This document shows, piece after piece, positions 1 to 64,000 of a stretch of DNA of 64,000 nt. The DNA is taken from assembly GCA_000934665.2 (NCBI GenBank), contig KZ538127.1, positions 1 to 64,000 on the forward strand. The letters are read 5' to 3'. Made by a program: the position numbers and the translations under genes. The notes beneath the pieces were generated by a model that saw only the letters and a program-made list of their open reading frames with translations, did not search any database and was not told where the DNA came from. This stretch comes from Catajapyx aquilonaris (lineage: Eukaryota). Within the stretch, counting starts at the first letter, position 1. Each line of letters opens with the position of its first letter.

Positions 1-3000
1 AGTCGCACCGACGCTTGTATGTCTCAGATGGAGTTGACTGTAAAGATAATAAAATTAACAATAATAATCTGTCTCATACTCAAGCTTCTACCCGAGCAGT
101 TAGCCACTTGAAATGCTCACCTCATGGTAGGAGGCATCAATGTCCTCAAATTCATCGGACAATGACTCTGAATCGGAGAACCCTTCAAACGACGATGGTG
201 TTTCCAGCATGTCCAGTCCCACGTGCTCTTGTTGGTGCTCGAGGAGCCAGCCAACCAGTGCTTCAGGACTGGGCGCCACGATGTCCCCTGCGCCTACAGC
301 GGCTCCACCGACTCCACCGCCTACTCCAAGTGCCTTCACTGCTTGCTCCACTCCTTTACGACTGAACCCCATTTCCATGAGCTGCTGAACCAGAGGCGTC
401 GGAGGAGGCGAGTTTGGATTGGCGATTCTGCGGCCACCACGCATGGACTTGGGTGGACTGTTGGATGCGACTGGTGACGGCAGGGACGTGTCACTCCCTG
501 GTGTCGAAACGTCACTTGCGATGGTGCCAGCACCCACGTTCTTCCGCTCCTCTGCGGCCAAGTACTGACACAATGCCAGTGCAGCGTCCTCAAGTTCCTC
601 CTTCCCAAACATGGCTTTAACTTGTGACGGCTGTGTTGCTTTAGACAGAACCACCTGTATAAGTAGGTTGGGTCCAGACCCTGGATCGTCTCCACCTGCT
701 GCTTCATCCTCCTTCATTCTAAGAGGAGGCGGCTTCAGGACTCGACGTAGCCGTCCGCGATGAGAAAAGATGACCTGACCTGCCTTGAGCATTGCCAGTC
801 GTTGCTGCTGCTGCCGTAGCATTCCCCTGTTTATGTCTGGGCCTTCCAGGGACTGTGGAGCAGCTGTACTTGTAGATCCACAACGAGGCTTCCGATGGTC
901 ATCCACGGCCAGGGTGAGCAGTGCCACCCACATTTTCTCAGTTTCTTCACTCATAGGAAATTTGGATATGTCAAACGGCAGAGGCGGCACTACGGTCAAG
1001 TTACCCAGTGCATATTTCCGCACTTCGAATGTCTCTAACGACTGAACATACAGCTTCCCATGCTGGCTGATCCGGCATACGGTTCCTTGTCCCCCATCCT
1101 CTGTTGACACAAGTCCTCCAATTCGTGGCCTGGTGTCCATCCCTCCAATGACGCAGAGAGCGGCCACAACTGCAGCTTGACGATTGAGTTGGGTATCCAA
1201 TCTCTTCTCCTCCGCAGTCAGATTGATTCTGGGTACATCCGCGACGAGATCAGGAAGCATCGCCATTTTAGCTCCCAGGAAGCGATTGATTACGTCGTTC
1301 CAAGACGGGAGTAAATGAAGCGTACGAAGCAAGCAAATGCATTCTTCTGCAACAGTGCTTGAATGGGATGCCGTCAGAGCCACACGGCTACTCGGATTCT
1401 TATGCATCTTGTGCAACGTGTCTGACGATTGCAATACTGGGTCTGCTTGGCATAGCAGAGCCGTGTATCCCAGTAGATGGAAGATCCTCTCCAGTAACGA
1501 CTGCCTTTCCACATCAGCCGCCTGCCACACCGGAAGGACAGCCTGAAGCAGCCGCAGTGACATGATCTGCTTCGGAAGGGTAACAATCAGGCTCTGATCC
1601 TGCCCGTCCACCATAGCCAGAAGAAGTTTAATCCACGAAGGACTGCTGAGGGACTGACAGATCAATCTAGTTGCGGCTATGGCTCGGATGAAACCAAATG
1701 TGGCCCACTCCAGATGTTGTTCCTTGGAAATGAGCTTCTTCAGAGGGGTTGACCCATCCGTATGCTGGTTGCCACACATGACAATATCCTTTAGAAAAGC
1801 GCAGGTGGTATTGATGGCAGTTAACTGCATGTGCTCAGATTTGATGCCAGTCGCAATGGTGATGCTCTTCGCTAAGGTGATGCAGGCTTGGCGGATCAAC
1901 TGCGTCGGATGCTTTCCGTCTGATGGGCTCACTGCAACCTCTATGCAACAGGGATCCTCACCCTCGGAGTCCGAATCACACTCCCCTTCTATCGGCACAG
2001 GTGGTTCGGCCAATTTCAGGTCGTACTTTCCTTCCTTTCCCATACGGTATGAGTTGGTAGAGCCATTGTCCCACTGCACTCGAATCCAACCGTCCTCACC
2101 AAGTTCGCCTATCACTCGACCCTCGCCTGGTGGTGGACCATCCTGAAATAAGGCGGCCAATTTTGACACATTCCCAAGGGGAAAAAAATTCACAATTAAC
2201 GAACACCGTACCTGGTCTCCCCATTTCCAGTCGACACCCCGAATGACACGAGTTCCAATCTTCATCAGGGCAGCCAGTTCAGGTCCACTCAATGGAGGTG
2301 GAAGCGGCTTGGACTTATGCAGCATATCTTCAAACACGGCAAAAACGGTGCGATTCTTCTCCTCCAATTGGCGAGTAGCATTCGGACCTTTAGAGACGAC
2401 ATAAATAATCAATTTAGCCTATAGTTATTTCTCATTGCTTGTGACCAGATGTGCGGAACTCACCGACGCATCTGAGTAGAGTTTGCACCAGCGACAGTGC
2501 CCCCGAGTTGAGTATGAGCCCAACCTCGCTCCCGTGGTGATTCCCTGTCATCATTCCCATCACTACGAGTATGAATCTGGCACACGGCAAGGTTCCTATC
2601 CCGTTCTGATCCCGATGGTTGATGTTTTCCTTTGGGCGAGTCCCCCGCTGGGCTCTCAAGCCTGTTAAATGTTCCGCCTGGTGTGTCAGCCGTCTCAGCT
2701 CACTCACAGCCCAAGTCAGTACGTCTGACTGAGCCAGAAATATCTGTACTTTCGCATACGGGGAGGTCAGCTGGATGTTTTCCATGCAATGTGGCAGAGG
2801 GTCGCTTTGTACCGAGCTGTGAACCAGTCCCAGCCATCCGTTCAGAAGCGAGTATTTCACAGACGGAATGAGCTGTTCACGCTTCAGAAGCTCCAGCATA
2901 GTACGGATGCCACGCAGTCGGATCTCCGAACGCTCCACTTGGCAATAGAGGGCCCGACGGATCACTTCAATGTCTCCGGAATCTTCCTGGAGTATGAACT

Positions 3001-6000
3001 CGCAAACTTGGTTCGCTAGAGCAACAGACAGTTGCGCTGGGATTGGAGTCTCGGCTACATGAAGCGAAAATAATGTTATAAAATGGCCATGACGTAAAGA
3101 TTAAATGCTGAAGTACCTTTTATGTTCGTTGACGCTTTGACATGGCAACTTGCAGCTTCCAATTGCATCTGCAGTACTGGATTATTGCTCTGTACATTTC
3201 CATCAATTTCGTCAGTTAATTTCAATCCGAATTTCTGCTCCTCTATTTCACTCGTTTGTTTCTCTGCGGCCATCTGCACATCTTGACTCTGCAAATATTT
3301 CGAACATGTATTGACAAATTGATGCAAAAAAGAAATGTCCGCTAATCCAACCTGTATTGTTGCATTGACTATATCTTCAGGTTTAGTTGGCGGCTCGAGT
3401 TTGGCAGCACGATTGTCTTGGATAACGTTATGAACCACTTTCTTCCATCTAGGCATGGTATGCAGAAGCTGGACTTTTTCTAGCGCCTCCACTTCAATAC
3501 TGCACGCAGGTCGAACCTCATAAAACAAGAACCTGATGGATGGAAGAGTGCGATTAATGTTTCATAAGTACGTAGCACTAATTGTAATTACCTGCATTTA
3601 TCCAGGACTGGAGCACAAACTTCTTTGTACGATCGATTTTGCTCTTGTCGTGTCTTGATTAAATTCCATTTTGTTTGATGCACAATCCTGATGATTTCCG
3701 TCAGCGGTTTGGAAAGTTTGACCGATCCAGAAGTGCTTTCAATTTCTAAGAGGAAATACAGCAATAGCATTATTAATAATAGCAAAAGACTCATATTGCG
3801 GATAATTTTCAAAAAAGTGTCTACAGCATACCTTGTTCGACTAGACTCATTACATGGGGACCCAAAGCCTGGTGCTTGAGAAGAACGGCTAACAAGAGAC
3901 GCCCCATTTCTTCGACTGGATGGTCCGCACTGAACTCCATGTGAGTAAAAAGGTGGTGCTGCTTGCAGTGACGCTCAACCATGCACATTAAAGCTCGTAC
4001 GGCCACATCCTGAGAAATTACCATCATATTAAAAACCAACACTTGCCGAAAAACCTAAGTCGTACGTCAATAAAAATTATATCCCACCTGCAGTCGACTC
4101 TCGGCCAATCCTTGCAGTAAATTGATTGACCTGTCTTCGCATGTATTCTGCTTCATTTGATTAGCCAGGTCCTCCATTTTAGTCACTTTAGGCTCCGTAG
4201 GTGTGGTTCCCGACAGTGGAGTTGCAGCGGCTGAGCTGGTGCTGCGGGCTTCTCCTTTCTCCTCTTCGAATGGGTTCGGAGGATGAAGCACCTGCAGGCC
4301 ACCTCTGAAGAAGTCCGATTGCAGCCATCGGTGACACTCCTCTTCCCAAGCCTGGAGACGATATTATATTTGCATTGATTTTGTACACTACGTCTGTTTG
4401 CAAATGCAAAATCATCTCAATGCAACTGACCTGCAAAGGTGTGCTTTGGACTAAGTTGTGACAGTGAAGCCCGAGGAAAAGTGCCAGGGTGCGCTGGACG
4501 TCCATCAAAGGAGAAGACACAGTGCTGGAATCAAGCACTTGCACTACTTCCTGCTCAGGGTCGATGTAGTTGCCGACAAAGCAAGCCTGCATCATTTCCT
4601 TTGCGGCAGGGGAGTGACATGCGGCTTCAAATGCCTGGGTCGCATCTCTTCCAGAGAAACGCTGCAAGGTTTCACTTCCACATGGAGCTTGTGACCTGAA
4701 GTCCTGCACGTCATAAACCTTGCCGTTTATCAATATCCACAAACCACCATCTTTGTTGTGATTCTCGAGATCTGCTCTGCGGATAACGGGAATGTCTTCG
4801 ACTGGTTTCTGTCCCATAACTGGAGAATGTGAGGAGACTGGAAAGAGCACAGGAAAATTACGCACTCGTCACATCATCAACGGACAATATATTTACCAAT
4901 AATTCCCGGCCACGAAAGGTCCTCCAAGTCTTCCTTGTCAACTCCAGGTGCCAACCGATTGAACTTATCCAGCGAATCCAAAAGGGGAGCCAGTATTGGA
5001 ATAAGAATAACTTTCTGGAAAAACACCTTCACATGCATCTGCAATAATATCAAGCACACCACCAGTTCTGGCAGCAGGATTCCTAAAATCGGAAGACATA
5101 TGATTTTAATAACAAGAAAAGAATTTGCCAGCAATATTGATGGTCCGAGCCTCACCAACAATGTCTTCTTCCATGATGGATGCTGCCAGAGCAAAATGTT
5201 TTCCGCTAAATGACGCTATGCACGAGGCTACTGACAATGTGTCGGAAATGTGGTTGCAGAGCAGCTTCACGTACTTCTTCAGAAGGGATCCCGCTCCCAT
5301 CAGTTCTTGGTCCACTGTAAATGTCCAATGCAATGTCAAGATCAATTTGTTCCGATCTCAACGACACAGTGTCGCAATGCCCATGAAATCAGTTGATTAC
5401 CTTGGCAGCATGCAGCTTTTTCGTCATTTCCATGCGAGTACAGCTCGGCAATGAGCAATCTCTGGAACCGAAGAAGTAGGTCCAAACTGGGCGACTTGTC
5501 GTCGTCATGTTTCTCGCTTCCAGATTCTAGATTCAGGAAGCCAGAGTTGGACATCGACATGTTCTCGGGAGCGACTGACTGCAAACGTGTCAAGGTTTGA
5601 ACACTGGCGTTCCTAAAAAATGGATTTAAAAAACACATGTCAGGGTGAAATATTTCCTTAATGACAATTTGCATTGCCTACCTCAGCAGCTGTTTGACTA
5701 AATGAAGTAGAGGAATAGAAGAAGAGCTCCCGTCTTCTCCATGCGTGACTTCTTGAGTTCGTTTGGTTTCTGATTCGAGCACGGCTTGGTCTGTCATCAA
5801 ATTGTGATGCTTGGATTTGTCTCTGTTCAGACCTTTCTCAACATCCTTCTCACCGAGTTCTTCCAGCTCTTGGAGCTCAACTGCAAATCAGTGAATACAG
5901 CAGTTTATTCAAGTTATTAAAACAAAACTGTACACACGAGAGAATACCTTTTATAGCGGCCTTCAGAGCAGTCTCCAACCCGCCATCTGCCATAAGACTA

Positions 6001-9000
6001 GACACCAACAAATCCGTCATGAATCTTCTTCCTGGGCTGACTCCAGACGGATCGGACCCAGTCGCAGGAAGCAAGCTGGATAAAGCTCGAGCCCTTTCAT
6101 CGGCAGTGGGTAGTAGTATGCTCCACCCTGCTTGTAGAGCCGCCTGTGCCGCACTCTGAATAGTGTTTAGCACTCCAGCGTTACTCGCAAGTTCCACGAC
6201 TCGCTGCTTGAGACTGGCCAGAAGCCTCGAACCCATCTCTAGTCCCAGCGACTCTGGACTCACGCCATGGCTTATCACCGCATGCAGTTGAAGCCTCAGG
6301 AGATTGAGGGCCGCAACGGCCATGCACTCCTTGTCTTGCGATGGAGGCCAATCGGAGCGGCCATCCAAGCCGTCACCCACTTTGCGCAAGAGGTCATCAA
6401 GAAGTGCGAATGTCTGCTCACATATGTCTACAACAAATGGGACTCTCAAGTTGGTGCTCCATTGAGAGCTGCTGCTCCAAACGAAGCTCTGTGACGGGCC
6501 GCATGAAATCCCGACAATCCGCTTCCCCTGAAGTGAACTCAGCAGGGTGGGTTCGCTGACATGACTAGCTCCACCTATGCCTCCGGATATATCCCCGAGC
6601 TGCCCTTGGTCATTACGGCCCCATCCGTACACCTCACCATCGTCAGTGAGGGCAAGGGTATGAGTGGATCCAACCGCAATCTCAACCACCGCCTTCCCTG
6701 AAAGCCCTTCTACCAACTTGGGAAATCGCACATGTTCCTCCGACCCATGGCCAAGACGCTGGTTATCACCTTTGCCCCACGTGTACACCACACCATGTTT
6801 AGTCAGGGCCACGGAGAACTGTGCTCCGCAGTGCACCTTCACTACTTCCAGGCCTTGAAGCTTGTCGATAAGTTTCGGTGTCTTGGATCCATCACTGCCA
6901 CCTCGTCCTACAGAATAAAATCATGTGGTTCATTGCATTTTTACAACTCATTATATCTTATTCAGGAATAATTCTTTTATGCCACATTTACATGCGAGCG
7001 ATTTGATCAGCGATTGTTACTTTCCAAACAATTGGTTTCATCGCTGAGCAAATCGCTCACATGCGACCTTATGCTGCATGTAAATTTCTAACCTCCTTTT
7101 CCACCATATATCGCAGTATCTCACCTAGTTTTCCGTAGTCGCCATCCCCCCAGGAAAACACAGCTCCGTTGTCAGTCACAACCAATGTTTGTGCATCTCC
7201 ACTTCCGCAGGCAATATCAATGATTCGATGTCCCTTCAACGCAGATACGATGGTCGGGGAATTCTGATCCTCGCTGCTACCATGTCCCAACCGGCCGTAG
7301 GTCCCACGTCCCCAAGTGTACAGCTCACCACTGGCAGTTACAGCCGCACTGTGTACAAACCACATCAATTACACTACCATATCGAAAGGGATTACGTCAA
7401 TAACTTGCCTGTATGTGCTGCCACTCGCAACACGGATGACATTTTTCCCAACAAGGCTCTGGATGAGGGTCGGCTCATCTCTGGAGTTGTTATCACCGTG
7501 ACCCAATCTGCCACCATCACCGCTGCCCCACGAGTACACCTCACCGTCAGAACACAGGGCCAGGAAATGCTTCCCATCAGCATGGGCAGCAACCTGAACC
7601 ACTTCCTTCTCCCCGAAACCTTCAAGTAGCTGCGGACACTGAAAAAAAAACAATGGTCATTACAACGTCTACTTGCTGGACTTTTCGCAGCATCCTAACC
7701 TGTGTCTCGGAGCTGTAGTACATGACGTAGACTTGACCAGAAAGTGTCAGCACCAACAGGCACCTCTCGGCACAGCAAACCTGCCTCACGCCCAACTCTC
7801 CGATGGCATCACAGAATTGTGGGGTGGTAGTCGGAGAGGATGACGACCCACCATTGTTGCCCCCACCATTGTTGTTCCCATTGTTGTTTCCACACCACGC
7901 CAACCAGCCGAGGGACAACACTTCTTGATACTGGCCAGATCCCTGAGCCTATCGCATACATCAATTATTATCACAGCCATTGTTACTTCCAAAAAACATA
8001 ATGGCCCAAACCGTACCTTGCAAAATGACGTGGGTGGTGCGTATGGCACTGCAAGTCTGTCCAGATGCGACATGATGACCACTGCGGCCTGCCTGAGATC
8101 CACGGACACTTCGTCATATTCTGGCAGCTGCAGGAAGCGTAGGAAGCACTCGGTGGGACTAACGAGTGGGTTGGCCGCTCCTTCCCCCCACACCTCGGCT
8201 TCCGACACACTTCTGCTCTTGCTGCACAGAATTTGATCAAATCTGCGCAGGATTGGGAGCAACGGAGTGCTGGTGCCGGACGACACCATCCGGTTGTCCA
8301 GCTCGTACTTTCCTTTGTCCCAGAGATGCAGTAGCAATAGGACAGCTTCCAAAACACGGCTCAATGACCCTTGCTGGGCAGCCAATTCCAGCAAGAGGCA
8401 CAGTGCTGTATGGCGATCAGCCGTTGGGATGTTGGTCAGGCCGCATCCACCGTCATTTACATCTCTGAAATTGTAACCATTACTGCATTAAAAATTATGA
8501 CATTGAAAAAAAAAGGAAGAGTATAAAAATGGCTAACCCTAACACGACTGATCTGAGGAACTTTGAGGCCCGGTCCACCACTTCCAGCCAAACGGATGAA
8601 ACCGATCCTTCGTCAAATAGGGTCGCTTCTGGAAGTGACTGAAGCGCTTCTAGGGCTTCATGAAGCAGCTCGGTACAAAGATCTGCATCTTCACCCGACC
8701 GCCAAGCCCGACGCAGAAACGCAAAAGCAAAGCTCAGAGCCGCTCTCGACCCAACTCGAGCCAATCCAAGAGTTGCCTTCTCGCAAGCTTTCACGCTGAA
8801 ATATAAAAGTGAGAAAATTACTTTTCTTCTAACAATTTGTGTCGAGAGTTTGTACCTCTTTGGATCTTTCACGATAGTGGCAGTTGCATTGCTCATCTTC
8901 CGCTTTGGACTCCTCCCCATGTCATGCGGCATATGACGACTTAATGCTATAAAGTACCGCTGGATTACGACCAAACGTTGTCTTAATCGGCATGATGAGA

Positions 9001-9530
9001 GGGTGGAACCGGCCGCATCGCCACAAAGCGTCTTCTGCTCGTAGATTAGCGAATTCAGGCATGACTGCAGCTTCTCTATTCCTAAATGGGAGGCAATTAG
9101 TGCATGTTTGCGGCGGTTGGCGCTAAACAGTCGTACCAGGCTGCTGCCCCCATGTCCAGGTGTCCATCATTCCTCTTGAGGGCGGCGGCACCTTTCCTCC
9201 CTGCTCCTTCCTCTCAACCTCCTCTCGGTCCAGCTTCTGGCACGGCTGGCAGTTGCACCCAGTCTGCGGCCCGCATATCCCGTCGCAGCACGGACAAGTC
9301 AGCACCCTCATCCCGCAGTAGTAATGCCCGCTCTCCCCTTTCCGCGAAGTGATCCCCACGGAATTGAGCAGCCCCTCGCTGAACGCCCCGGTCAGCTCCC
9401 CATCCTTGACCATCTCGTTCCACAAGTGGCACAACCCATCTCGGATGAATGCCCGCTGCAGGTCCGTCTTCAGCCACTTGCCATCCAGCCTGGACTGTGT
9501 CCGCAACACCACTTCAACCTGCCTGGACAT
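1..9530 (-). CDS. HERC2: HERC2 giant E3 ubiquitin ligase, 5' part (continues beyond window start)
   Basis: The N-terminus [32 protein letters not shown] and [30 protein letters not shown] match HERC2. Domains in order: RCC1-like repeats (WGxGDxGRLGHG), cytochrome-b5-like, MIB/HERC2 ([17 protein letters not shown]...[11 protein letters not shown]), UBA-like (LMEMGFSR), start of CPH (YKRRCD). Frame-consistent exons (minus): 9137-9530, 8856-9081, 8538-8795, 8017-8464, 7700-7948, 7409-7638, 7125-7348, 5948-6907, 5682-5880, 5401-5612, 5156-5314, 4897-5082, 4431-4837, 4088-4351, 3832-4009, 3592-3745, 3352-3532, 3117-3288, 2464-3054, 2212-2387, 121-2142, 1-37. Confidence 0.96.
6986..7085. mobile_element. 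Short palindromic MITE-like element in a HERC2 intron
   Basis: Inverted arms 6991-7014 and 7040-7063 are complementary at 22 of 24 positions. Related copies lie at ~23823-23930 and ~27299-27413. Confidence 0.6.
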
Positions 9531-9900
9531 CCTGAAGCGGTGCTAGCTCCAACGCATCGTAGTGCCTATCACCTCATGTCTCTGCAAAGAAAGTTTGGAT
9601 TGTAACGTACTGGAAGTACATTTTAATGCTGCGTACACTGAACGGATTGCACCGGTATGACTAGGGCTTACCCTGGCGACAACCAGGACTGAACCAGACA
9701 ACCTCTGGTGTGTCTGCAAGGCTCTGAAGTTCTCCAGGGTTTCTTCCAATGTCACTAAACCACCAGATGATCACCAAAATAATTCCACAGGACCTCTTCC
9801 TTCAGTGTTCCTACGCCTCCATATATCCACTATCGACTAATTATCCGGATGTTGGGTCCCGAAGGAAGTCACCAACTGTTCCAAAAATAATTTAACAAAT
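9531..9900 (-). other. HERC2 5' UTR with an intron (9582-9671) and short uORFs
   Basis: GTAAG donor at 9671 and tttctttgCAG acceptor ending at 9582. uORFs are MEA* (9811-9822), MR* (9569-9577) and MRWS* (9543-9557). The TSS is approximate. Confidence 0.6.
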
Positions 9901-9964
9901 AAGGAAGTCAATTATTTCAACGATTAATTATCACCTTTTTCATTACGAAAAATTTGTGATCGAA

Positions 9965-10012
9965 TGACGTCACACCGGGGGGAGGAGGTCACGTGATCGG
10001 CCAGGCGGGAAA
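9965..10012. promoter_or_regulatory. HERC2 proximal promoter motif cluster (CRE, E-box, E2F)
   Basis: TGACGTCA 9965-9972, GTCACGTGAT 9988-9997 and GGCGGGAAA 10004-10012 lie within 50 bp, just upstream of the inferred first exon. Confidence 0.6.
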
Positions 10013-11138
10013 TACGAATGTTGGTACTGTACAAAAATAATAATAGCGAATTTTTGTAGGTGCATTTGCTGAGTACAATTATGTAATAAGGGGAAAAAAA
10101 TGCTTCCTTGTTTTGTTAAAGAGTTCCTCTGCGAGTATTATCAGCTTGCAAGGTCAAAATGTACTTGTTGTAATCTAACAAAATGTCAAGGACAGGAAGG
10201 GGTAGTAAATAGGCTTAATTCTGGCGTCGGCTATCATTCATAACAAATTTTTTTTCCACGTTCCACTGTACTTAGCGGTCATGAAGTGGGCAATCACATT
10301 ATTTCCCCGGCCATCAAAACCTGAGAAGAAAGATGTTGTGCATTGTCCTCTCTCAGCCCCAAAAATAGCCCCATGTTGACACATTTCTCATACTATAGAT
10401 TCCTGTAGCCTCCTTAGGCGCAGGCGTGTGGCTGATTTGGCAGCAGTGTGCGTAGAGAGGCAGTCGACATCCTGTCATCGATTGAAAGACCCCCAGTCCA
10501 ACATATTGAGCCCCTGTCTGGAGAAAAGTGTCCATCATATATAGATTTTGTTGCTGCAGGCTTAACTTTTACTGGTCCAACACGTACCAACACATCCATT
10601 GTTACAGAGAGCAAGTGCAGGTATGTTTGAGCACGGCGGTGCAGCACTAAAGCATGTTTGTACATTAAAGTGTTGCCTTGGTATAATCAAGACGTAGTTT
10701 CATAATATGGAGGATTTTGAACCTGTTGCTGTGGGCAGTGATTGTCTACAATGCAACTAACCGCTATTGATTAATGTTTTTGTTGTTGCTGCAGATATCT
10801 TGGATTCCGCGGATCATTCCTTTCGTCTTGCCCGGTTCTTGCCCTAGCAGGTAAATATCCCACTGATGTTACTATTCCTCTTACCCAAACCTCATCAAAA
10901 TATTCAGGGTATAACAATTTATATGTGGTTCCAAACCAGAAAGTTATCTTCAATAATTGCAACATTGATAACTCGGTTGGGCTCCTTTTCATTTTGTAAT
11001 GGTTGAACTGACGTTAGACACTACAAGTTAGTTGTGCAAACAATGCATTAGTTTTATTTAGATATTAATATTTGTTCTTGCTTTTTACAGTTGATTGGCG
11101 AAAGAGGACTACCAGACGAATTCTTCCTAGCCGGAGAG

Positions 11139-11555
11139 ATGAAGTCATTTTGTTACAGATGGACCATTGAAAACTACAAGCCTTACGAAATGGCTGAAAG
11201 AGTACTTAAATCTGATCCGTTCCATATCAGTGGATTGGACACGACAGAATGGCAGCTGCACCTTTATCCTAATGGCAACTCAGATCAATGCGCTGGTTAC
11301 CTTTCTCTGTACCTGCAATGCCATTCCGTAGCGGATTACTTCCAATTCCCCAACACATTTACCTACACCATTAAGAGCACCAATGACGACCTGGACTACA
11401 CTAAGAATGTTTCTGCACAGGTGAACATAAATCCCGAGCAATATGCGTATTGCGGATGCCCTGAATTCATTGAAAGCAAAGTCTTGCAGGAAAGAGCATC
11501 CGACCTCCTTCCAAACAATTGTCTGACTTTGGTTTGCACTGGGCTGTCAATGTAA
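11139..11555 (+). CDS. Stand-alone MATH (TRAF-like) domain protein, SPOP-related, no BTB (~138 aa)
   Basis: FCYRWTIENY...LKSDPF...WQLHLYPNG...YLSLYLQ...FIE...LLPNNCLTLVC aligns to the SPOP MATH domain, and the stop comes right after the domain. An acceptor ends at 11090. A probable 5' exon at 10795-10850 has an in-frame stop, so the start is probably ATG 11139. Confidence 0.75.
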   Translation: MKSFCYRWTIENYKPYEMAERVLKSDPFHISGLDTTEWQLHLYPNGNSDQCAGYLSLYLQCHSVADYFQFPNTFTYTIKSTNDDLDYTKNVSAQVNINPEQYAYCGCPEFIESKVLQERASDLLPNNCLTLVCTGLSM

Positions 11556-12040
11556 ATATGACTTGGCCAAAGGACAACTGTTGGGGCCAAATGATGTGGA
11601 GTCATCTTTTATTCTGTCCTGTACTACACAATGTGGTGTGAGAACTATATGTAATGTATAGGCTCCCTGGGTACCGTATTGTAATTTTTGTATTTATTTG
11701 GAGAGAGATAATTTTTAAAAAAAGTCAGGATCTGCATTTCTGTTGGAATTTATTCCAAAAAATTAAACCGTTCAGTATTCAGGCCAATTTTAACTAGAAA
11801 ATAGTTTAATTATTATTTACTAGTTGTTTTTGAACAGCGTCTCACACGTGAGATTAAGCCGTCCAAATAAATGTCCTATATATTCCCCCATATGTTTTAT
11901 CCCGTGGGCATTATTACCTGTACACCTGTCAAGAGAATAAAGTTGTTGTACTGATCCAACTGTTTCTGAAAAAATATTAATAATTGTAGGCTGTTTAATA
12001 CAGTACTGTATATAAGTCAACACTTTTTTTTTGAAGTTTT

Positions 12041-12165
12041 CATCTGGCATCCCTGCAACCCATTGCTTTCATCTGGCAACCCTGATTCCAAAATGGCTGG
12101 AAACCTGCAAAAATTCTTCAGATTCTCCCAAAAATTGAATCAGCTGCAGGTCTTCCTAAGCTGTT
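12041..12165 (+). promoter_or_regulatory. MTCH copy A promoter: twin TGGCAACCCTG-type motifs plus YY1-like CAAAATGGC
   Basis: ATCTGGCATCCCTG 12042-12055, ATCTGGCAACCCTG 12071-12084, CAAAATGGCTG 12089-12099. Alignable to the DDX31 promoter. Confidence 0.6.
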
Positions 12166-12329
12166 GGATTGTTCCCGAATGAATCTAACAGTCCAGCCAA
12201 AGGATCCAAGAGGCAGTGGAAGGCACCTGCTGACTCAATTAGCTCCAAACTAGGTATATTTTGTCATATGTTTTGTTGCAGTAGTTGATTGTTGAAAAAA
12301 ACAACAATTAATAACAAGGGTTCGATTTC

Positions 12330-13406
12330 ATGAACTGGCCCTACCATTATCATCTATCTGAAGGTGAGATGCCCTGTGCCAACAGCCCAAAGATGGAGAT
12401 GTCGAGAAGGACGAGGAGCATCAGTAGGAGTAACGTTGCGGAGCTGGAACAACCTCAGACGCAAGCGCTGGATGGGTACGGGCTCAGGCTTGTCGCATCG
12501 GCTGCGTGCTACCCGATGGATTACGCTAAGATACTGATGCAGCTGGGTTTTGAGCCGATTCCGCCTCAGCCTGGAAGGACGCTCTTTGGAAGCCAAGCCC
12601 TTTTCCTGCCGAATGTTTTCAAGTACATTGCTTTCATAAAGCGTCAGGATGGGTTTCTCGGATGCTATCGGGGTTTGACCCCTCGTATCCTGACCAGCGT
12701 GGTAAGCAGGATGACCCATCAGAAGGTCACGGAGGTGCTGAACGAAAAGTTTCCTAATGAAGACCATACCAGCCCAGAGAATAGCAAATCTGAATCTACA
12801 GGAGCTGAGTTCTTACGTGTCGTGAGCCATGATCTTCTTGCACGACTTGTTGCTTTGGTTGCGAGTCAGCCGCTACAAGTGATCACAATCCGATGTGTGG
12901 CACAATTTGTGGGCAGGGAGACAGTGTACAGTGGAGTATTTGGTGCGGCCTGCGAGGTATACAGAGAGAATGGGATACAAGGGTATTTTCAAGGGCTTGT
13001 GCCAAGGCTGGTTGGAGAGGCTGTCTCCGTCTGCATCACCAGTGGGCTCGTGTACCTTGTCAATAACTATGTGGGACACAATAAGGATCTACTAGTATGT
13101 GCACAGCCAGTCATTTCGTTATTTGCCACTTCCATCACCTATCCCTACCAAGTTGTGAGCACCTGCATGGCTGTCAATAACTCTGGCCTGGCTCTCAGCC
13201 GTCCACCTTACATGATCAGCTTCGCCTCATCAAAGGACTGCTACGACCACCTGGCTCGCGCAAATCAGCTGAAGAGAGGTGGATCCATCTTCTTCCGCTT
13301 CTACACTGGACCATACGTTACAGTGAACGGAGAGATGGTGGCCACGCAGATCAGCACCTCAACCACCCATAAGCCTGACATCCCAATCAGGAACACTGGC
13401 AGCTAA
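12330..13406 (+). CDS. MTCH2: Mitochondrial carrier homolog (MTCH2-like), intronless copy A
   Basis: YPMDYAKILMQLGFEPIPPQPGRTLFG...LPNVFKY...DGFLGCYRGLTPR, QFVGRETVYSG and MAVNNSGL are MTCH-family signatures. Single 358-aa ORF; the start codon is uncertain among several ATGs. Confidence 0.9.
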   Translation: MNWPYHYHLSEGEMPCANSPKMEMSRRTRSISRSNVAELEQPQTQALDGYGLRLVASAACYPMDYAKILMQLGFEPIPPQPGRTLFGSQALFLPNVFKYIAFIKRQDGFLGCYRGLTPRILTSVVSRMTHQKVTEVLNEKFPNEDHTSPENSKSESTGAEFLRVVSHDLLARLVALVASQPLQVITIRCVAQFVGRETVYSGVFGAACEVYRENGIQGYFQGLVPRLVGEAVSVCITSGLVYLVNNYVGHNKDLLVCAQPVISLFATSITYPYQVVSTCMAVNNSGLALSRPPYMISFASSKDCYDHLARANQLKRGGSIFFRFYTGPYVTVNGEMVATQISTSTTHKPDIPIRNTGS

Positions 13407-13534
13407 ATGCAATCAAGCTTGTGCCCAATTGAAGTAGTCTAAATTGGAATACATCAGTGCATACATATTCGCAAGAGGCCAATGAATATCTTACGGAGGA
13501 TATCAAACATGCACTATGTAAGTCTGTGACCCCT

Positions 13535-13720
13535 TCTCTACAATGTACAATTTAACCGCAATTAATTAAACAAATTTGTTGCAGATTTCATCTTGCCCTT
13601 GCAGGTCAATATACACTGAGGTTGCTTCCTCTTAAACAATGATAACAAGTTGTCCAGCATTACATTTTTGGAACTGACAGTGAGCAACTGGGTGACCTTC
13701 TTCCAACCACTTGATTCGCA
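13535..13720 (+). pseudogene. Decayed remnant of a second MATH-gene copy
   Basis: 13535-13635 aligns to 10745-10885 (tctacaatg..aaccgc.att..ttg(ct)gcagat..tttc.tcttgccc..gcaggt.aatat.cactga.gtt.ct..tcctctta). gaccttcttccaac at ~13694 resembles gacctccttccaaac (DLLP) in the MATH CDS. Confidence 0.55.
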
Positions 13721-14379
13721 CAGGAAATGCCATTTTGGATACGGATTGTGAAAAGACAGCTGATGTTCGTGGCACTGGCGTTTGTGCAGTAATGTTTCCT
13801 CTTTTAAGTTCTATTTCTTGAGGCTAGTGATGAAAAGAATATGAAGAAAAATCTGTTTTATCAGGCTATGACTATAATGGCTTTTAAATATTGATATTTT
13901 AATGTCTTTGTAACAGTGGATAATAGGGCCAATAAACATATTTCTACCTGTTTTTTTCTGGTTATGACTAATGGCTACATTTTATATAAGCAACAGTCTA
14001 AAATGTAAACCACAGTGTCAATAAACATTTGTAATAAGGATCATGCTTACATAATTTATTACTTTTTTCCACAGTAATTGTCGTCCACTAATTATTAGAG
14101 GTTGCTAGACAAATGAGGTAACCTGCGAACATTCTTTGTATTCTCCCAAAATAGTCAACTGCAGGTTTTACTAAGGTGTTTTTAACTGCCGGAGACATCC
14201 AGTTTGATACTGAATAAATCTTACGGTCCAGCCAAGCATCCAAGAGCGGCTCCAGAGGCCTGCAAGCCATCGGCTGATTCAAAAGCTGCCTTCAGTTCCA
14301 ATTAGGTATTTGCATATTTGTTTGCAGTTCCTGTTAGTTGCCTATTGTTGCCAGCAATAATTAGAATGTTATACCATAT

Positions 14380-15444
14380 ATGTCTGAAGAGGAGGTGCCC
14401 AGTACCAACAGCAACAAAGGAAAGATGGAAACGTTGACATTCAGCATGAGCTACAGCTGGGGGAGGAACATGGCCGAGATGGAACGTTATCTCTTACAAC
14501 CACTGGATGGGTATGGATTCAATATTGTAGAATGGGCTGTCAGCTACCCGATGGAATACGCCAATATGCTGATGCAGTTGGGGTATGAACCGATGCCGCC
14601 ACGGCCTGACACGACAATCTTCGGAACCTCAGCCCTGTATCTGCCAAATATTTTTCAGTACATTGGCTACATAATGAGTCGGGATGGGTTTCTGGGATGC
14701 TATCGGGGTTTGGCTCCTCGTATGGTGACCAGTTTCGTAAGCAAGTTCACCCATCGGAAGATCAAGGAGGTGCTGAAGAAGGTATTTCCCGATGAAGACA
14801 TCGCCAACCCGGATGAGAACGACAAACCTGAATGGAGCGGAATCAAGTTCTTACGTTTCGTGAGCCTCGATCTTCTTGCACGACTTGTTGCTTTGGTTGC
14901 CAGTCATCCGCTACGTGTCGTCACAGTCCGATGTGTGGCACAATTTGTAAGCAAGGAGACTGCGTACACTGGAGTATTGTCTGGAGCATGGGAAGTATAC
15001 AAACAGAATGGCATAGGAGGGTATTTTCAAGGGCTCATGCCGAAGCTGATGGGAGAGGCTGCCTCCGTCTGCATCACCAGTGGGCTCATGTACCTTGTCA
15101 ATAACTATGTGGGACGCTATAAGGATCTAGAGTTTTGGGCATGGCCAGTTATTTCGGGGGTTGCCATCTCCTTCACCCATCCCTACTCAGTCGTGAGTAA
15201 CTCCATGGCTGTCAATAACTCTGGCCTGGCCATCAGCAGTCCGCCTTACAATATCAGCCATGCCTCATCAAAGGACTGCTACAACCACCTGGCGCACACA
15301 AATCAGCTGATGAGAGGTGCATTCTACTTCTTCCGCTTCTACACCGGACCATATGTTATGGTGAATGGGGAGATGGTGGCCAAGCCAACCTCCATCTCAA
15401 CCACCTATGAGCCTGACATCCTAATCAGGAACACTGGAAGTTAA
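14380..15444 (+). CDS. MTCH2: Mitochondrial carrier homolog (MTCH2-like), intronless copy B
   Basis: 354-aa ORF colinear with copy A (YPMEYANMLMQLGYEP, DGFLGCYRGLAPR, identical C-terminal IRNTGS*). AATAAA at 15514-15519. Confidence 0.9.
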   Translation: MSEEEVPSTNSNKGKMETLTFSMSYSWGRNMAEMERYLLQPLDGYGFNIVEWAVSYPMEYANMLMQLGYEPMPPRPDTTIFGTSALYLPNIFQYIGYIMSRDGFLGCYRGLAPRMVTSFVSKFTHRKIKEVLKKVFPDEDIANPDENDKPEWSGIKFLRFVSLDLLARLVALVASHPLRVVTVRCVAQFVSKETAYTGVLSGAWEVYKQNGIGGYFQGLMPKLMGEAASVCITSGLMYLVNNYVGRYKDLEFWAWPVISGVAISFTHPYSVVSNSMAVNNSGLAISSPPYNISHASSKDCYNHLAHTNQLMRGAFYFFRFYTGPYVMVNGEMVAKPTSISTTYEPDILIRNTGS

Positions 15445-16071
15445 GACTCGAGGAAATTAACTTGTGCACGACTGAAATAGTCAAAATGGAAGATATCAGT
15501 GTTAGGTTCATTCAATAAAAAAATGGTTTTTTGTAATGTCCAGTTTTGTTTATTTAAAATTTACCATAATAGATTTTCAGATGCAAAGGTGAGGTCATCT
15601 CCAAGTTGAGAGTTCATGCAAACATGGTGAAGAAATAATATTGTGGACAATGGCCAGGTAGACAGGATAAAACGCCCAAAAGTAATATGGGCAAGTAGTT
15701 TTTAGCGCAGTTGCTTAGTTAATGCATACAGCGTCTTTATAGTTTAATGACATCATATTCACCCTGCCAGCTTAAAAGCATTAAAAGCCAGCTGGAGCAC
15801 CTCTGAATAATCCGACATTGAGAGCGTAAATCATCGTCCATGTACAATAGTTGACCCGTTGACACCTGGTTGAGGAGCATTGTCGACTCCACCATCCATT
15901 CGCAAATGGCGAGCAGAGTCTAATTGGAAAAGTGTTTCCTTAAAACTTATGGATTTAATGAGACATTTAAAAAAAGCTGATTCTTTTGTTTGTACAACTT
16001 TGAAAGAAAAGTTAGTAGCATTTTAAGCACGTGCAGAGGTCTGAAATAATTTGAAGACAGTACTGACATTA

Positions 16072-16876
16072 TCACTCATTGTCACTGTCATCGCTGTCCT
16101 CACCACCACGAATAATTTTTTTCTTGCCTACAGTAATTCCAGGTTTCTTTGGTGCTGCTCCTGGCTCATCCGGTGGGTTCGCGAGATCTCCCGAGTATTC
16201 AATGACCCCTGCTTGAGCAATCCTCCACTCCATCCTCTCGGTGGAGAAGTCATCCTTGTTGCCCAAGTCCGTGAATCCAATGATCTTGTCCTTTGTCTTC
16301 CCATCATGAATCAACAAGATGGTTGGAATGATTCGTATATTCAACCGACCTGAAAGAGGGAGCATGATGTCACAAATGGCATGTCCTGAACTACCGAAGA
16401 GTGACCCGTGAGCCACACCATACCTGTGAGAAATGGAGCCCTCTCAACATCCAGCTTGCAGAACTTGGCCTCCAAATGCTTCCTTGCCAGCAGATCCAAG
16501 TGCTTGTCCACAATCTTGCATCGGAAGGCACTCTCCCTGTAGAAGTGGCACACCACCCTCTCGCTCTGCTTGCTCACGTCGAAAAACTCCTTCTCTTCCG
16601 TCAACTCGCTGTACTCTCCGTGACCCTACAAGAACATTTTTTATTATTATTTCTATGCAACGATGGCAGTAGCATCAAGCACCGAACCTTCGTCATCCAC
16701 TCCTGCTTCAGCTTGGCCTGCTTCTTCAGAGCCTGTATCCTCTCCTGCCTGATCTTTTCCAAGTCATCTTCATCAAGCCGTTCCAACTTCTGCAACTCAG
16801 AATCCAGGTGGTCTTCTACGATCCGAGCCGCTGCGGCCAGCTGCGACTCCAACTGCTCCACCGCATTACCAGACAT
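16072..16876 (-). CDS. TXNDC9: Thioredoxin domain-containing protein 9 / phosducin-like protein 3 (222 aa)
   Basis: Exons 16688-16876, 16424-16625 and 16072-16349 join in frame. Motifs [14 protein letters not shown]...[38 protein letters not shown] and an acidic C-terminus. Probable 5'-UTR intron 16886-17355. Confidence 0.93.
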
Positions 16877-16936
16877 ATCTTAAAACTGGAGAAAAAATGG
16901 AGTCGTCTTAAATTAGTCTAGAAAATGGGAGCTGCA

Positions 16937-17258
16937 ACGTTCGAACAGGGTCTAATGAGAAGACACGTTCGAACATGTTCTAATGAGAAGACACGTTCGA
17001 ACATGTTCTAATGAAAAGACACGTTCGAACAGGTTCTAATGAGAAGACACGTTCGAACAGGTTCTAATGAAAAGACACGTTCGAACAGGTTCTAATGAAA
17101 AGACATGTTCGAACAGGTTCTAATGAAAAGACACGTTCGAACACGTTCTGATCAGAAGGCATGTTCGAACATGTTCTAATGAGAAGACACTACGTTCGAA
17201 CAGGTTCTAATGAGAGAAGACACGTTCGAACAGGTTCTAATGAGAAGACACGTTCGAA
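16937..17258. repeat. 28-bp minisatellite (~11 copies), unit ACGTTCGAACAGGTTCTAATGAGAAGAC
   Basis: Period of 28 is directly visible (acgttcgaac at 16937, 16965, ...). Lies in the probable TXNDC9 5'-UTR intron. Confidence 0.95.
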
Positions 17259-17619
17259 TGAGAATCTTCAACAAGTGTTGACATTGTTCTTACTGCAGCT
17301 AAACATTACTCTGTACTTTCCCAAGTACCAAACCTAATTATTTCAATGCAATTACCTTTCTTTTAATGCCTGCAGAGAGTATGTAACAGCTAGGCCTCTT
17401 ACACACAGGGCGTGTCAAAAGGTGTCTAAAAAAGGAGAAGGAAAGTTCGTGTGAGCGTGACCGGTTCCCTCAGAACGTGGGAGACACCACCGGATGTCTC
17501 GGAAATACGTCGTTACATGACTACACAATTGCGCCACCAACACGGTGCTTATTACTTCATTAAAATAATTGTTAAAATCATGATTATAAATACTTGTGTT
17601 AAATATTAAAATTACATGC

Positions 17620-17735
17620 CATCTGGCAATCCTTGCATAATTGCTTCGTCTGGTCACCCTGATCCAACATGGCCGCCAGACACGTGCAAAATATTGCGGA
17701 TTATCGCAATTCGAGTTAATTTGCAGGTTTTACGG
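17620..17735. promoter_or_regulatory. Bidirectional TXNDC9/DDX31 promoter region
   Basis: Genes are head-to-head. ATCTGGCAATCCTT 17621-17634, GTCTGGTCACCCTG 17648-17661 and YY1-like CAACATGGCCGCC 17665-17677 lie about 80 bp before the DDX31 ATG. Confidence 0.65.
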
Positions 17736-17756
17736 TACTATTTTAATTGTTGAAAG

Positions 17757-19950
17757 ATGTCAGGGTTGATGCTGAACATTGTGACGACTCCGGCCAAACA
17801 GATAAGACCGGCTCAACAGGCGAAGAAGCCAGCCGTTGATACAAAACGGCCAGCTCCTATTAGGTACATTACATATTTTGTGTTGTATACAGTGCAGGGT
17901 ATGCTGACTCACCTTGTACATTCCATATTTTATATTGTACAGTGCAAGGTATGCTGACTCACCTTGTACATTACAGACCTGTCAGGAAGCTACAGCCAAA
18001 ATGGAGCGTGTCTGACGTTGAGCCCAAACCGAAGCGGACAGGCGAGCCGCTACTGAAGCAACATCTGCAGCCACCTGCAGGGAAACGCAGCCGTTCAGAC
18101 CAAGATGAGCCGGAGCCAAAGCGTAAGAAAGTTGGGGAAGTCGTCAGGACGTCACTGTTCACCGGAATGGTGCCGGAACCACATGTGAACATCGCGTCAA
18201 CCACGGCCATAAAAGAGGAGCTGTTCTCATCTAAAAGTTTCTCCGACCTGTCCATTCTCAACCCGCACCTTGTCCGCGTGTTGTCCCAGCAACTCTCGGC
18301 TGACCAAATGACCAGCATACAATTGCATGCTGTTAGTACGTTGCTGCGTGAGAGTACAGACCATGGGGAGGACCGCGACGTGATAATCCGGGCCGAGACA
18401 GGCTCTGGAAAGACGTTGGCGTATGCAGTTCCGTTGATTCAACGTCTGATGGCGATGGAACCTAAAATAAAACGGACTGACGGCACCCTCATGCTGGTTG
18501 TGGTTCCAACCCGGGAGCTGGCGCAACAGACTCTAAAGGTGATTACGGCGCTGAGTGGATGCTGCAAATGGGTCGTGGCAGGCGCTGTTTACGGCGGGGA
18601 TCGGCGCAAAGCTGAGAAGGCACGGCTACGGAAGGGCATCAATTTGCTGATTGCGACTCCAGGCCGCCTGCAGGACCACCTCAATTCCACAGCAGTCCTG
18701 GACCTCAGTCGGGTCCAGTGGTTGGTCTTGGATGAAGCGGATCGGATGTTGGAGCTTGGGTAATGCTGTTCTCTTAGTTTTGGTAGGTCACGACTGATCA
18801 ATTTGTCACTACACGTAGGTACCAAGTGGCTCTGAAGAGCATAATCGCAGCTGTCCCGGAGCGACGTCGGACAGTATTGCTCTCGGCAACTATGCCCCCG
18901 GAGGTGGAGCAGTTGGCGGCTCTAAGTCTGCGAAACCCGCTCAGAATCGAGTGCGAGACATCCGAAGCGGTTGCGGACATGCCTCTCGTGGCGCCATCTA
19001 GCCTGAAGCAGGCTTACATCATTCTTCCACCAAAACTGCGACTCGTGGCCACACTTGGGTTCCTACACTCGACGGCTGAACAGTCGCCAACAGGAGGAGT
19101 GAAGGCTCTTCTCTTCTTGGCTACCCAGGCACAAGTTGACTTCTTTGCCGACCTATTCTGCCTGGAAGAAGCTGCGGCTGAGGAGGACAATCCAGGTAAG
19201 ATAGTCTGAATGGAACTCTCATGTAAGTGCTAATGTTGCTGTCCAACAGATCCGAGTCACATATCAGTCGACTTCTTCCGCCTGCATGGCTCCATGGACC
19301 ATGGCGAACGTCAGCAGGTGTTCCAGAACTTCCGCAAGGCACGTTCAGGCGTCCTTTTGACAACGGATGTGGGTGCTCGTGGAGTGGACATTGAGGGGGT
19401 CAATCTGGTTGTCCAGCTGGATCTTCCCTCAACCCCGGAAGATTATCTGCACCGTGTGGGCCGAACAGCACGAAGAGGCCGCAGTGGAACTAGCCTCACC
19501 ATTCTCATGCCATCTGAGGCTGGGTTTCTAGAAGTCTTATCGCAACGAAGACTTCATCCGGAGCAGACATCGCTAGAGCGTGCTCTTGGAGATTGGGCTC
19601 GGTCGGACAAGCTCAAAGCAATGCAAGAAAGGATCGAAGATGCAATTGAGGATGATAAGAGCCTACGAGAGAAGGCCGTGAATGCGTTCCGGTCATGGCT
19701 ACGTTCATATGCAGGGAGGCCAAGGGTAGCAAAGGAAGTGATGCCCTTTCACCAACTGCATCTGGGACACTGCGCTAAAGGGTTCGGACTGTCGAGGGCA
19801 CCTTCGCAGTTGGGAAGTTTCGCATGGAAAAAGCCAGACAAGAACGAATGGTCCGAGTCAAGGAACCAGGGTGCCAAGCAAGGGATGAGACTTGGACATG
19901 TGGACGTATTGTCCGAGTTTGACTCTGGGCTCCCTAAGAAGAAAAAATAG
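17757..19950 (+). CDS. DDX31: DEAD-box RNA helicase DDX31/Dbp7 (655 aa)
   Basis: Exons 17757-17863, 17977-18759, 18819-19195 and 19250-19950 join in frame. Motifs AETGSGKT, PTRELA, DEAD, SAT and HRVGRTAR, plus the DDX31-typical RKAEKARLRKGINLLIATPGRL. Confidence 0.9.
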
Positions 19951-20238
19951 TTTGCAAAGGAGTAATAAACCACATCACTGAGATTGTCCTCCTTATAATT
20001 CACCTCTCATGAAACTGTTGTCGCATGATGTATCTCATTGCCCATATAATGATTGCAAATAAACAGAAGTAAAGACAGAAATAAGTAACATTTCAAAAAG
20101 AAAACATGCCTGTGAACCTAGTGGCATGACACCTTTGCGGCTTTTCCTACAAGTGGATCACTCAATTGCGGCTCATTTGCCACTTACGCAAATGCCTGAA
20201 AGGGTCCATTGTTTTTCTAGGCTCAGACAGGCTCGGAC

Positions 20239-22719
20239 TCACTGACGCTTACTCTTGGCAGCCTCCGAGAGCAACTTGTCCACCCGCCTCATGACTTCAG
20301 GATCCTCAGACTTATAAAGTTCCTCTGCTTCAGCGTCCAACTGACTCAGTTCCCGTTCGCCCTCCTTGGTTTTCCGATTAACAGCATCTATTTTGGCCTT
20401 CACCATCCTTGCAAACTCGTTGCACTGTGGACAAGACGAATAAGATAATTTCAATAAGTAGGCATGATAAACCATGCTATAAACAGCGTACTCACCTCTT
20501 GCGCTATTATACGCATATTCTTCTGGCATTCCTCCATCCTCTGGGCAGACTTATTCTTGCGTTCCTTTTCTTTCAAGTCCATATCTTTCAGCAGCATCTG
20601 TACTTCTTCCATACCGGCATGAATGCCTTGCAACTTGTTGCGCTTGGACTGAGCCTCTTTCAGTTCTATCTGATGGAGCTGCTCCTTCTTCCTCTTCGAC
20701 CACTCCATTGAGGCCTCCGCCACCTGCACCTTCAGCAGCTGGGCCTTCGACACCGCCATGCTCAGGCGCTTCTCCTGGTCCGCATACGCCAATTTGGCAG
20801 TGCTCGTCTCCGATTTAGCCACTCGGAGTTCTTCTTGGACAATTCTGCAATGAGTGCATTATGTAACTACAATAAAACTGCAGGATTTTTTAAAAAGTGG
20901 ATGAAACTCACTTTAGCTGTGCGGCATAATCCTTCAGATTCGCCATAGGTCCAGCCAGATTGTCTGCATCTTTTAAGAGCAGGCTGAGCTTCTCCTCCTC
21001 GGAGTGGAGCTGCCGCAGTTGTACCCTCTTCTTCCTACATACTTCTCGCTTCTCCTCAGCTTCCGTTTCCATCTCCTTCACCTGGTGCAAGGTGCGCTCA
21101 GGGCTTGTCACCTTCTGCTGACGTAACGTCGACAGCTCGTCTTGTAAGCGGTTCATTTTAGATTGGAAGGACGAAAATGCCTCCTCCACATTCATCTTTT
21201 CCTTGCCCATCTCTGAAACCTCGACGTCCAATGTGTTTTTCTCCCAGTCCATTGTCTGCAAATAGAGTGTTGGTCACAGCAGGGCAGTAATTACAACTGA
21301 GGATTGGAACAAACCTGTATTTCTTCCTTCAGTTCATCAATTTGACCTTCCAGCTCCCGCCCGTGCAGCATGGCCTCAGCCCTGGCCACCTCCAACTCCC
21401 CTCTCCGCCTGATGAGAGCCCCCACAGTGTGCGCCGCCTCCTCCTGCCTATCCCTGGCCAGAATGCAGTTATCCGACACCTGTTCCACATGCATCTCACA
21501 TCCGGGCATGTAAATCACAAAGTTCAGAATAGCGGACAAGAGGCGATCAGTCCGCTTCGGATTCGGCTGCAACAAGTCATTCAGACGAAAGTCGCTCACC
21601 CCCAACTTCCCCAGCACGTTTTGCATCGCCATCTTCAGGTACAACAAATAGCAGCTGCCCTCATAGTTATTATCCCTCTCCTGCTGCGACATATTCCTCT
21701 GCAAAAAAATAAAAATAAAGAGTAAACAAATAAATATCATTTATAAAAGGAGGGGGGAGGTTGTTTTGGCAAAGTACCGTATGGCATAGTGTAATATTTA
21801 AATTTAATATTGAGTGTCTGTCGTCTGAGGTGGGCAGGGGTGGGGTTGTTTTTAGGTTTATTTTCACGAGTTTTAATTATTAGTTCGTATGTTGGGTTAG
21901 CTTGCGTCTCCCTTCATCGCTGACTACCCCTCATAGGGAAATGTCGTGACGCTGATGATGATAATGATGATAAAAGGAAAGTTTGTTTGTTTGTCCATTT
22001 CATACCCATTTGGCAAATTGTGTTTGTTTGTCCGTTTCATACACAATTTGTACCTGTAGGGCAAAAGCCAGCAAAATCTGTGTTTGTCTGTTTGTTTGTC
22101 CATTTCACGCCCACTTGTTTGTCCATTTTATGCCCATTGGGTAAAGGCAATGTTTGTTTGTTTGTCCATTTCACGATACACAATATTCAAGAATGCCAAT
22201 AGGGCAAAAGCAGTGTTTGTCCAAATTTTATACCCAATTCACATGTACGTACAGGTTAATAGCAATATATTATATGTTTGTTTGTCCATTTCATGCCCCC
22301 AATAGGCAAAAGCGAAGTTTGCTTCTTTGTTTGTCCATTACTGTACCCAATTCCAAACCAATTCCATATGTATACCCTTCGTGGGTATTAAAGGCGGTGT
22401 GTCTGTTTGTTTGTCCAGGTTTTCAAGGCACCGGAGTAACGGCATGGCAATAATAACCTGATGGGGGTAAATCGTATGTTATTCCAGACGTTGTAGTTGT
22501 TGATATAATTACCTGCATGGCACCCACGACGTCGTAGCGCAGGTAGTCCAAACAGTGCAGGTAGATATCCTGCATTGTTTTGGAAGTGGGCTTGGCCAGG
22601 TCCTGTTCGGTCAGGTGAGCCAGGTCGGGGAAGATCGCGTGGATCATGCCCACCTGGTCGTCCTTCGGGTAGATCGGGAAGCTCAGCACCTCCCCTTCCA
22701 TTGCCCCAAGATCGGCCAT
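20239..22719 (-). CDS. NUF2: Kinetochore protein Nuf2 (Ndc80 complex, ~489 aa)
   Basis: Exons 22513-22719, 21315-21698, 20912-21255, 20496-20844 and 20239-20424 are in frame. N-terminal SFPIY...LTEQDLAKP...IY and GVSDFRLNDLLQPNPKRTDRLLSAILNF fit the Nuf2 CH domain, followed by a long coiled coil. Confidence 0.85.
21975..22420. repeat. Degenerate tandem array of TGTTTGTTTGTCCATTTCA-containing units in NUF2 intron 1
   Basis: About 9 recurrences of tgtttgtcc(a)ttt with variable spacers, several containing gggcaaaagc. Confidence 0.8.
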
Positions 22720-22826
22720 CCGAGACCCTTTCTTTGGTCGAAGGAAGGAAGGGAAAAAAGGCAGACCAAAGAAGAACGAAGGAGGAAAATGTCTTTCACG
22801 TTCGACACCAACGACCGTTGCCGCTT

Positions 22827-22928
22827 CAGGGTTGCCAGACGGTGCCTCCCTCCCACCAGAAGGAAACAGGGTTACCAGATGTTCAGTCACGTGACAGTCA
22901 CGTGATCAAACATGGCCCCCCCGCCAAA
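22827..22928. promoter_or_regulatory. NUF2 promoter motif cluster
   Basis: CAGGGTTGCCAGAC 22827-22840, CAGGGTTACCAGAT 22867-22880, tandem E-boxes GTCACGTGAC 22886-22895 and GTCACGTGAT 22897-22906, AAACATGGC 22908-22916, E2F-like CCCGCCAAA 22920-22928. Confidence 0.65.
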
Positions 22929-23440
22929 TATGAAATCAGCTCATCACCAGTCAATATAATTATATATTTTTTTCACAGTGTTTACAGATTCTGCAAACAA
23001 TAATATAGTACAAATGACTTTCCAAAAAAAAAGAGAGAGAGAAAAAAAAACCAACGTATCGTATGTGCTCAACAATCAACGTGTACAGGACCGTCTTAAA
23101 ATACGTTCATAATATTAATAAAAGTCCAGCTGAAACTCAAAATCATTGCAACATTGGCAAGATTTGCAAATTTGATTTTTTTCGGGGGGGTCACAAACAG
23201 GCATACAAACACACTTTAAAAAAAAAATTAATAATCACACTGCACCAAACATATGTCTCGCCTTATGTTTAAAAATCACAAGGCCTTTTGGAATGGCACT
23301 TTAATAAAGCAAAAAAAAACACCCTTTGCGGATGGTGAGAATTACAAGGTTTCATTGCAGTTACAACCTTGTAATTCTCACCCTTGTTAAGCACCTGTCG
23401 CGTTTTCAAATCTTTGGTTGCTCCATTTTTTTTATTTTTT

Positions 23441-26400
23441 TTAGCCCTGGTACTGGAATCCAAAGTGATCGTTAGCTTGCGAGCGAGGCACGCTCCTCTG
23501 GAACTGCGGCACAAACGCCTGATGTCTTGTGCTCTGCGCTGGCGTGTACTGCACCGCGCCAAACAGGTTTTGGAATGGGCCTGCGTTGAATCCGCCACTT
23601 GATTGCGGAGGTGCAAACTTCCCAGGCGATTTCAGGGCATTGAATCGGAGGAGGACAACCCCTGATGGATTCACATCAACAGCAATCTTGCTCTCGGGAA
23701 CCAGAACTTCATACTGCTTGTTGTCAAACAAATCCTGCAACAAGAATTATTGTCCACTGTAACACCTTAGATCCACAGGAATGTTAGACAAGCTCGAGAC
23801 GTAGTTGCAAATAAATGAATGCGTTTACATATGAGCAATTTGATCAGAAATGAGCATTGCTTAGCAATGAAACCAATTGTTTAGGGTGAAAGTAACAATT
23901 GTGTTTTGCTCCAATCGCTCATACGTAAACACATCCTTATGCAGGTAATTTCACTCCAAACTGACCTCAGCGTGATATCCACCGACATGTCCCAACCCCA
24001 GTTCCCTCAGAGTCACAGTGACCTGCGATGGAGTCCCATCCGTCCTCCTGTTCACGAAGGCCACAGCGTACGAATAGTCTCCCTGAACCACCGGTGCCAC
24101 CGGCCTAGTCCATATCTCGATCTGACGGTGCTTGTAGATCCGCCTGCCTTGGATTCCCAGTGGGTCCTGGTCCACTGCGATGACTTTTCGGTTCTGAAGG
24201 ATGGCCTTGTAATCAGGCTTCATGGTACGGAGATCCACGGACATCAGAAGAGGGGCTGCCAAAATGGCCCATATGGCCATCTGAGTCTTGCTCTGCTCGT
24301 AGCTCAGGCCGAAATTGCCAATGATGAGCTGCGATATGGGAAATTATCCTACATGTCTGCATATGCTACGAGACGAACTTTCATTCTGTACGCCATACCA
24401 TGTCTGGGTCATTCCAATGGCCTGGTCCAGCATTTGGTGCAATGGTATTCTGGTTGTCTCCGTAGTAGTCAATAATGGTCGAGACACTGTCCCACGAGTC
24501 CTGGATATCATTAAAATTTCGCCACAAATTGCAGGTTTGGATTATGGCAGTGTAGTTGGGCTGAAAATTACCATCAAGATTATCACACGACTATGGAATT
24601 TAAGCGTCTGAATATTGCGGAAACAGCCACAGCAATTAGAACCCTAATGAAAACTACAAATACGCTATGAAACGACTACTGAAAGGAATGTGGGTTGAGC
24701 ATTATTAATTATCGTGCATTGTGGTTTACCTGCATAGACGAGTGGAGTTGGTAAAAAGGCCAGCTACATGAGTATACCATGCTCCGTCCGGTTCGATTCA
24801 GATAGTAGCCAAACTCAGGATAACCTGCACACGATACGCCATTGCAAAACATATGATCGCATCACAATATTTACGACAATTCATCTGAGCTCATTTGATT
24901 GAAGCATTTAAAACTGGGCCTGCGAAGTGCTTCACATTCCGAAAAAACCAAAAAGTTACGCTCAACCCTGCGTTACTGGGTTTTTCATGCAAGGTTAAAA
25001 TTAGTATGCATGAAAACTGTCTTTTTTTTGTGAGGTTTTACATCACCCGTTGTTTTTTTTTAATGTTTCAGAGGCATGCTTGAAATAATTACCAGTATTT
25101 GGAAAGTATTTTTTTCCTTTCTGTTTCACATGCAAACCCACATCCCTCTCTCGTTATGATTACATGTGCATCAGTAATTACAGACATAAATCTTAAAGCA
25201 AAACTAAAAGCGCAACAAGGGCTACGAATCAAATTCTGGGGAAATAATGTGTAATTACATTACTACAATATACTAATTTACCGACCACCCTGTATATATT
25301 GTGACTAACTACTGTGAACTACTTTTTTAACATTTTCTAATGCATTGCAATGCAAAAACACAGTGGGCCTAATTAAAAATGTAGGCTACATTATTTTATA
25401 TTTCTGTCATTGGTAAAAATCTGTTATTTTGGTCACTACAACCGAATACAATTATTATTAAAGCAACTTAATTATTCCTGCTCAAATATTTAAGCATAAC
25501 TTCCCATTTGCTCATCGTAGAAATTTCATATCCAATCACACACCAGAGATGGGCATCAAAAAAATAAAACAACTACACGACCATACTCTCTAGCTTTAAA
25601 AAATACTCACTTCTCAATCTCATTACTCATTACCTTTCTACATTAATTTTACTTTTCAGAATAAAGGATTTGCTCATGGATTATTATATCATATTCGCCA
25701 TTGAGTAATTCTTTCATTGAAAGTGGCCACATACAAACATGTATTTTACGAATGAGAAAGGCTCTCTATAATGGACCCTGCGGAAACTAGCTAATTACGC
25801 AACTTTTGTGAGTCCAATGGAGGATTTTAAACAGACAAGTAAATCCATTCCAGATGGAACATGTTTGCAAAACAGATGGGCTCTGGTAGAGACAGGTTTC
25901 ACCGTATTTACAAAGAGTGGAACAGAGAACCAGAACCAGTTGCTTACACAACAAGGCATGGGAACCATGGTGGGAAGCATTTGATCACGTCTCAGTCATT
26001 ACATGACGGAGAGAAACTCTCCTATTGAATCTGAATAGTGAACTACAATGCGAGTTCTCTAATCGACCAACAATATATGCAATGAAGCTCTCGATGACAC
26101 CTGAGCCTGTAGGTGTAATCAAACAAATGCAAGCTGTGAATATCACGCTCATCAGTACACGGCCAGAACATGTCTAGGCCATTTGTGCAAAGTTATTTAA
26201 AAATGTCATGCACCAAATAAGAAATGTCAGAAAAGGAGAAGAAGAGAGTGGCGGTTAGGGACAGTATGTCGCAAGGGTGATCTAACCTTCATTCCACTTG
26301 ATGTTTGATAGACAGGCCAAGAGCATGAGTAAACCATTGGACGACCGGTCCGATTCATGAAGTATCCGAATTCAGGGTAACCTAAGAAAAACCCGATGAG

Positions 26401-28130
26401 GAAAGCAAAAAAAAGGCAAAAAAAAGAGGAAATGTACACTGGGTAGGGGGCCATCGTAATGTGCAAAATAATGCAACATGGGTTAGGCTTTAGTTAGTAT
26501 GAACATATTATGAAGCGCTTGTCATTCTGGATATTAAAACCCAAAGTGTAGCAAAGGAAGCCCATTTCAATTGCTTCAGTATCATTTCCAATTTTGACAA
26601 AAATTGTGTACCAAAAAGCAGCCATAATTAAATAAGGTTACGCCAAAATAATTTTAATGCAGATTCATCTTATCCAAACGTATTGAGTTGAAGATGTCAA
26701 ATAAATTAATCATTGCAAAATCCTGCGGAGAGTCCTTGCTTTCATATAATTTTCCCCCCCATATAACAAGAGCATTTTGACAACTGGTCGAGAACAATAG
26801 TGACACTAAGGTCATTAATAATATTCTGTCAGATTCACCAGGGCTCACAGGTGTGTACACTGCACTAGTGTCCATCATTTTGAGCATGTGGCGACCTTAG
26901 CCACAGACACACTATATTTATCGCCTGATATTTCCTGCAAGTAGTGAGATTTACGTACATGGTAAGTGACATCTATCTCATACCACAGGGAGAGGATCAA
27001 CAAAAAATCTGCACCAAAAACATGATCATATGACTCTGACAGTGCAATACAGATGGCTGCTTTTTGAAGCACATGAGTCACTTGCCAGCAGTTCTCGCCC
27101 TTTTTGTAATCAACAACAGTGTCAGTTTTGCGAATAAATTCAAGGTCTCAAAATGCACTGCCATACGCCCATTACAAGGAAATGCTGTGCAAGCCAAAAA
27201 CAAGCGGCATTCCTATCAACTTTTACTGATGCTGCTGATATTTTCCATACATCTCATTACAATTTGTAACTATTTTTTTTCCTCTGCTCATAAGGCTGTG
27301 TTTACATGTGAGCAATTCTCTGGGCGATAAAACCAATTTTTTGGAGGCGAAATTGATTGTTTGCCTCAAACAATTTATTTCATCGCTCATGATGCGAATC
27401 GCTGACATGTAAGTGCGGCCGAATGCAAAGAACTGCCAGCAGTAAACAGTAAATAAACTGCAATAATAATGAAAACAGTTTGTCACGAAGGCAACTTACC
27501 CCGATCCATGTCTGACGGATGGGAGTAACATCCGTCCAACTTGACATAATCTACATCCCAATCGGCAAAGGTGTCCGCATCCGTCTCCAGGTGACCCAAG
27601 ACACCCGGATACCCTGCGCATGTGTAGTTTCCGTAGTCTTCATAAATGCCAAATTTCAGCCCTTTGCTGTGAACCTGTCAAGGAAAACATTTACAATTTT
27701 TGGGCAACCATGATTTCAGAAGTACTCACATAATCCGCAAGTGCCTTAATTCCGCTAGGGAATCGATAAGGGTCAGGTGTAAGCCTCCCGTAGGCGTCCC
27801 GTGCTTGGGCCAACCAGCAATCATCTATATTCACATACTCATACCCAACCGCCTGGTAGCCTTCGGACACCACGAGGTCCGCCATCGTCTTGAACAATCG
27901 TTCACTGCAGATCCAAAAAAAACACGTTATAACACAATCGCACCCTAATTTCTAAACAGCACAAACCTAATGCAATTATCAGGATCATTAACGCAATCGG
28001 TGTTGCATCTGAATCTCTCCCAGGCCAACCATCCCATCGGAGGTGTCCTGGCCAGTCCGTTATCCAGAGCATCTCCTGGACAAACCAGAACCGCGAGGGC
28101 GGACAGGTACAGAAGTAACCTGGCCTCCAT
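23441..28130 (-). CDS. NAGA: GH27 alpha-N-acetylgalactosaminidase/alpha-galactosidase precursor (475 aa), with two alternative versions of exon 4
   Basis: Signal peptide, then [37 protein letters not shown] (nucleophile Asp), LWRNFNDI (acid/base Asp), [11 protein letters not shown] and DQDPLGIQG. Exons 27967-28130, 27730-27904, 27500-27674, [26287-26381 or 24730-24824], 24399-24560, 23966-24328, 23441-23734 total 1428 nt. Confidence 0.94.
23823..23930. mobile_element. MITE-like element, second copy (NAGA last intron)
   Basis: Termini gtttacatatgagc.att ... aatcgctcatacgtaaac, and internal atgaaaccaattgttt..gaaagtaacaat shared with the reverse complement of the 6986-7085 element. Confidence 0.6.
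24730..24824 (-). CDS. NAGA: NAGA alternative exon 4b ([32 protein letters not shown])
   Basis: CAG acceptor, GTAAAC donor, 95 nt, phase 1 to 0, open frame. Paralogous to exon 4a. Confidence 0.88.
26287..26381 (-). CDS. NAGA: NAGA alternative exon 4a ([32 protein letters not shown])
   Basis: Long polypyrimidine tract and TAG acceptor, GTTAGA donor, 95 nt, phase 1 to 0, open frame. Confidence 0.9.
27299..27413. mobile_element. MITE-like element, third copy (NAGA intron 3)
   Basis: gtttacatgtgagcaatt..gcgataaaaccaatt ... aaacaattt.tttcatcgct..aatcgctgacatgtaa. Internally palindromic and related to the other two copies. Confidence 0.5.
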
Positions 28131-28402
28131 ACTGCTACAAAAGCTGCAAAAAAATATGCATTAATTAAATTAACAAGTCGACACATGCGAGCACACACAC
28201 TGACGGAATCAAAATCCTCCAGAAACCACTCACATAAAGACTGGTCATTTCGAGACCCATTGTGCGTAATATCACTCCAAATCAGCTTATGAACAATACA
28301 CTAACCAAAAATATATCTCCAACCTCACTCTATCATATCACAATTACTCATTCATACAGCTGTATGCAATGTCGTACATCACACATGTCCAACCTTATTA
28401 AA

Positions 28403-28672
28403 CGGCTGGTTAGCATCTAACCATAGTCGGTTCACGTCTATTAAACCTTAGTTAGTCCGTTAACATCTAACTGCAGTTAGTCGGTTAACGTCTAACCGTA
28501 GTTAGTCAGTTAATGTCTAACTGCAGTTGGTCGGTTAACATCTAACCGTAGTTAGTTGGTTAACATTTAACCGTAGTTAGTTGGTTAACATTTAACCGTA
28601 GTTAGTCGGTTAACGTCTAACCGCAGTTGGTCAGTTAACATCTAAGTGTAGTTAGTCAGTCAACGTCTAACA
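28403..28672. repeat. 25-bp minisatellite (~11 copies), unit TAACCGTAGTTAGTYGGTTAACRTY
   Basis: Tandem units directly visible. Each contains a GTTAAC palindrome and a TAACC...GGTTA inverted pair. Confidence 0.92.
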
Positions 28673-29328
28673 ACTCTAGCTATAGTGTAAATATTACCAG
28701 TCGGTCTTTTATACTGTTGGTGCAACCCAGTTTAAACCAGAGGTAAATCCACCTGTCAAGAGCCGCCGAAGAAGAGGCGTCTGCACTAGTCGGCAGCTGG
28801 TGGTCGACTGATGGGAGATCCCGATAAAAAGTGGTCGGTATGACCGAAAAAGAGGCGCTCTTTTTATATGTACTATCAGTACATAGCAAACACTTTAGTG
28901 ATAAACAGTATCACTAGTGATATGTTGTCACAGGTGTGCAAGGTTTAGTACTGGGTTGGTTCAGTGACGTTTTTTTATGGCCTTCCGGTCCTATGGCCAT
29001 CTAGGTCATTTTTGGAGGGTGAATGCCTTTATTAACAAGTAATCACCTTGGAAATGTGACAAGGACAATTAGTGGGGGGTGAATGAGCTCTTTTGGGTCC
29101 CCATATTGCTAATAAAAATAAACAAATAAAAAATAATCAATAACAAACAAAATCTATAGTTTAGTGAAAATTTGACAACACTGCCCGGCCCGTCATCCAC
29201 GTGGACGTAGTACGCGATATGGCTTTCCCCGAATAGGCTTATTCTCTCAGTCGGATATGTTTGTCCGACCTGATAGTACCGCTATCTCTCGCAGACCTGA
29301 GGGTGGCAGGAGTCTGCAGAGGGAGTGT

Positions 29329-29340
29329 GCGCCATCTATG
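29329..29340 (-). promoter_or_regulatory. CTCF-like motif (CATAGATGGCGC)
   Basis: Matches the AGATGGCGC core by eye. A similar site, CCGCTAGGTGGCTC, is at 48258-48271. Motif match only. Confidence 0.35.
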
Positions 29341-30009
29341 AGTCAAGAATAGCACTACGAAGTAAATAGGCGGGCATTCTCATTAATTGTCAATTGATTA
29401 TCAATGAAGGTTTTACCAAATTAACCGGTTCACTAGTAGGCCTATATTACATTGAATATACTGTATATTAATAACAAAAATATTGATAAATAATAATGTA
29501 GGCTAAATTGAAATAGTGGTTGTCGTGACCTTTTCCTTTTAATAAAAGTCTTCCTTTCGCAATGGAGCCAGTAAAATAGATATATATATATTTTTAAATA
29601 ATAACCTATTCGTCCTAGAAAATTTTTAAAAAGGAGAGATCAGCCTAAATATGTTCGATATAAACTGGCCAGGAAACAATATGGTCAGCTTAACCTACAT
29701 TTTGGCCTGGACGCGCCTTTTTACCTACTGACCTTCAAAAAAAAAAGAGTTCTGAGGAAAAGGCCAAACATGCAATGTGTGGGCAAGACCTTGCCCATAG
29801 TGTAGTGGACTTGAGATTCCAGAAGGTACGCATCTTCAAAACTTTCACCTTAAGATAATAATTATTACAAACCATGCAGACGCGCTCGGAGAAAACGAAC
29901 TTTGGGGCAGCGTGATTTACTTTATTACGCATTTACAATGCCATAAACTTGTTTTAATGACATGTGCAGCTAACAAACTTGCTGCTTGTTTTTTTTTATA
30001 TAGTACTGA

Positions 30010-30274
30010 CTAGCAGTGGACCCGTTCTTCACACGGGGGATTCATAAAATGAGATAAGTTTTGTAAAACCTACTGCTGTGGCGTATGAAACACCTTCATT
30101 TTTTTAAATCCTAAATTTAGGATATTTAAACTTTAAAAAGTTCAGTTGTCGAACTTTTTCCGCAATCAGTGGCACAATCAGTTCGCCAAATTTCAGCACT
30201 CTCAGAGGTGTGGAAGTGGGTTAGGTAGCCCGAACAAACATACATACAAACTTTCGCGTTTATAAGTATAGAGA
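30010..30274 (-). mobile_element. Non-autonomous Helitron-like element (~265 bp)
   Basis: The minus strand begins TCTATACTTATAAACGCGAAAGTTTGTATGTATGTTTG and ends with hairpin CCCGT-gtgaaga-ACGGG followed by CTAG|T. This is the canonical Helitron terminal structure. Confidence 0.75.
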
Positions 30275-31485
30275 ATATGCAGACGGATTTGTCTATAGAA
30301 AATACTTGTTGGCATGAAGCAAGCTGATTCCTGTGGCCATGGAATTGACCCAGTAACATTCTGAAAATTGATTCTGTAGAGTTGGAAGTCTAATATTATT
30401 ATTTCGCCAGTAGCAACCGCCAATTCGTCCATTAGAAACGAGCTATAAACATGAGTATGAAGCAATAGTGACGCCAAGTGATAATCGGATAATGACCGTC
30501 TAATATTGTCGTACGCATTATCGTACAAAGCTGCATATGTTTGCATTTTTTCAAAAACGAGTTTAATCACCGGTATAACCCCCGTAAGCTACTCTTACAT
30601 CAGGGAAAAGGAAAAAAAGCGTGTGCATGATGGGTGTGAACAACAAATAATTAACGATGGTTTCAATGTCATTACGTGTACTGTACAAGATCGAGTCGAG
30701 GTCATCTCTGAGAGAAGGTGCGTCAAATCTGTCCCTTTTTTTTTTTGGTCGTACGGCTCTTTTATGTTGACCAAGGATTATCCGGCTCGTCTCAACCTTT
30801 CCCAAGGCCCATCAAAGTCAAGCAGGCACAATGTGGAGCAAACTAGGTGGGGGAGAACACTGGAGAAAATCGTCGCCCGAAGGTTGCAGGTGAGGAGGAA
30901 AAGTGGAGGAGAAATCACTAAGGAGCCCACTTTGTTTTTAGAAGAGGGTTCCACACCAAAAGGAATCCATCTTTTCTTCTGTACTTTTTCTTCTGCTTAT
31001 TATTAATTCTCTTTCCCTCCACTTTGTAATATATAATAGTAAAAAAAAAAACAGTTTTCCAACTCCCTTTCGCTTCCATCAAAAAAACTAGTCTAATTGC
31101 CATCATTATTTATTCATTCAGCACAGATGATGCTATAGATTCACTTTCTTCGCGCTCTCTAATGTACAATGTTTCACTCATTTTGACAGCAAAACCTGTC
31201 ACGTGAAAATTAACAGGAATTTTAATTTTATACTGATGGTCATCAAACGCTAATAATTAATAATAATGATGATTTTGTATGGAAGCAATACATATTCAAT
31301 TTTTCTTATTAAAGTCGACAAAACTGGGCTTAATGTTTTCACAAACTATTCCACAATGCTTATTGTTATGTCTATTATTATTGATTGATTGATTGATGTT
31401 TATTCCCAGTGAAAAATATTTGACATGCTCTTTTCGGCGACTTCTCATATTAATCCTTTACACTACGCCACTACGGTATATGTGG

Positions 31486-31486
<1 letters not shown>

Positions 31487-31560
<74 letters not shown>
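31487..31560. repeat. (TTA)n microsatellite, ~25 units
   Basis: Perfect run seen directly. Confidence 0.98.
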
Positions 31561-32844
31561 GCCTGCCCAAGACTAGATCTGACTATTTGCTGAAAGATAG
31601 CGTGAATGTCAATGCCAGATTAACGATCTTGATTTCTTCACTCACATGTCAGCAGTTCATAACAAAATAGCTAAGATTGCAGAAATCCAATGCAAATATT
31701 CAAAAGTCCGACAAACAGTCATACATATTTTTTTTTTTAAAAAAAAGCGTGTTATCGTCTCTAGCAAGTACGGTTGACTCGATGCCATTCAACTTCCATT
31801 TTGGTCTAAATAAATAAACAACAACTGACCAACACTGACCTGCTGTGCTCTCCAAACAATAATCTGAAAGCACCACACACAGCACCGGTCAACCTTTATC
31901 CAAAGGGTCAGTCCACATGCAGCAGACGTCCGAAAAAGCTGCACACACACACAACTAACCACTGTATGATCTGTGCAAAGACTGGCCCCGAGAATAATCC
32001 CCAACCAAAGAGCCAAGGTAGAGGGGCCGTCCAACCAGAGAGCAAGTTGGCCACTAAGAGAAAGGCTCCATTTCTACCTTCGCACGAGGGGATAAGGAAG
32101 GGAAAATTATTATTATTTTCTTTTTTAAAATTTCCACCATATCCTTTTTTTTAAGTATAATTTTTTTTTGCACCCTAAAAGAGCTCCTCCCAACTTCCAT
32201 TGTTTTTTTTTTTTTGGACGTTGTTATATCTGGCTTACAACACACAGAGAGAGACACACGCCTATATGATGACAATATTCCAGATGCTCACTGTGGGCTA
32301 ACAGAAGGAAAACTTTCGCTCTTCAAAAACACTTTCTTCTGCTTTTGTCGTGTCTAACTGTCTGGGCTAAGGTCATCTTTATTCCGGAGCACGTACCACT
32401 TTTGGCCACTGGTCCTAACTGGTCTAAGGACACTCCTTTCCGGTCTTTACGAAAATTTCTCGTAATATACATAAGGTGTTAATTATTTTTATAATTTTAA
32501 AAAAACGCGATGCAAAAAATTGAACCGTGCGAATTTTTTCTACGGTGTATAAATTCATCTGTGCAAATATTTGCAAATACTACTTTACTTTCCGACCATT
32601 TCCTTCCCAAATTGAGGTCTGAAATTTTGACCACTATGCATACACAGCCATACCGCATATTAACCGCGTAGGTACTGACTTTCCCTCAAGTACTGTAATA
32701 GCAATTAGGATGCATCAGCAGTCGCAATTTGAGGTTGTACATTATTAGTAACAACTGTTGCCAATTTAGCACATTTCAGTTTGCAATTATTGGCACTGCT
32801 CTACGTATTGAGCAGAAAATCGTAGTTGGCATGCTTACAGAATC

Positions 32845-32960
32845 CTTCTGATTGGATCGCCGCATATTGTTACCTCGACTCTTACTATTGGCCCGCGGTC
32901 TACGCATGCGCAATGGGTGTTAGCAGCGCCTCTGGTGGGTAGGACAGGACTACAACTAGG
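32845..32960. promoter_or_regulatory. Promoter-like motif cluster (two ATTGG boxes, NRF1-like CGCATGCGCA, CTCF-like GCGCCTCTGGTGG, GACTACAA)
   Basis: GC-rich patch with several housekeeping-type motifs inside AT-rich DNA upstream of NAGA. No transcript evidence. Confidence 0.35.
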
Positions 32961-35825
32961 GGAAACGTAAATTGGTAATAAATTACATCCGGTTACCCCC
33001 ACTGACAAGACCTTGCAATAATTCGCCCATTATTTTCCAGCCTTTGGGGGGGAAAAAATTATGACAAATGTCTTCATACAGTCGTTTTGTGTGTGTCCGC
33101 CTTCTGAAACACTTTCTACTGCACCTCCTTCGCAAGAAGACTTCCTAATTCGGTTGCCAAATCGTCAGAGGGGGGGAGGCCACCATCAGTGACCTCCAAG
33201 GACACAACTTTCATATCTTTTTACACCAGCTTCACAGTACTTGTCGTGACCTGAGTCACTCCAGTGATGGATATAAAAAAATGACACAATATGCTTAGTA
33301 CAGAAAAATATTGAGGTCTCACGATTTGCTAACGGAACATTCTATTCAGGGTCAAGGTCATATTATTCGACAAACTACCGGTCACACACCAGCAGGTGTT
33401 TTATTTGCCGAATCTTATTTAAACTAATTAATAGTTCGGAAGGCTCCAGGCACGAGTTGGTCCACTTTACATGAACTATTCGGTACCTGATAATTTATAT
33501 TTGCATGATTCGCTCTGTGTGCTACTCCCAACTTATTGCTATACACTAGCAAGTGGTGTTGCTTGTGGCCTGTTATGAGTTTAATTTGTGTCTGGCAACT
33601 TCCCTAATCCGACGAAATCTCGTGCACTTTTTTTTCTCCCTGGAATGACTATACGATACGAACTCATATGAGGTGGCCATCGCGCCTCAGTTTGAATTTA
33701 CGGCGACAGGAAGTGTAAAAAGTAATAAATCATGGTACGTGGGAAAAGGGCATCGTAGTCACCTTTTTTTTTGGGGGGGGGGGGGGGTTTGGTACCAACT
33801 GATTCTCCCCAACCTGCCCTAAGTACAAGGACATGTATACCAGTGCAATATGTGCGCAGAATTTCCATACGCGCTCACCTTCGACAGGTGAAAAAACTCC
33901 GGGAGTCCAAACGGGACTTCCCACGTTGAATGACCTAAAAGTGGATCTCGGTCAGTAATGCAGATGAAAATATAGTGACAGCCACATGATGGATGCTGCT
34001 CGACTAATTAATTTGCATTGGATGACTCTTATTCACGATTAGCAGGTCACGATGTTACGAGTATCGCATTTCAAGAGTGACATTCTGAACGACTTTCACG
34101 ATACTTTTTTTTTATTTAAAAAAAGGTTTGACGTCAGGTTATATAACATTTTTATTGGCACTGGATTTCAAGCGCTATTAATTTTACAGCTCATAAGCTA
34201 GGTTGTACCACTCTGTACGTGCGGTCTTTTTTTGTGTATGTGTGTGTGAGAACGAGTTTTAGAGGTATAACAGGTCATGCAGAACTGGTGACAAGCAGTG
34301 TGTCCTTCACTTTATAAGACAGATTTTAAAGAAAGACAATCCGGACGAATGAGAGCAACAGAAAGCCACTATTTCGTCATAGCAGGTCATACTCTGATGC
34401 ATTCAGTAACAATAGTGGACATAATGGAAATAAACGAAAAATATGTTTGAGAAAATAATAAAAAATTATTGGAGCACTGTACATAATATTGTTGATGGGG
34501 TCAGAATTCATTAATCTAAATTTAAAAAAAAAAAATCATTAAAAAAACCGTAGGCAGTGTATATGCTGCCTTACAAGTGCGTAATATACAGAAGGCGGTT
34601 CTAACTTATGATAACTTTTAAAGATACCTCTTAGAAGAAAGGAGACGCAAATCATGAAGCGTTAAAATTAGTCTGTGGTTAACGCTTGCGCAAGCACGGA
34701 CAATGGAAGTTATTACTGTATACAGTACATGAGAGGGTGTTAGGTAATATTTTGCGAATACTATATACCGCGGGTGTACTGCAAAAATTTCTGGTGAATT
34801 GCGGCTCTTGCCCTTTAAACTTGACATGTGCTGAATGACACGAGCCCAAATTAATTTGATCACTAATACAGCCCCATAAATTACGCTACTAACATCATTA
34901 CTTTTGATCCTTGCGCTTACAGCAGTTTTTTTTCCCACACAAAGGCACTTCAGAAATGACAATTGCTATAGAATGCCCTGTAGGAAGCTAATTGACTCAT
35001 TATGATGTTTGTGTTATTCATTAGTCGTGGTTAGATGATTGCTGCTGTGAGTGTGGCTGCATGGCTTGCGACCGGCCATAAATGATAATAACTTAATATT
35101 CTAATTCAATGAGGTGCTTTTAGACAATAATGCAATTAATGAGTCTTTAACACTACAGGCCTACTTACAATGAGAACCTTCTAAAAAAATTAATTTTAGC
35201 ATTTTCTTATGTCGTAACGGCAATTGGAGCAGGTTTCTGTTCAATTTCAATGGTTTTCACTCTATCTAAATACACACTTGATCCGTTTGAGTGAAACCGA
35301 CTTTTCTATCTTCAAATCAATCAATGGCATTTCCACGTGTTTTTTTTTACACAGATGAATTTAAAAAATTTACCGAAATCGGCCAACACACTTGAATAAC
35401 TGAGTCTTTCAATAGGTCAGTAAACTCAGTGTCTGTTTCAATAAAAATTGCACATATATACACAGGGCATGTGAAGATTACTGATTGTTCACTCCACAAC
35501 CAGTTAGAACCTGTTGGAAACCACAGTTAGAACCACATTCACTTGTTGCGGTTGTTGTTTCACTTTAAAACTAGTTGATGGTATGAACAATCCAAATTAT
35601 TTCACTCTGTTCAAAATAGTTGTCGATTGAAATTCTGCAACTCACCCAGCAGTGTGGCCTTCCAAAATCGCCCAAGAGCACTACCTGAATCGGCTCGAGA
35701 GACTCCCGTGGCCCATAACTACCCGATGACCACCGAGTGACCCACAAAAGGTGTAGGTGAAATGCGGACGATGTAAAACGAACAACACCCACTGGACACA
35801 CTGGTTCTTCCTTCTCATTTTTTAT

Positions 35826-35999
35826 TCTCTCTCTCTCTCTCTCTCTCTCTGAAACAGAATGGACTTCCCAAACAGGTTGGCAGATGATCCTTCATTTTTT
35901 TTTTTTGTTTCCCTTCTGAAGACCTTGCTATTTGCTCTAGAAACTAGAAGCAGGCGAAAGCTGCTGGACCTACACCAACTGGCTGCCGAAAAGAATAAT

Positions 36000-36045
<46 letters not shown>
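35826..36045. repeat. (CT)n at ~35826-35849 and (AG)n at ~36005-36045, mutually complementary
   Basis: Dinucleotide runs seen directly. Confidence 0.9.
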
Positions 36046-36049
<4 letters not shown>

Positions 36050-36544
36050 AAAATACTTGGATCATCACCACCAAACTAGTTGAACAGGTCAATATTGGGT
36101 AGTGTCGAAAGTGTTGAAGCAATGACTTTTTTTAAGGACTTTTTTTTTGAGCTGGCATGGGAAAGGGGTCTCAACTTCCGTCCTTTTTGAGCCTATTCAA
36201 AGATTGTGGCACATCCTTTCTTATAGAAACGTGGACCTCAATATGAGCTAATATACAGTTAGGCCCGAGTAAGCGTGTCCACGTTTGGTCCTATTCTCGT
36301 GGACTCCTGTAGAAAGTAGATATGTACACAAGGGTGGTGCCTTCCTCCCCACGAAGGACAGCATGATGACAACAATGGAGGCTCCGGATTGTTCAACCCC
36401 CAGCAACCATTGTTTGATTAATTGTTGCGGTTTTTTAAAATAGAAGTGACGATTTCTAGTCATTGTTGCTTCCAACTGGTTAATTAAAAAATAGTTGCTG
36501 GGGAAAATCATGCAAAATAAGTAACCCTAAATAGGAAGGTACGT

Positions 36545-36900
36545 AGGTAGATGAATAAATAAATAAATACATTTAAATTAATTAATTAATAAACAGGTAC
36601 AGTATGTACTAGGTCCTAGTACACTCCTATTTATTTTCTGTATTTATTTATTTATTTATTTGCCATCCACCTAGTGCATAGCCTACTTGTTTATTTTCTG
36701 CGTTTATTTATTTATTGATTTATTTATATGTCATCTACCTAGTAAACTTCTAAGTAAACTAGGTAGATGACAAATAAATAAATAAATAAGCAAATAAGTA
36801 AACAAATAAACACAGATAATAAACATGTCTAGGCTATGTACTACGTGGATGACAAGTAAATAAATAAATAAATAAATAAATAAATGTAGGTATGTATATA
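36545..36900. repeat. AT-rich fold-back element with (TATT)/(AATA) runs, centred near 36751
   Basis: Inner stem tgtcatctacctagt / actaggtagatgaca. Outer arms catccacctagtgcatagccta / taggctatgtactacgtggatg. Confidence 0.8.
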
Positions 36901-39431
36901 AGTAGGTGATAAAGAAACAAGCAAATTAATTAATCAATTAATCAACACATAATCTGAACTCTATAAATGCATCATTTGTATGTCTCCAAACTAACAAATA
37001 ACTCTCTCGATGACGTACACGTATACGTACGGTATATGACCAAGCAACACACTTGTGAAGTGAGCTGTTTCTACATACATTTCATCACTTCAAAGCCAAG
37101 TTCAAGGTGACATCAAAGTGACACATTGATTCTGCTTAAGTGTCGACAGCACCAGCACGAACAAAAAAGTAAGGCAACGGGTCATGTCAATGGGGACAAT
37201 ATCGCGAGCCTTGACGTCGCGGTGGGCAACAAATTTTTCTTGTCGAAACAAATTTTTTTTTGAAGAAAACCACGTGGGAGAGACATCACACTTGGGTGCA
37301 CATGCGACTTTAATTGCGTGCGTCCCACTTGTACACAAAAAAGAATATATACCCCGTTATCATCACCCTGGTGTCGCTTTTATCTCGTCCCTGTCGAGGT
37401 GTGACTTCGAACCCTCTCGATCGATGGAGACGTGTCAAAGCTATTCGATTGTAAAAGTGTGTCACACTTCTTTTTTTCTTCTTCCTTGTGTCGAGTCGGC
37501 GACGATGTCTGGAATATACAAGTGAAGCAGAAAAAAAAAGAAAAAGAAAAGGAGAGTGAACGCCCTTCGTTTGAGGTCTGCACGTGACGTGACCCTTTTA
37601 AAATGGAAGATTTGGATCTTTCTTCCCACCCAAGGGAATGTCACTTTTGACTCTTGGATGACCCCACACTTGGCACCCACATGAGGGTCATTCTCACCTT
37701 GCCAAAAATATGGCAGCAAATCCAAATTTAACAAAAGCACTATAATCTTTCGCAAATTTACTTTTCAATGTGATAATTGGTCCAAAATAATATTAGCAAG
37801 AAAAAGTTGTTTAACAAAATAATGTACTAAAATTGTCCCCTCACAAATAACAAATGTGGATAAAATGCGCATTATTTTAACATAATTAAATATAAATAAA
37901 ATCCATCAATAAATAAATAAATAATCGAAATATTGTCCCTCCAAAAATAACATAATTGACTATTAGTTATTATTCAGTCATTTTATAAATTAATAAGTAA
38001 TTTTTAATCGTGTCACTTCAATGAACAAAGTTATGCCGAAATTCAAAGTTTTCTAACTATAAACTCCTGCATTTTAGTCCAAAAATCCCCTCGTTGAAAT
38101 GAACTTAAAAATATTGCTTCCCTTTTGATCTGAATTTTCAATTTATTGAAGAGAAAGTCAGCCCACAAAATGTATGCAGAACTAATATTTTTTTCTCACA
38201 AAAATCACTTTAACTAGTTTGAACAATACCACTCCCCCCCCTTTTTTTTAAAAAAAAGGGTTTCTGCTAGATTATTTTAAAGTCCAAACTTGAAAGTGAG
38301 TCACGACCGCTAAATAGCAACAAAACGAAGCCTCAAAGGATCTGAAGAGATTGCACGCCCAACTATCTTGTTTTGTAATCAGCATGTAATCAGGATGACA
38401 TTTCACCTGGAGGTCATATAATCTATTTACAGAGAGATCTCTCCTCGCTTCCTTGAGAAAAGTCCTTCAATAACTGTAATCCCCCAACCTCATCTCTTTT
38501 TAACTATTTTTGTAGATTACATAAAAGTAGGGGAGATATCACGGATAAGCACACCGGGGAAAATAACCTGGGAAAAAATACTGCTGTACATTACGTAAAT
38601 AATGGCACAATAATTCCTCACAAATACGAACACATGATAATATTTTCTGGCACGTCTTTCAATTAAAAATGACTTAATAAATGGCGTTTTGGTCTGATAG
38701 TTCTTTCCTGTACCACAAAATCAACTTTCATGATTTTTTTTCCCCTCTCTCCTTTTCCCCAGCGACTATAATGGATTTATATTTTTTTTTATTCGCACCA
38801 AGTGTTCCGTATTGTATCTTGGTCAGTGTTTCTCCTTCCTGCTTCCGGATCACCGCGCACAATACTGCGTGACCATCCAGAAATATTTTACACGCAAAAA
38901 TTATACACCCAAATTGTCCAGAAGCGACTGTCGACCTACATTTTTTTTGTTTTGTTATCTGTCCTTTCACTGACTGCTCAGGACAACTAGAAATTATTGT
39001 TACGGACTCTTCCTTTTTTTTTCAGTCATTCTTGTCTTTCCACCCTGGCTAATCTCTGTTATGATGACATCCAAGCGTGTTTTTGTTAGTTTATCTAGCC
39101 TAACACAACGCAACTCTTGGTGGTTCCCTGGGCCCTCTCTTTAATCTACACGCCCTTATTTACGCTTCGAAAACCATCTCTCACGTGGGGTTGAAAAAGT
39201 CACGTTGTGATGGGCGGAACCTCGAAAGTTCGTGAAACAACTACGTGGGCGTAGTACATGAATCATTCATTTTGAGCAAACTCTCCTTTTTTTTCCACGT
39301 GACCACGCCCCATTGCCAGGAATAACTGTTTCAGAATTAGTATTTAACATCGTGATGTATGTACAGAGCCTTGCACAAATTAGCTAAGTATGACAGTGTT
39401 TTGAATTCCCCCCNCCCCCCCCCCCCTCAAA

Positions 39432-39690
39432 AAATATTTGAATATGAAAGTCACAAAATTCAGAAAAAAATTATTGGAGTCGGGAAATGCTAATATGAAA
39501 TTAGCCAATATTATTTAATGTCATTAAAATTAATGAAATTTAAAGATGTGCTAACATTAAAACTATTCGGAGAATATAATCTTTAAATTTCATCAATTTT
39601 AATCGCATTAAATATATGAGCTAATTTCATATTAGCATTTCCTGACTCCGCAATAATTTTTTCTTGATTTTTAAAACTTTCATGATCAAA
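39432..39690. mobile_element. Long inverted-repeat (fold-back/MITE-like) element with ~110-bp arms
   Basis: ggagtcgggaaatgctaatatgaaattagc...gaaatttaaagat pairs with atctttaaatttc...gctaatttcatattagcatttcctgactcc around a ~30-bp loop. The loop is repeated at ~39725-39760. Confidence 0.8.
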
Positions 39691-42600
39691 TAATTTTTTA
39701 ATTTAAAAGCCCTTACTTTAAAATCTGCTAACATTAAAACTATTCAGAGAATACAATCTTAAAGATTAAATAAAATAAAATAAAATAATAAACAGGAAAT
39801 GTCCGAAAACAAATTCCACATTTTCAGATCTTAAAAATAATTTGTGGATTCTCAAGATATAATTATACATTAACCGAGTGAGAGAAAATAATTTGTTATA
39901 ATAATTAGTAAGGCTAACAATTAATTTGAAAAGTTGAAAATAAATTAAAATTAATATGACTTTATGGCTCCTTTGCGCCTCAGATAGAACCCATTACATT
40001 AAAACATAATTATGTCAGTTAAGTCAATCAATTATTATTATTATTTCTGTCAATTCCATTAAAAATTATTATGTACTACGTACAATCGACTCAAAAATCT
40101 TGCATTGAGTAATTCAGTAAGTTAAAAGATCTCAGCCCAACCAACATCCCACCCAAAAAAGTGGTTGTTATTCTAGTGGGAATATGATCAAAATAATGTG
40201 CAGTGCAATGCACAATAAATTTCTCAATTCCGTGCTCTTAAAAAAAAAGGAGCTGTAATATTTTGCTAAGGTGGAAGCTATTATTACGTCGTCTGGAGGA
40301 CACGACACTGTCGACATCAGGATGTTATGAAAGGCCTCAAAATTGATAGTTAAGAAACCCAAACCCTCAGCAGGTAAATACAATGAAGAAGTGTTACACA
40401 ACCCATACTCAGAAGAGGGGGGGGGGGGGGGNGGGGGGGGGACACTGGATCAGCCCCCCCTTTTTTTTTCCTTGACAAAGAAAAAAAGTAGACAAGCACA
40501 CTAGATAATAACAAACCAGGCGTGATTCACGGTTTTTCCTGGACCATTCTTGCAGCCACGTTCCGAAATAAAGTTTTTATTTCCGGAGACCACTTCTCAA
40601 GGAAACCATTCTTTTCGCGTGGACCTTTACAAAAAAGGGGGCATAATTGGCCTATTTCCTTGTCTTCATGTCCGACGAACGAAGATGGCAGCTTACACCA
40701 GAAACAGAACCAAAGAGAGAAGTGGAAAAAAAAGTGAAAGTAACGAATCCGATTGATCCCTGGGCGTTAAATTTATTCCCGAGCGAGAGCCTTTTAATGC
40801 ATTTCGCCGTGAACTAAACCTACGAGAAGAAAAGTTGAGCACGCACTGAAGGTGAACTACTTTCCCACACTCATTTTTTTTTTTTAAATGTCTCATCGAA
40901 CCTTATCAACTCCGATTGTTACGTCATGATTGTTCCGTGATTTATTACGAGCACTTCCTTATGCAGTGTGTGTACGTGCATTAGCCCGTTTATTTATAGG
41001 AAGTAATTGTATAATAATTGGAGGTCGATTGAATTATTATGGGAGAGGACGGATACATCATGGAAAAGAGTGTCAGTTATTTTTGGAAAGTTAAACTGAT
41101 TAAAATTTTATTGAATTAATTACCGTATTTTACGGCATAAATTTCCACCAAAAATTTCTCTAATTGCGTCTTTTACATACGTTAAATACTTTTTTTCCTG
41201 AATATGATCTGCTGAAATGTTTTATATGCAATCAAATACAATAATTATTAATTATAAATTAAAATATACTAAAGTTAAATTGATATTTTGCTTAAATAAT
41301 GTGATCACAATGGCTTGCTAAATAAATGCGTACCAAGTATGTAGTGTATGTAATAATTCATAAAAACTTCTAGGGTGAACTCATAAGCACCAGAGGATCG
41401 TTTAATGTAGAGGTGTCAGTTGGTCTCTGCAGTCTCATTACTGAAATAATTAATTTCAAATTAAATCCAAAAATGTAAAATAGTTGATGACATGCTATTT
41501 TCATACTGTGATCAGTGCAATGGAAACGACATGGTCATATTTGTCTTAATAGTGAACCAATAAATCAGTGCTTAACTATCTGGCCTCGACAATGCACCTT
41601 TCTACTAGTACGAGAGTCGTACATCTTCCCAAGGATTGATTTAGTGAAGAAGCCCTTGACGTTCCTCGGACTCAGCAATGTGAACCTTTTTCTTCAAGTA
41701 TTTGTAAAAGGCGGCATTGGCCAGAAAGGTCATCCGTACTGACTTGCATTGCAATCCAAATTCCTGGTTCAGAAGACATTGGCCAACTACATGGAGTGAA
41801 GGGAATAAAGGATGAGCTTTCGAAAGCATTTTTTATTTCCCCTTGCAAACAAGAAGATGGCAAAGCTTTGAGGAAATTATAAGATTGGGTCTTTTGGGGC
41901 ACTTTTCCTCATAGTTACCCTCCAACATTTCAGAACAAGCCTGCTTGCCCAACGTGAAAGCGGTTTCCTTTAAAATGATTCGCATGCCAGTTTGGAGTCA
42001 ATTTGGGCTTCAACCAGAAGCTTCAACTACTTACAAAAGACCTTATTGAGAAGGGACGGTACGTTTGCGCAATATGTAAGTGCTATACCGTATGGCAAAA
42101 CCAAATTGCAACACCTCCTCCAATAAGGCTAAGTTGGACTATGGTTACCAAAAGGAACCACAAAACAAGCATTGGAGCATTTGAGTCCATGCATGCCACA
42201 TGCGTCTTACACATCACCTTGCATAAGAATAATTGTTAAAAATTTCTCTCGTTTACACATCTTGCACATGAGCACAAAAAATGCAGATATGCACATTATA
42301 AAATACTGATAGAGTACGCACACCTCACATTGGATGAAGTATACTAACAAGTAAGCAGCAATAACTGGTGATGCATCCACTTTAAAAAAATCAAATGCAT
42401 GTAAAATTAATGTTCCTAAACTTTGCGAAACTTTATGTCAATCATACTTCGATATTGCTGTCTTATTTTTCTTGGCGATGGAAATGTTTTTAACCATATG
42501 GACCTTTTAAAAGTTTATACAGTGGCCAACTTTTGAGTTTAGAGCTGCACTCCACAATGCATCATTTCTGGCCGTAATCATAGACAAATACCCAAGGCCA

Positions 42601-44246
42601 CTGCATGTAACACACTCGTTTGTTACTTCAAATTTGTTTTCAGGGCATCATACAATACTTATAGCAGACGTATGTCCATAAAAGTTTTGACCAATGATAT
42701 CCTGGCACTATGCAACCATCTGCACTTGACCAAGGAGAAAGTTTGGTGAGAGAAAAAATAAAACCTTGGTTACAGTTCTGATGGTTGTAAATCATCACGA
42801 CTTGTTTGGTCGAAACAGTTTTTGAAGGGTAGTAAATAACTCGGCAACAAAATGCAAAGCTTGTAACTGCAACAGGCTGACACTCTATAAGGAACACATC
42901 CTAGTTTCATGCATGGGAAGTTTTACAATAGGGTCCTAAAAGATAAAGCACCTTTATAAAAGTAAACTCTATTTATTTCTCCTGGAAGTATAACAGAAAG
43001 GCAACAATGTGCCAGAGCATAAACTGATACCATGCCATGGGACATCGTAACAATTACCCATAAAAACAGTGGTATTATGAAGGCTACATCATCTCAGCCT
43101 CACCTTTTCCAAATGATTCACAGCCATGCATTTCAGAGGTCACATCTCACAAGCTCAGACACACTAGAACGGAACAGGTCGTTCAGCCATCATGTAGGTT
43201 TAAATTAATCCAGTGCTACTTTACGTCCCTCTGAGACCTCTGACACAGTATCATCAGATATGATATACAGTACATTATGCATGGAAATTGTAAGTATTTC
43301 TGTAGCTTTCCCAGGTAATTTAATGTTGATAGTGCTGACACTTTGCAGTAATAATAGTTTATTGCCCTGTCACTGACGCATTGTCCGTAATAATAATAAT
43401 AATAATGGTCACAGTGAATACATGCAGAATTGCATGTATTTCACTTCTCATCCAAAGGTGCACTTTGAAGCTGACAGTGAAGGTGAGATGTTAATAGGAT
43501 GGTTCATGGCAAATAACATATGTAACTGCAACATCAATAATAACAGTTTGATTCCCACACACACAAAAATGCGTGACTTCCATACTACCAGTTATTGACA
43601 AAAAAGTTGCACTCATACACACAGAAATAATTTAGCTGACCGGCTCAGCTTATTATACGAAACCACTTACATTGTAACATTATCAAGCACGAGTTGATGG
43701 TTCATCATACTTCTCCCCACTATTAACGCTAAAAAGTAGCATAAAGAATGTGTAGTGACCCTTAAGCAAATGACATCGTTCCATATAAATTCCTTATAAT
43801 TACTTCTGATAAATTCCACAAAAGAAATACACTTTAAATATACTACACACAGTTAGAGCTTACAAGTAGTTTTTTGTCAGGAATATTACTTAACACCCTG
43901 AAGACGTTTCTTTGTTGAGATTTTCCAATACTGATTCGTGCTTTTATACAAAAAAAAACCTCCTTCCCAAGCATTGAGAAATAGCGGACACACACTTGGT
44001 GGCCATTAAAAGGCCCCGAGAAAGTTTAACAAGTTTGCCATTAAAATCACAAAAAAAAAGGTGGGATCTGGAGTTTGCAGTCACGGGAACAATTCCCAGT
44101 GTCACCTAAATTTCAACTGCTTGTATAGAAAAACTTATGACACCCAACCATCACTTTGTGAGGAAAGAAAATTTCTTTTTCAATCCCGCCTTTACCACCT
44201 TCTCCTTGGTCGTCTTCTTCTTCTTTCCTCCACAGCACCACAACAA

Positions 44247-47200
44247 TCAAGAAACCTTCATCTTGTTCTTCTTTGTGAAAGAGTGGAAGAAAATGGTCTT
44301 CTTTTTCTTCCTCTTCTTTGCGTCTTCTTCACCCACTGAATTCGAATCGGTGGAGGTTTCCTCATCGAGTGTTGGAGGAGGGGCTTCTCTCATGGACTGT
44401 CTCTCTGAGCTTTTGGACACAGGAAGAGATGACTCTGACTGTGACATTACTCTGGGAGTTACCTGAAAATGCATATTGCAATATTTACATACAGCATTAC
44501 ATTACAGGTATGGTGCAAGTGGAAGACACATACACCAGTGCAGGTTCATTAGTGTGCGATTGCAAGGATATTTTCCCCATTAGCAACATACCCCTATAAA
44601 ATATCCTTGAAGCAAATGCCCTGCTTGTAAGACATTTGCGAGACACCTGGGCCCACCTGTAGCGTATTGCAAATTGCAAAACGGCGCAACACAAACCATT
44701 TGTTACTGTGTTTTTGTCAATTTCCCACACCTTAGTTTGTAGTTCAAAAATGACATGCTAATTACACTGCCAGAGAATGAATTCTTCAGTGTGCCATGCG
44801 GATAATTTGCACTGCACAATAGAAAACAATACTTTTCGTCTCTCCGCTTCTGCCAGCTGCATTAAGTAAATCATGTGGAATAACACCCTCGCATTTATGA
44901 AGCATACAAGACGTACAAATATATACAATTTTTACATACACTGGGTGGTGCATTGGCCAAGTCCCCAGGTTATGAATCACTTTGAATAGAACCAACATGG
45001 GTATTGCTTCTATGCTGAAGTAAACAATGCATTACTTATCCCATGACGTTCTTCTTCGAATTTTCAACTCTCCTTCTAACATGTGAGTATTTAACTACCT
45101 GCAATAATCGCGTAACAGACATATGCTCTACAAAATGTCTGTGATGTCTCTTTTAGCGTGATGACGACTCCAGCATTAATCTACTCATGCCATAACAGGG
45201 TTGGATGCAAAAAATTTCATAGGCATCAAGTCCAAGGTAAGTTTCACACTTCAGCTAATCGTGAGGGCTTGTGCAACTTGCACAACTCTTGCCCTGCTTA
45301 ATATTGATGCACTCGGGAAATAAAAGCAGTTTAATTTTTTTCTGAAACATCTTGCATGTCATGTATACACAATAATCAATCTCTTGCTTCAACTGCAATA
45401 AATATGAGCACAATATTATTGTCACCATAAAAGGATGCCATTCTGATGTATGGATTAATAAGCGAGAAGGATTAGTACAGTTACAGTTCATGTACTCTAA
45501 AAAGTACACTCTGAAATTAAAAGAAGTGCAAACTGCTGACTACAAATTCGTCATTCATACAACCCTGGTCATGCACTTGTTCTAATTCCACTACCACACT
45601 ACACATGCCTCTGCTAACTACTTAGATGGTTCACTTTTGGATTCCAAAATTCATACTTACACCACTTTGGTTCTTAGTGTCATTCGGGACCTCCTTTATC
45701 AGCCATAAGAAAAAAGAATGTAAGAAAGAAGATTTTTTTTCATATTTTAGAGCTTGAACACTTTCTCAGTCTACAAGTACTAGACGTGGGAAAAGTGTAT
45801 AATGTTAATGACGTACATTAGTGTGATGTAAAAAGGTGCCCATGCAGCATCTTTAGTTCACAAAACAAGATGTACAGAAATAAACAGCTGCAAAAAAAAA
45901 TCAAGATAATACATAATGACAATTATGTGCAATTCACATGGATCGTGTGTTCATGTGGACGTGTTTTATTTGCAGAGTTAGTGACAGAGCTCCACAGACA
46001 GAATAACTGTTGTATGCTACATCACTACTGATCTTTAACATCATCAAACAGGCTTCATTTTTTATGCATTTTGTGACTCCTTTGACGAGGCACATGCATG
46101 TCACAACCCCACTTTTCCTTTTCTTTGCAGAGTAAAAAAATTATATATATTTTTTCAATATGCAAATAATATGTGAAGGTACATTTTTTATTGTCACCTC
46201 ATTTGTATTATAAAATATTTCATTGCAGTACAATCATCATGCAACTATAAAACCATTACTGTAAACTACTGCATTCGTAAACCTCCATTTGATGTAAGAG
46301 GGTGTAATAGTTCACTGCACACGAGTAAAAAAAAATACCCTCACCATTACAAGAAACAAGTACCAGTGGTGGCTTGCAGTAAACTGCCCTTTGCATGTGG
46401 CATTATGCAGGTCAAGCAAGCTTCACCTGAGTATGTGCCAAAAGACAAGAGTAATTTTACCATCAATATCTGCCACTGCAAAGTACAACAGGCAATAATA
46501 TCCTACGTTTCAGTAATGCATAAAGGTATGTCAAGTTTTTTTTTTAGGTAGTTCAACCAAATTTGCACATAACTGCATGAGATGTGACTTTCATAATCTG
46601 TACAAATATCTATTGGTCCCATGCTTCAATACTTCATTAAAAAGGGCAACATACTCAAATCAAATTATATTCAAAGTAAACATCACAACCAAGCTTTCCT
46701 GCAGATGGAAATAATATTTGAACGTGAAACACAGAATTCACCAAACCCCACTCTGTGCATGCATGTGACAGGAAAGAAAAAGTAAGCCCACAACAATCTG
46801 GTGAACCAACATATCATATGACGATCCCGCCTGGAACAAGAGACACACAGACATCGAGGCAAAAGGCTGGATCAGAAGAACCGTACCTGGATGTCTCTGG
46901 GTGCAGAAGTGGCCTCTTGGCTGTAGGACTTGACAATGTTTCCTCTTCTCGAGACATTCGGAGTGGTAGCAGCTGAGCCACATGGGGAACTGCCAAACAT
47001 AACATCATGCTTTTAGTGCTGTTTTAAAGCTGGACTGTACATGTACACATTGGACGCAGCCACTTGTAAACAGCGTAAAAATAAGCAACACAGCTGCCGA
47101 AATGGATTTGTTGGCTCGCAGCAAATTTACTTACACTGTAACTTCATTTTGTTAAAATGGGCCTCGAACTTGACGAATATTACTTTAAATAATTATGTAA

Positions 47201-50200
47201 TGCTCCAAATGCATGCATTCTTACAAAGTTATGGAGAGCCTGAAGATCATTAAGAGAGGAGATTCAATACTAAAGTGGAGCAAAAATTTTCATTGCACAA
47301 AACATTACAGTAGCACACAATCAATTAAATTGCACAGCTCAATATTAAAACCATCCAGTACACTTCATGAGACTAACCTTCCTGATGCTCCGAAGGATAC
47401 TTTAGATACTTTCTTATCTTGAGTGGAGGAAGATTGGAGATATGCCCGCCCACTGTCCATGGGAAGTGGTGAGATGGCTCCTCCTCCGTCAGTGTCCTCT
47501 TCTCCGTTGGAAGAGTCTTTTCCGTCACTGTGGGAGGACTCTCTGCTGCTGCTCTCCTTGCTTCTCTCCTTCATGCTGCCCATGCTGCTCACCGACTTGG
47601 ATCTTGGAATCATCTTTCCACCTTCCCCTAGACCTAGTTGTGGGGTTACATGATACGGTAAGTGGTAAAAAACACTGGTAACTTCAATAATCAACACTAT
47701 GACATCATCCAACATGGAGGATATCACTGCTATCATGCAGGTAGCTATGCCAGCAGATTTCTGCTATCAATTACATTTTGTTCTTACACTTGAAGTACTA
47801 TATCGATAAAAAAGATGGAGGCGATTTTGAATTGAAGCCAAATTCAAAAGTGTCTCCATCATTTTGAGCGATACTGTATAGTACATAATATGGTGCTGTC
47901 TCAAATTTTTTTTGAAAAGTGCCTTAATGCAGTGTCTATTAAAATTATGAATGATGATCAAGCAGTGATAAATCAGAACCTTTTTACTGAACTACTTCCA
48001 AGTAAGGAAACCATTATAAACAATTAAAACATGTACCAAAACCCACATCGTACTGATTTATCAACTCGCATTACAGTGCCCAGAGCAACGCTGCGTTTAT
48101 CTTCATGTATCAAGTCAATAAGAAAGGAATAAGATAAGCTGATCTATTTCAGGTAAGGAAGCAGCTCTCCTTGGTATTAAATAGTGCACGAATATTATGT
48201 ACAGATTTGAATTGGCACTATCCGTGGTGCAATTATGCAATTTTCTAGAAACAAATTCCGCTAGGTGGCTCTAGGAATAGTACTGTTACATATGAAATAT
48301 TGACATACCTTCTGCGTTTTGCAGAACAGAAAGCGTGTGACTGTGATGGAGGCTGTTGGTGTGGCCTATGGATTCAACCAAGTTCCCATCTCTCGGTGGC
48401 ACCATTTTCCTGGACTGCTGGTAGGATCTGGTCATGAACTCAGGCTGGTGACCAACTAGACAAGCAGGAGGAGAGTGAACAGTGGCACTATGGCCTCCCA
48501 CGGAACTTGAGGTAAGAAATAACATAGCTGAGGAGGACACCAGTTGTTGGACTGGCGAGTTGGTTGGTCGGTTGGTTGGTTGGTTTTTAGTGTGTTGGTT
48601 GCACCCAGGAAAAGCAAAAGCCATTGAAAATGTGGGAGCAGGAAGAGAAGAAAAGTAGAGGAGTCAACATGGGCTTTCATTATTGTAATATTCTCATTCA
48701 TTATGTATACCAATAAGATCCTAACAAATTCTAGCAGTCATGACAAGTGCAGTTCAATAATATCACTTCCCTGCAAGTAATAATTGCACAAATGCACTGA
48801 ACTTTACCTCCAGTATTTTATCATGAGCAGTTCTAAATAATGAGAGTTTCTGAAATCTACTGCACGCCACCATTATTTCTTACAACATAAAAATTGTCTA
48901 AAGCTGTTGCATTACAATTGCACCATCTAATACATTTCAAATTTTTGTACAATATTTACAAGACACCACTTTTCATGCCATACACCTCAATCCTAAACAC
49001 ATTCAGTCCGGAGAGCAATCTCATTCTACAAAAGTCATTCACCTGCCATCCATGCCAAGACACAATCGTATTAAGCTTAAATACTGAAGGTGTTTAGATT
49101 TGAGTTCCATAAAATAGGTAAACTCAGTAAAAACCGCAATTAGTGGACTCTCATCGTGGACTTTGTCAGTCACTCACACAGTAGCTACGTATTTCAAGTG
49201 GCAAGCTGATTACGCCCACACACTGCAGATTTTACTGTCTTTACAGTCACACTTGACAGTTCTCTAAAAAAATTCATAGAAACTAACTTCATACATGACA
49301 AGCAAAGAAGTTGGCCCTTCTACGTCAAAATGCTTGTGGCTGCATGTGAATGTTAATAACTGGCGTGATTCAATTTCATTTCACACATTGTGCGCAAGTG
49401 TATATAAAGTACGCTTTAACATTCCACCAAAAAGATCATTGATAAAGAACACAAGTATAAATGGATTGAAAAGTGCAATAAAAACATGACAAGCAAAAGC
49501 AACATTGGCTACCTGTCTCAGCAGCATCAGAAGTCCATTTTGTGAAGTGTTGCATTATTGCTGCATATTTGCCTCTGTTTCAAAAAAAAAGTGTGACGAT
49601 ATGCGCCAAATACAAACAACTTGAAAACAAAGGCAAAGTTTTTTAAAAACATTTTGTGCAAGGTTTTGACTTTTAAAAATTACAATAAGGCTATATGAAC
49701 GGCACGCTACAATATCTTTTATTACTAACATGAACATCACCAAGGAAAACAGGAACAGAGTCAAAATATACCACAAAAAAACTTTCCATGTCATTATTAC
49801 TTTGAATCATACACAACAGCATAACACCTTCTGCAGACACAAATTATTTTTCCTGTCGAGTGACCACAACTCCAAACATTGTGATTCATACGGCATTATC
49901 ACAACTTAATACTGGAAACCTGCCATGTAACATTGCAAGACTGTTAAAAGTGTCATATTTCTCGATTATTATTGCTCTACAGTTGTCATTATTATTGCAT
50001 TTTCTTTTGCGTCATGGTTTCTCTTTACTTATCCACTGCATGGCTGAGTGGTCCCGTCAGATTTAACAATCTCCAGAGCAGCCTCTAACAGGAGTACAAC
50101 ATGTGTGACAAACTAGAGTGAGCAGTAGCATATGTAGAATATCTAGTTAAAAGTTCATTGAGAAATCCTAGCTTTGAAGCAGCCAGGCAAGCAATTCATG

Positions 50201-53200
50201 GACTGATAAAAAGGGTCCAGATAACTTTACACAGTGAGTAAGACACTCAGTTTCAAGGAAGAAGTGCATAAAATAGAATATTATCATACAAATTTTAAGC
50301 TGTGGCAGCATTTAAAGTTCAGTCTTGCGCCAAATGGTAACAACAACACAGGTGGGAACACGCACTTTGTACAACTATGACCTACTGTATGATCGATGGC
50401 ATTGCAGTAACAACTCTCCGTGCTATTTCAGCCTACCGTTACTTCCTACTCATCTCTACGTGGTACAACTAACTTTTGTTGCAGCACTAAATCTCCTCTA
50501 TGCTTTCATAACATTTCTCGCAGCAGAAGAATCTCAAAGCATAACCATAAACCAAGAATATGTACAGGCAAAACTCAAACAGTAACTGAATATAACATTA
50601 AATTTACAAGTCATTACTATTAATTGACGATCATGTACCAATGTATACATAATATATTCCCCCCTAAACACACTGGAAGCAAATGTAAAACCGATGCTTT
50701 TCAAATAACTTAAACAAAACATATGTGCAACTAAAAATATGGCATAAACTGCATGATCTATGATTTTTGACCCATGTAAGAAGGGAAGCATGAAAAGAAC
50801 AGACTATGGCGGTAAGAGTCACCGACTGTTCCCAGTGGGCAACAGACGGCAAGCGAAGTAAAATCAGGACAAACGTGGAGAATGGGAAGAAATAAAAAGA
50901 AAGTTTCTCAGGTGGAAAGTGAGGAGGCAGAACGCCTGTGCAGGGCAGATTTTCGACTGGAGTGGCTTGGTGAAGCAGATTTTGTGCTACGAGAGTCCTG
51001 ACTATAAGCAGACATAGACCTCTTACCTGCTGACGGGGAATAAGTGGAACTTGTATCATCGTCCAAGTCATCTTGACTCGCACTAAGAAGGGAAGCTATA
51101 CCTACAATAAATTAAGGCACTTGAGTATCATCACAACTGGGGGATCAAACGTGCTGTTTTCCTACTGTATGTCTTTTTTTTTTCTTTTTTAGTTCTTTCA
51201 AGATGCGTACGATTAATTCGTCCCCAACTCTTTGCTCCCCCTCCCAAAAATATTCAAGAGTTCACAAGGTCCAGAAGCCGACGGAGCTACTGGATGCAGA
51301 GAGCGATGGGGACGGATCAAAGCGTGGGTCTCCATACCACCCCGTCTCACCTAAGCTGTGCCTCCCATTCGGCATTCCCCTCAGGAGGGTTTCTAAGTAT
51401 GGAAGACCAGGGTTGCTAGTCACTGGGAAGCCACACAAAAGCTCCACTTGCTTCCATCTGTGTGCACGTTCCTGCAAGTCCTGGGTCACTTCTGTCAGGG
51501 AAGCTCTGTGGAGACAAAATCAACAATTAGTCCATTGCAGTCATTTCTCTTCACAAGGCTTGAACGATTCCTCACCTGGCTTCCAATATGCTCTTATCGA
51601 CATCATCAATAGATTTTCCGTGTGTGGACACAAAAGCTCCAACCAGGCTTGACCTCTTCTTTCTCAACTTTTCACACTGTTGAAGACAAAATAAGAAACA
51701 ACAAAAAATTGAGAAAGAATATGCCAATCAATGCACTACAAATTGTCACAAAAAACAGGTGTGATTCAAAAAACAGGCTAGGAAAAAAAATGGCAAATGA
51801 AAAACTCCCTCTGCTTCTGCATGCATTCCTGCCAGCACTCACGTACTATACAACAAAAAAAGAGATTTTAAGATAGGTGCTAGAAAAGAGCCGAACTTGT
51901 GGTCATGAGCACATTTCGCGTTCCTGCACTAAGCTTTGTTTGTGTGCCTATTTATTCTGTAAAAAGGCACCCTTCAAAAGCAATGCATCCTGAAAGGTTG
52001 GGGGCATACATTTGCAAAACACTTACCAAAATTATACAGGAAGATACATGGAAGAAAAAGGAAAAACATAATTACTATAAAGGCTAAATGCCAAAGGATA
52101 TATGAACCATATTACTAAGCACACAATCCAACGAGAAAGTAAAAAAGAAAGGTCAGTGATTATTATCTTTGTTACTGCGGCAAATATTATCAGCAAATAG
52201 CACCTGAAATTTTTAATAACTACCTACACTTTCAATAATACTTAGTTCAAATGTTAAACGCATGTTAGTGTTAACATTTGGCTAACATTTTTAAAAATTT
52301 GGGTGTGAGAAAAAAAGCACGCAAACCCATGCTAGGAAAAATAGCACTAAACTAACTTCACTACAGGATGTCAACAATGCCAACTAAGTCAGAGGGAGAA
52401 AAAGCCAATTCAAAGAGTAATTATCCATGAGAAATCAAAGGGCGTGCAACTATGCAAGCAATGCTCCTTACCGCTTCTCTAGCTTGCTGCAACTGCTTCT
52501 CAGCAACTGATCTCTTGCGATTGTAAGCTTTAAGTTCAAGTTCATGTGTCAGCTGCAGCCAATGCTGCAGTGCAGGTGGGGGTACCCAGCACTTGTCCTC
52601 AAGTTCAACCTCAGCTCTATGAAGTTCACTGCGTAGGATCTGGATGGACGAAAAGTGAAAATTAAACTAACAATATTGCACATACATTAATTAATGCATG
52701 CTTCAAACGTTTTCAGAAGTCCAGTTTGTGCCATAGATATTTTGCATATGTTATGCTAGTCAAAATCTATGTACATCGGAACTACATAAGTCAGTTTGGA
52801 AGTTCAACAAATGGAACTGTAACACTTTCAAATACTTGCCTCTATCTCTCCTCTAAGTTTGGAGATTTCTCCCGCATCATGAGGATCATGAGACATGCCG
52901 TCCTGTTCGTGTAAAAGTTTCTCAAGATTTTGCTTCTCAGAAGTTACATTCTCTTGTTCCATTTTGGCTTTCTCCAGTTCTTTCTGTGACAAGACATAAA
53001 AATTCTGTATGTTAAAAATACATAACTTCAGCGGTAAACTAGTCTTAAACAAAACTATCTCTGAGATAAGGCCCACGTTAATCTTAAATCATACATCATT
53101 TCAAGAAGCATGAACAAATATTTACAGTTTTCAATAAAACTTGATATTTGAGTTCAGTACACTGTACATTGCTGATTAAATCTGTGAGTGAAATTTATAA

Positions 53201-56200
53201 CAATTCAGAAACAACTGTTTTGACTACGGTACCTGAGTGTCCATCAGAGCCTGCTCTGCTTTTGATAAGCTTTCCATGTCCTTCATCATCTTCTGTAAGT
53301 GCTCCTTGGAACGTTTGTTCTGCTGTGTTGCATACCAACAACCAGCCAGAGCCAGAAGAAGCAATGTGACTAAAATTACGTCCTTCACATGGTTATTGTA
53401 TTCTGAAAAAAATAAAAATTGTTTGACACCATGACACTTCAATCGCACAGCCAGTTCTGCTGGGGCAAAACTACTCACTGCTGAAGCTACTACACACTTT
53501 TTTTGTTTATTACACAACATTTAAAACTGCTAAGATGTATTGCACTATGCTTTATGTCCAATTGCACCAACAATAACAGCAGACACAATCATAACACCTC
53601 AAATAATTGGCCCATAATGTCACAGGGCTGTTAACTCTTTTGGTGAACCAGGTTGTAGTTACGCAAGTATTTGTGCTCTCACACTCACACCAACCTTTTG
53701 GAGGGCCGAACAATACAACATCCATTGCTTTCAAAGCCAGCTTCTGCTTATGAATGGGATCTTTGATGCCCAAAATATTGGTAAGGTACTGCATGTTACT
53801 GACAGCAAGCCTGAAAGACAAGTTCACTTGAGTGGCACATGTATATTCACGATTTCAAAGATGACTGTTAATGAATCACCATGACAAATGCCAATGGTCA
53901 ACTGTCACGTAGGAAAGAATGAATGAGAATGTGTGAAATTACAGGATGGTACACATGGAGGTGAGTTCGTTGAGTACATGAAGCACGGATTGGTGACCAA
54001 TTTACATACTGAACATTCCCGTTCACTCACTCCAGACAAGTACAGCATAAACTACTAAGCACTAAAACTACTAGCACATTGTTTCCATGCATGAACTCAC
54101 CTGGGGAGAGATGCTCCATTAACTTTGTTATGAATAAAATTTGGAATGTATTGGGGTAACTCAACAGTCGTTTTTAACCACTCCACCGTCTGATCTACAG
54201 TCCAGTTGTGTATCTGCAAAAATATATGGAAGTGAACATTTAACACTGTGCAACATGTCGGCATCAACAATGGGCTCACCTCGGACTTCAGCCAAGCATC
54301 CCACAGCTCCCTGACAGAGATGTGGTGGTCATCATTTCGATGAAATACTCTCTGCCGCTTCTCGTAACCTGCTTCATATTTCAGTTCTTCTCGCAGAAAC
54401 TGCAAGAGCAGAATAGAGCATCTTACTGCAACTTCCCAAAACAAGGCACATTCCATGATAAGTAGCCATGCAGCTGTGCAACAAACACAGACAGCATTAT
54501 CAGAAAGTGTTTCCACCAAGGGTTTCCACCCATGAAATCATACTCAGATATGAAGAATGGTTAAATCATCAATGGGCAATGATATATGGTCACACTTTTG
54601 CTGTTTACCCCCCTGTTACACAGCTCTTACAAGATAAGCTGCAATTATTCATCGCACCTATTGAAAAAGCTACTGGCCAAAAACTTATCATGACACAACA
54701 GTATGCATCATGAACCCCACGAGCAGCATTTACTGGCCATACCCATGAAAATTATACGTAACATTTTCGAAAGACAGATTCTTCCAGGAAGTTCAAATTA
54801 TGGTCAACACTGCAATATAATCACTTAACATATACTTTGGCAGTCTATAGCTTGTAATTACCATTTTATTGCAGGCTAACAATAGCCAATTGCTCCCCCA
54901 AAAAAATTCACTCTAGATAATGTCACATTTCTTAACTTGGTTTCAGATGTACAGAAAAACGACTTTTTTTGAGGCGAGCAACGGGATTTACTCATGTAAA
55001 ATCAGTTACAATGAGTTTTCGCTGCATTCCCATTGATTTTCTCGAGGTGCTTAATAAAATCGGGCATTTCCACTAAAGGCGATTAGACCTACGTATCCAA
55101 TGACTATTATTAGCTCAGCCGGATTAAAAATTCAGCACGCATCCATCCCCATAAAATATTTAAACCTGAAGCACGTAAAAAAAAAAAAGTCCTACTTCAC
55201 TACCATAAACTACTGCTTCTGGCATCATAGCTCTAAATCCTAACACTAACTCGCCTATTCCTTCCCTGCACACGAACCTGAAAAAGTTTCCTTCTGAACC
55301 ATTTCTTACGCTTTTCGCAAACTCACATGTTGGTCCAATGGTAAGGTAGGGCCGAAACGTATTAAAATTGGCGATTTGAACATTTGCGAATTTCATGTGA
55401 CGATTATTATGTCTCTACCGCGAATGACACTAATTAGTGAACTACAGCATTATAACGTGTCAGTCATACGCCCCATCAATAACACTTCAGCTATTGCAGA
55501 TGATGCCTCATCCAGCAACGCAACCATCTGCATCAGAGTAGCCCTATATTAAGGTCCCCCACAGGTAATCAATCATTTATGACTCAGGTAATCAATCGTC
55601 ATTTCTCACACAGCTTTACACACAGTCACGTAAGCTCGCCCACACTTTCCAAGCACGTCGTACACAAAAATTTCGAACATACCAGTGTCATACTATTGTA
55701 ACGAGTGGCCAGAAATGCGATCTATCACATGGTGACTATACAAAGATGATCTTCGACATGCTGCCTTGTCATCCACACTGCCACGTATAAAATTGGTTTA
55801 TTTCGCAGGAAAAAAAATATCAGCCACTTGGTCAGATCCGCCCTGTCCTCCAACAATAGTTGCTGACGCCAACAGCTTGCTAAGCACTGTCGTGTGTGGC
55901 CAGTCCTCGTTCGTGACACAGCTAACACTAACAGGATATTACTCGTATCAACGGTTGCAGGGCTGGCGTCTCACTCTATACACATACACCATATATCATT
56001 CAGGCAAAAATAATTCGCTCTTTCCCCCTCACGTGGGATGCAGGTTTTCTGAATGCAATAGGCTGGACGTGACGCATACTGTAATGTGCAATATCAGCGG
56101 AAGAGTTGGCCTCACCTTCACAATAGGAGATGGTTTCATTCATAAAAAGTTGGCACAGTCACATTACTAGTTTTGCTCAAGTACGAAACCCTATCACACC

Positions 56201-59200
56201 GAAATTGCTAGCATCACTTGATGCTGAATTCATAACTCATGGGCAACAGTTTGCGATTGTCTTTCGGTTTAGTTATTAATCGACTGAAAATAATTCGCAG
56301 TAACAATCAGCATCGAAACTTGGACACATTATAGCAATAATGAAAATTAACTTATTAACGGCTACTGAAGCTTGCATATGAGTCAAATTTCCAAAATCAT
56401 CTTGTATACTTCCATAATTTCTCCCCCAAGTTCTGCACCATATCTCCGCTTGAGTCAAGACTCGTAAAAGACGCGGAATGCCAATTTTCCCGCGGTCGTT
56501 TTGACATAACTGCCCTCCCTACCCATGTTGCTATTCTTGCCTTTATCAACCCGAGAAGGTATTGTGACGAAACCATGAAAGGGCATTCAGATAGCCACAG
56601 AACCTTGCCTTGAAGAATTAGCCAAATCCCTGTCCCCTTTTTTTCGCTCTCTCTGCAGCAGCCCAGGAAAACAGGTGGCCTCTCTCCCAAATAACGATTT
56701 GGAAGGAACAACTTACGAAACAAGGTCCTATCTTCCTCGCAGCATCAGGACCGTCAAAGTCTGCGCCAGAAGAGGATTTGATGGGAGTGGATCAATGTCG
56801 CATCCAAAACTTGGGGACCACCACTTATGAATTTATGTGCCTCATTTTCGCAAGGCATGAAGGCTACACGTGATAAAGGTAAGGCCCACTACTTGAAATC
56901 TCCATCACACATATAAAAAAAAAAATAGTTACGTGATACCTCGCAATAATCGCGTGATGTTGCGTCGCCATTGAGCTTAGCCGTCATGAAATTGCCGACA
57001 AAGCTTACATCCAGATTATTGTTTTGAAAACCAACCGTCACCACATCATTAATGTGGTGATCCACAATGTTGCTCATAACACTTCGCGATATTTACATTG
57101 GTTCAGTTGTTACAAGGTGGCCTGTCTTATTTCATTCGCGCGGTGTCGCAAAAAAAAAAAGTAAGCCTACACAATTCGGGGCTTAATGTGTGCAATTACG
57201 TAATGGCCATAGTAATCAAGAATCTGCCGGAACTTCACCATTTCGCTGCAGATCCAAGCTCGATAACGCGAAATCGAAATGTCAATCAAGCTTACCTTGT
57301 CCATGTTGGCAACGGAGGGCTAGCGTATACTGCACAACCCGAAAGAAAATAATAAGTAAAAGCGCAACCTCACTCTTTCTCTAGCCAGTTCTCAGCATCA
57401 AAAAATGACCAGCAAAAAATCTCGCACGAAATATACACCTTTTTACAAAAATATTACACCGCCGCAAGGCCACAGCGCACCGCACCATGGCTAGATACTT
57501 CCAGTGCAATTACCGTATCAGGTTAAAGTCCCCCCCCCCCCCCTACCGATATGCACACATGCACGAAATCATAGCAACTTTATGCCTGCTGTCAACGCAT
57601 GCCAATGCATATTAAAGAAACTGGAGAAAAAAAAATCTCCAGAGTTTCTTTTTACGATCCAAGTGAGAATACTATTACACCCGTTTCCTGACTTTTATGC
57701 TCCTCCTCTGGCGTAATGCGGAATCACAGAGAGTCAAATGTTTATCTGACCTCCTGCCCAAGTCAACAGGTTCCAAACCACAAGAGTTCAAATTTAGCCA
57801 CGGATTTATTATTGGGTATCATTTCTGGGTAGAGTTAATAAAACTGGGTTTTACTAAGAGAAACACACTGATGACGGTTTTTTTTAAAAAAATTGTTTAA
57901 TCCAGGTCGTTCAAAGGTCCAACAACAATCAACACGATTCCCCAAACGCAATGCTGCAGGGCGTGCGATATTAATTTGTGTAAATAGCGGACAGGCAATA
58001 TGGCATTTCGCAAACACTGCGCATATGTATTTTAGTATAGGTGCATCGGATAATTACACTGGGGGCATCATGCACATTATCACCAGTGCTTCGAACGCCA
58101 CATGACCTTATGGAGAGGCGGAGACGCAACTGATGTCCCGGATTATGAGTCACACAAAAAATTGGATAATTCCAAGGTTGTTATGTCAATTGAATGTATT
58201 GCTGTTGTCTTGTCATTACCCGAGTCGTTCACATCATGACACTGCGAGTCTGCATCTCGGTTACTAATGTCACGGTAGAAAAATATTTACTAAGAAATGC
58301 ACAAAGCTCAAAGTGTCAAATGTGTCATATTTTCATCAATGTGCAAAAATAAATGCCAACATCTGAAATGTCAATCAGGCCTATGCGGCATCTCTATACT
58401 GATAGTGCAAGTGTGGCACTTAAAAACGTTTCGCATAAGTACTTCCCGCAATAATTGAAGGTCGATTAGTCCACACCATGTACTTTTGAGGAAATCGACT
58501 TTATTTCCTTATATCGCCATGATAATTTCAAAAGAATTATCCTGCAAGTTTTACAAAACGTGTTCTATACATGACAATAATGTTGCATTACATGGCATGC
58601 ACGGAAAATTAAATTAACAATGTGCACTGGGGTGGACTTGTTAAAGTGCAATTTAACTTTCGAGGCACAATCCAATACGTCCATTTAAGTCATTAACATC
58701 AAGGGTGCTTTTTTATTTATATTTTTATTTTTTTTAAAGGCTCCCACTCATTAGAACTCCTGCATCCTTTGCCGGTTCACTTTGATTTGTTAATATCAGG
58801 AAAGATCAAAGCAAAAGCTCACAGAGAGCGCACAAAATCCGGAATTCAGCCTAGAACCAGTATCCTTTGCTGGATAACAGGTACTGCCATGCTTTCAGAT
58901 GCACAAATCGCAAATTGCGAAACATGCCCTTATGCAGAATTCACAGGCCAAGGAGCCTGAGGGTTCATTCACTCGGTGTACACAACCTCTCTGCAGATTA
59001 CTAATTCACCACATCCTTCCTGGTTGCACGTTACATCCACTGTGCAACATCCTCATCTCCGTACCTCCATAACCTGATGTTTATCCTACTTGTCCATATA
59101 GCCAGTTGCCAAAGCCACACATCATGGTTTCTTTTTTGGTACACTGGAAAGCCTAGCAACCCTTAGGAGGGGGGAAAAAATATCCGAAAGAAAATCGGTA

Positions 59201-59519
59201 ACACGACACAGGTGTTAACTATAGAATAGGTCACAATCGATTGGACATCGATGTGCAACAATACATATTTAATTTTGTTGGCCGAATTCTGCGTGACCAT
59301 CTCCCCTCGCGACAACATGCGTTTCCAACAGTTGAAAGACAAAACAATCCAATTAAAGATACTGCGGGATAAAAAGAAATCTTACCTCGTCCGATTCGGC
59401 CAGGTCGATGTTTCCGTTGGCATCGTCATCAAGCTGACGGTGAAGTTGCCAGATGGCATCCAGACCCGCCTTGTCCGGAGTTTCCAGGGAAAGACATGAG
59501 AACTCATCCCGACATGTCT
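44247..59519 (-). CDS. STIM: Stromal interaction molecule (ER Ca2+ sensor); 5' signal-peptide exon not identified in the window
   Basis: EF-hand LHRQLDDDANGNIDLAESDEFLREEL, SAM domain (IHNWTVDQTVEWL...KLALKAMDVVLFGPPK), TM (ILVTLLLLALAGCWYA), coiled coil, SOAR/CAD (LQHWLQLTHELE...CEKLRKKRSSLVGAFVSTHG...RWKQVELLCGF), polybasic tail. Exons: 59386-59519, 54280-54399, 54101-54213, 53695-53810, 53233-53402, 52840-52983, 52472-52639, 51576-51676, 51351-51505, 51027-51101, 48309-48455, 47378-47633, 46887-46989, 44247-44462. The C-terminal exons are less certain. Confidence 0.93.
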
Positions 59520-61216
59520 CTGTAAAGATATAAATAGTGGGGGGGGGGAAACATGAGCAATCTGGGTCATACTGTACAATGCGGATTTCCGAAGTGGTGC
59601 ACATGAAACTTATTTCTAGAAGCTGAAAATCCCTGCGATAATAATGCTTGACATCAGTTGCACATGACTGTCAGGCATAAATGCTGCTCACGTCAACCTG
59701 GAAATTGAAGTCGACATCTACACCATTTATGATGATACAGGCTGGTGCACTGAGTTCACAGTATAATTATCTTCTCAGCAACCAGGCCACAGGGTGTTTG
59801 GCCCAGTCTATTTTTTATACACACCATCCCAACAAGTAATGACCAGTTACATCACTAATGTGGCTCTTACTAAGCCCGATGCTACATCGGATCGTCACTC
59901 AACTACTGAAAATGACAAACGATGCTTGAGAAGAGCTCGAGTGATAAACGAGCTCTAACCGACTGATGCGCCGCTTCGTTCCCGATGTATCAAGCCGCCG
60001 ATTTATTCATCCTGTACATCACACATTTATACCACTCGATACATATCAAGTGGTGTTGCTGTACTTTAACTGCGGGGTCTACACATCAAGTGCCCAAACA
60101 TTCTACTTGGGCTCAAGTACGGTCTGGAGCATCCTATTGTTGCTCACGTGGCCAAGGCATGTGTGGGTAGCTCACGTGGCTCGACATTAATTGCGAGTCA
60201 TGTCGGTATATGTGTGCCAGATCCGCTTGTTTGGATTGGTAGACAGCTTTTTAATCGCGATTCGACATCTCGTGTGTCGGATTAGCTCTAAATGGGAACC
60301 GGCTACAGAGTTTTATTTGCACTTTGCAAGAAAGGAGGACAAGCAGTAATGCTGGTTATTATACTAGTAAGCCGGATTTAGCGAGGGGCAAATTTATTCA
60401 TAGCGGCATATTGCAGGCTAATCACAGTCTGACTGCACATAATGAGACATCCATTTTTAATGAGAGGACTATTATATCATTTGTCACCCGCAATTTGTGA
60501 CACATCGCCATGCTGTAATATTCGCACATATATGTGAAGCTATTTGCACCAACGCATTATGATGCAGGAACATTACGTGGATTACTGGTAATTGCAGCCA
60601 TTAACTCTCTGGGAAAGCATAAAAATAACTGATATTCATTTTGGTCAACCAGAAGCCTAGAACTCAGCATGAAAAATTCTTCCACCACATTGCACCACAC
60701 TACTCCATATTGAACAGGTTAAACCACGTTGAAGGGTTGAACACTTGGCTCGTGAATCTTCAACCGGATCTGGTTACAAGTTAGATAAACCGTGGACTTG
60801 GTATATATTGCTCGCATTTGTTTCGTTCATTTGCAAAAGCGCGTACAACGTACAGTACATCATCATCCTCTGGCAAAGTTCCGTCAACGGTATTTTTACC
60901 TATCTCTCTAAGCCAGTCGACTATACTGCCCGAGCGCTCCACATATCTCGCTTCCTCTCCCTTATGTAACACCATTCCGACTCTCTATGCCAAAGCCATT
61001 TGCCTTGATCGTGATGGTCTTTGCAGACCCCTAATGATTTATACATACACTGCGACTGGAGGAAAATCGGGGCAGATGATATGATTCAAAGGATAGCTCG
61101 TGTCGTATAAAGCCACAGACTGCGTAGCCACAAATCATACGAATTTGTCGGAGAATGTCCCAGAGACACTGAGGGTGACAACAAAGGTGACTTAGGAAAG
61201 GATGAGCTATGCGTGA

Positions 61217-61236
61217 GTGTGTGTGTGTGTGTGTGT
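61217..61236. repeat. (GT)n microsatellite
   Basis: Seen directly. Confidence 0.9.
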
Positions 61237-64000
61237 AGGGGGAGTATCAGGTCACCATACGCGCAAACATCCGCTTGCTCGAGTTTTACGTAACTTAAAC
61301 TATCAGAATTTCAAGAATCGAGTGTGTTTCTTACTCACAGCTGAGTTGCAATGCAGAAATAAAATTCCTAGGCGCCATGCCACTAAAACAAGATAGTTTG
61401 GACTGTTCTAGACGCCAAATTTTCACGGAAGTCTCGGAGTGTAGACAACCCAATGTTGTTTATGCGACGGGTGGAGCCAGAGCAGAATTCATCTAAAGCA
61501 AAAATTTTGACTTACATAGAGCGATTTCCAAGTATGAGTGATAACATCAATTCACCTGGAAGTCACTCGTACGTCATCAATTCCGTTCAAATACTGTTAG
61601 TAAGAATACTTCATAGCCACTCGTCATATCTTATACGAGGATACTATACAGGAACGGTACATATTTGTTATCAACTTTTGAAACAAAAGGTTGGGTTACA
61701 TCCCATGAATGACGATCACCATGTCTCGCATTGTACGGCGAACACTGCCGCCTACATATCTGCCGCATGATAATCTCAATGTCAAAACAATCTGCCACAG
61801 GTCATTTTTACTGGGGCATGCTGGATTTTTTTGTTTACATACACCGTGCATCATGTCTAGTACCTGCAGAATATAGTGGCATCCAGTCTGTGCTCTTCAC
61901 AACCGTATTATCTAAGCACAACAAGCTACATCTTTCGTAACCACCGACCGCACCCCAATTTGGTCCCAAGAAATTTCAGAATGAATTCGTACCGGGACGT
62001 TGTGTTTTTGTTACTTCTTGCAGTACAGTTAGCATTACTGATTTGTTCACAAGTTGTGAATTGGCCTATTTTGTGCTTCATTATTATTGAAGGTTATGCA
62101 TATTTAAAACAGCTTTATTATAATTGTATTTGGTTATGCTACTACCACGTAACACATGCCGCACGCTCAATATTGACCTACAACCAGCGCCATTACAAGA
62201 AGTACATGCCATATGCTATTCCAGCGGTCAAATCTGCTACCACTCTAGCCTTCAAAGATTATGACAAACCGGTAGAATTAATCAAACTCATTCTTCCGCA
62301 CTAGACATACATGCGCAGTTCGCTGTGTACGTATGTATGGCGATTGCAACAGTCGACTCTGCAGAGGAAGTTAATTGATGCCTCCTTGAGAGACATGAAT
62401 TATGGACATCCACCAGCCTTGCTTTATTGATAAAGCAATAATTGTCTTCTTCTTTTTTTAAAATACAAGCCCCGATTTCCCGCAAGCTCCTATCATAAAG
62501 TACCTCTTACAAAATGTTGCAACTCATGCGGTGTACATTCCCCCAGAGTTCAGATCGCATTCTCAGACAGAATGAGCGGCTTTTCCTTTAGCAGGTGATT
62601 CACGCACAGATGACCTTAAACAAGGTCACCTTCCCCTTACCCAATCCGAAACGGCCTTCATACTGCGAATCCAACCTGTTTTTCTTTTTAAACGTACAAG
62701 ATGGTCCAGCCCAACACAATCTATACGAGGGAGGGTAGGCCAGTGCAGAATACAAGCGCCAAAAATTCCTCTGTGATTACCCGCCTATGCCAAGGACCCT
62801 CAAGTTAACTCCTACCTGTCAAAAAATTCTCCAGAGAAACGGCCATACAAATTTTTCAAATTTCTGGCTCAGATTATTATTCACGTCCCTGTCCACACTC
62901 TTATCCCATGCAATCACGGCATGACTTGCCCAGACCGAAAACTTGGCTCCTAGTATATTATGCAGTTAAGAAAATAGACGCTCCATTCTTTTTTATTCCT
63001 GGCTATATTGGCAATGCTCTCTCTTTTTCGCGTACTTTCTTAACAGATCTCACCATGATTGCGGCGAGGGTGCCAAAAATCCACTATTTCCGCATGCTAC
63101 CATATCGATTGCTCTCCGACTACATCATGCGGAACCAGGGTCCGAGTCATAAGGAAATTACTATGAGAAATCCATGTAAGAGGACCCAGCACTTGACCAT
63201 TACGAGAGAGTCCATTTCCCACTCTGAACTATTCGTGCAAATACATACCAATCGAGTTTATTGCTTCATTCAATGAGAACCGGAATTAACAGGAGCCATA
63301 ATTACGAGTTGAAATACCCTGTACTTTTTGCTGCTACTGGGTATGAGAAGTCATCATGCCAATTTTTGTTGCAAAACCCACGATCTGCCAGCATAATTTT
63401 GGAAGTCGGATTTCAGCACCACAACCCTACGACATAAGTTATGACAGCCTAAGTGATACTAAAAACGCTGTACATTCCCGACATATCTGTATCGTTGGCA
63501 GTCAGCGTGTCCTCTTTTCCCTCGTTGCCAACCCCTGCCCTTTGACATCGCCCGAATGATGAATATGCAATAAGTGTGACTTTTTCGGCTGCAGTCGGCC
63601 GTCTCTGTATAAGCGAATGGTGCCAAGGTGGTCCCTGGCAATGCTCCAGTCTCTGGTGGAAAAGAAAGGGTTCGGTATGGTCTGGGAAACCACACTCCCC
63701 TAAGAAGTTCCTTGCATTTTTTTTTTTTTTTCGTCAACATTTAAAAATCACTCATTCTCATACATACTGTAGACATCAAATTTAATGTGATGTCTACAAT
63801 ATGTCCTTGCTGTAGTGTGTTCGTATATACCTCGTGATGCAGTCCCATTTACCTGCATGCGCATAACTGTGCCAATCCGAAGGCGGAGTATCGGTACGGT
63901 CATTCACAATATTGTTTTTGGCACACCTCATTAGAGAACGCTTACAATGCAGGTTGGTATATTTACAACGATTTCAAGTGTTGTGTACAAATTACCCTGG

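Follow-up and report, generated by a model that had tools for sequence, protein, structure and literature searches.

Tandem exons 4a and 4b in a GH27 glycosidase gene of Catajapyx aquilonaris: a probable mutually exclusive pair encoding the N-acetyl recognition loop

The window, i.e., the whole 64,000-nt stretch of Catajapyx aquilonaris DNA analyzed here, contains a seven-exon GH27 (NAGA/GLA-like) gene on the minus strand (28144..23354), in which the fourth exon position is represented by two copies, 4a and the candidate 4b, arranged as follows:

27967..28144, minus strand: exon 1, supported by the spliced RNA contig and the open reading frame; the 5' border is set by the RNA contig's end, the ATG lies at 28130, and the N-terminus is signal-peptide-like
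27730..27904, minus strand: exon 2, with the joints 27904/27967 and 27674/27730 in the spliced contig
27500..27674, minus strand: exon 3, ending in phase 1, bounded by spliced-contig joints and containing KLDGC with the nucleophile Asp
26287..26381, minus strand: exon 4a, V-type (CSWPVY), 95 nt, phase 1 to 0, with joints in the depth-52 contig and supported by Pfam and the PDB alignment
24825..26286, minus strand: intron between 4a and 4b, 1462 nt
25135..25150, minus strand: candidate stem arm upstream of 4b, pairing with 24681..24696 and regarded as a lead only
24730..24824, minus strand: candidate exon 4b, F-type (CSWPFY), 95 nt, phase 1 to 0, recognized by its frame, splice sites, Pfam, and the PDB alignment
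24681..24696, minus strand: candidate stem arm in the intron between 4b and exon 5, partner of 25135..25150
24399..24560, minus strand: exon 5, CNLWRN..DIQD with the acid/base Asp, supported by spliced-contig joints, alignment to NAGA chains, and Pfam
23966..24328, minus strand: exon 6, the end of the catalytic barrel and the start of the C-terminal beta domain, supported by joints and by Pfam Melibiase_2 and Melibiase_2_C
23354..23734, minus strand: exon 7, the C-terminal tail with the stop codon at 23443..23441, followed by the 3' UTR to the end of the RNA contig

The introns around exon 2 are bounded by GT..AG and measure 62 and 55 nt. A small correction to an earlier, sequence-only reading of this DNA concerns the exon preceding the pair, which the joints of the spliced contig place at 27674..27500. 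Within the 64-kb window, tblastn found neither a further GH27 gene nor a third copy of exon 4. The GH27 gene is neighbored by a DDX31 gene, which has best identities of 44-47% and named matches in a pseudoscorpion, a bug, a fly, and a barnacle. This neighbor and the GH27 gene tree both point to an arthropod, probably a pancrustacean, for which the sequences compared include no close relative.

The Pfam profile Melibiase_2 (PF16499; curated cut-off of 23 bits) matches exons 3, 4a, 4b, 5, and 6 with 82.2, 30.2, 30.5, 81.2, and 79.6 bits, respectively (E = 5e-23 for exon 3). Exons 3, 4, 5, and 6 occupy successive profile positions (86-284), and these matches along the catalytic barrel assign the product to GH27. 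Exon 3 aligns without gaps to GLA and NAGA chains and exon 5 to NAGA chains, with the Asp of K-x-D-G-C and the Asp of R-N-x-x-D-I-Q-D both kept; we take the former to be the nucleophile and the latter to be the acid/base. These roles are in part stated for GH27 enzymes (PMC548690). Both Asp residues are encoded by constant exons and thus lie outside the variable exon.

As the sequence-only reading had proposed, 4a and 4b are two homologous 95-nt exons on the minus strand, each beginning in phase 1 and ending in phase 0; their coordinates and translations agree with those given there. The AG/GT splice sites are intact in both copies, with the acceptor ...TTCTTAG/G and the donor AAG/GTTAGA for 4a, and the acceptor ...GTGCAG/G and the donor CAG/GTAAAC for 4b. 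Upstream of the AG of 4b, 14 of 25 positions are pyrimidines, compared with 13-16 of 25 in five constant exons, and the splice signals of 4b are ordinary for this gene. The copies are identical at 61 of 95 nucleotides and 24 of 32 residues, and their similarity at the DNA level ends at the exon borders. Codon by codon, 12 of the 32 are the same in both copies, 12 carry synonymous differences, and 8 carry non-synonymous ones, corresponding to a pS of 0.85 (saturated) and a pN of 0.22. When the 34 differences were placed at random in 100,000 trials, no trial yielded an open frame with at least 24 identical residues (mean 11.9, maximum 20). The claim that the protein has been conserved despite heavy synonymous divergence is borne out by these values, and this comparison of the two copies demonstrates purifying selection on both 4a and 4b.

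The 32-residue piece contains an N-glycosylation sequon (NRT) and the whole N-acetyl recognition loop (Ser, V/F, and Tyr). Both exons retain the Ser, the Tyr, the sequon, and a Cys that we take to form a disulfide in solved GH27 structures. The Ser, which belongs to the pocket, is encoded by TCT in one copy and AGC in the other, two base changes apart. Five of the 8 residue differences fall within the exon's last 9 residues; only one of these is the mapped pocket place.

The explanation that the likeness of 4a and 4b is due to chance or to an assembly artefact, with 4b being no exon at all, has a negligible probability. No evidence favoring it was found, and it is refuted by several observations: a tblastn search of the whole window with the peptide of one exon recovers the other copy with E = 4e-16; both copies score above the Pfam cut-off, and do so at identical profile positions (146-172); for the contigs of RNA run X1, which match the region, no mismatch is listed; and annotations of 10 decapod species show this arrangement as well, as described below.

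Inclusion of either exon alone predicts a product of 475 residues, while inclusion of both results in a stop after residue 211 (8 codons into 4b) and inclusion of neither in a stop after residue 187, in agreement with the earlier statement that both-or-neither breaks the frame. In run X1, a 1613-nt spliced RNA contig with a depth of 52 carries the joints 27500->26381 and 26287->24560, i.e., it uses 4a and skips 4b, and its presence indicates that the run contains cDNA. Exon 4a is the main form in the sampled RNA. Both 4a junctions named by the sequence-only reading were therefore recovered, whereas the 4b junctions (27500->24824 and 24730->24560) are missing from the contigs of this one small RNA run, which cannot demonstrate their absence. 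The sole contig over 4b (24663-24905, depth 3) runs on colinearly with the genome past both exon borders.

These transcripts bear on a second explanation, in which 4b is no longer a coding alternative and represents either a silent relic of an old duplication or a ‘poison’ exon that breaks the frame only when joined with 4a. The lack of a 4b junction, the skipping of 4b in the main transcript, the unspliced, low-depth RNA over 4b, and the early stop upon joint inclusion are all consistent with such a role. Moreover, a candidate stem brackets 4b and would favor its skipping: the segments 25135-25150 and 24681-24696 (16 nt, 88% complementary) would loop 4b out, and their pairing score is reached by 2 of 100 mononucleotide shuffles. 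On the other hand, the frame of 4b is open, its AG/GT sites are as good as those of the constant exons, the random placements (0 of 100,000) never preserved the protein equally well, and the pocket Ser has been retained across the TCT/AGC change. The F-type features of 4b are also common to decapod and branchiopod exons, and the absence of 4b use is not demonstrable from one small run of contigs. We consider a relic or poison exon to be quite improbable.

The intron between 4a and 4b is, at 1462 nt, too long for steric exclusion between the two exons. The sequence-only reading had also suggested folding the flanking introns for docking/selector pairings; the best pairs found between the introns are at chance level (reached by 25 of 40 and 31 of 100 shuffles), and what emerged is the marginal 16-nt pair around 4b. 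Mutually exclusive tandem exons of known systems, such as the arthropod myosin heavy chain, are likewise adjacent, homologous, and equal in length and phase; one of them is used per transcript, and they replace gene families of other lineages, as is proposed for the window pair (PMC2257972, PMC9741552). The pair in the window differs from these in that its variable piece is the loop by which a lysosomal glycosidase recognizes its substrate. In Dscam-type control, complementary intron elements, one for each variable exon, compete for a single docking site; no significant docking/selector pairing was found for the window pair.

The claim of mutually exclusive use is strongly supported by decapod isoforms, although the RNA of C. 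aquilonaris itself shows the use of 4a only. Decapod alpha-N-acetylgalactosaminidase(-like) proteins belong to the same orthologue group as the window gene and have the same exon swapped. The records, which are database gene models, include Penaeus vannamei X1/X2 (XP_069987897, XP_069987902), Scylla paramamosain X1-X3 (XP_063866965 to XP_063866967), and Eriocheir sinensis X1-X3, as well as isoforms from Homarus, Cherax, and Panulirus. The window protein is approximately 68-73% identical to these isoforms and forms its own branch in the gene tree. Equal-length isoforms that differ only in the 32-residue exon and show the V/F contrast are annotated in 10 decapod species, with shrimps, lobsters, and crabs among them. 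The differences (8-11 residues) are confined to this exon in 8 out of 8 equal-length isoform pairs, and the three Scylla and three Eriocheir isoforms likewise differ only there in all six pairwise comparisons. In each of the 10 species, positions 24, 27, and 30 are V, T, and G in the V-type exon, whereas the F-type exon has F and I at the first two and R, K, or H at the third; these three places are V, T, and G in 4a and F, L, and S in 4b. The genomic order is legible only in two Petrolisthes species (read-through models P0214 and P0213), where V precedes F as in the window.

A third exon variant, absent from the window gene, occurs in crabs; it reads CEWPWY or CEWAWY and carries the Glu that is typical of alpha-galactosidase A. 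Transcript assemblies contain spliced proteins of the F-type (P0201, 4 contigs; P0314) and of the E/W-type (P0301, 17 contigs; P0313), and an F-type model is present in the isopod Armadillidium. The same alternative exons are thus used in related species, as seen in the 10 decapod species and the run assemblies, and no publication on this exon choice in decapods or in the window gene was found in the literature searched. [quoted passage not shown] A grouping in which 4a and 4b are mutual closest relatives is not rejected by the AU test (p = 0.45; 0.53 once the V/F column is removed). Both analyses rest on 32 columns, and the AU result is compatible with a lineage-specific duplication, so that shared ancestry with the decapod pair is not established. 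The arrangement is also not general in arthropods, since each of the 15 gene copies, on 14 metagenome loci, that include all of exons 3, 4, and 5 has a single exon 4. One metagenome locus (L071), the only one with two loop-encoding stretches among the 80 loci returned by the scan, was considered as a GLA-type/NAGA-type exon pair and rejected, as it consists of two complete tandem genes. In the arthropod sequences examined, the second loop place is most often Val (143 of 186 motif matches).

The assignment of the pocket residues in the sequence-only reading agrees with the alignment to PDB chains, in which the V/F place aligns gap-free to the Ala of CSWPAY in NAGA and to the Leu of CEWPLY in GLA, and the Ser of both exons aligns to Ser (NAGA) or Glu (GLA). 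The role of these recognition-loop residues in the pocket has been described (PMC5645117, PMC548690), and the reported exchange of GalNAc and Gal specificities upon swapping the residues at both loop places (PMC5645117) accords with the earlier claim that the double swap interconverts alpha-NAGAL and alpha-GAL. Relative to the NAGA-type pocket (Ser and Ala), both exons have the Ser, and the second place is occupied by Val (4a) or Phe (4b) rather than Ala. The Glu of the GLA-type pocket (Glu and a bulky residue) is found in neither window exon and occurs only in the third variant of crabs. Because both exons have Ser and the published swap altered both residues, the V/F change alone may not switch specificity. 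The proposed switch between GalNAc and Gal by exon choice is plausible. CEWPWY and CEWAWY align with the CEWPLY of GLA, which points to selection on exactly these two pocket places, and the crab variant gives new and independent support to the specificity-switch idea.

Alternatively, the exclusive pair could be real and used, with the isoforms differing not in GalNAc/Gal preference but in aglycone or glycoconjugate preference, stability, pH profile, glycosylation, or tissue regulation. The retention of the Ser, Tyr, Cys, and NRT sequon in both exons, and the clustering of differences near the exon end with only one at the mapped pocket place, are in line with this explanation. The F form is the only one in Daphnia, in a Daphnia-like locus whose stretch from exon 3 to the F exon contains no V exon, and in the Strigamia sequence examined, which suggests that F-type enzymes may be general-purpose. 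Aromatic residues also recur at this place in other arthropod GH27 paralogues (Tyr in an ostracod, CSWPFYK in Drosophila), and NAGA-type enzymes are reported to accept Gal to some extent already (PMC548690, PMC5445309). However, the single place at which the types invariably differ (V/F, with W in crabs) touches the N-acetyl group in solved enzymes, and the crab variant also turns the other specificity residue into a GLA-like Glu. We regard a difference in such other properties as rather unlikely.

Known enzymes offer comparisons for the specificity switch. GLA and NAGA share the fold, family, and catalytic residues of the window enzyme, and in them, too, the fit of the N-acetyl group depends on this loop (PMC5645117). 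Vertebrates have the loop versions fixed in two genes (S/A vs. E/L), whereas the window gene has S/V and S/F in one gene, neither of which equals the GLA pair E/L. The single GH27 gene gana-1 of Caenorhabditis elegans is credited with both activities, and in this respect one invertebrate gene may cover both substrates (PMC548690). GANA-1 differs in having one NAGA-type loop (S186, A189) with dual activity from one protein, and the abstract and modelling section of that report mention no alternative exons (PMC548690). The starfish alpha-GalNAcases I and II are invertebrate GH27 isozymes for which a difference in Gal side-activity is ascribed to the same CSW stretch, although other residues are named (C171 and W173 replaced); the abstract is silent on whether one or two genes are involved (PMC5445309).

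In the proposed mechanism, 4a and 4b would each encode one version of the same 32-residue loop piece, with one chosen per transcript. Transcripts with both exons or neither would meet an early stop and be removed, presumably by NMD, or give a truncated product. The two products would be the same enzyme with a different pocket wall facing the C2 substituent of the sugar: the small Val would allow the pocket to accept GalNAc, and the bulky Phe would leave less room for the N-acetyl group, biasing the enzyme to Gal or making it otherwise narrower. We infer both the use of 4b in C. aquilonaris and its effect on substrate preference. On balance, it is somewhat more probable than not that 4a and 4b are mutually exclusive, tandem-duplicated exons of a lysosomal-type GH27 gene whose isoforms alter GalNAc/Gal preference.

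A more tentative proposal is that, in crustacean GH27 genes, exon choice does what gene duplication did in vertebrates. In this possible scenario, two (window) or three (crabs) loop exons of the S/V, S/F, and E/W types would allow one locus to make GalNAc-accepting and Gal-restricted enzymes, with splicing set by tissue or diet and 4b being Gal-biased. The contrast drawn by the sequence-only reading between one gene and the two of vertebrates must be qualified, as decapods carry further GH27 paralogues (P0072, P0240, and P0260).

A substrate-recognition loop swapped by mutually exclusive exons is rare for an enzyme and constitutes a natural experiment in which the rest of the protein is constant. 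If the V, F, and E/W forms differ in GalNAc/Gal preference, they would provide a clean case in which splicing and gene duplication converge. They would also amount to an existing mutational series at both of the positions through which the human enzymes of Fabry and Schindler diseases were re-engineered, and the annotation and counting of arthropod GH27 genes would be affected.

Spanning 28144 to 23354 of the minus strand, the GH27 gene comprises seven exons, with borders set by a 1613-nt spliced contig (depth 52) of run X1, the sole RNA contig set aligned to the window. These exons, a homologous copy (4b) of the fourth exon (4a), and the neighbouring genes are as follows.

Features of the window (GH27 exons other than 4b are placed by the run X1 spliced contig)
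28144-27967, minus strand, GH27 exon 1
27904-27730, minus strand, GH27 exon 2
27674-27500, minus strand, GH27 exon 3
26381-26287, minus strand, GH27 exon 4a
24824..24730, minus strand, GH27 exon 4b, homologous copy of 4a
24560-24399, minus strand, GH27 exon 5
24328-23966, minus strand, GH27 exon 6
23734-23354, minus strand, GH27 exon 7
100-9600, minus strand, large open frames bearing MIB_HERC2, RCC1-repeat and cytochrome b5-like domains, the 3' portion of a giant HERC2-like E3 ligase gene
12315-15444, plus strand, two open frames of ~360 residues, 2 kb apart, each with mitochondrial carrier repeats, probably tandem paralogues
17864-19950, plus strand, DDX31-type DEAD-box helicase gene
20239-22905, minus strand, NUF2 kinetochore gene

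The introns of the GH27 gene are GT..AG throughout, and four measure just 55-231 nt. The product, of 475 residues, is matched exon by exon to successive positions of the Pfam Melibiase_2 (GH27) profile, and a C-terminal beta domain follows. Exons 3 and 5 align gap-free with the human and chicken NAGA and human GLA chains and retain both catalytic Asp stretches. The DDX31-type and NUF2 genes converge immediately downstream. Genes are densely packed here and their introns very short, whereas the stretch at 28.3-64 kb is rich in A and T and holds few long open frames. At 31440-31560, a long run of ATT/AAT trinucleotides appears as poly-Ile or poly-Tyr in open frames, and (GA)n runs lie near 35.8-36.1 kb.

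The sequence-only reading had described 4a and 4b as paralogous exons of equal length and phase, with intact splice sites, open frames, and a conserved protein despite heavy synonymous divergence, and every point was confirmed. Exon 4b sits 1462 nt downstream of 4a in the direction of the gene, and each exon is 95 nt long, starts in phase 1, ends in phase 0, and is bordered by AG and GT. Identity between the two is 61/95 bases and 24/32 residues; 12 codons are the same in both, 12 carry synonymous differences, and 8 carry non-synonymous ones (pS 0.85, with synonymous sites saturated, versus pN 0.22). The likeness is far beyond chance: when the 34 differences were placed at random 100,000 times, an open frame with at least 24 identical residues never resulted (mean 11.9, maximum 20). 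The codon for the pocket-place Ser differs by two base changes between the copies (TCT versus AGC), and DNA similarity stops at the exon borders. Neither a third exon copy nor another GH27 gene was found within the 64-kb window.

Exclusivity of 4a and 4b is enforced at least by the reading frame, as had been claimed, with a translation stop after residue 211 when both exons are included and after residue 187 when neither is. Steric exclusion is ruled out because the intervening intron measures 1462 nt. All splice sites are GT-AG, and the 4b signals are not weaker than those of the constant exons. The pyrimidine tract of 4a is the strongest (20/25), which fits 4a as the default exon. A 16-nt complementary pair (25150..25135 with 24696..24681) brackets 4b, its score being reached by 2 of 100 shuffles; as a candidate element and a lead, it could promote 4b skipping.

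The main run X1 contig joins 27500->26381 and 26287->24560, and therefore uses 4a and skips 4b. A depth-3 contig (24663-24905), genome-colinear into both flanking introns, is all that covers exon 4b. Further low-depth cover (2-3x) reaches up to 25376, so that the patch 24663-25376 comprises exon 4b and ~550 nt of upstream intron, all in genome-colinear contigs; the remainder of the two long introns has zero cover. Both candidate stem arms (24681-24696 and 25135-25150) fall within this patch. Since contigs drop rare variants, use of 4b in Catajapyx aquilonaris is neither shown nor excluded. In the last GH27 intron, an "opposite strands" joint (23856-23906, depth 44) with several loose ends at ~23822-23906 may reflect a chimeric contig or another transcript.

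The same exon swap occurs in decapods, in records retrieved with the 4b frame, exon 6, and an F-type region from shrimp as queries and then through cluster look-ups. Eight of eight equal-length isoform pairs, from Penaeus vannamei, P. chinensis, P. japonicus, Cherax quadricarinatus (two pairs), Homarus americanus, Petrolisthes manimaculis, and P. cinctipes, have all their differences (8 to 11 residues) inside the 32-residue exon. Three isoforms apiece are present in Scylla paramamosain and Eriocheir sinensis, where the differences in all six pairwise comparisons are likewise confined to the exon, and both types occur in Panulirus ornatus, in isoforms of unequal length. The V-type reads CSWPVYQT.(S/A)G and the F-type CSWPFYQI..(R/K/H); in 10/10 decapod species, exon places 24, 27, and 30 hold V, T, and G in the former and F, I, and non-Gly in the latter, compared with V, T, G in 4a and F, L, S in 4b. 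The V exon lies upstream of the F exon in two Petrolisthes read-through gene models (P0213 and P0214), the order seen in the window. Run assemblies contain full-length spliced F-type proteins (P0314 and, on 4 contigs, P0201); unspliced DNA could not yield such sequences, so decapod mature mRNA does include the F exon. V-type forms were found on 29 and 42 contigs, and the F exon is apparently the minor form in shrimp mRNA. Mutually exclusive splicing of 4a and 4b is well supported by the decapod isoforms, but unproven for 4b in this species.

Elsewhere, at 14 metagenome loci that include collembolan-, termite-, ant-, and copepod-like genes, all 15 of the gene copies in which exons 3, 4, and 5 are present have a single exon 4. 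Only the V-type appears among the copepod, barnacle, collembolan, and insect sequences fetched, and only the F-type exon in Daphnia and Daphnia-like sequences, one of which has a short intron joining exon 3 directly to it; an isopod (Armadillidium) gene model is F-type. Outside the exon pair too, an aromatic residue at the Ala/Leu pocket place has arisen or been retained many times in arthropod GH27, since F or Y occurs in Daphnia, a centipede (F within an otherwise V-like exon), an ostracod orthologue (P0238, CSWPYYQL), and divergent Drosophila paralogues (P0263, P0272, P0280-P0282, P0285, P0286, and P0288; CSWPFY(K/I)). In the exon-peptide tree, 4b groups with branchiopod and malacostracan F-type exons (SH-aLRT 85) and 4a lies among V-type exons beside a copepod (SH-aLRT 84 and 90). 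AU tests on the 32 columns did not reject 4a and 4b as sisters (p 0.45), likewise without the V/F column (p 0.53). A common origin of the window and decapod pairs is the simplest reading of these sequences, though not established. The whole protein shares 64-78% identity with the best 30 relatives fetched and makes up a separate branch inside an unresolved pancrustacean and centipede clade, and the neighbouring DDX31 gene pointed to no closer relative.

The alternative exon supplies the entire "N-acetyl recognition loop," which in the NAGA of chicken and human consists of Ser, Ala, and Tyr (PMC548690). As the earlier reading held, alignment to PDB chains places the V/F difference where NAGA has Ala and GLA has Leu, and, according to part of the text of PMC5645117, the human enzymes are interconverted when the Ser/Glu and Ala/Leu places are both swapped; an engineered GLA bearing CSWPAY (3lx9) is among the PDB matches of the exon peptides. 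A bulky Phe replacing Val would cost the N-acetyl group room, making a GalNAc-versus-Gal switch by exon choice plausible. That the isoforms differ in some other property nevertheless keeps substantial weight, because both window exons keep Ser at the first place, so that neither mimics GLA, because F-only species and further decapod GH27 paralogues (P0072, P0240, and P0260) exist, and because the swap, as that part of PMC5645117 describes it, altered both places together rather than the second alone. The specificity switch is newly supported by a crab variant: CEWPWY or CEWAWY occupies the identical exon slot in Scylla X3, Portunus, and Eriocheir X3 (the Eriocheir form also on 17 contigs in run assemblies) and aligns gap-free with GLA CEWPLY. 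In the exon-peptide tree this crab exon nests among malacostracan F-type exons and therefore looks like a later duplicate that gained the Glu typical of alpha-galactosidases. A metagenome contig (L071:3477-6854) carries the two-gene solution side by side, with two complete GH27 genes in tandem on one strand, GLA-type (CEWPLY) first and NAGA-type (CSWPAY) second, each with a full exon set and very short introns.

A full-text literature search returned no paper describing exons used alternatively or mutually exclusively in the GH27 gene family, and the decapod isoforms exist only as database models. Tandem-duplicated mutually exclusive exons are, in the excerpts of the literature consulted, a well-known kind of feature; the added interest here is that the exon codes for the recognition loop and that crabs have an E/W variant of it.
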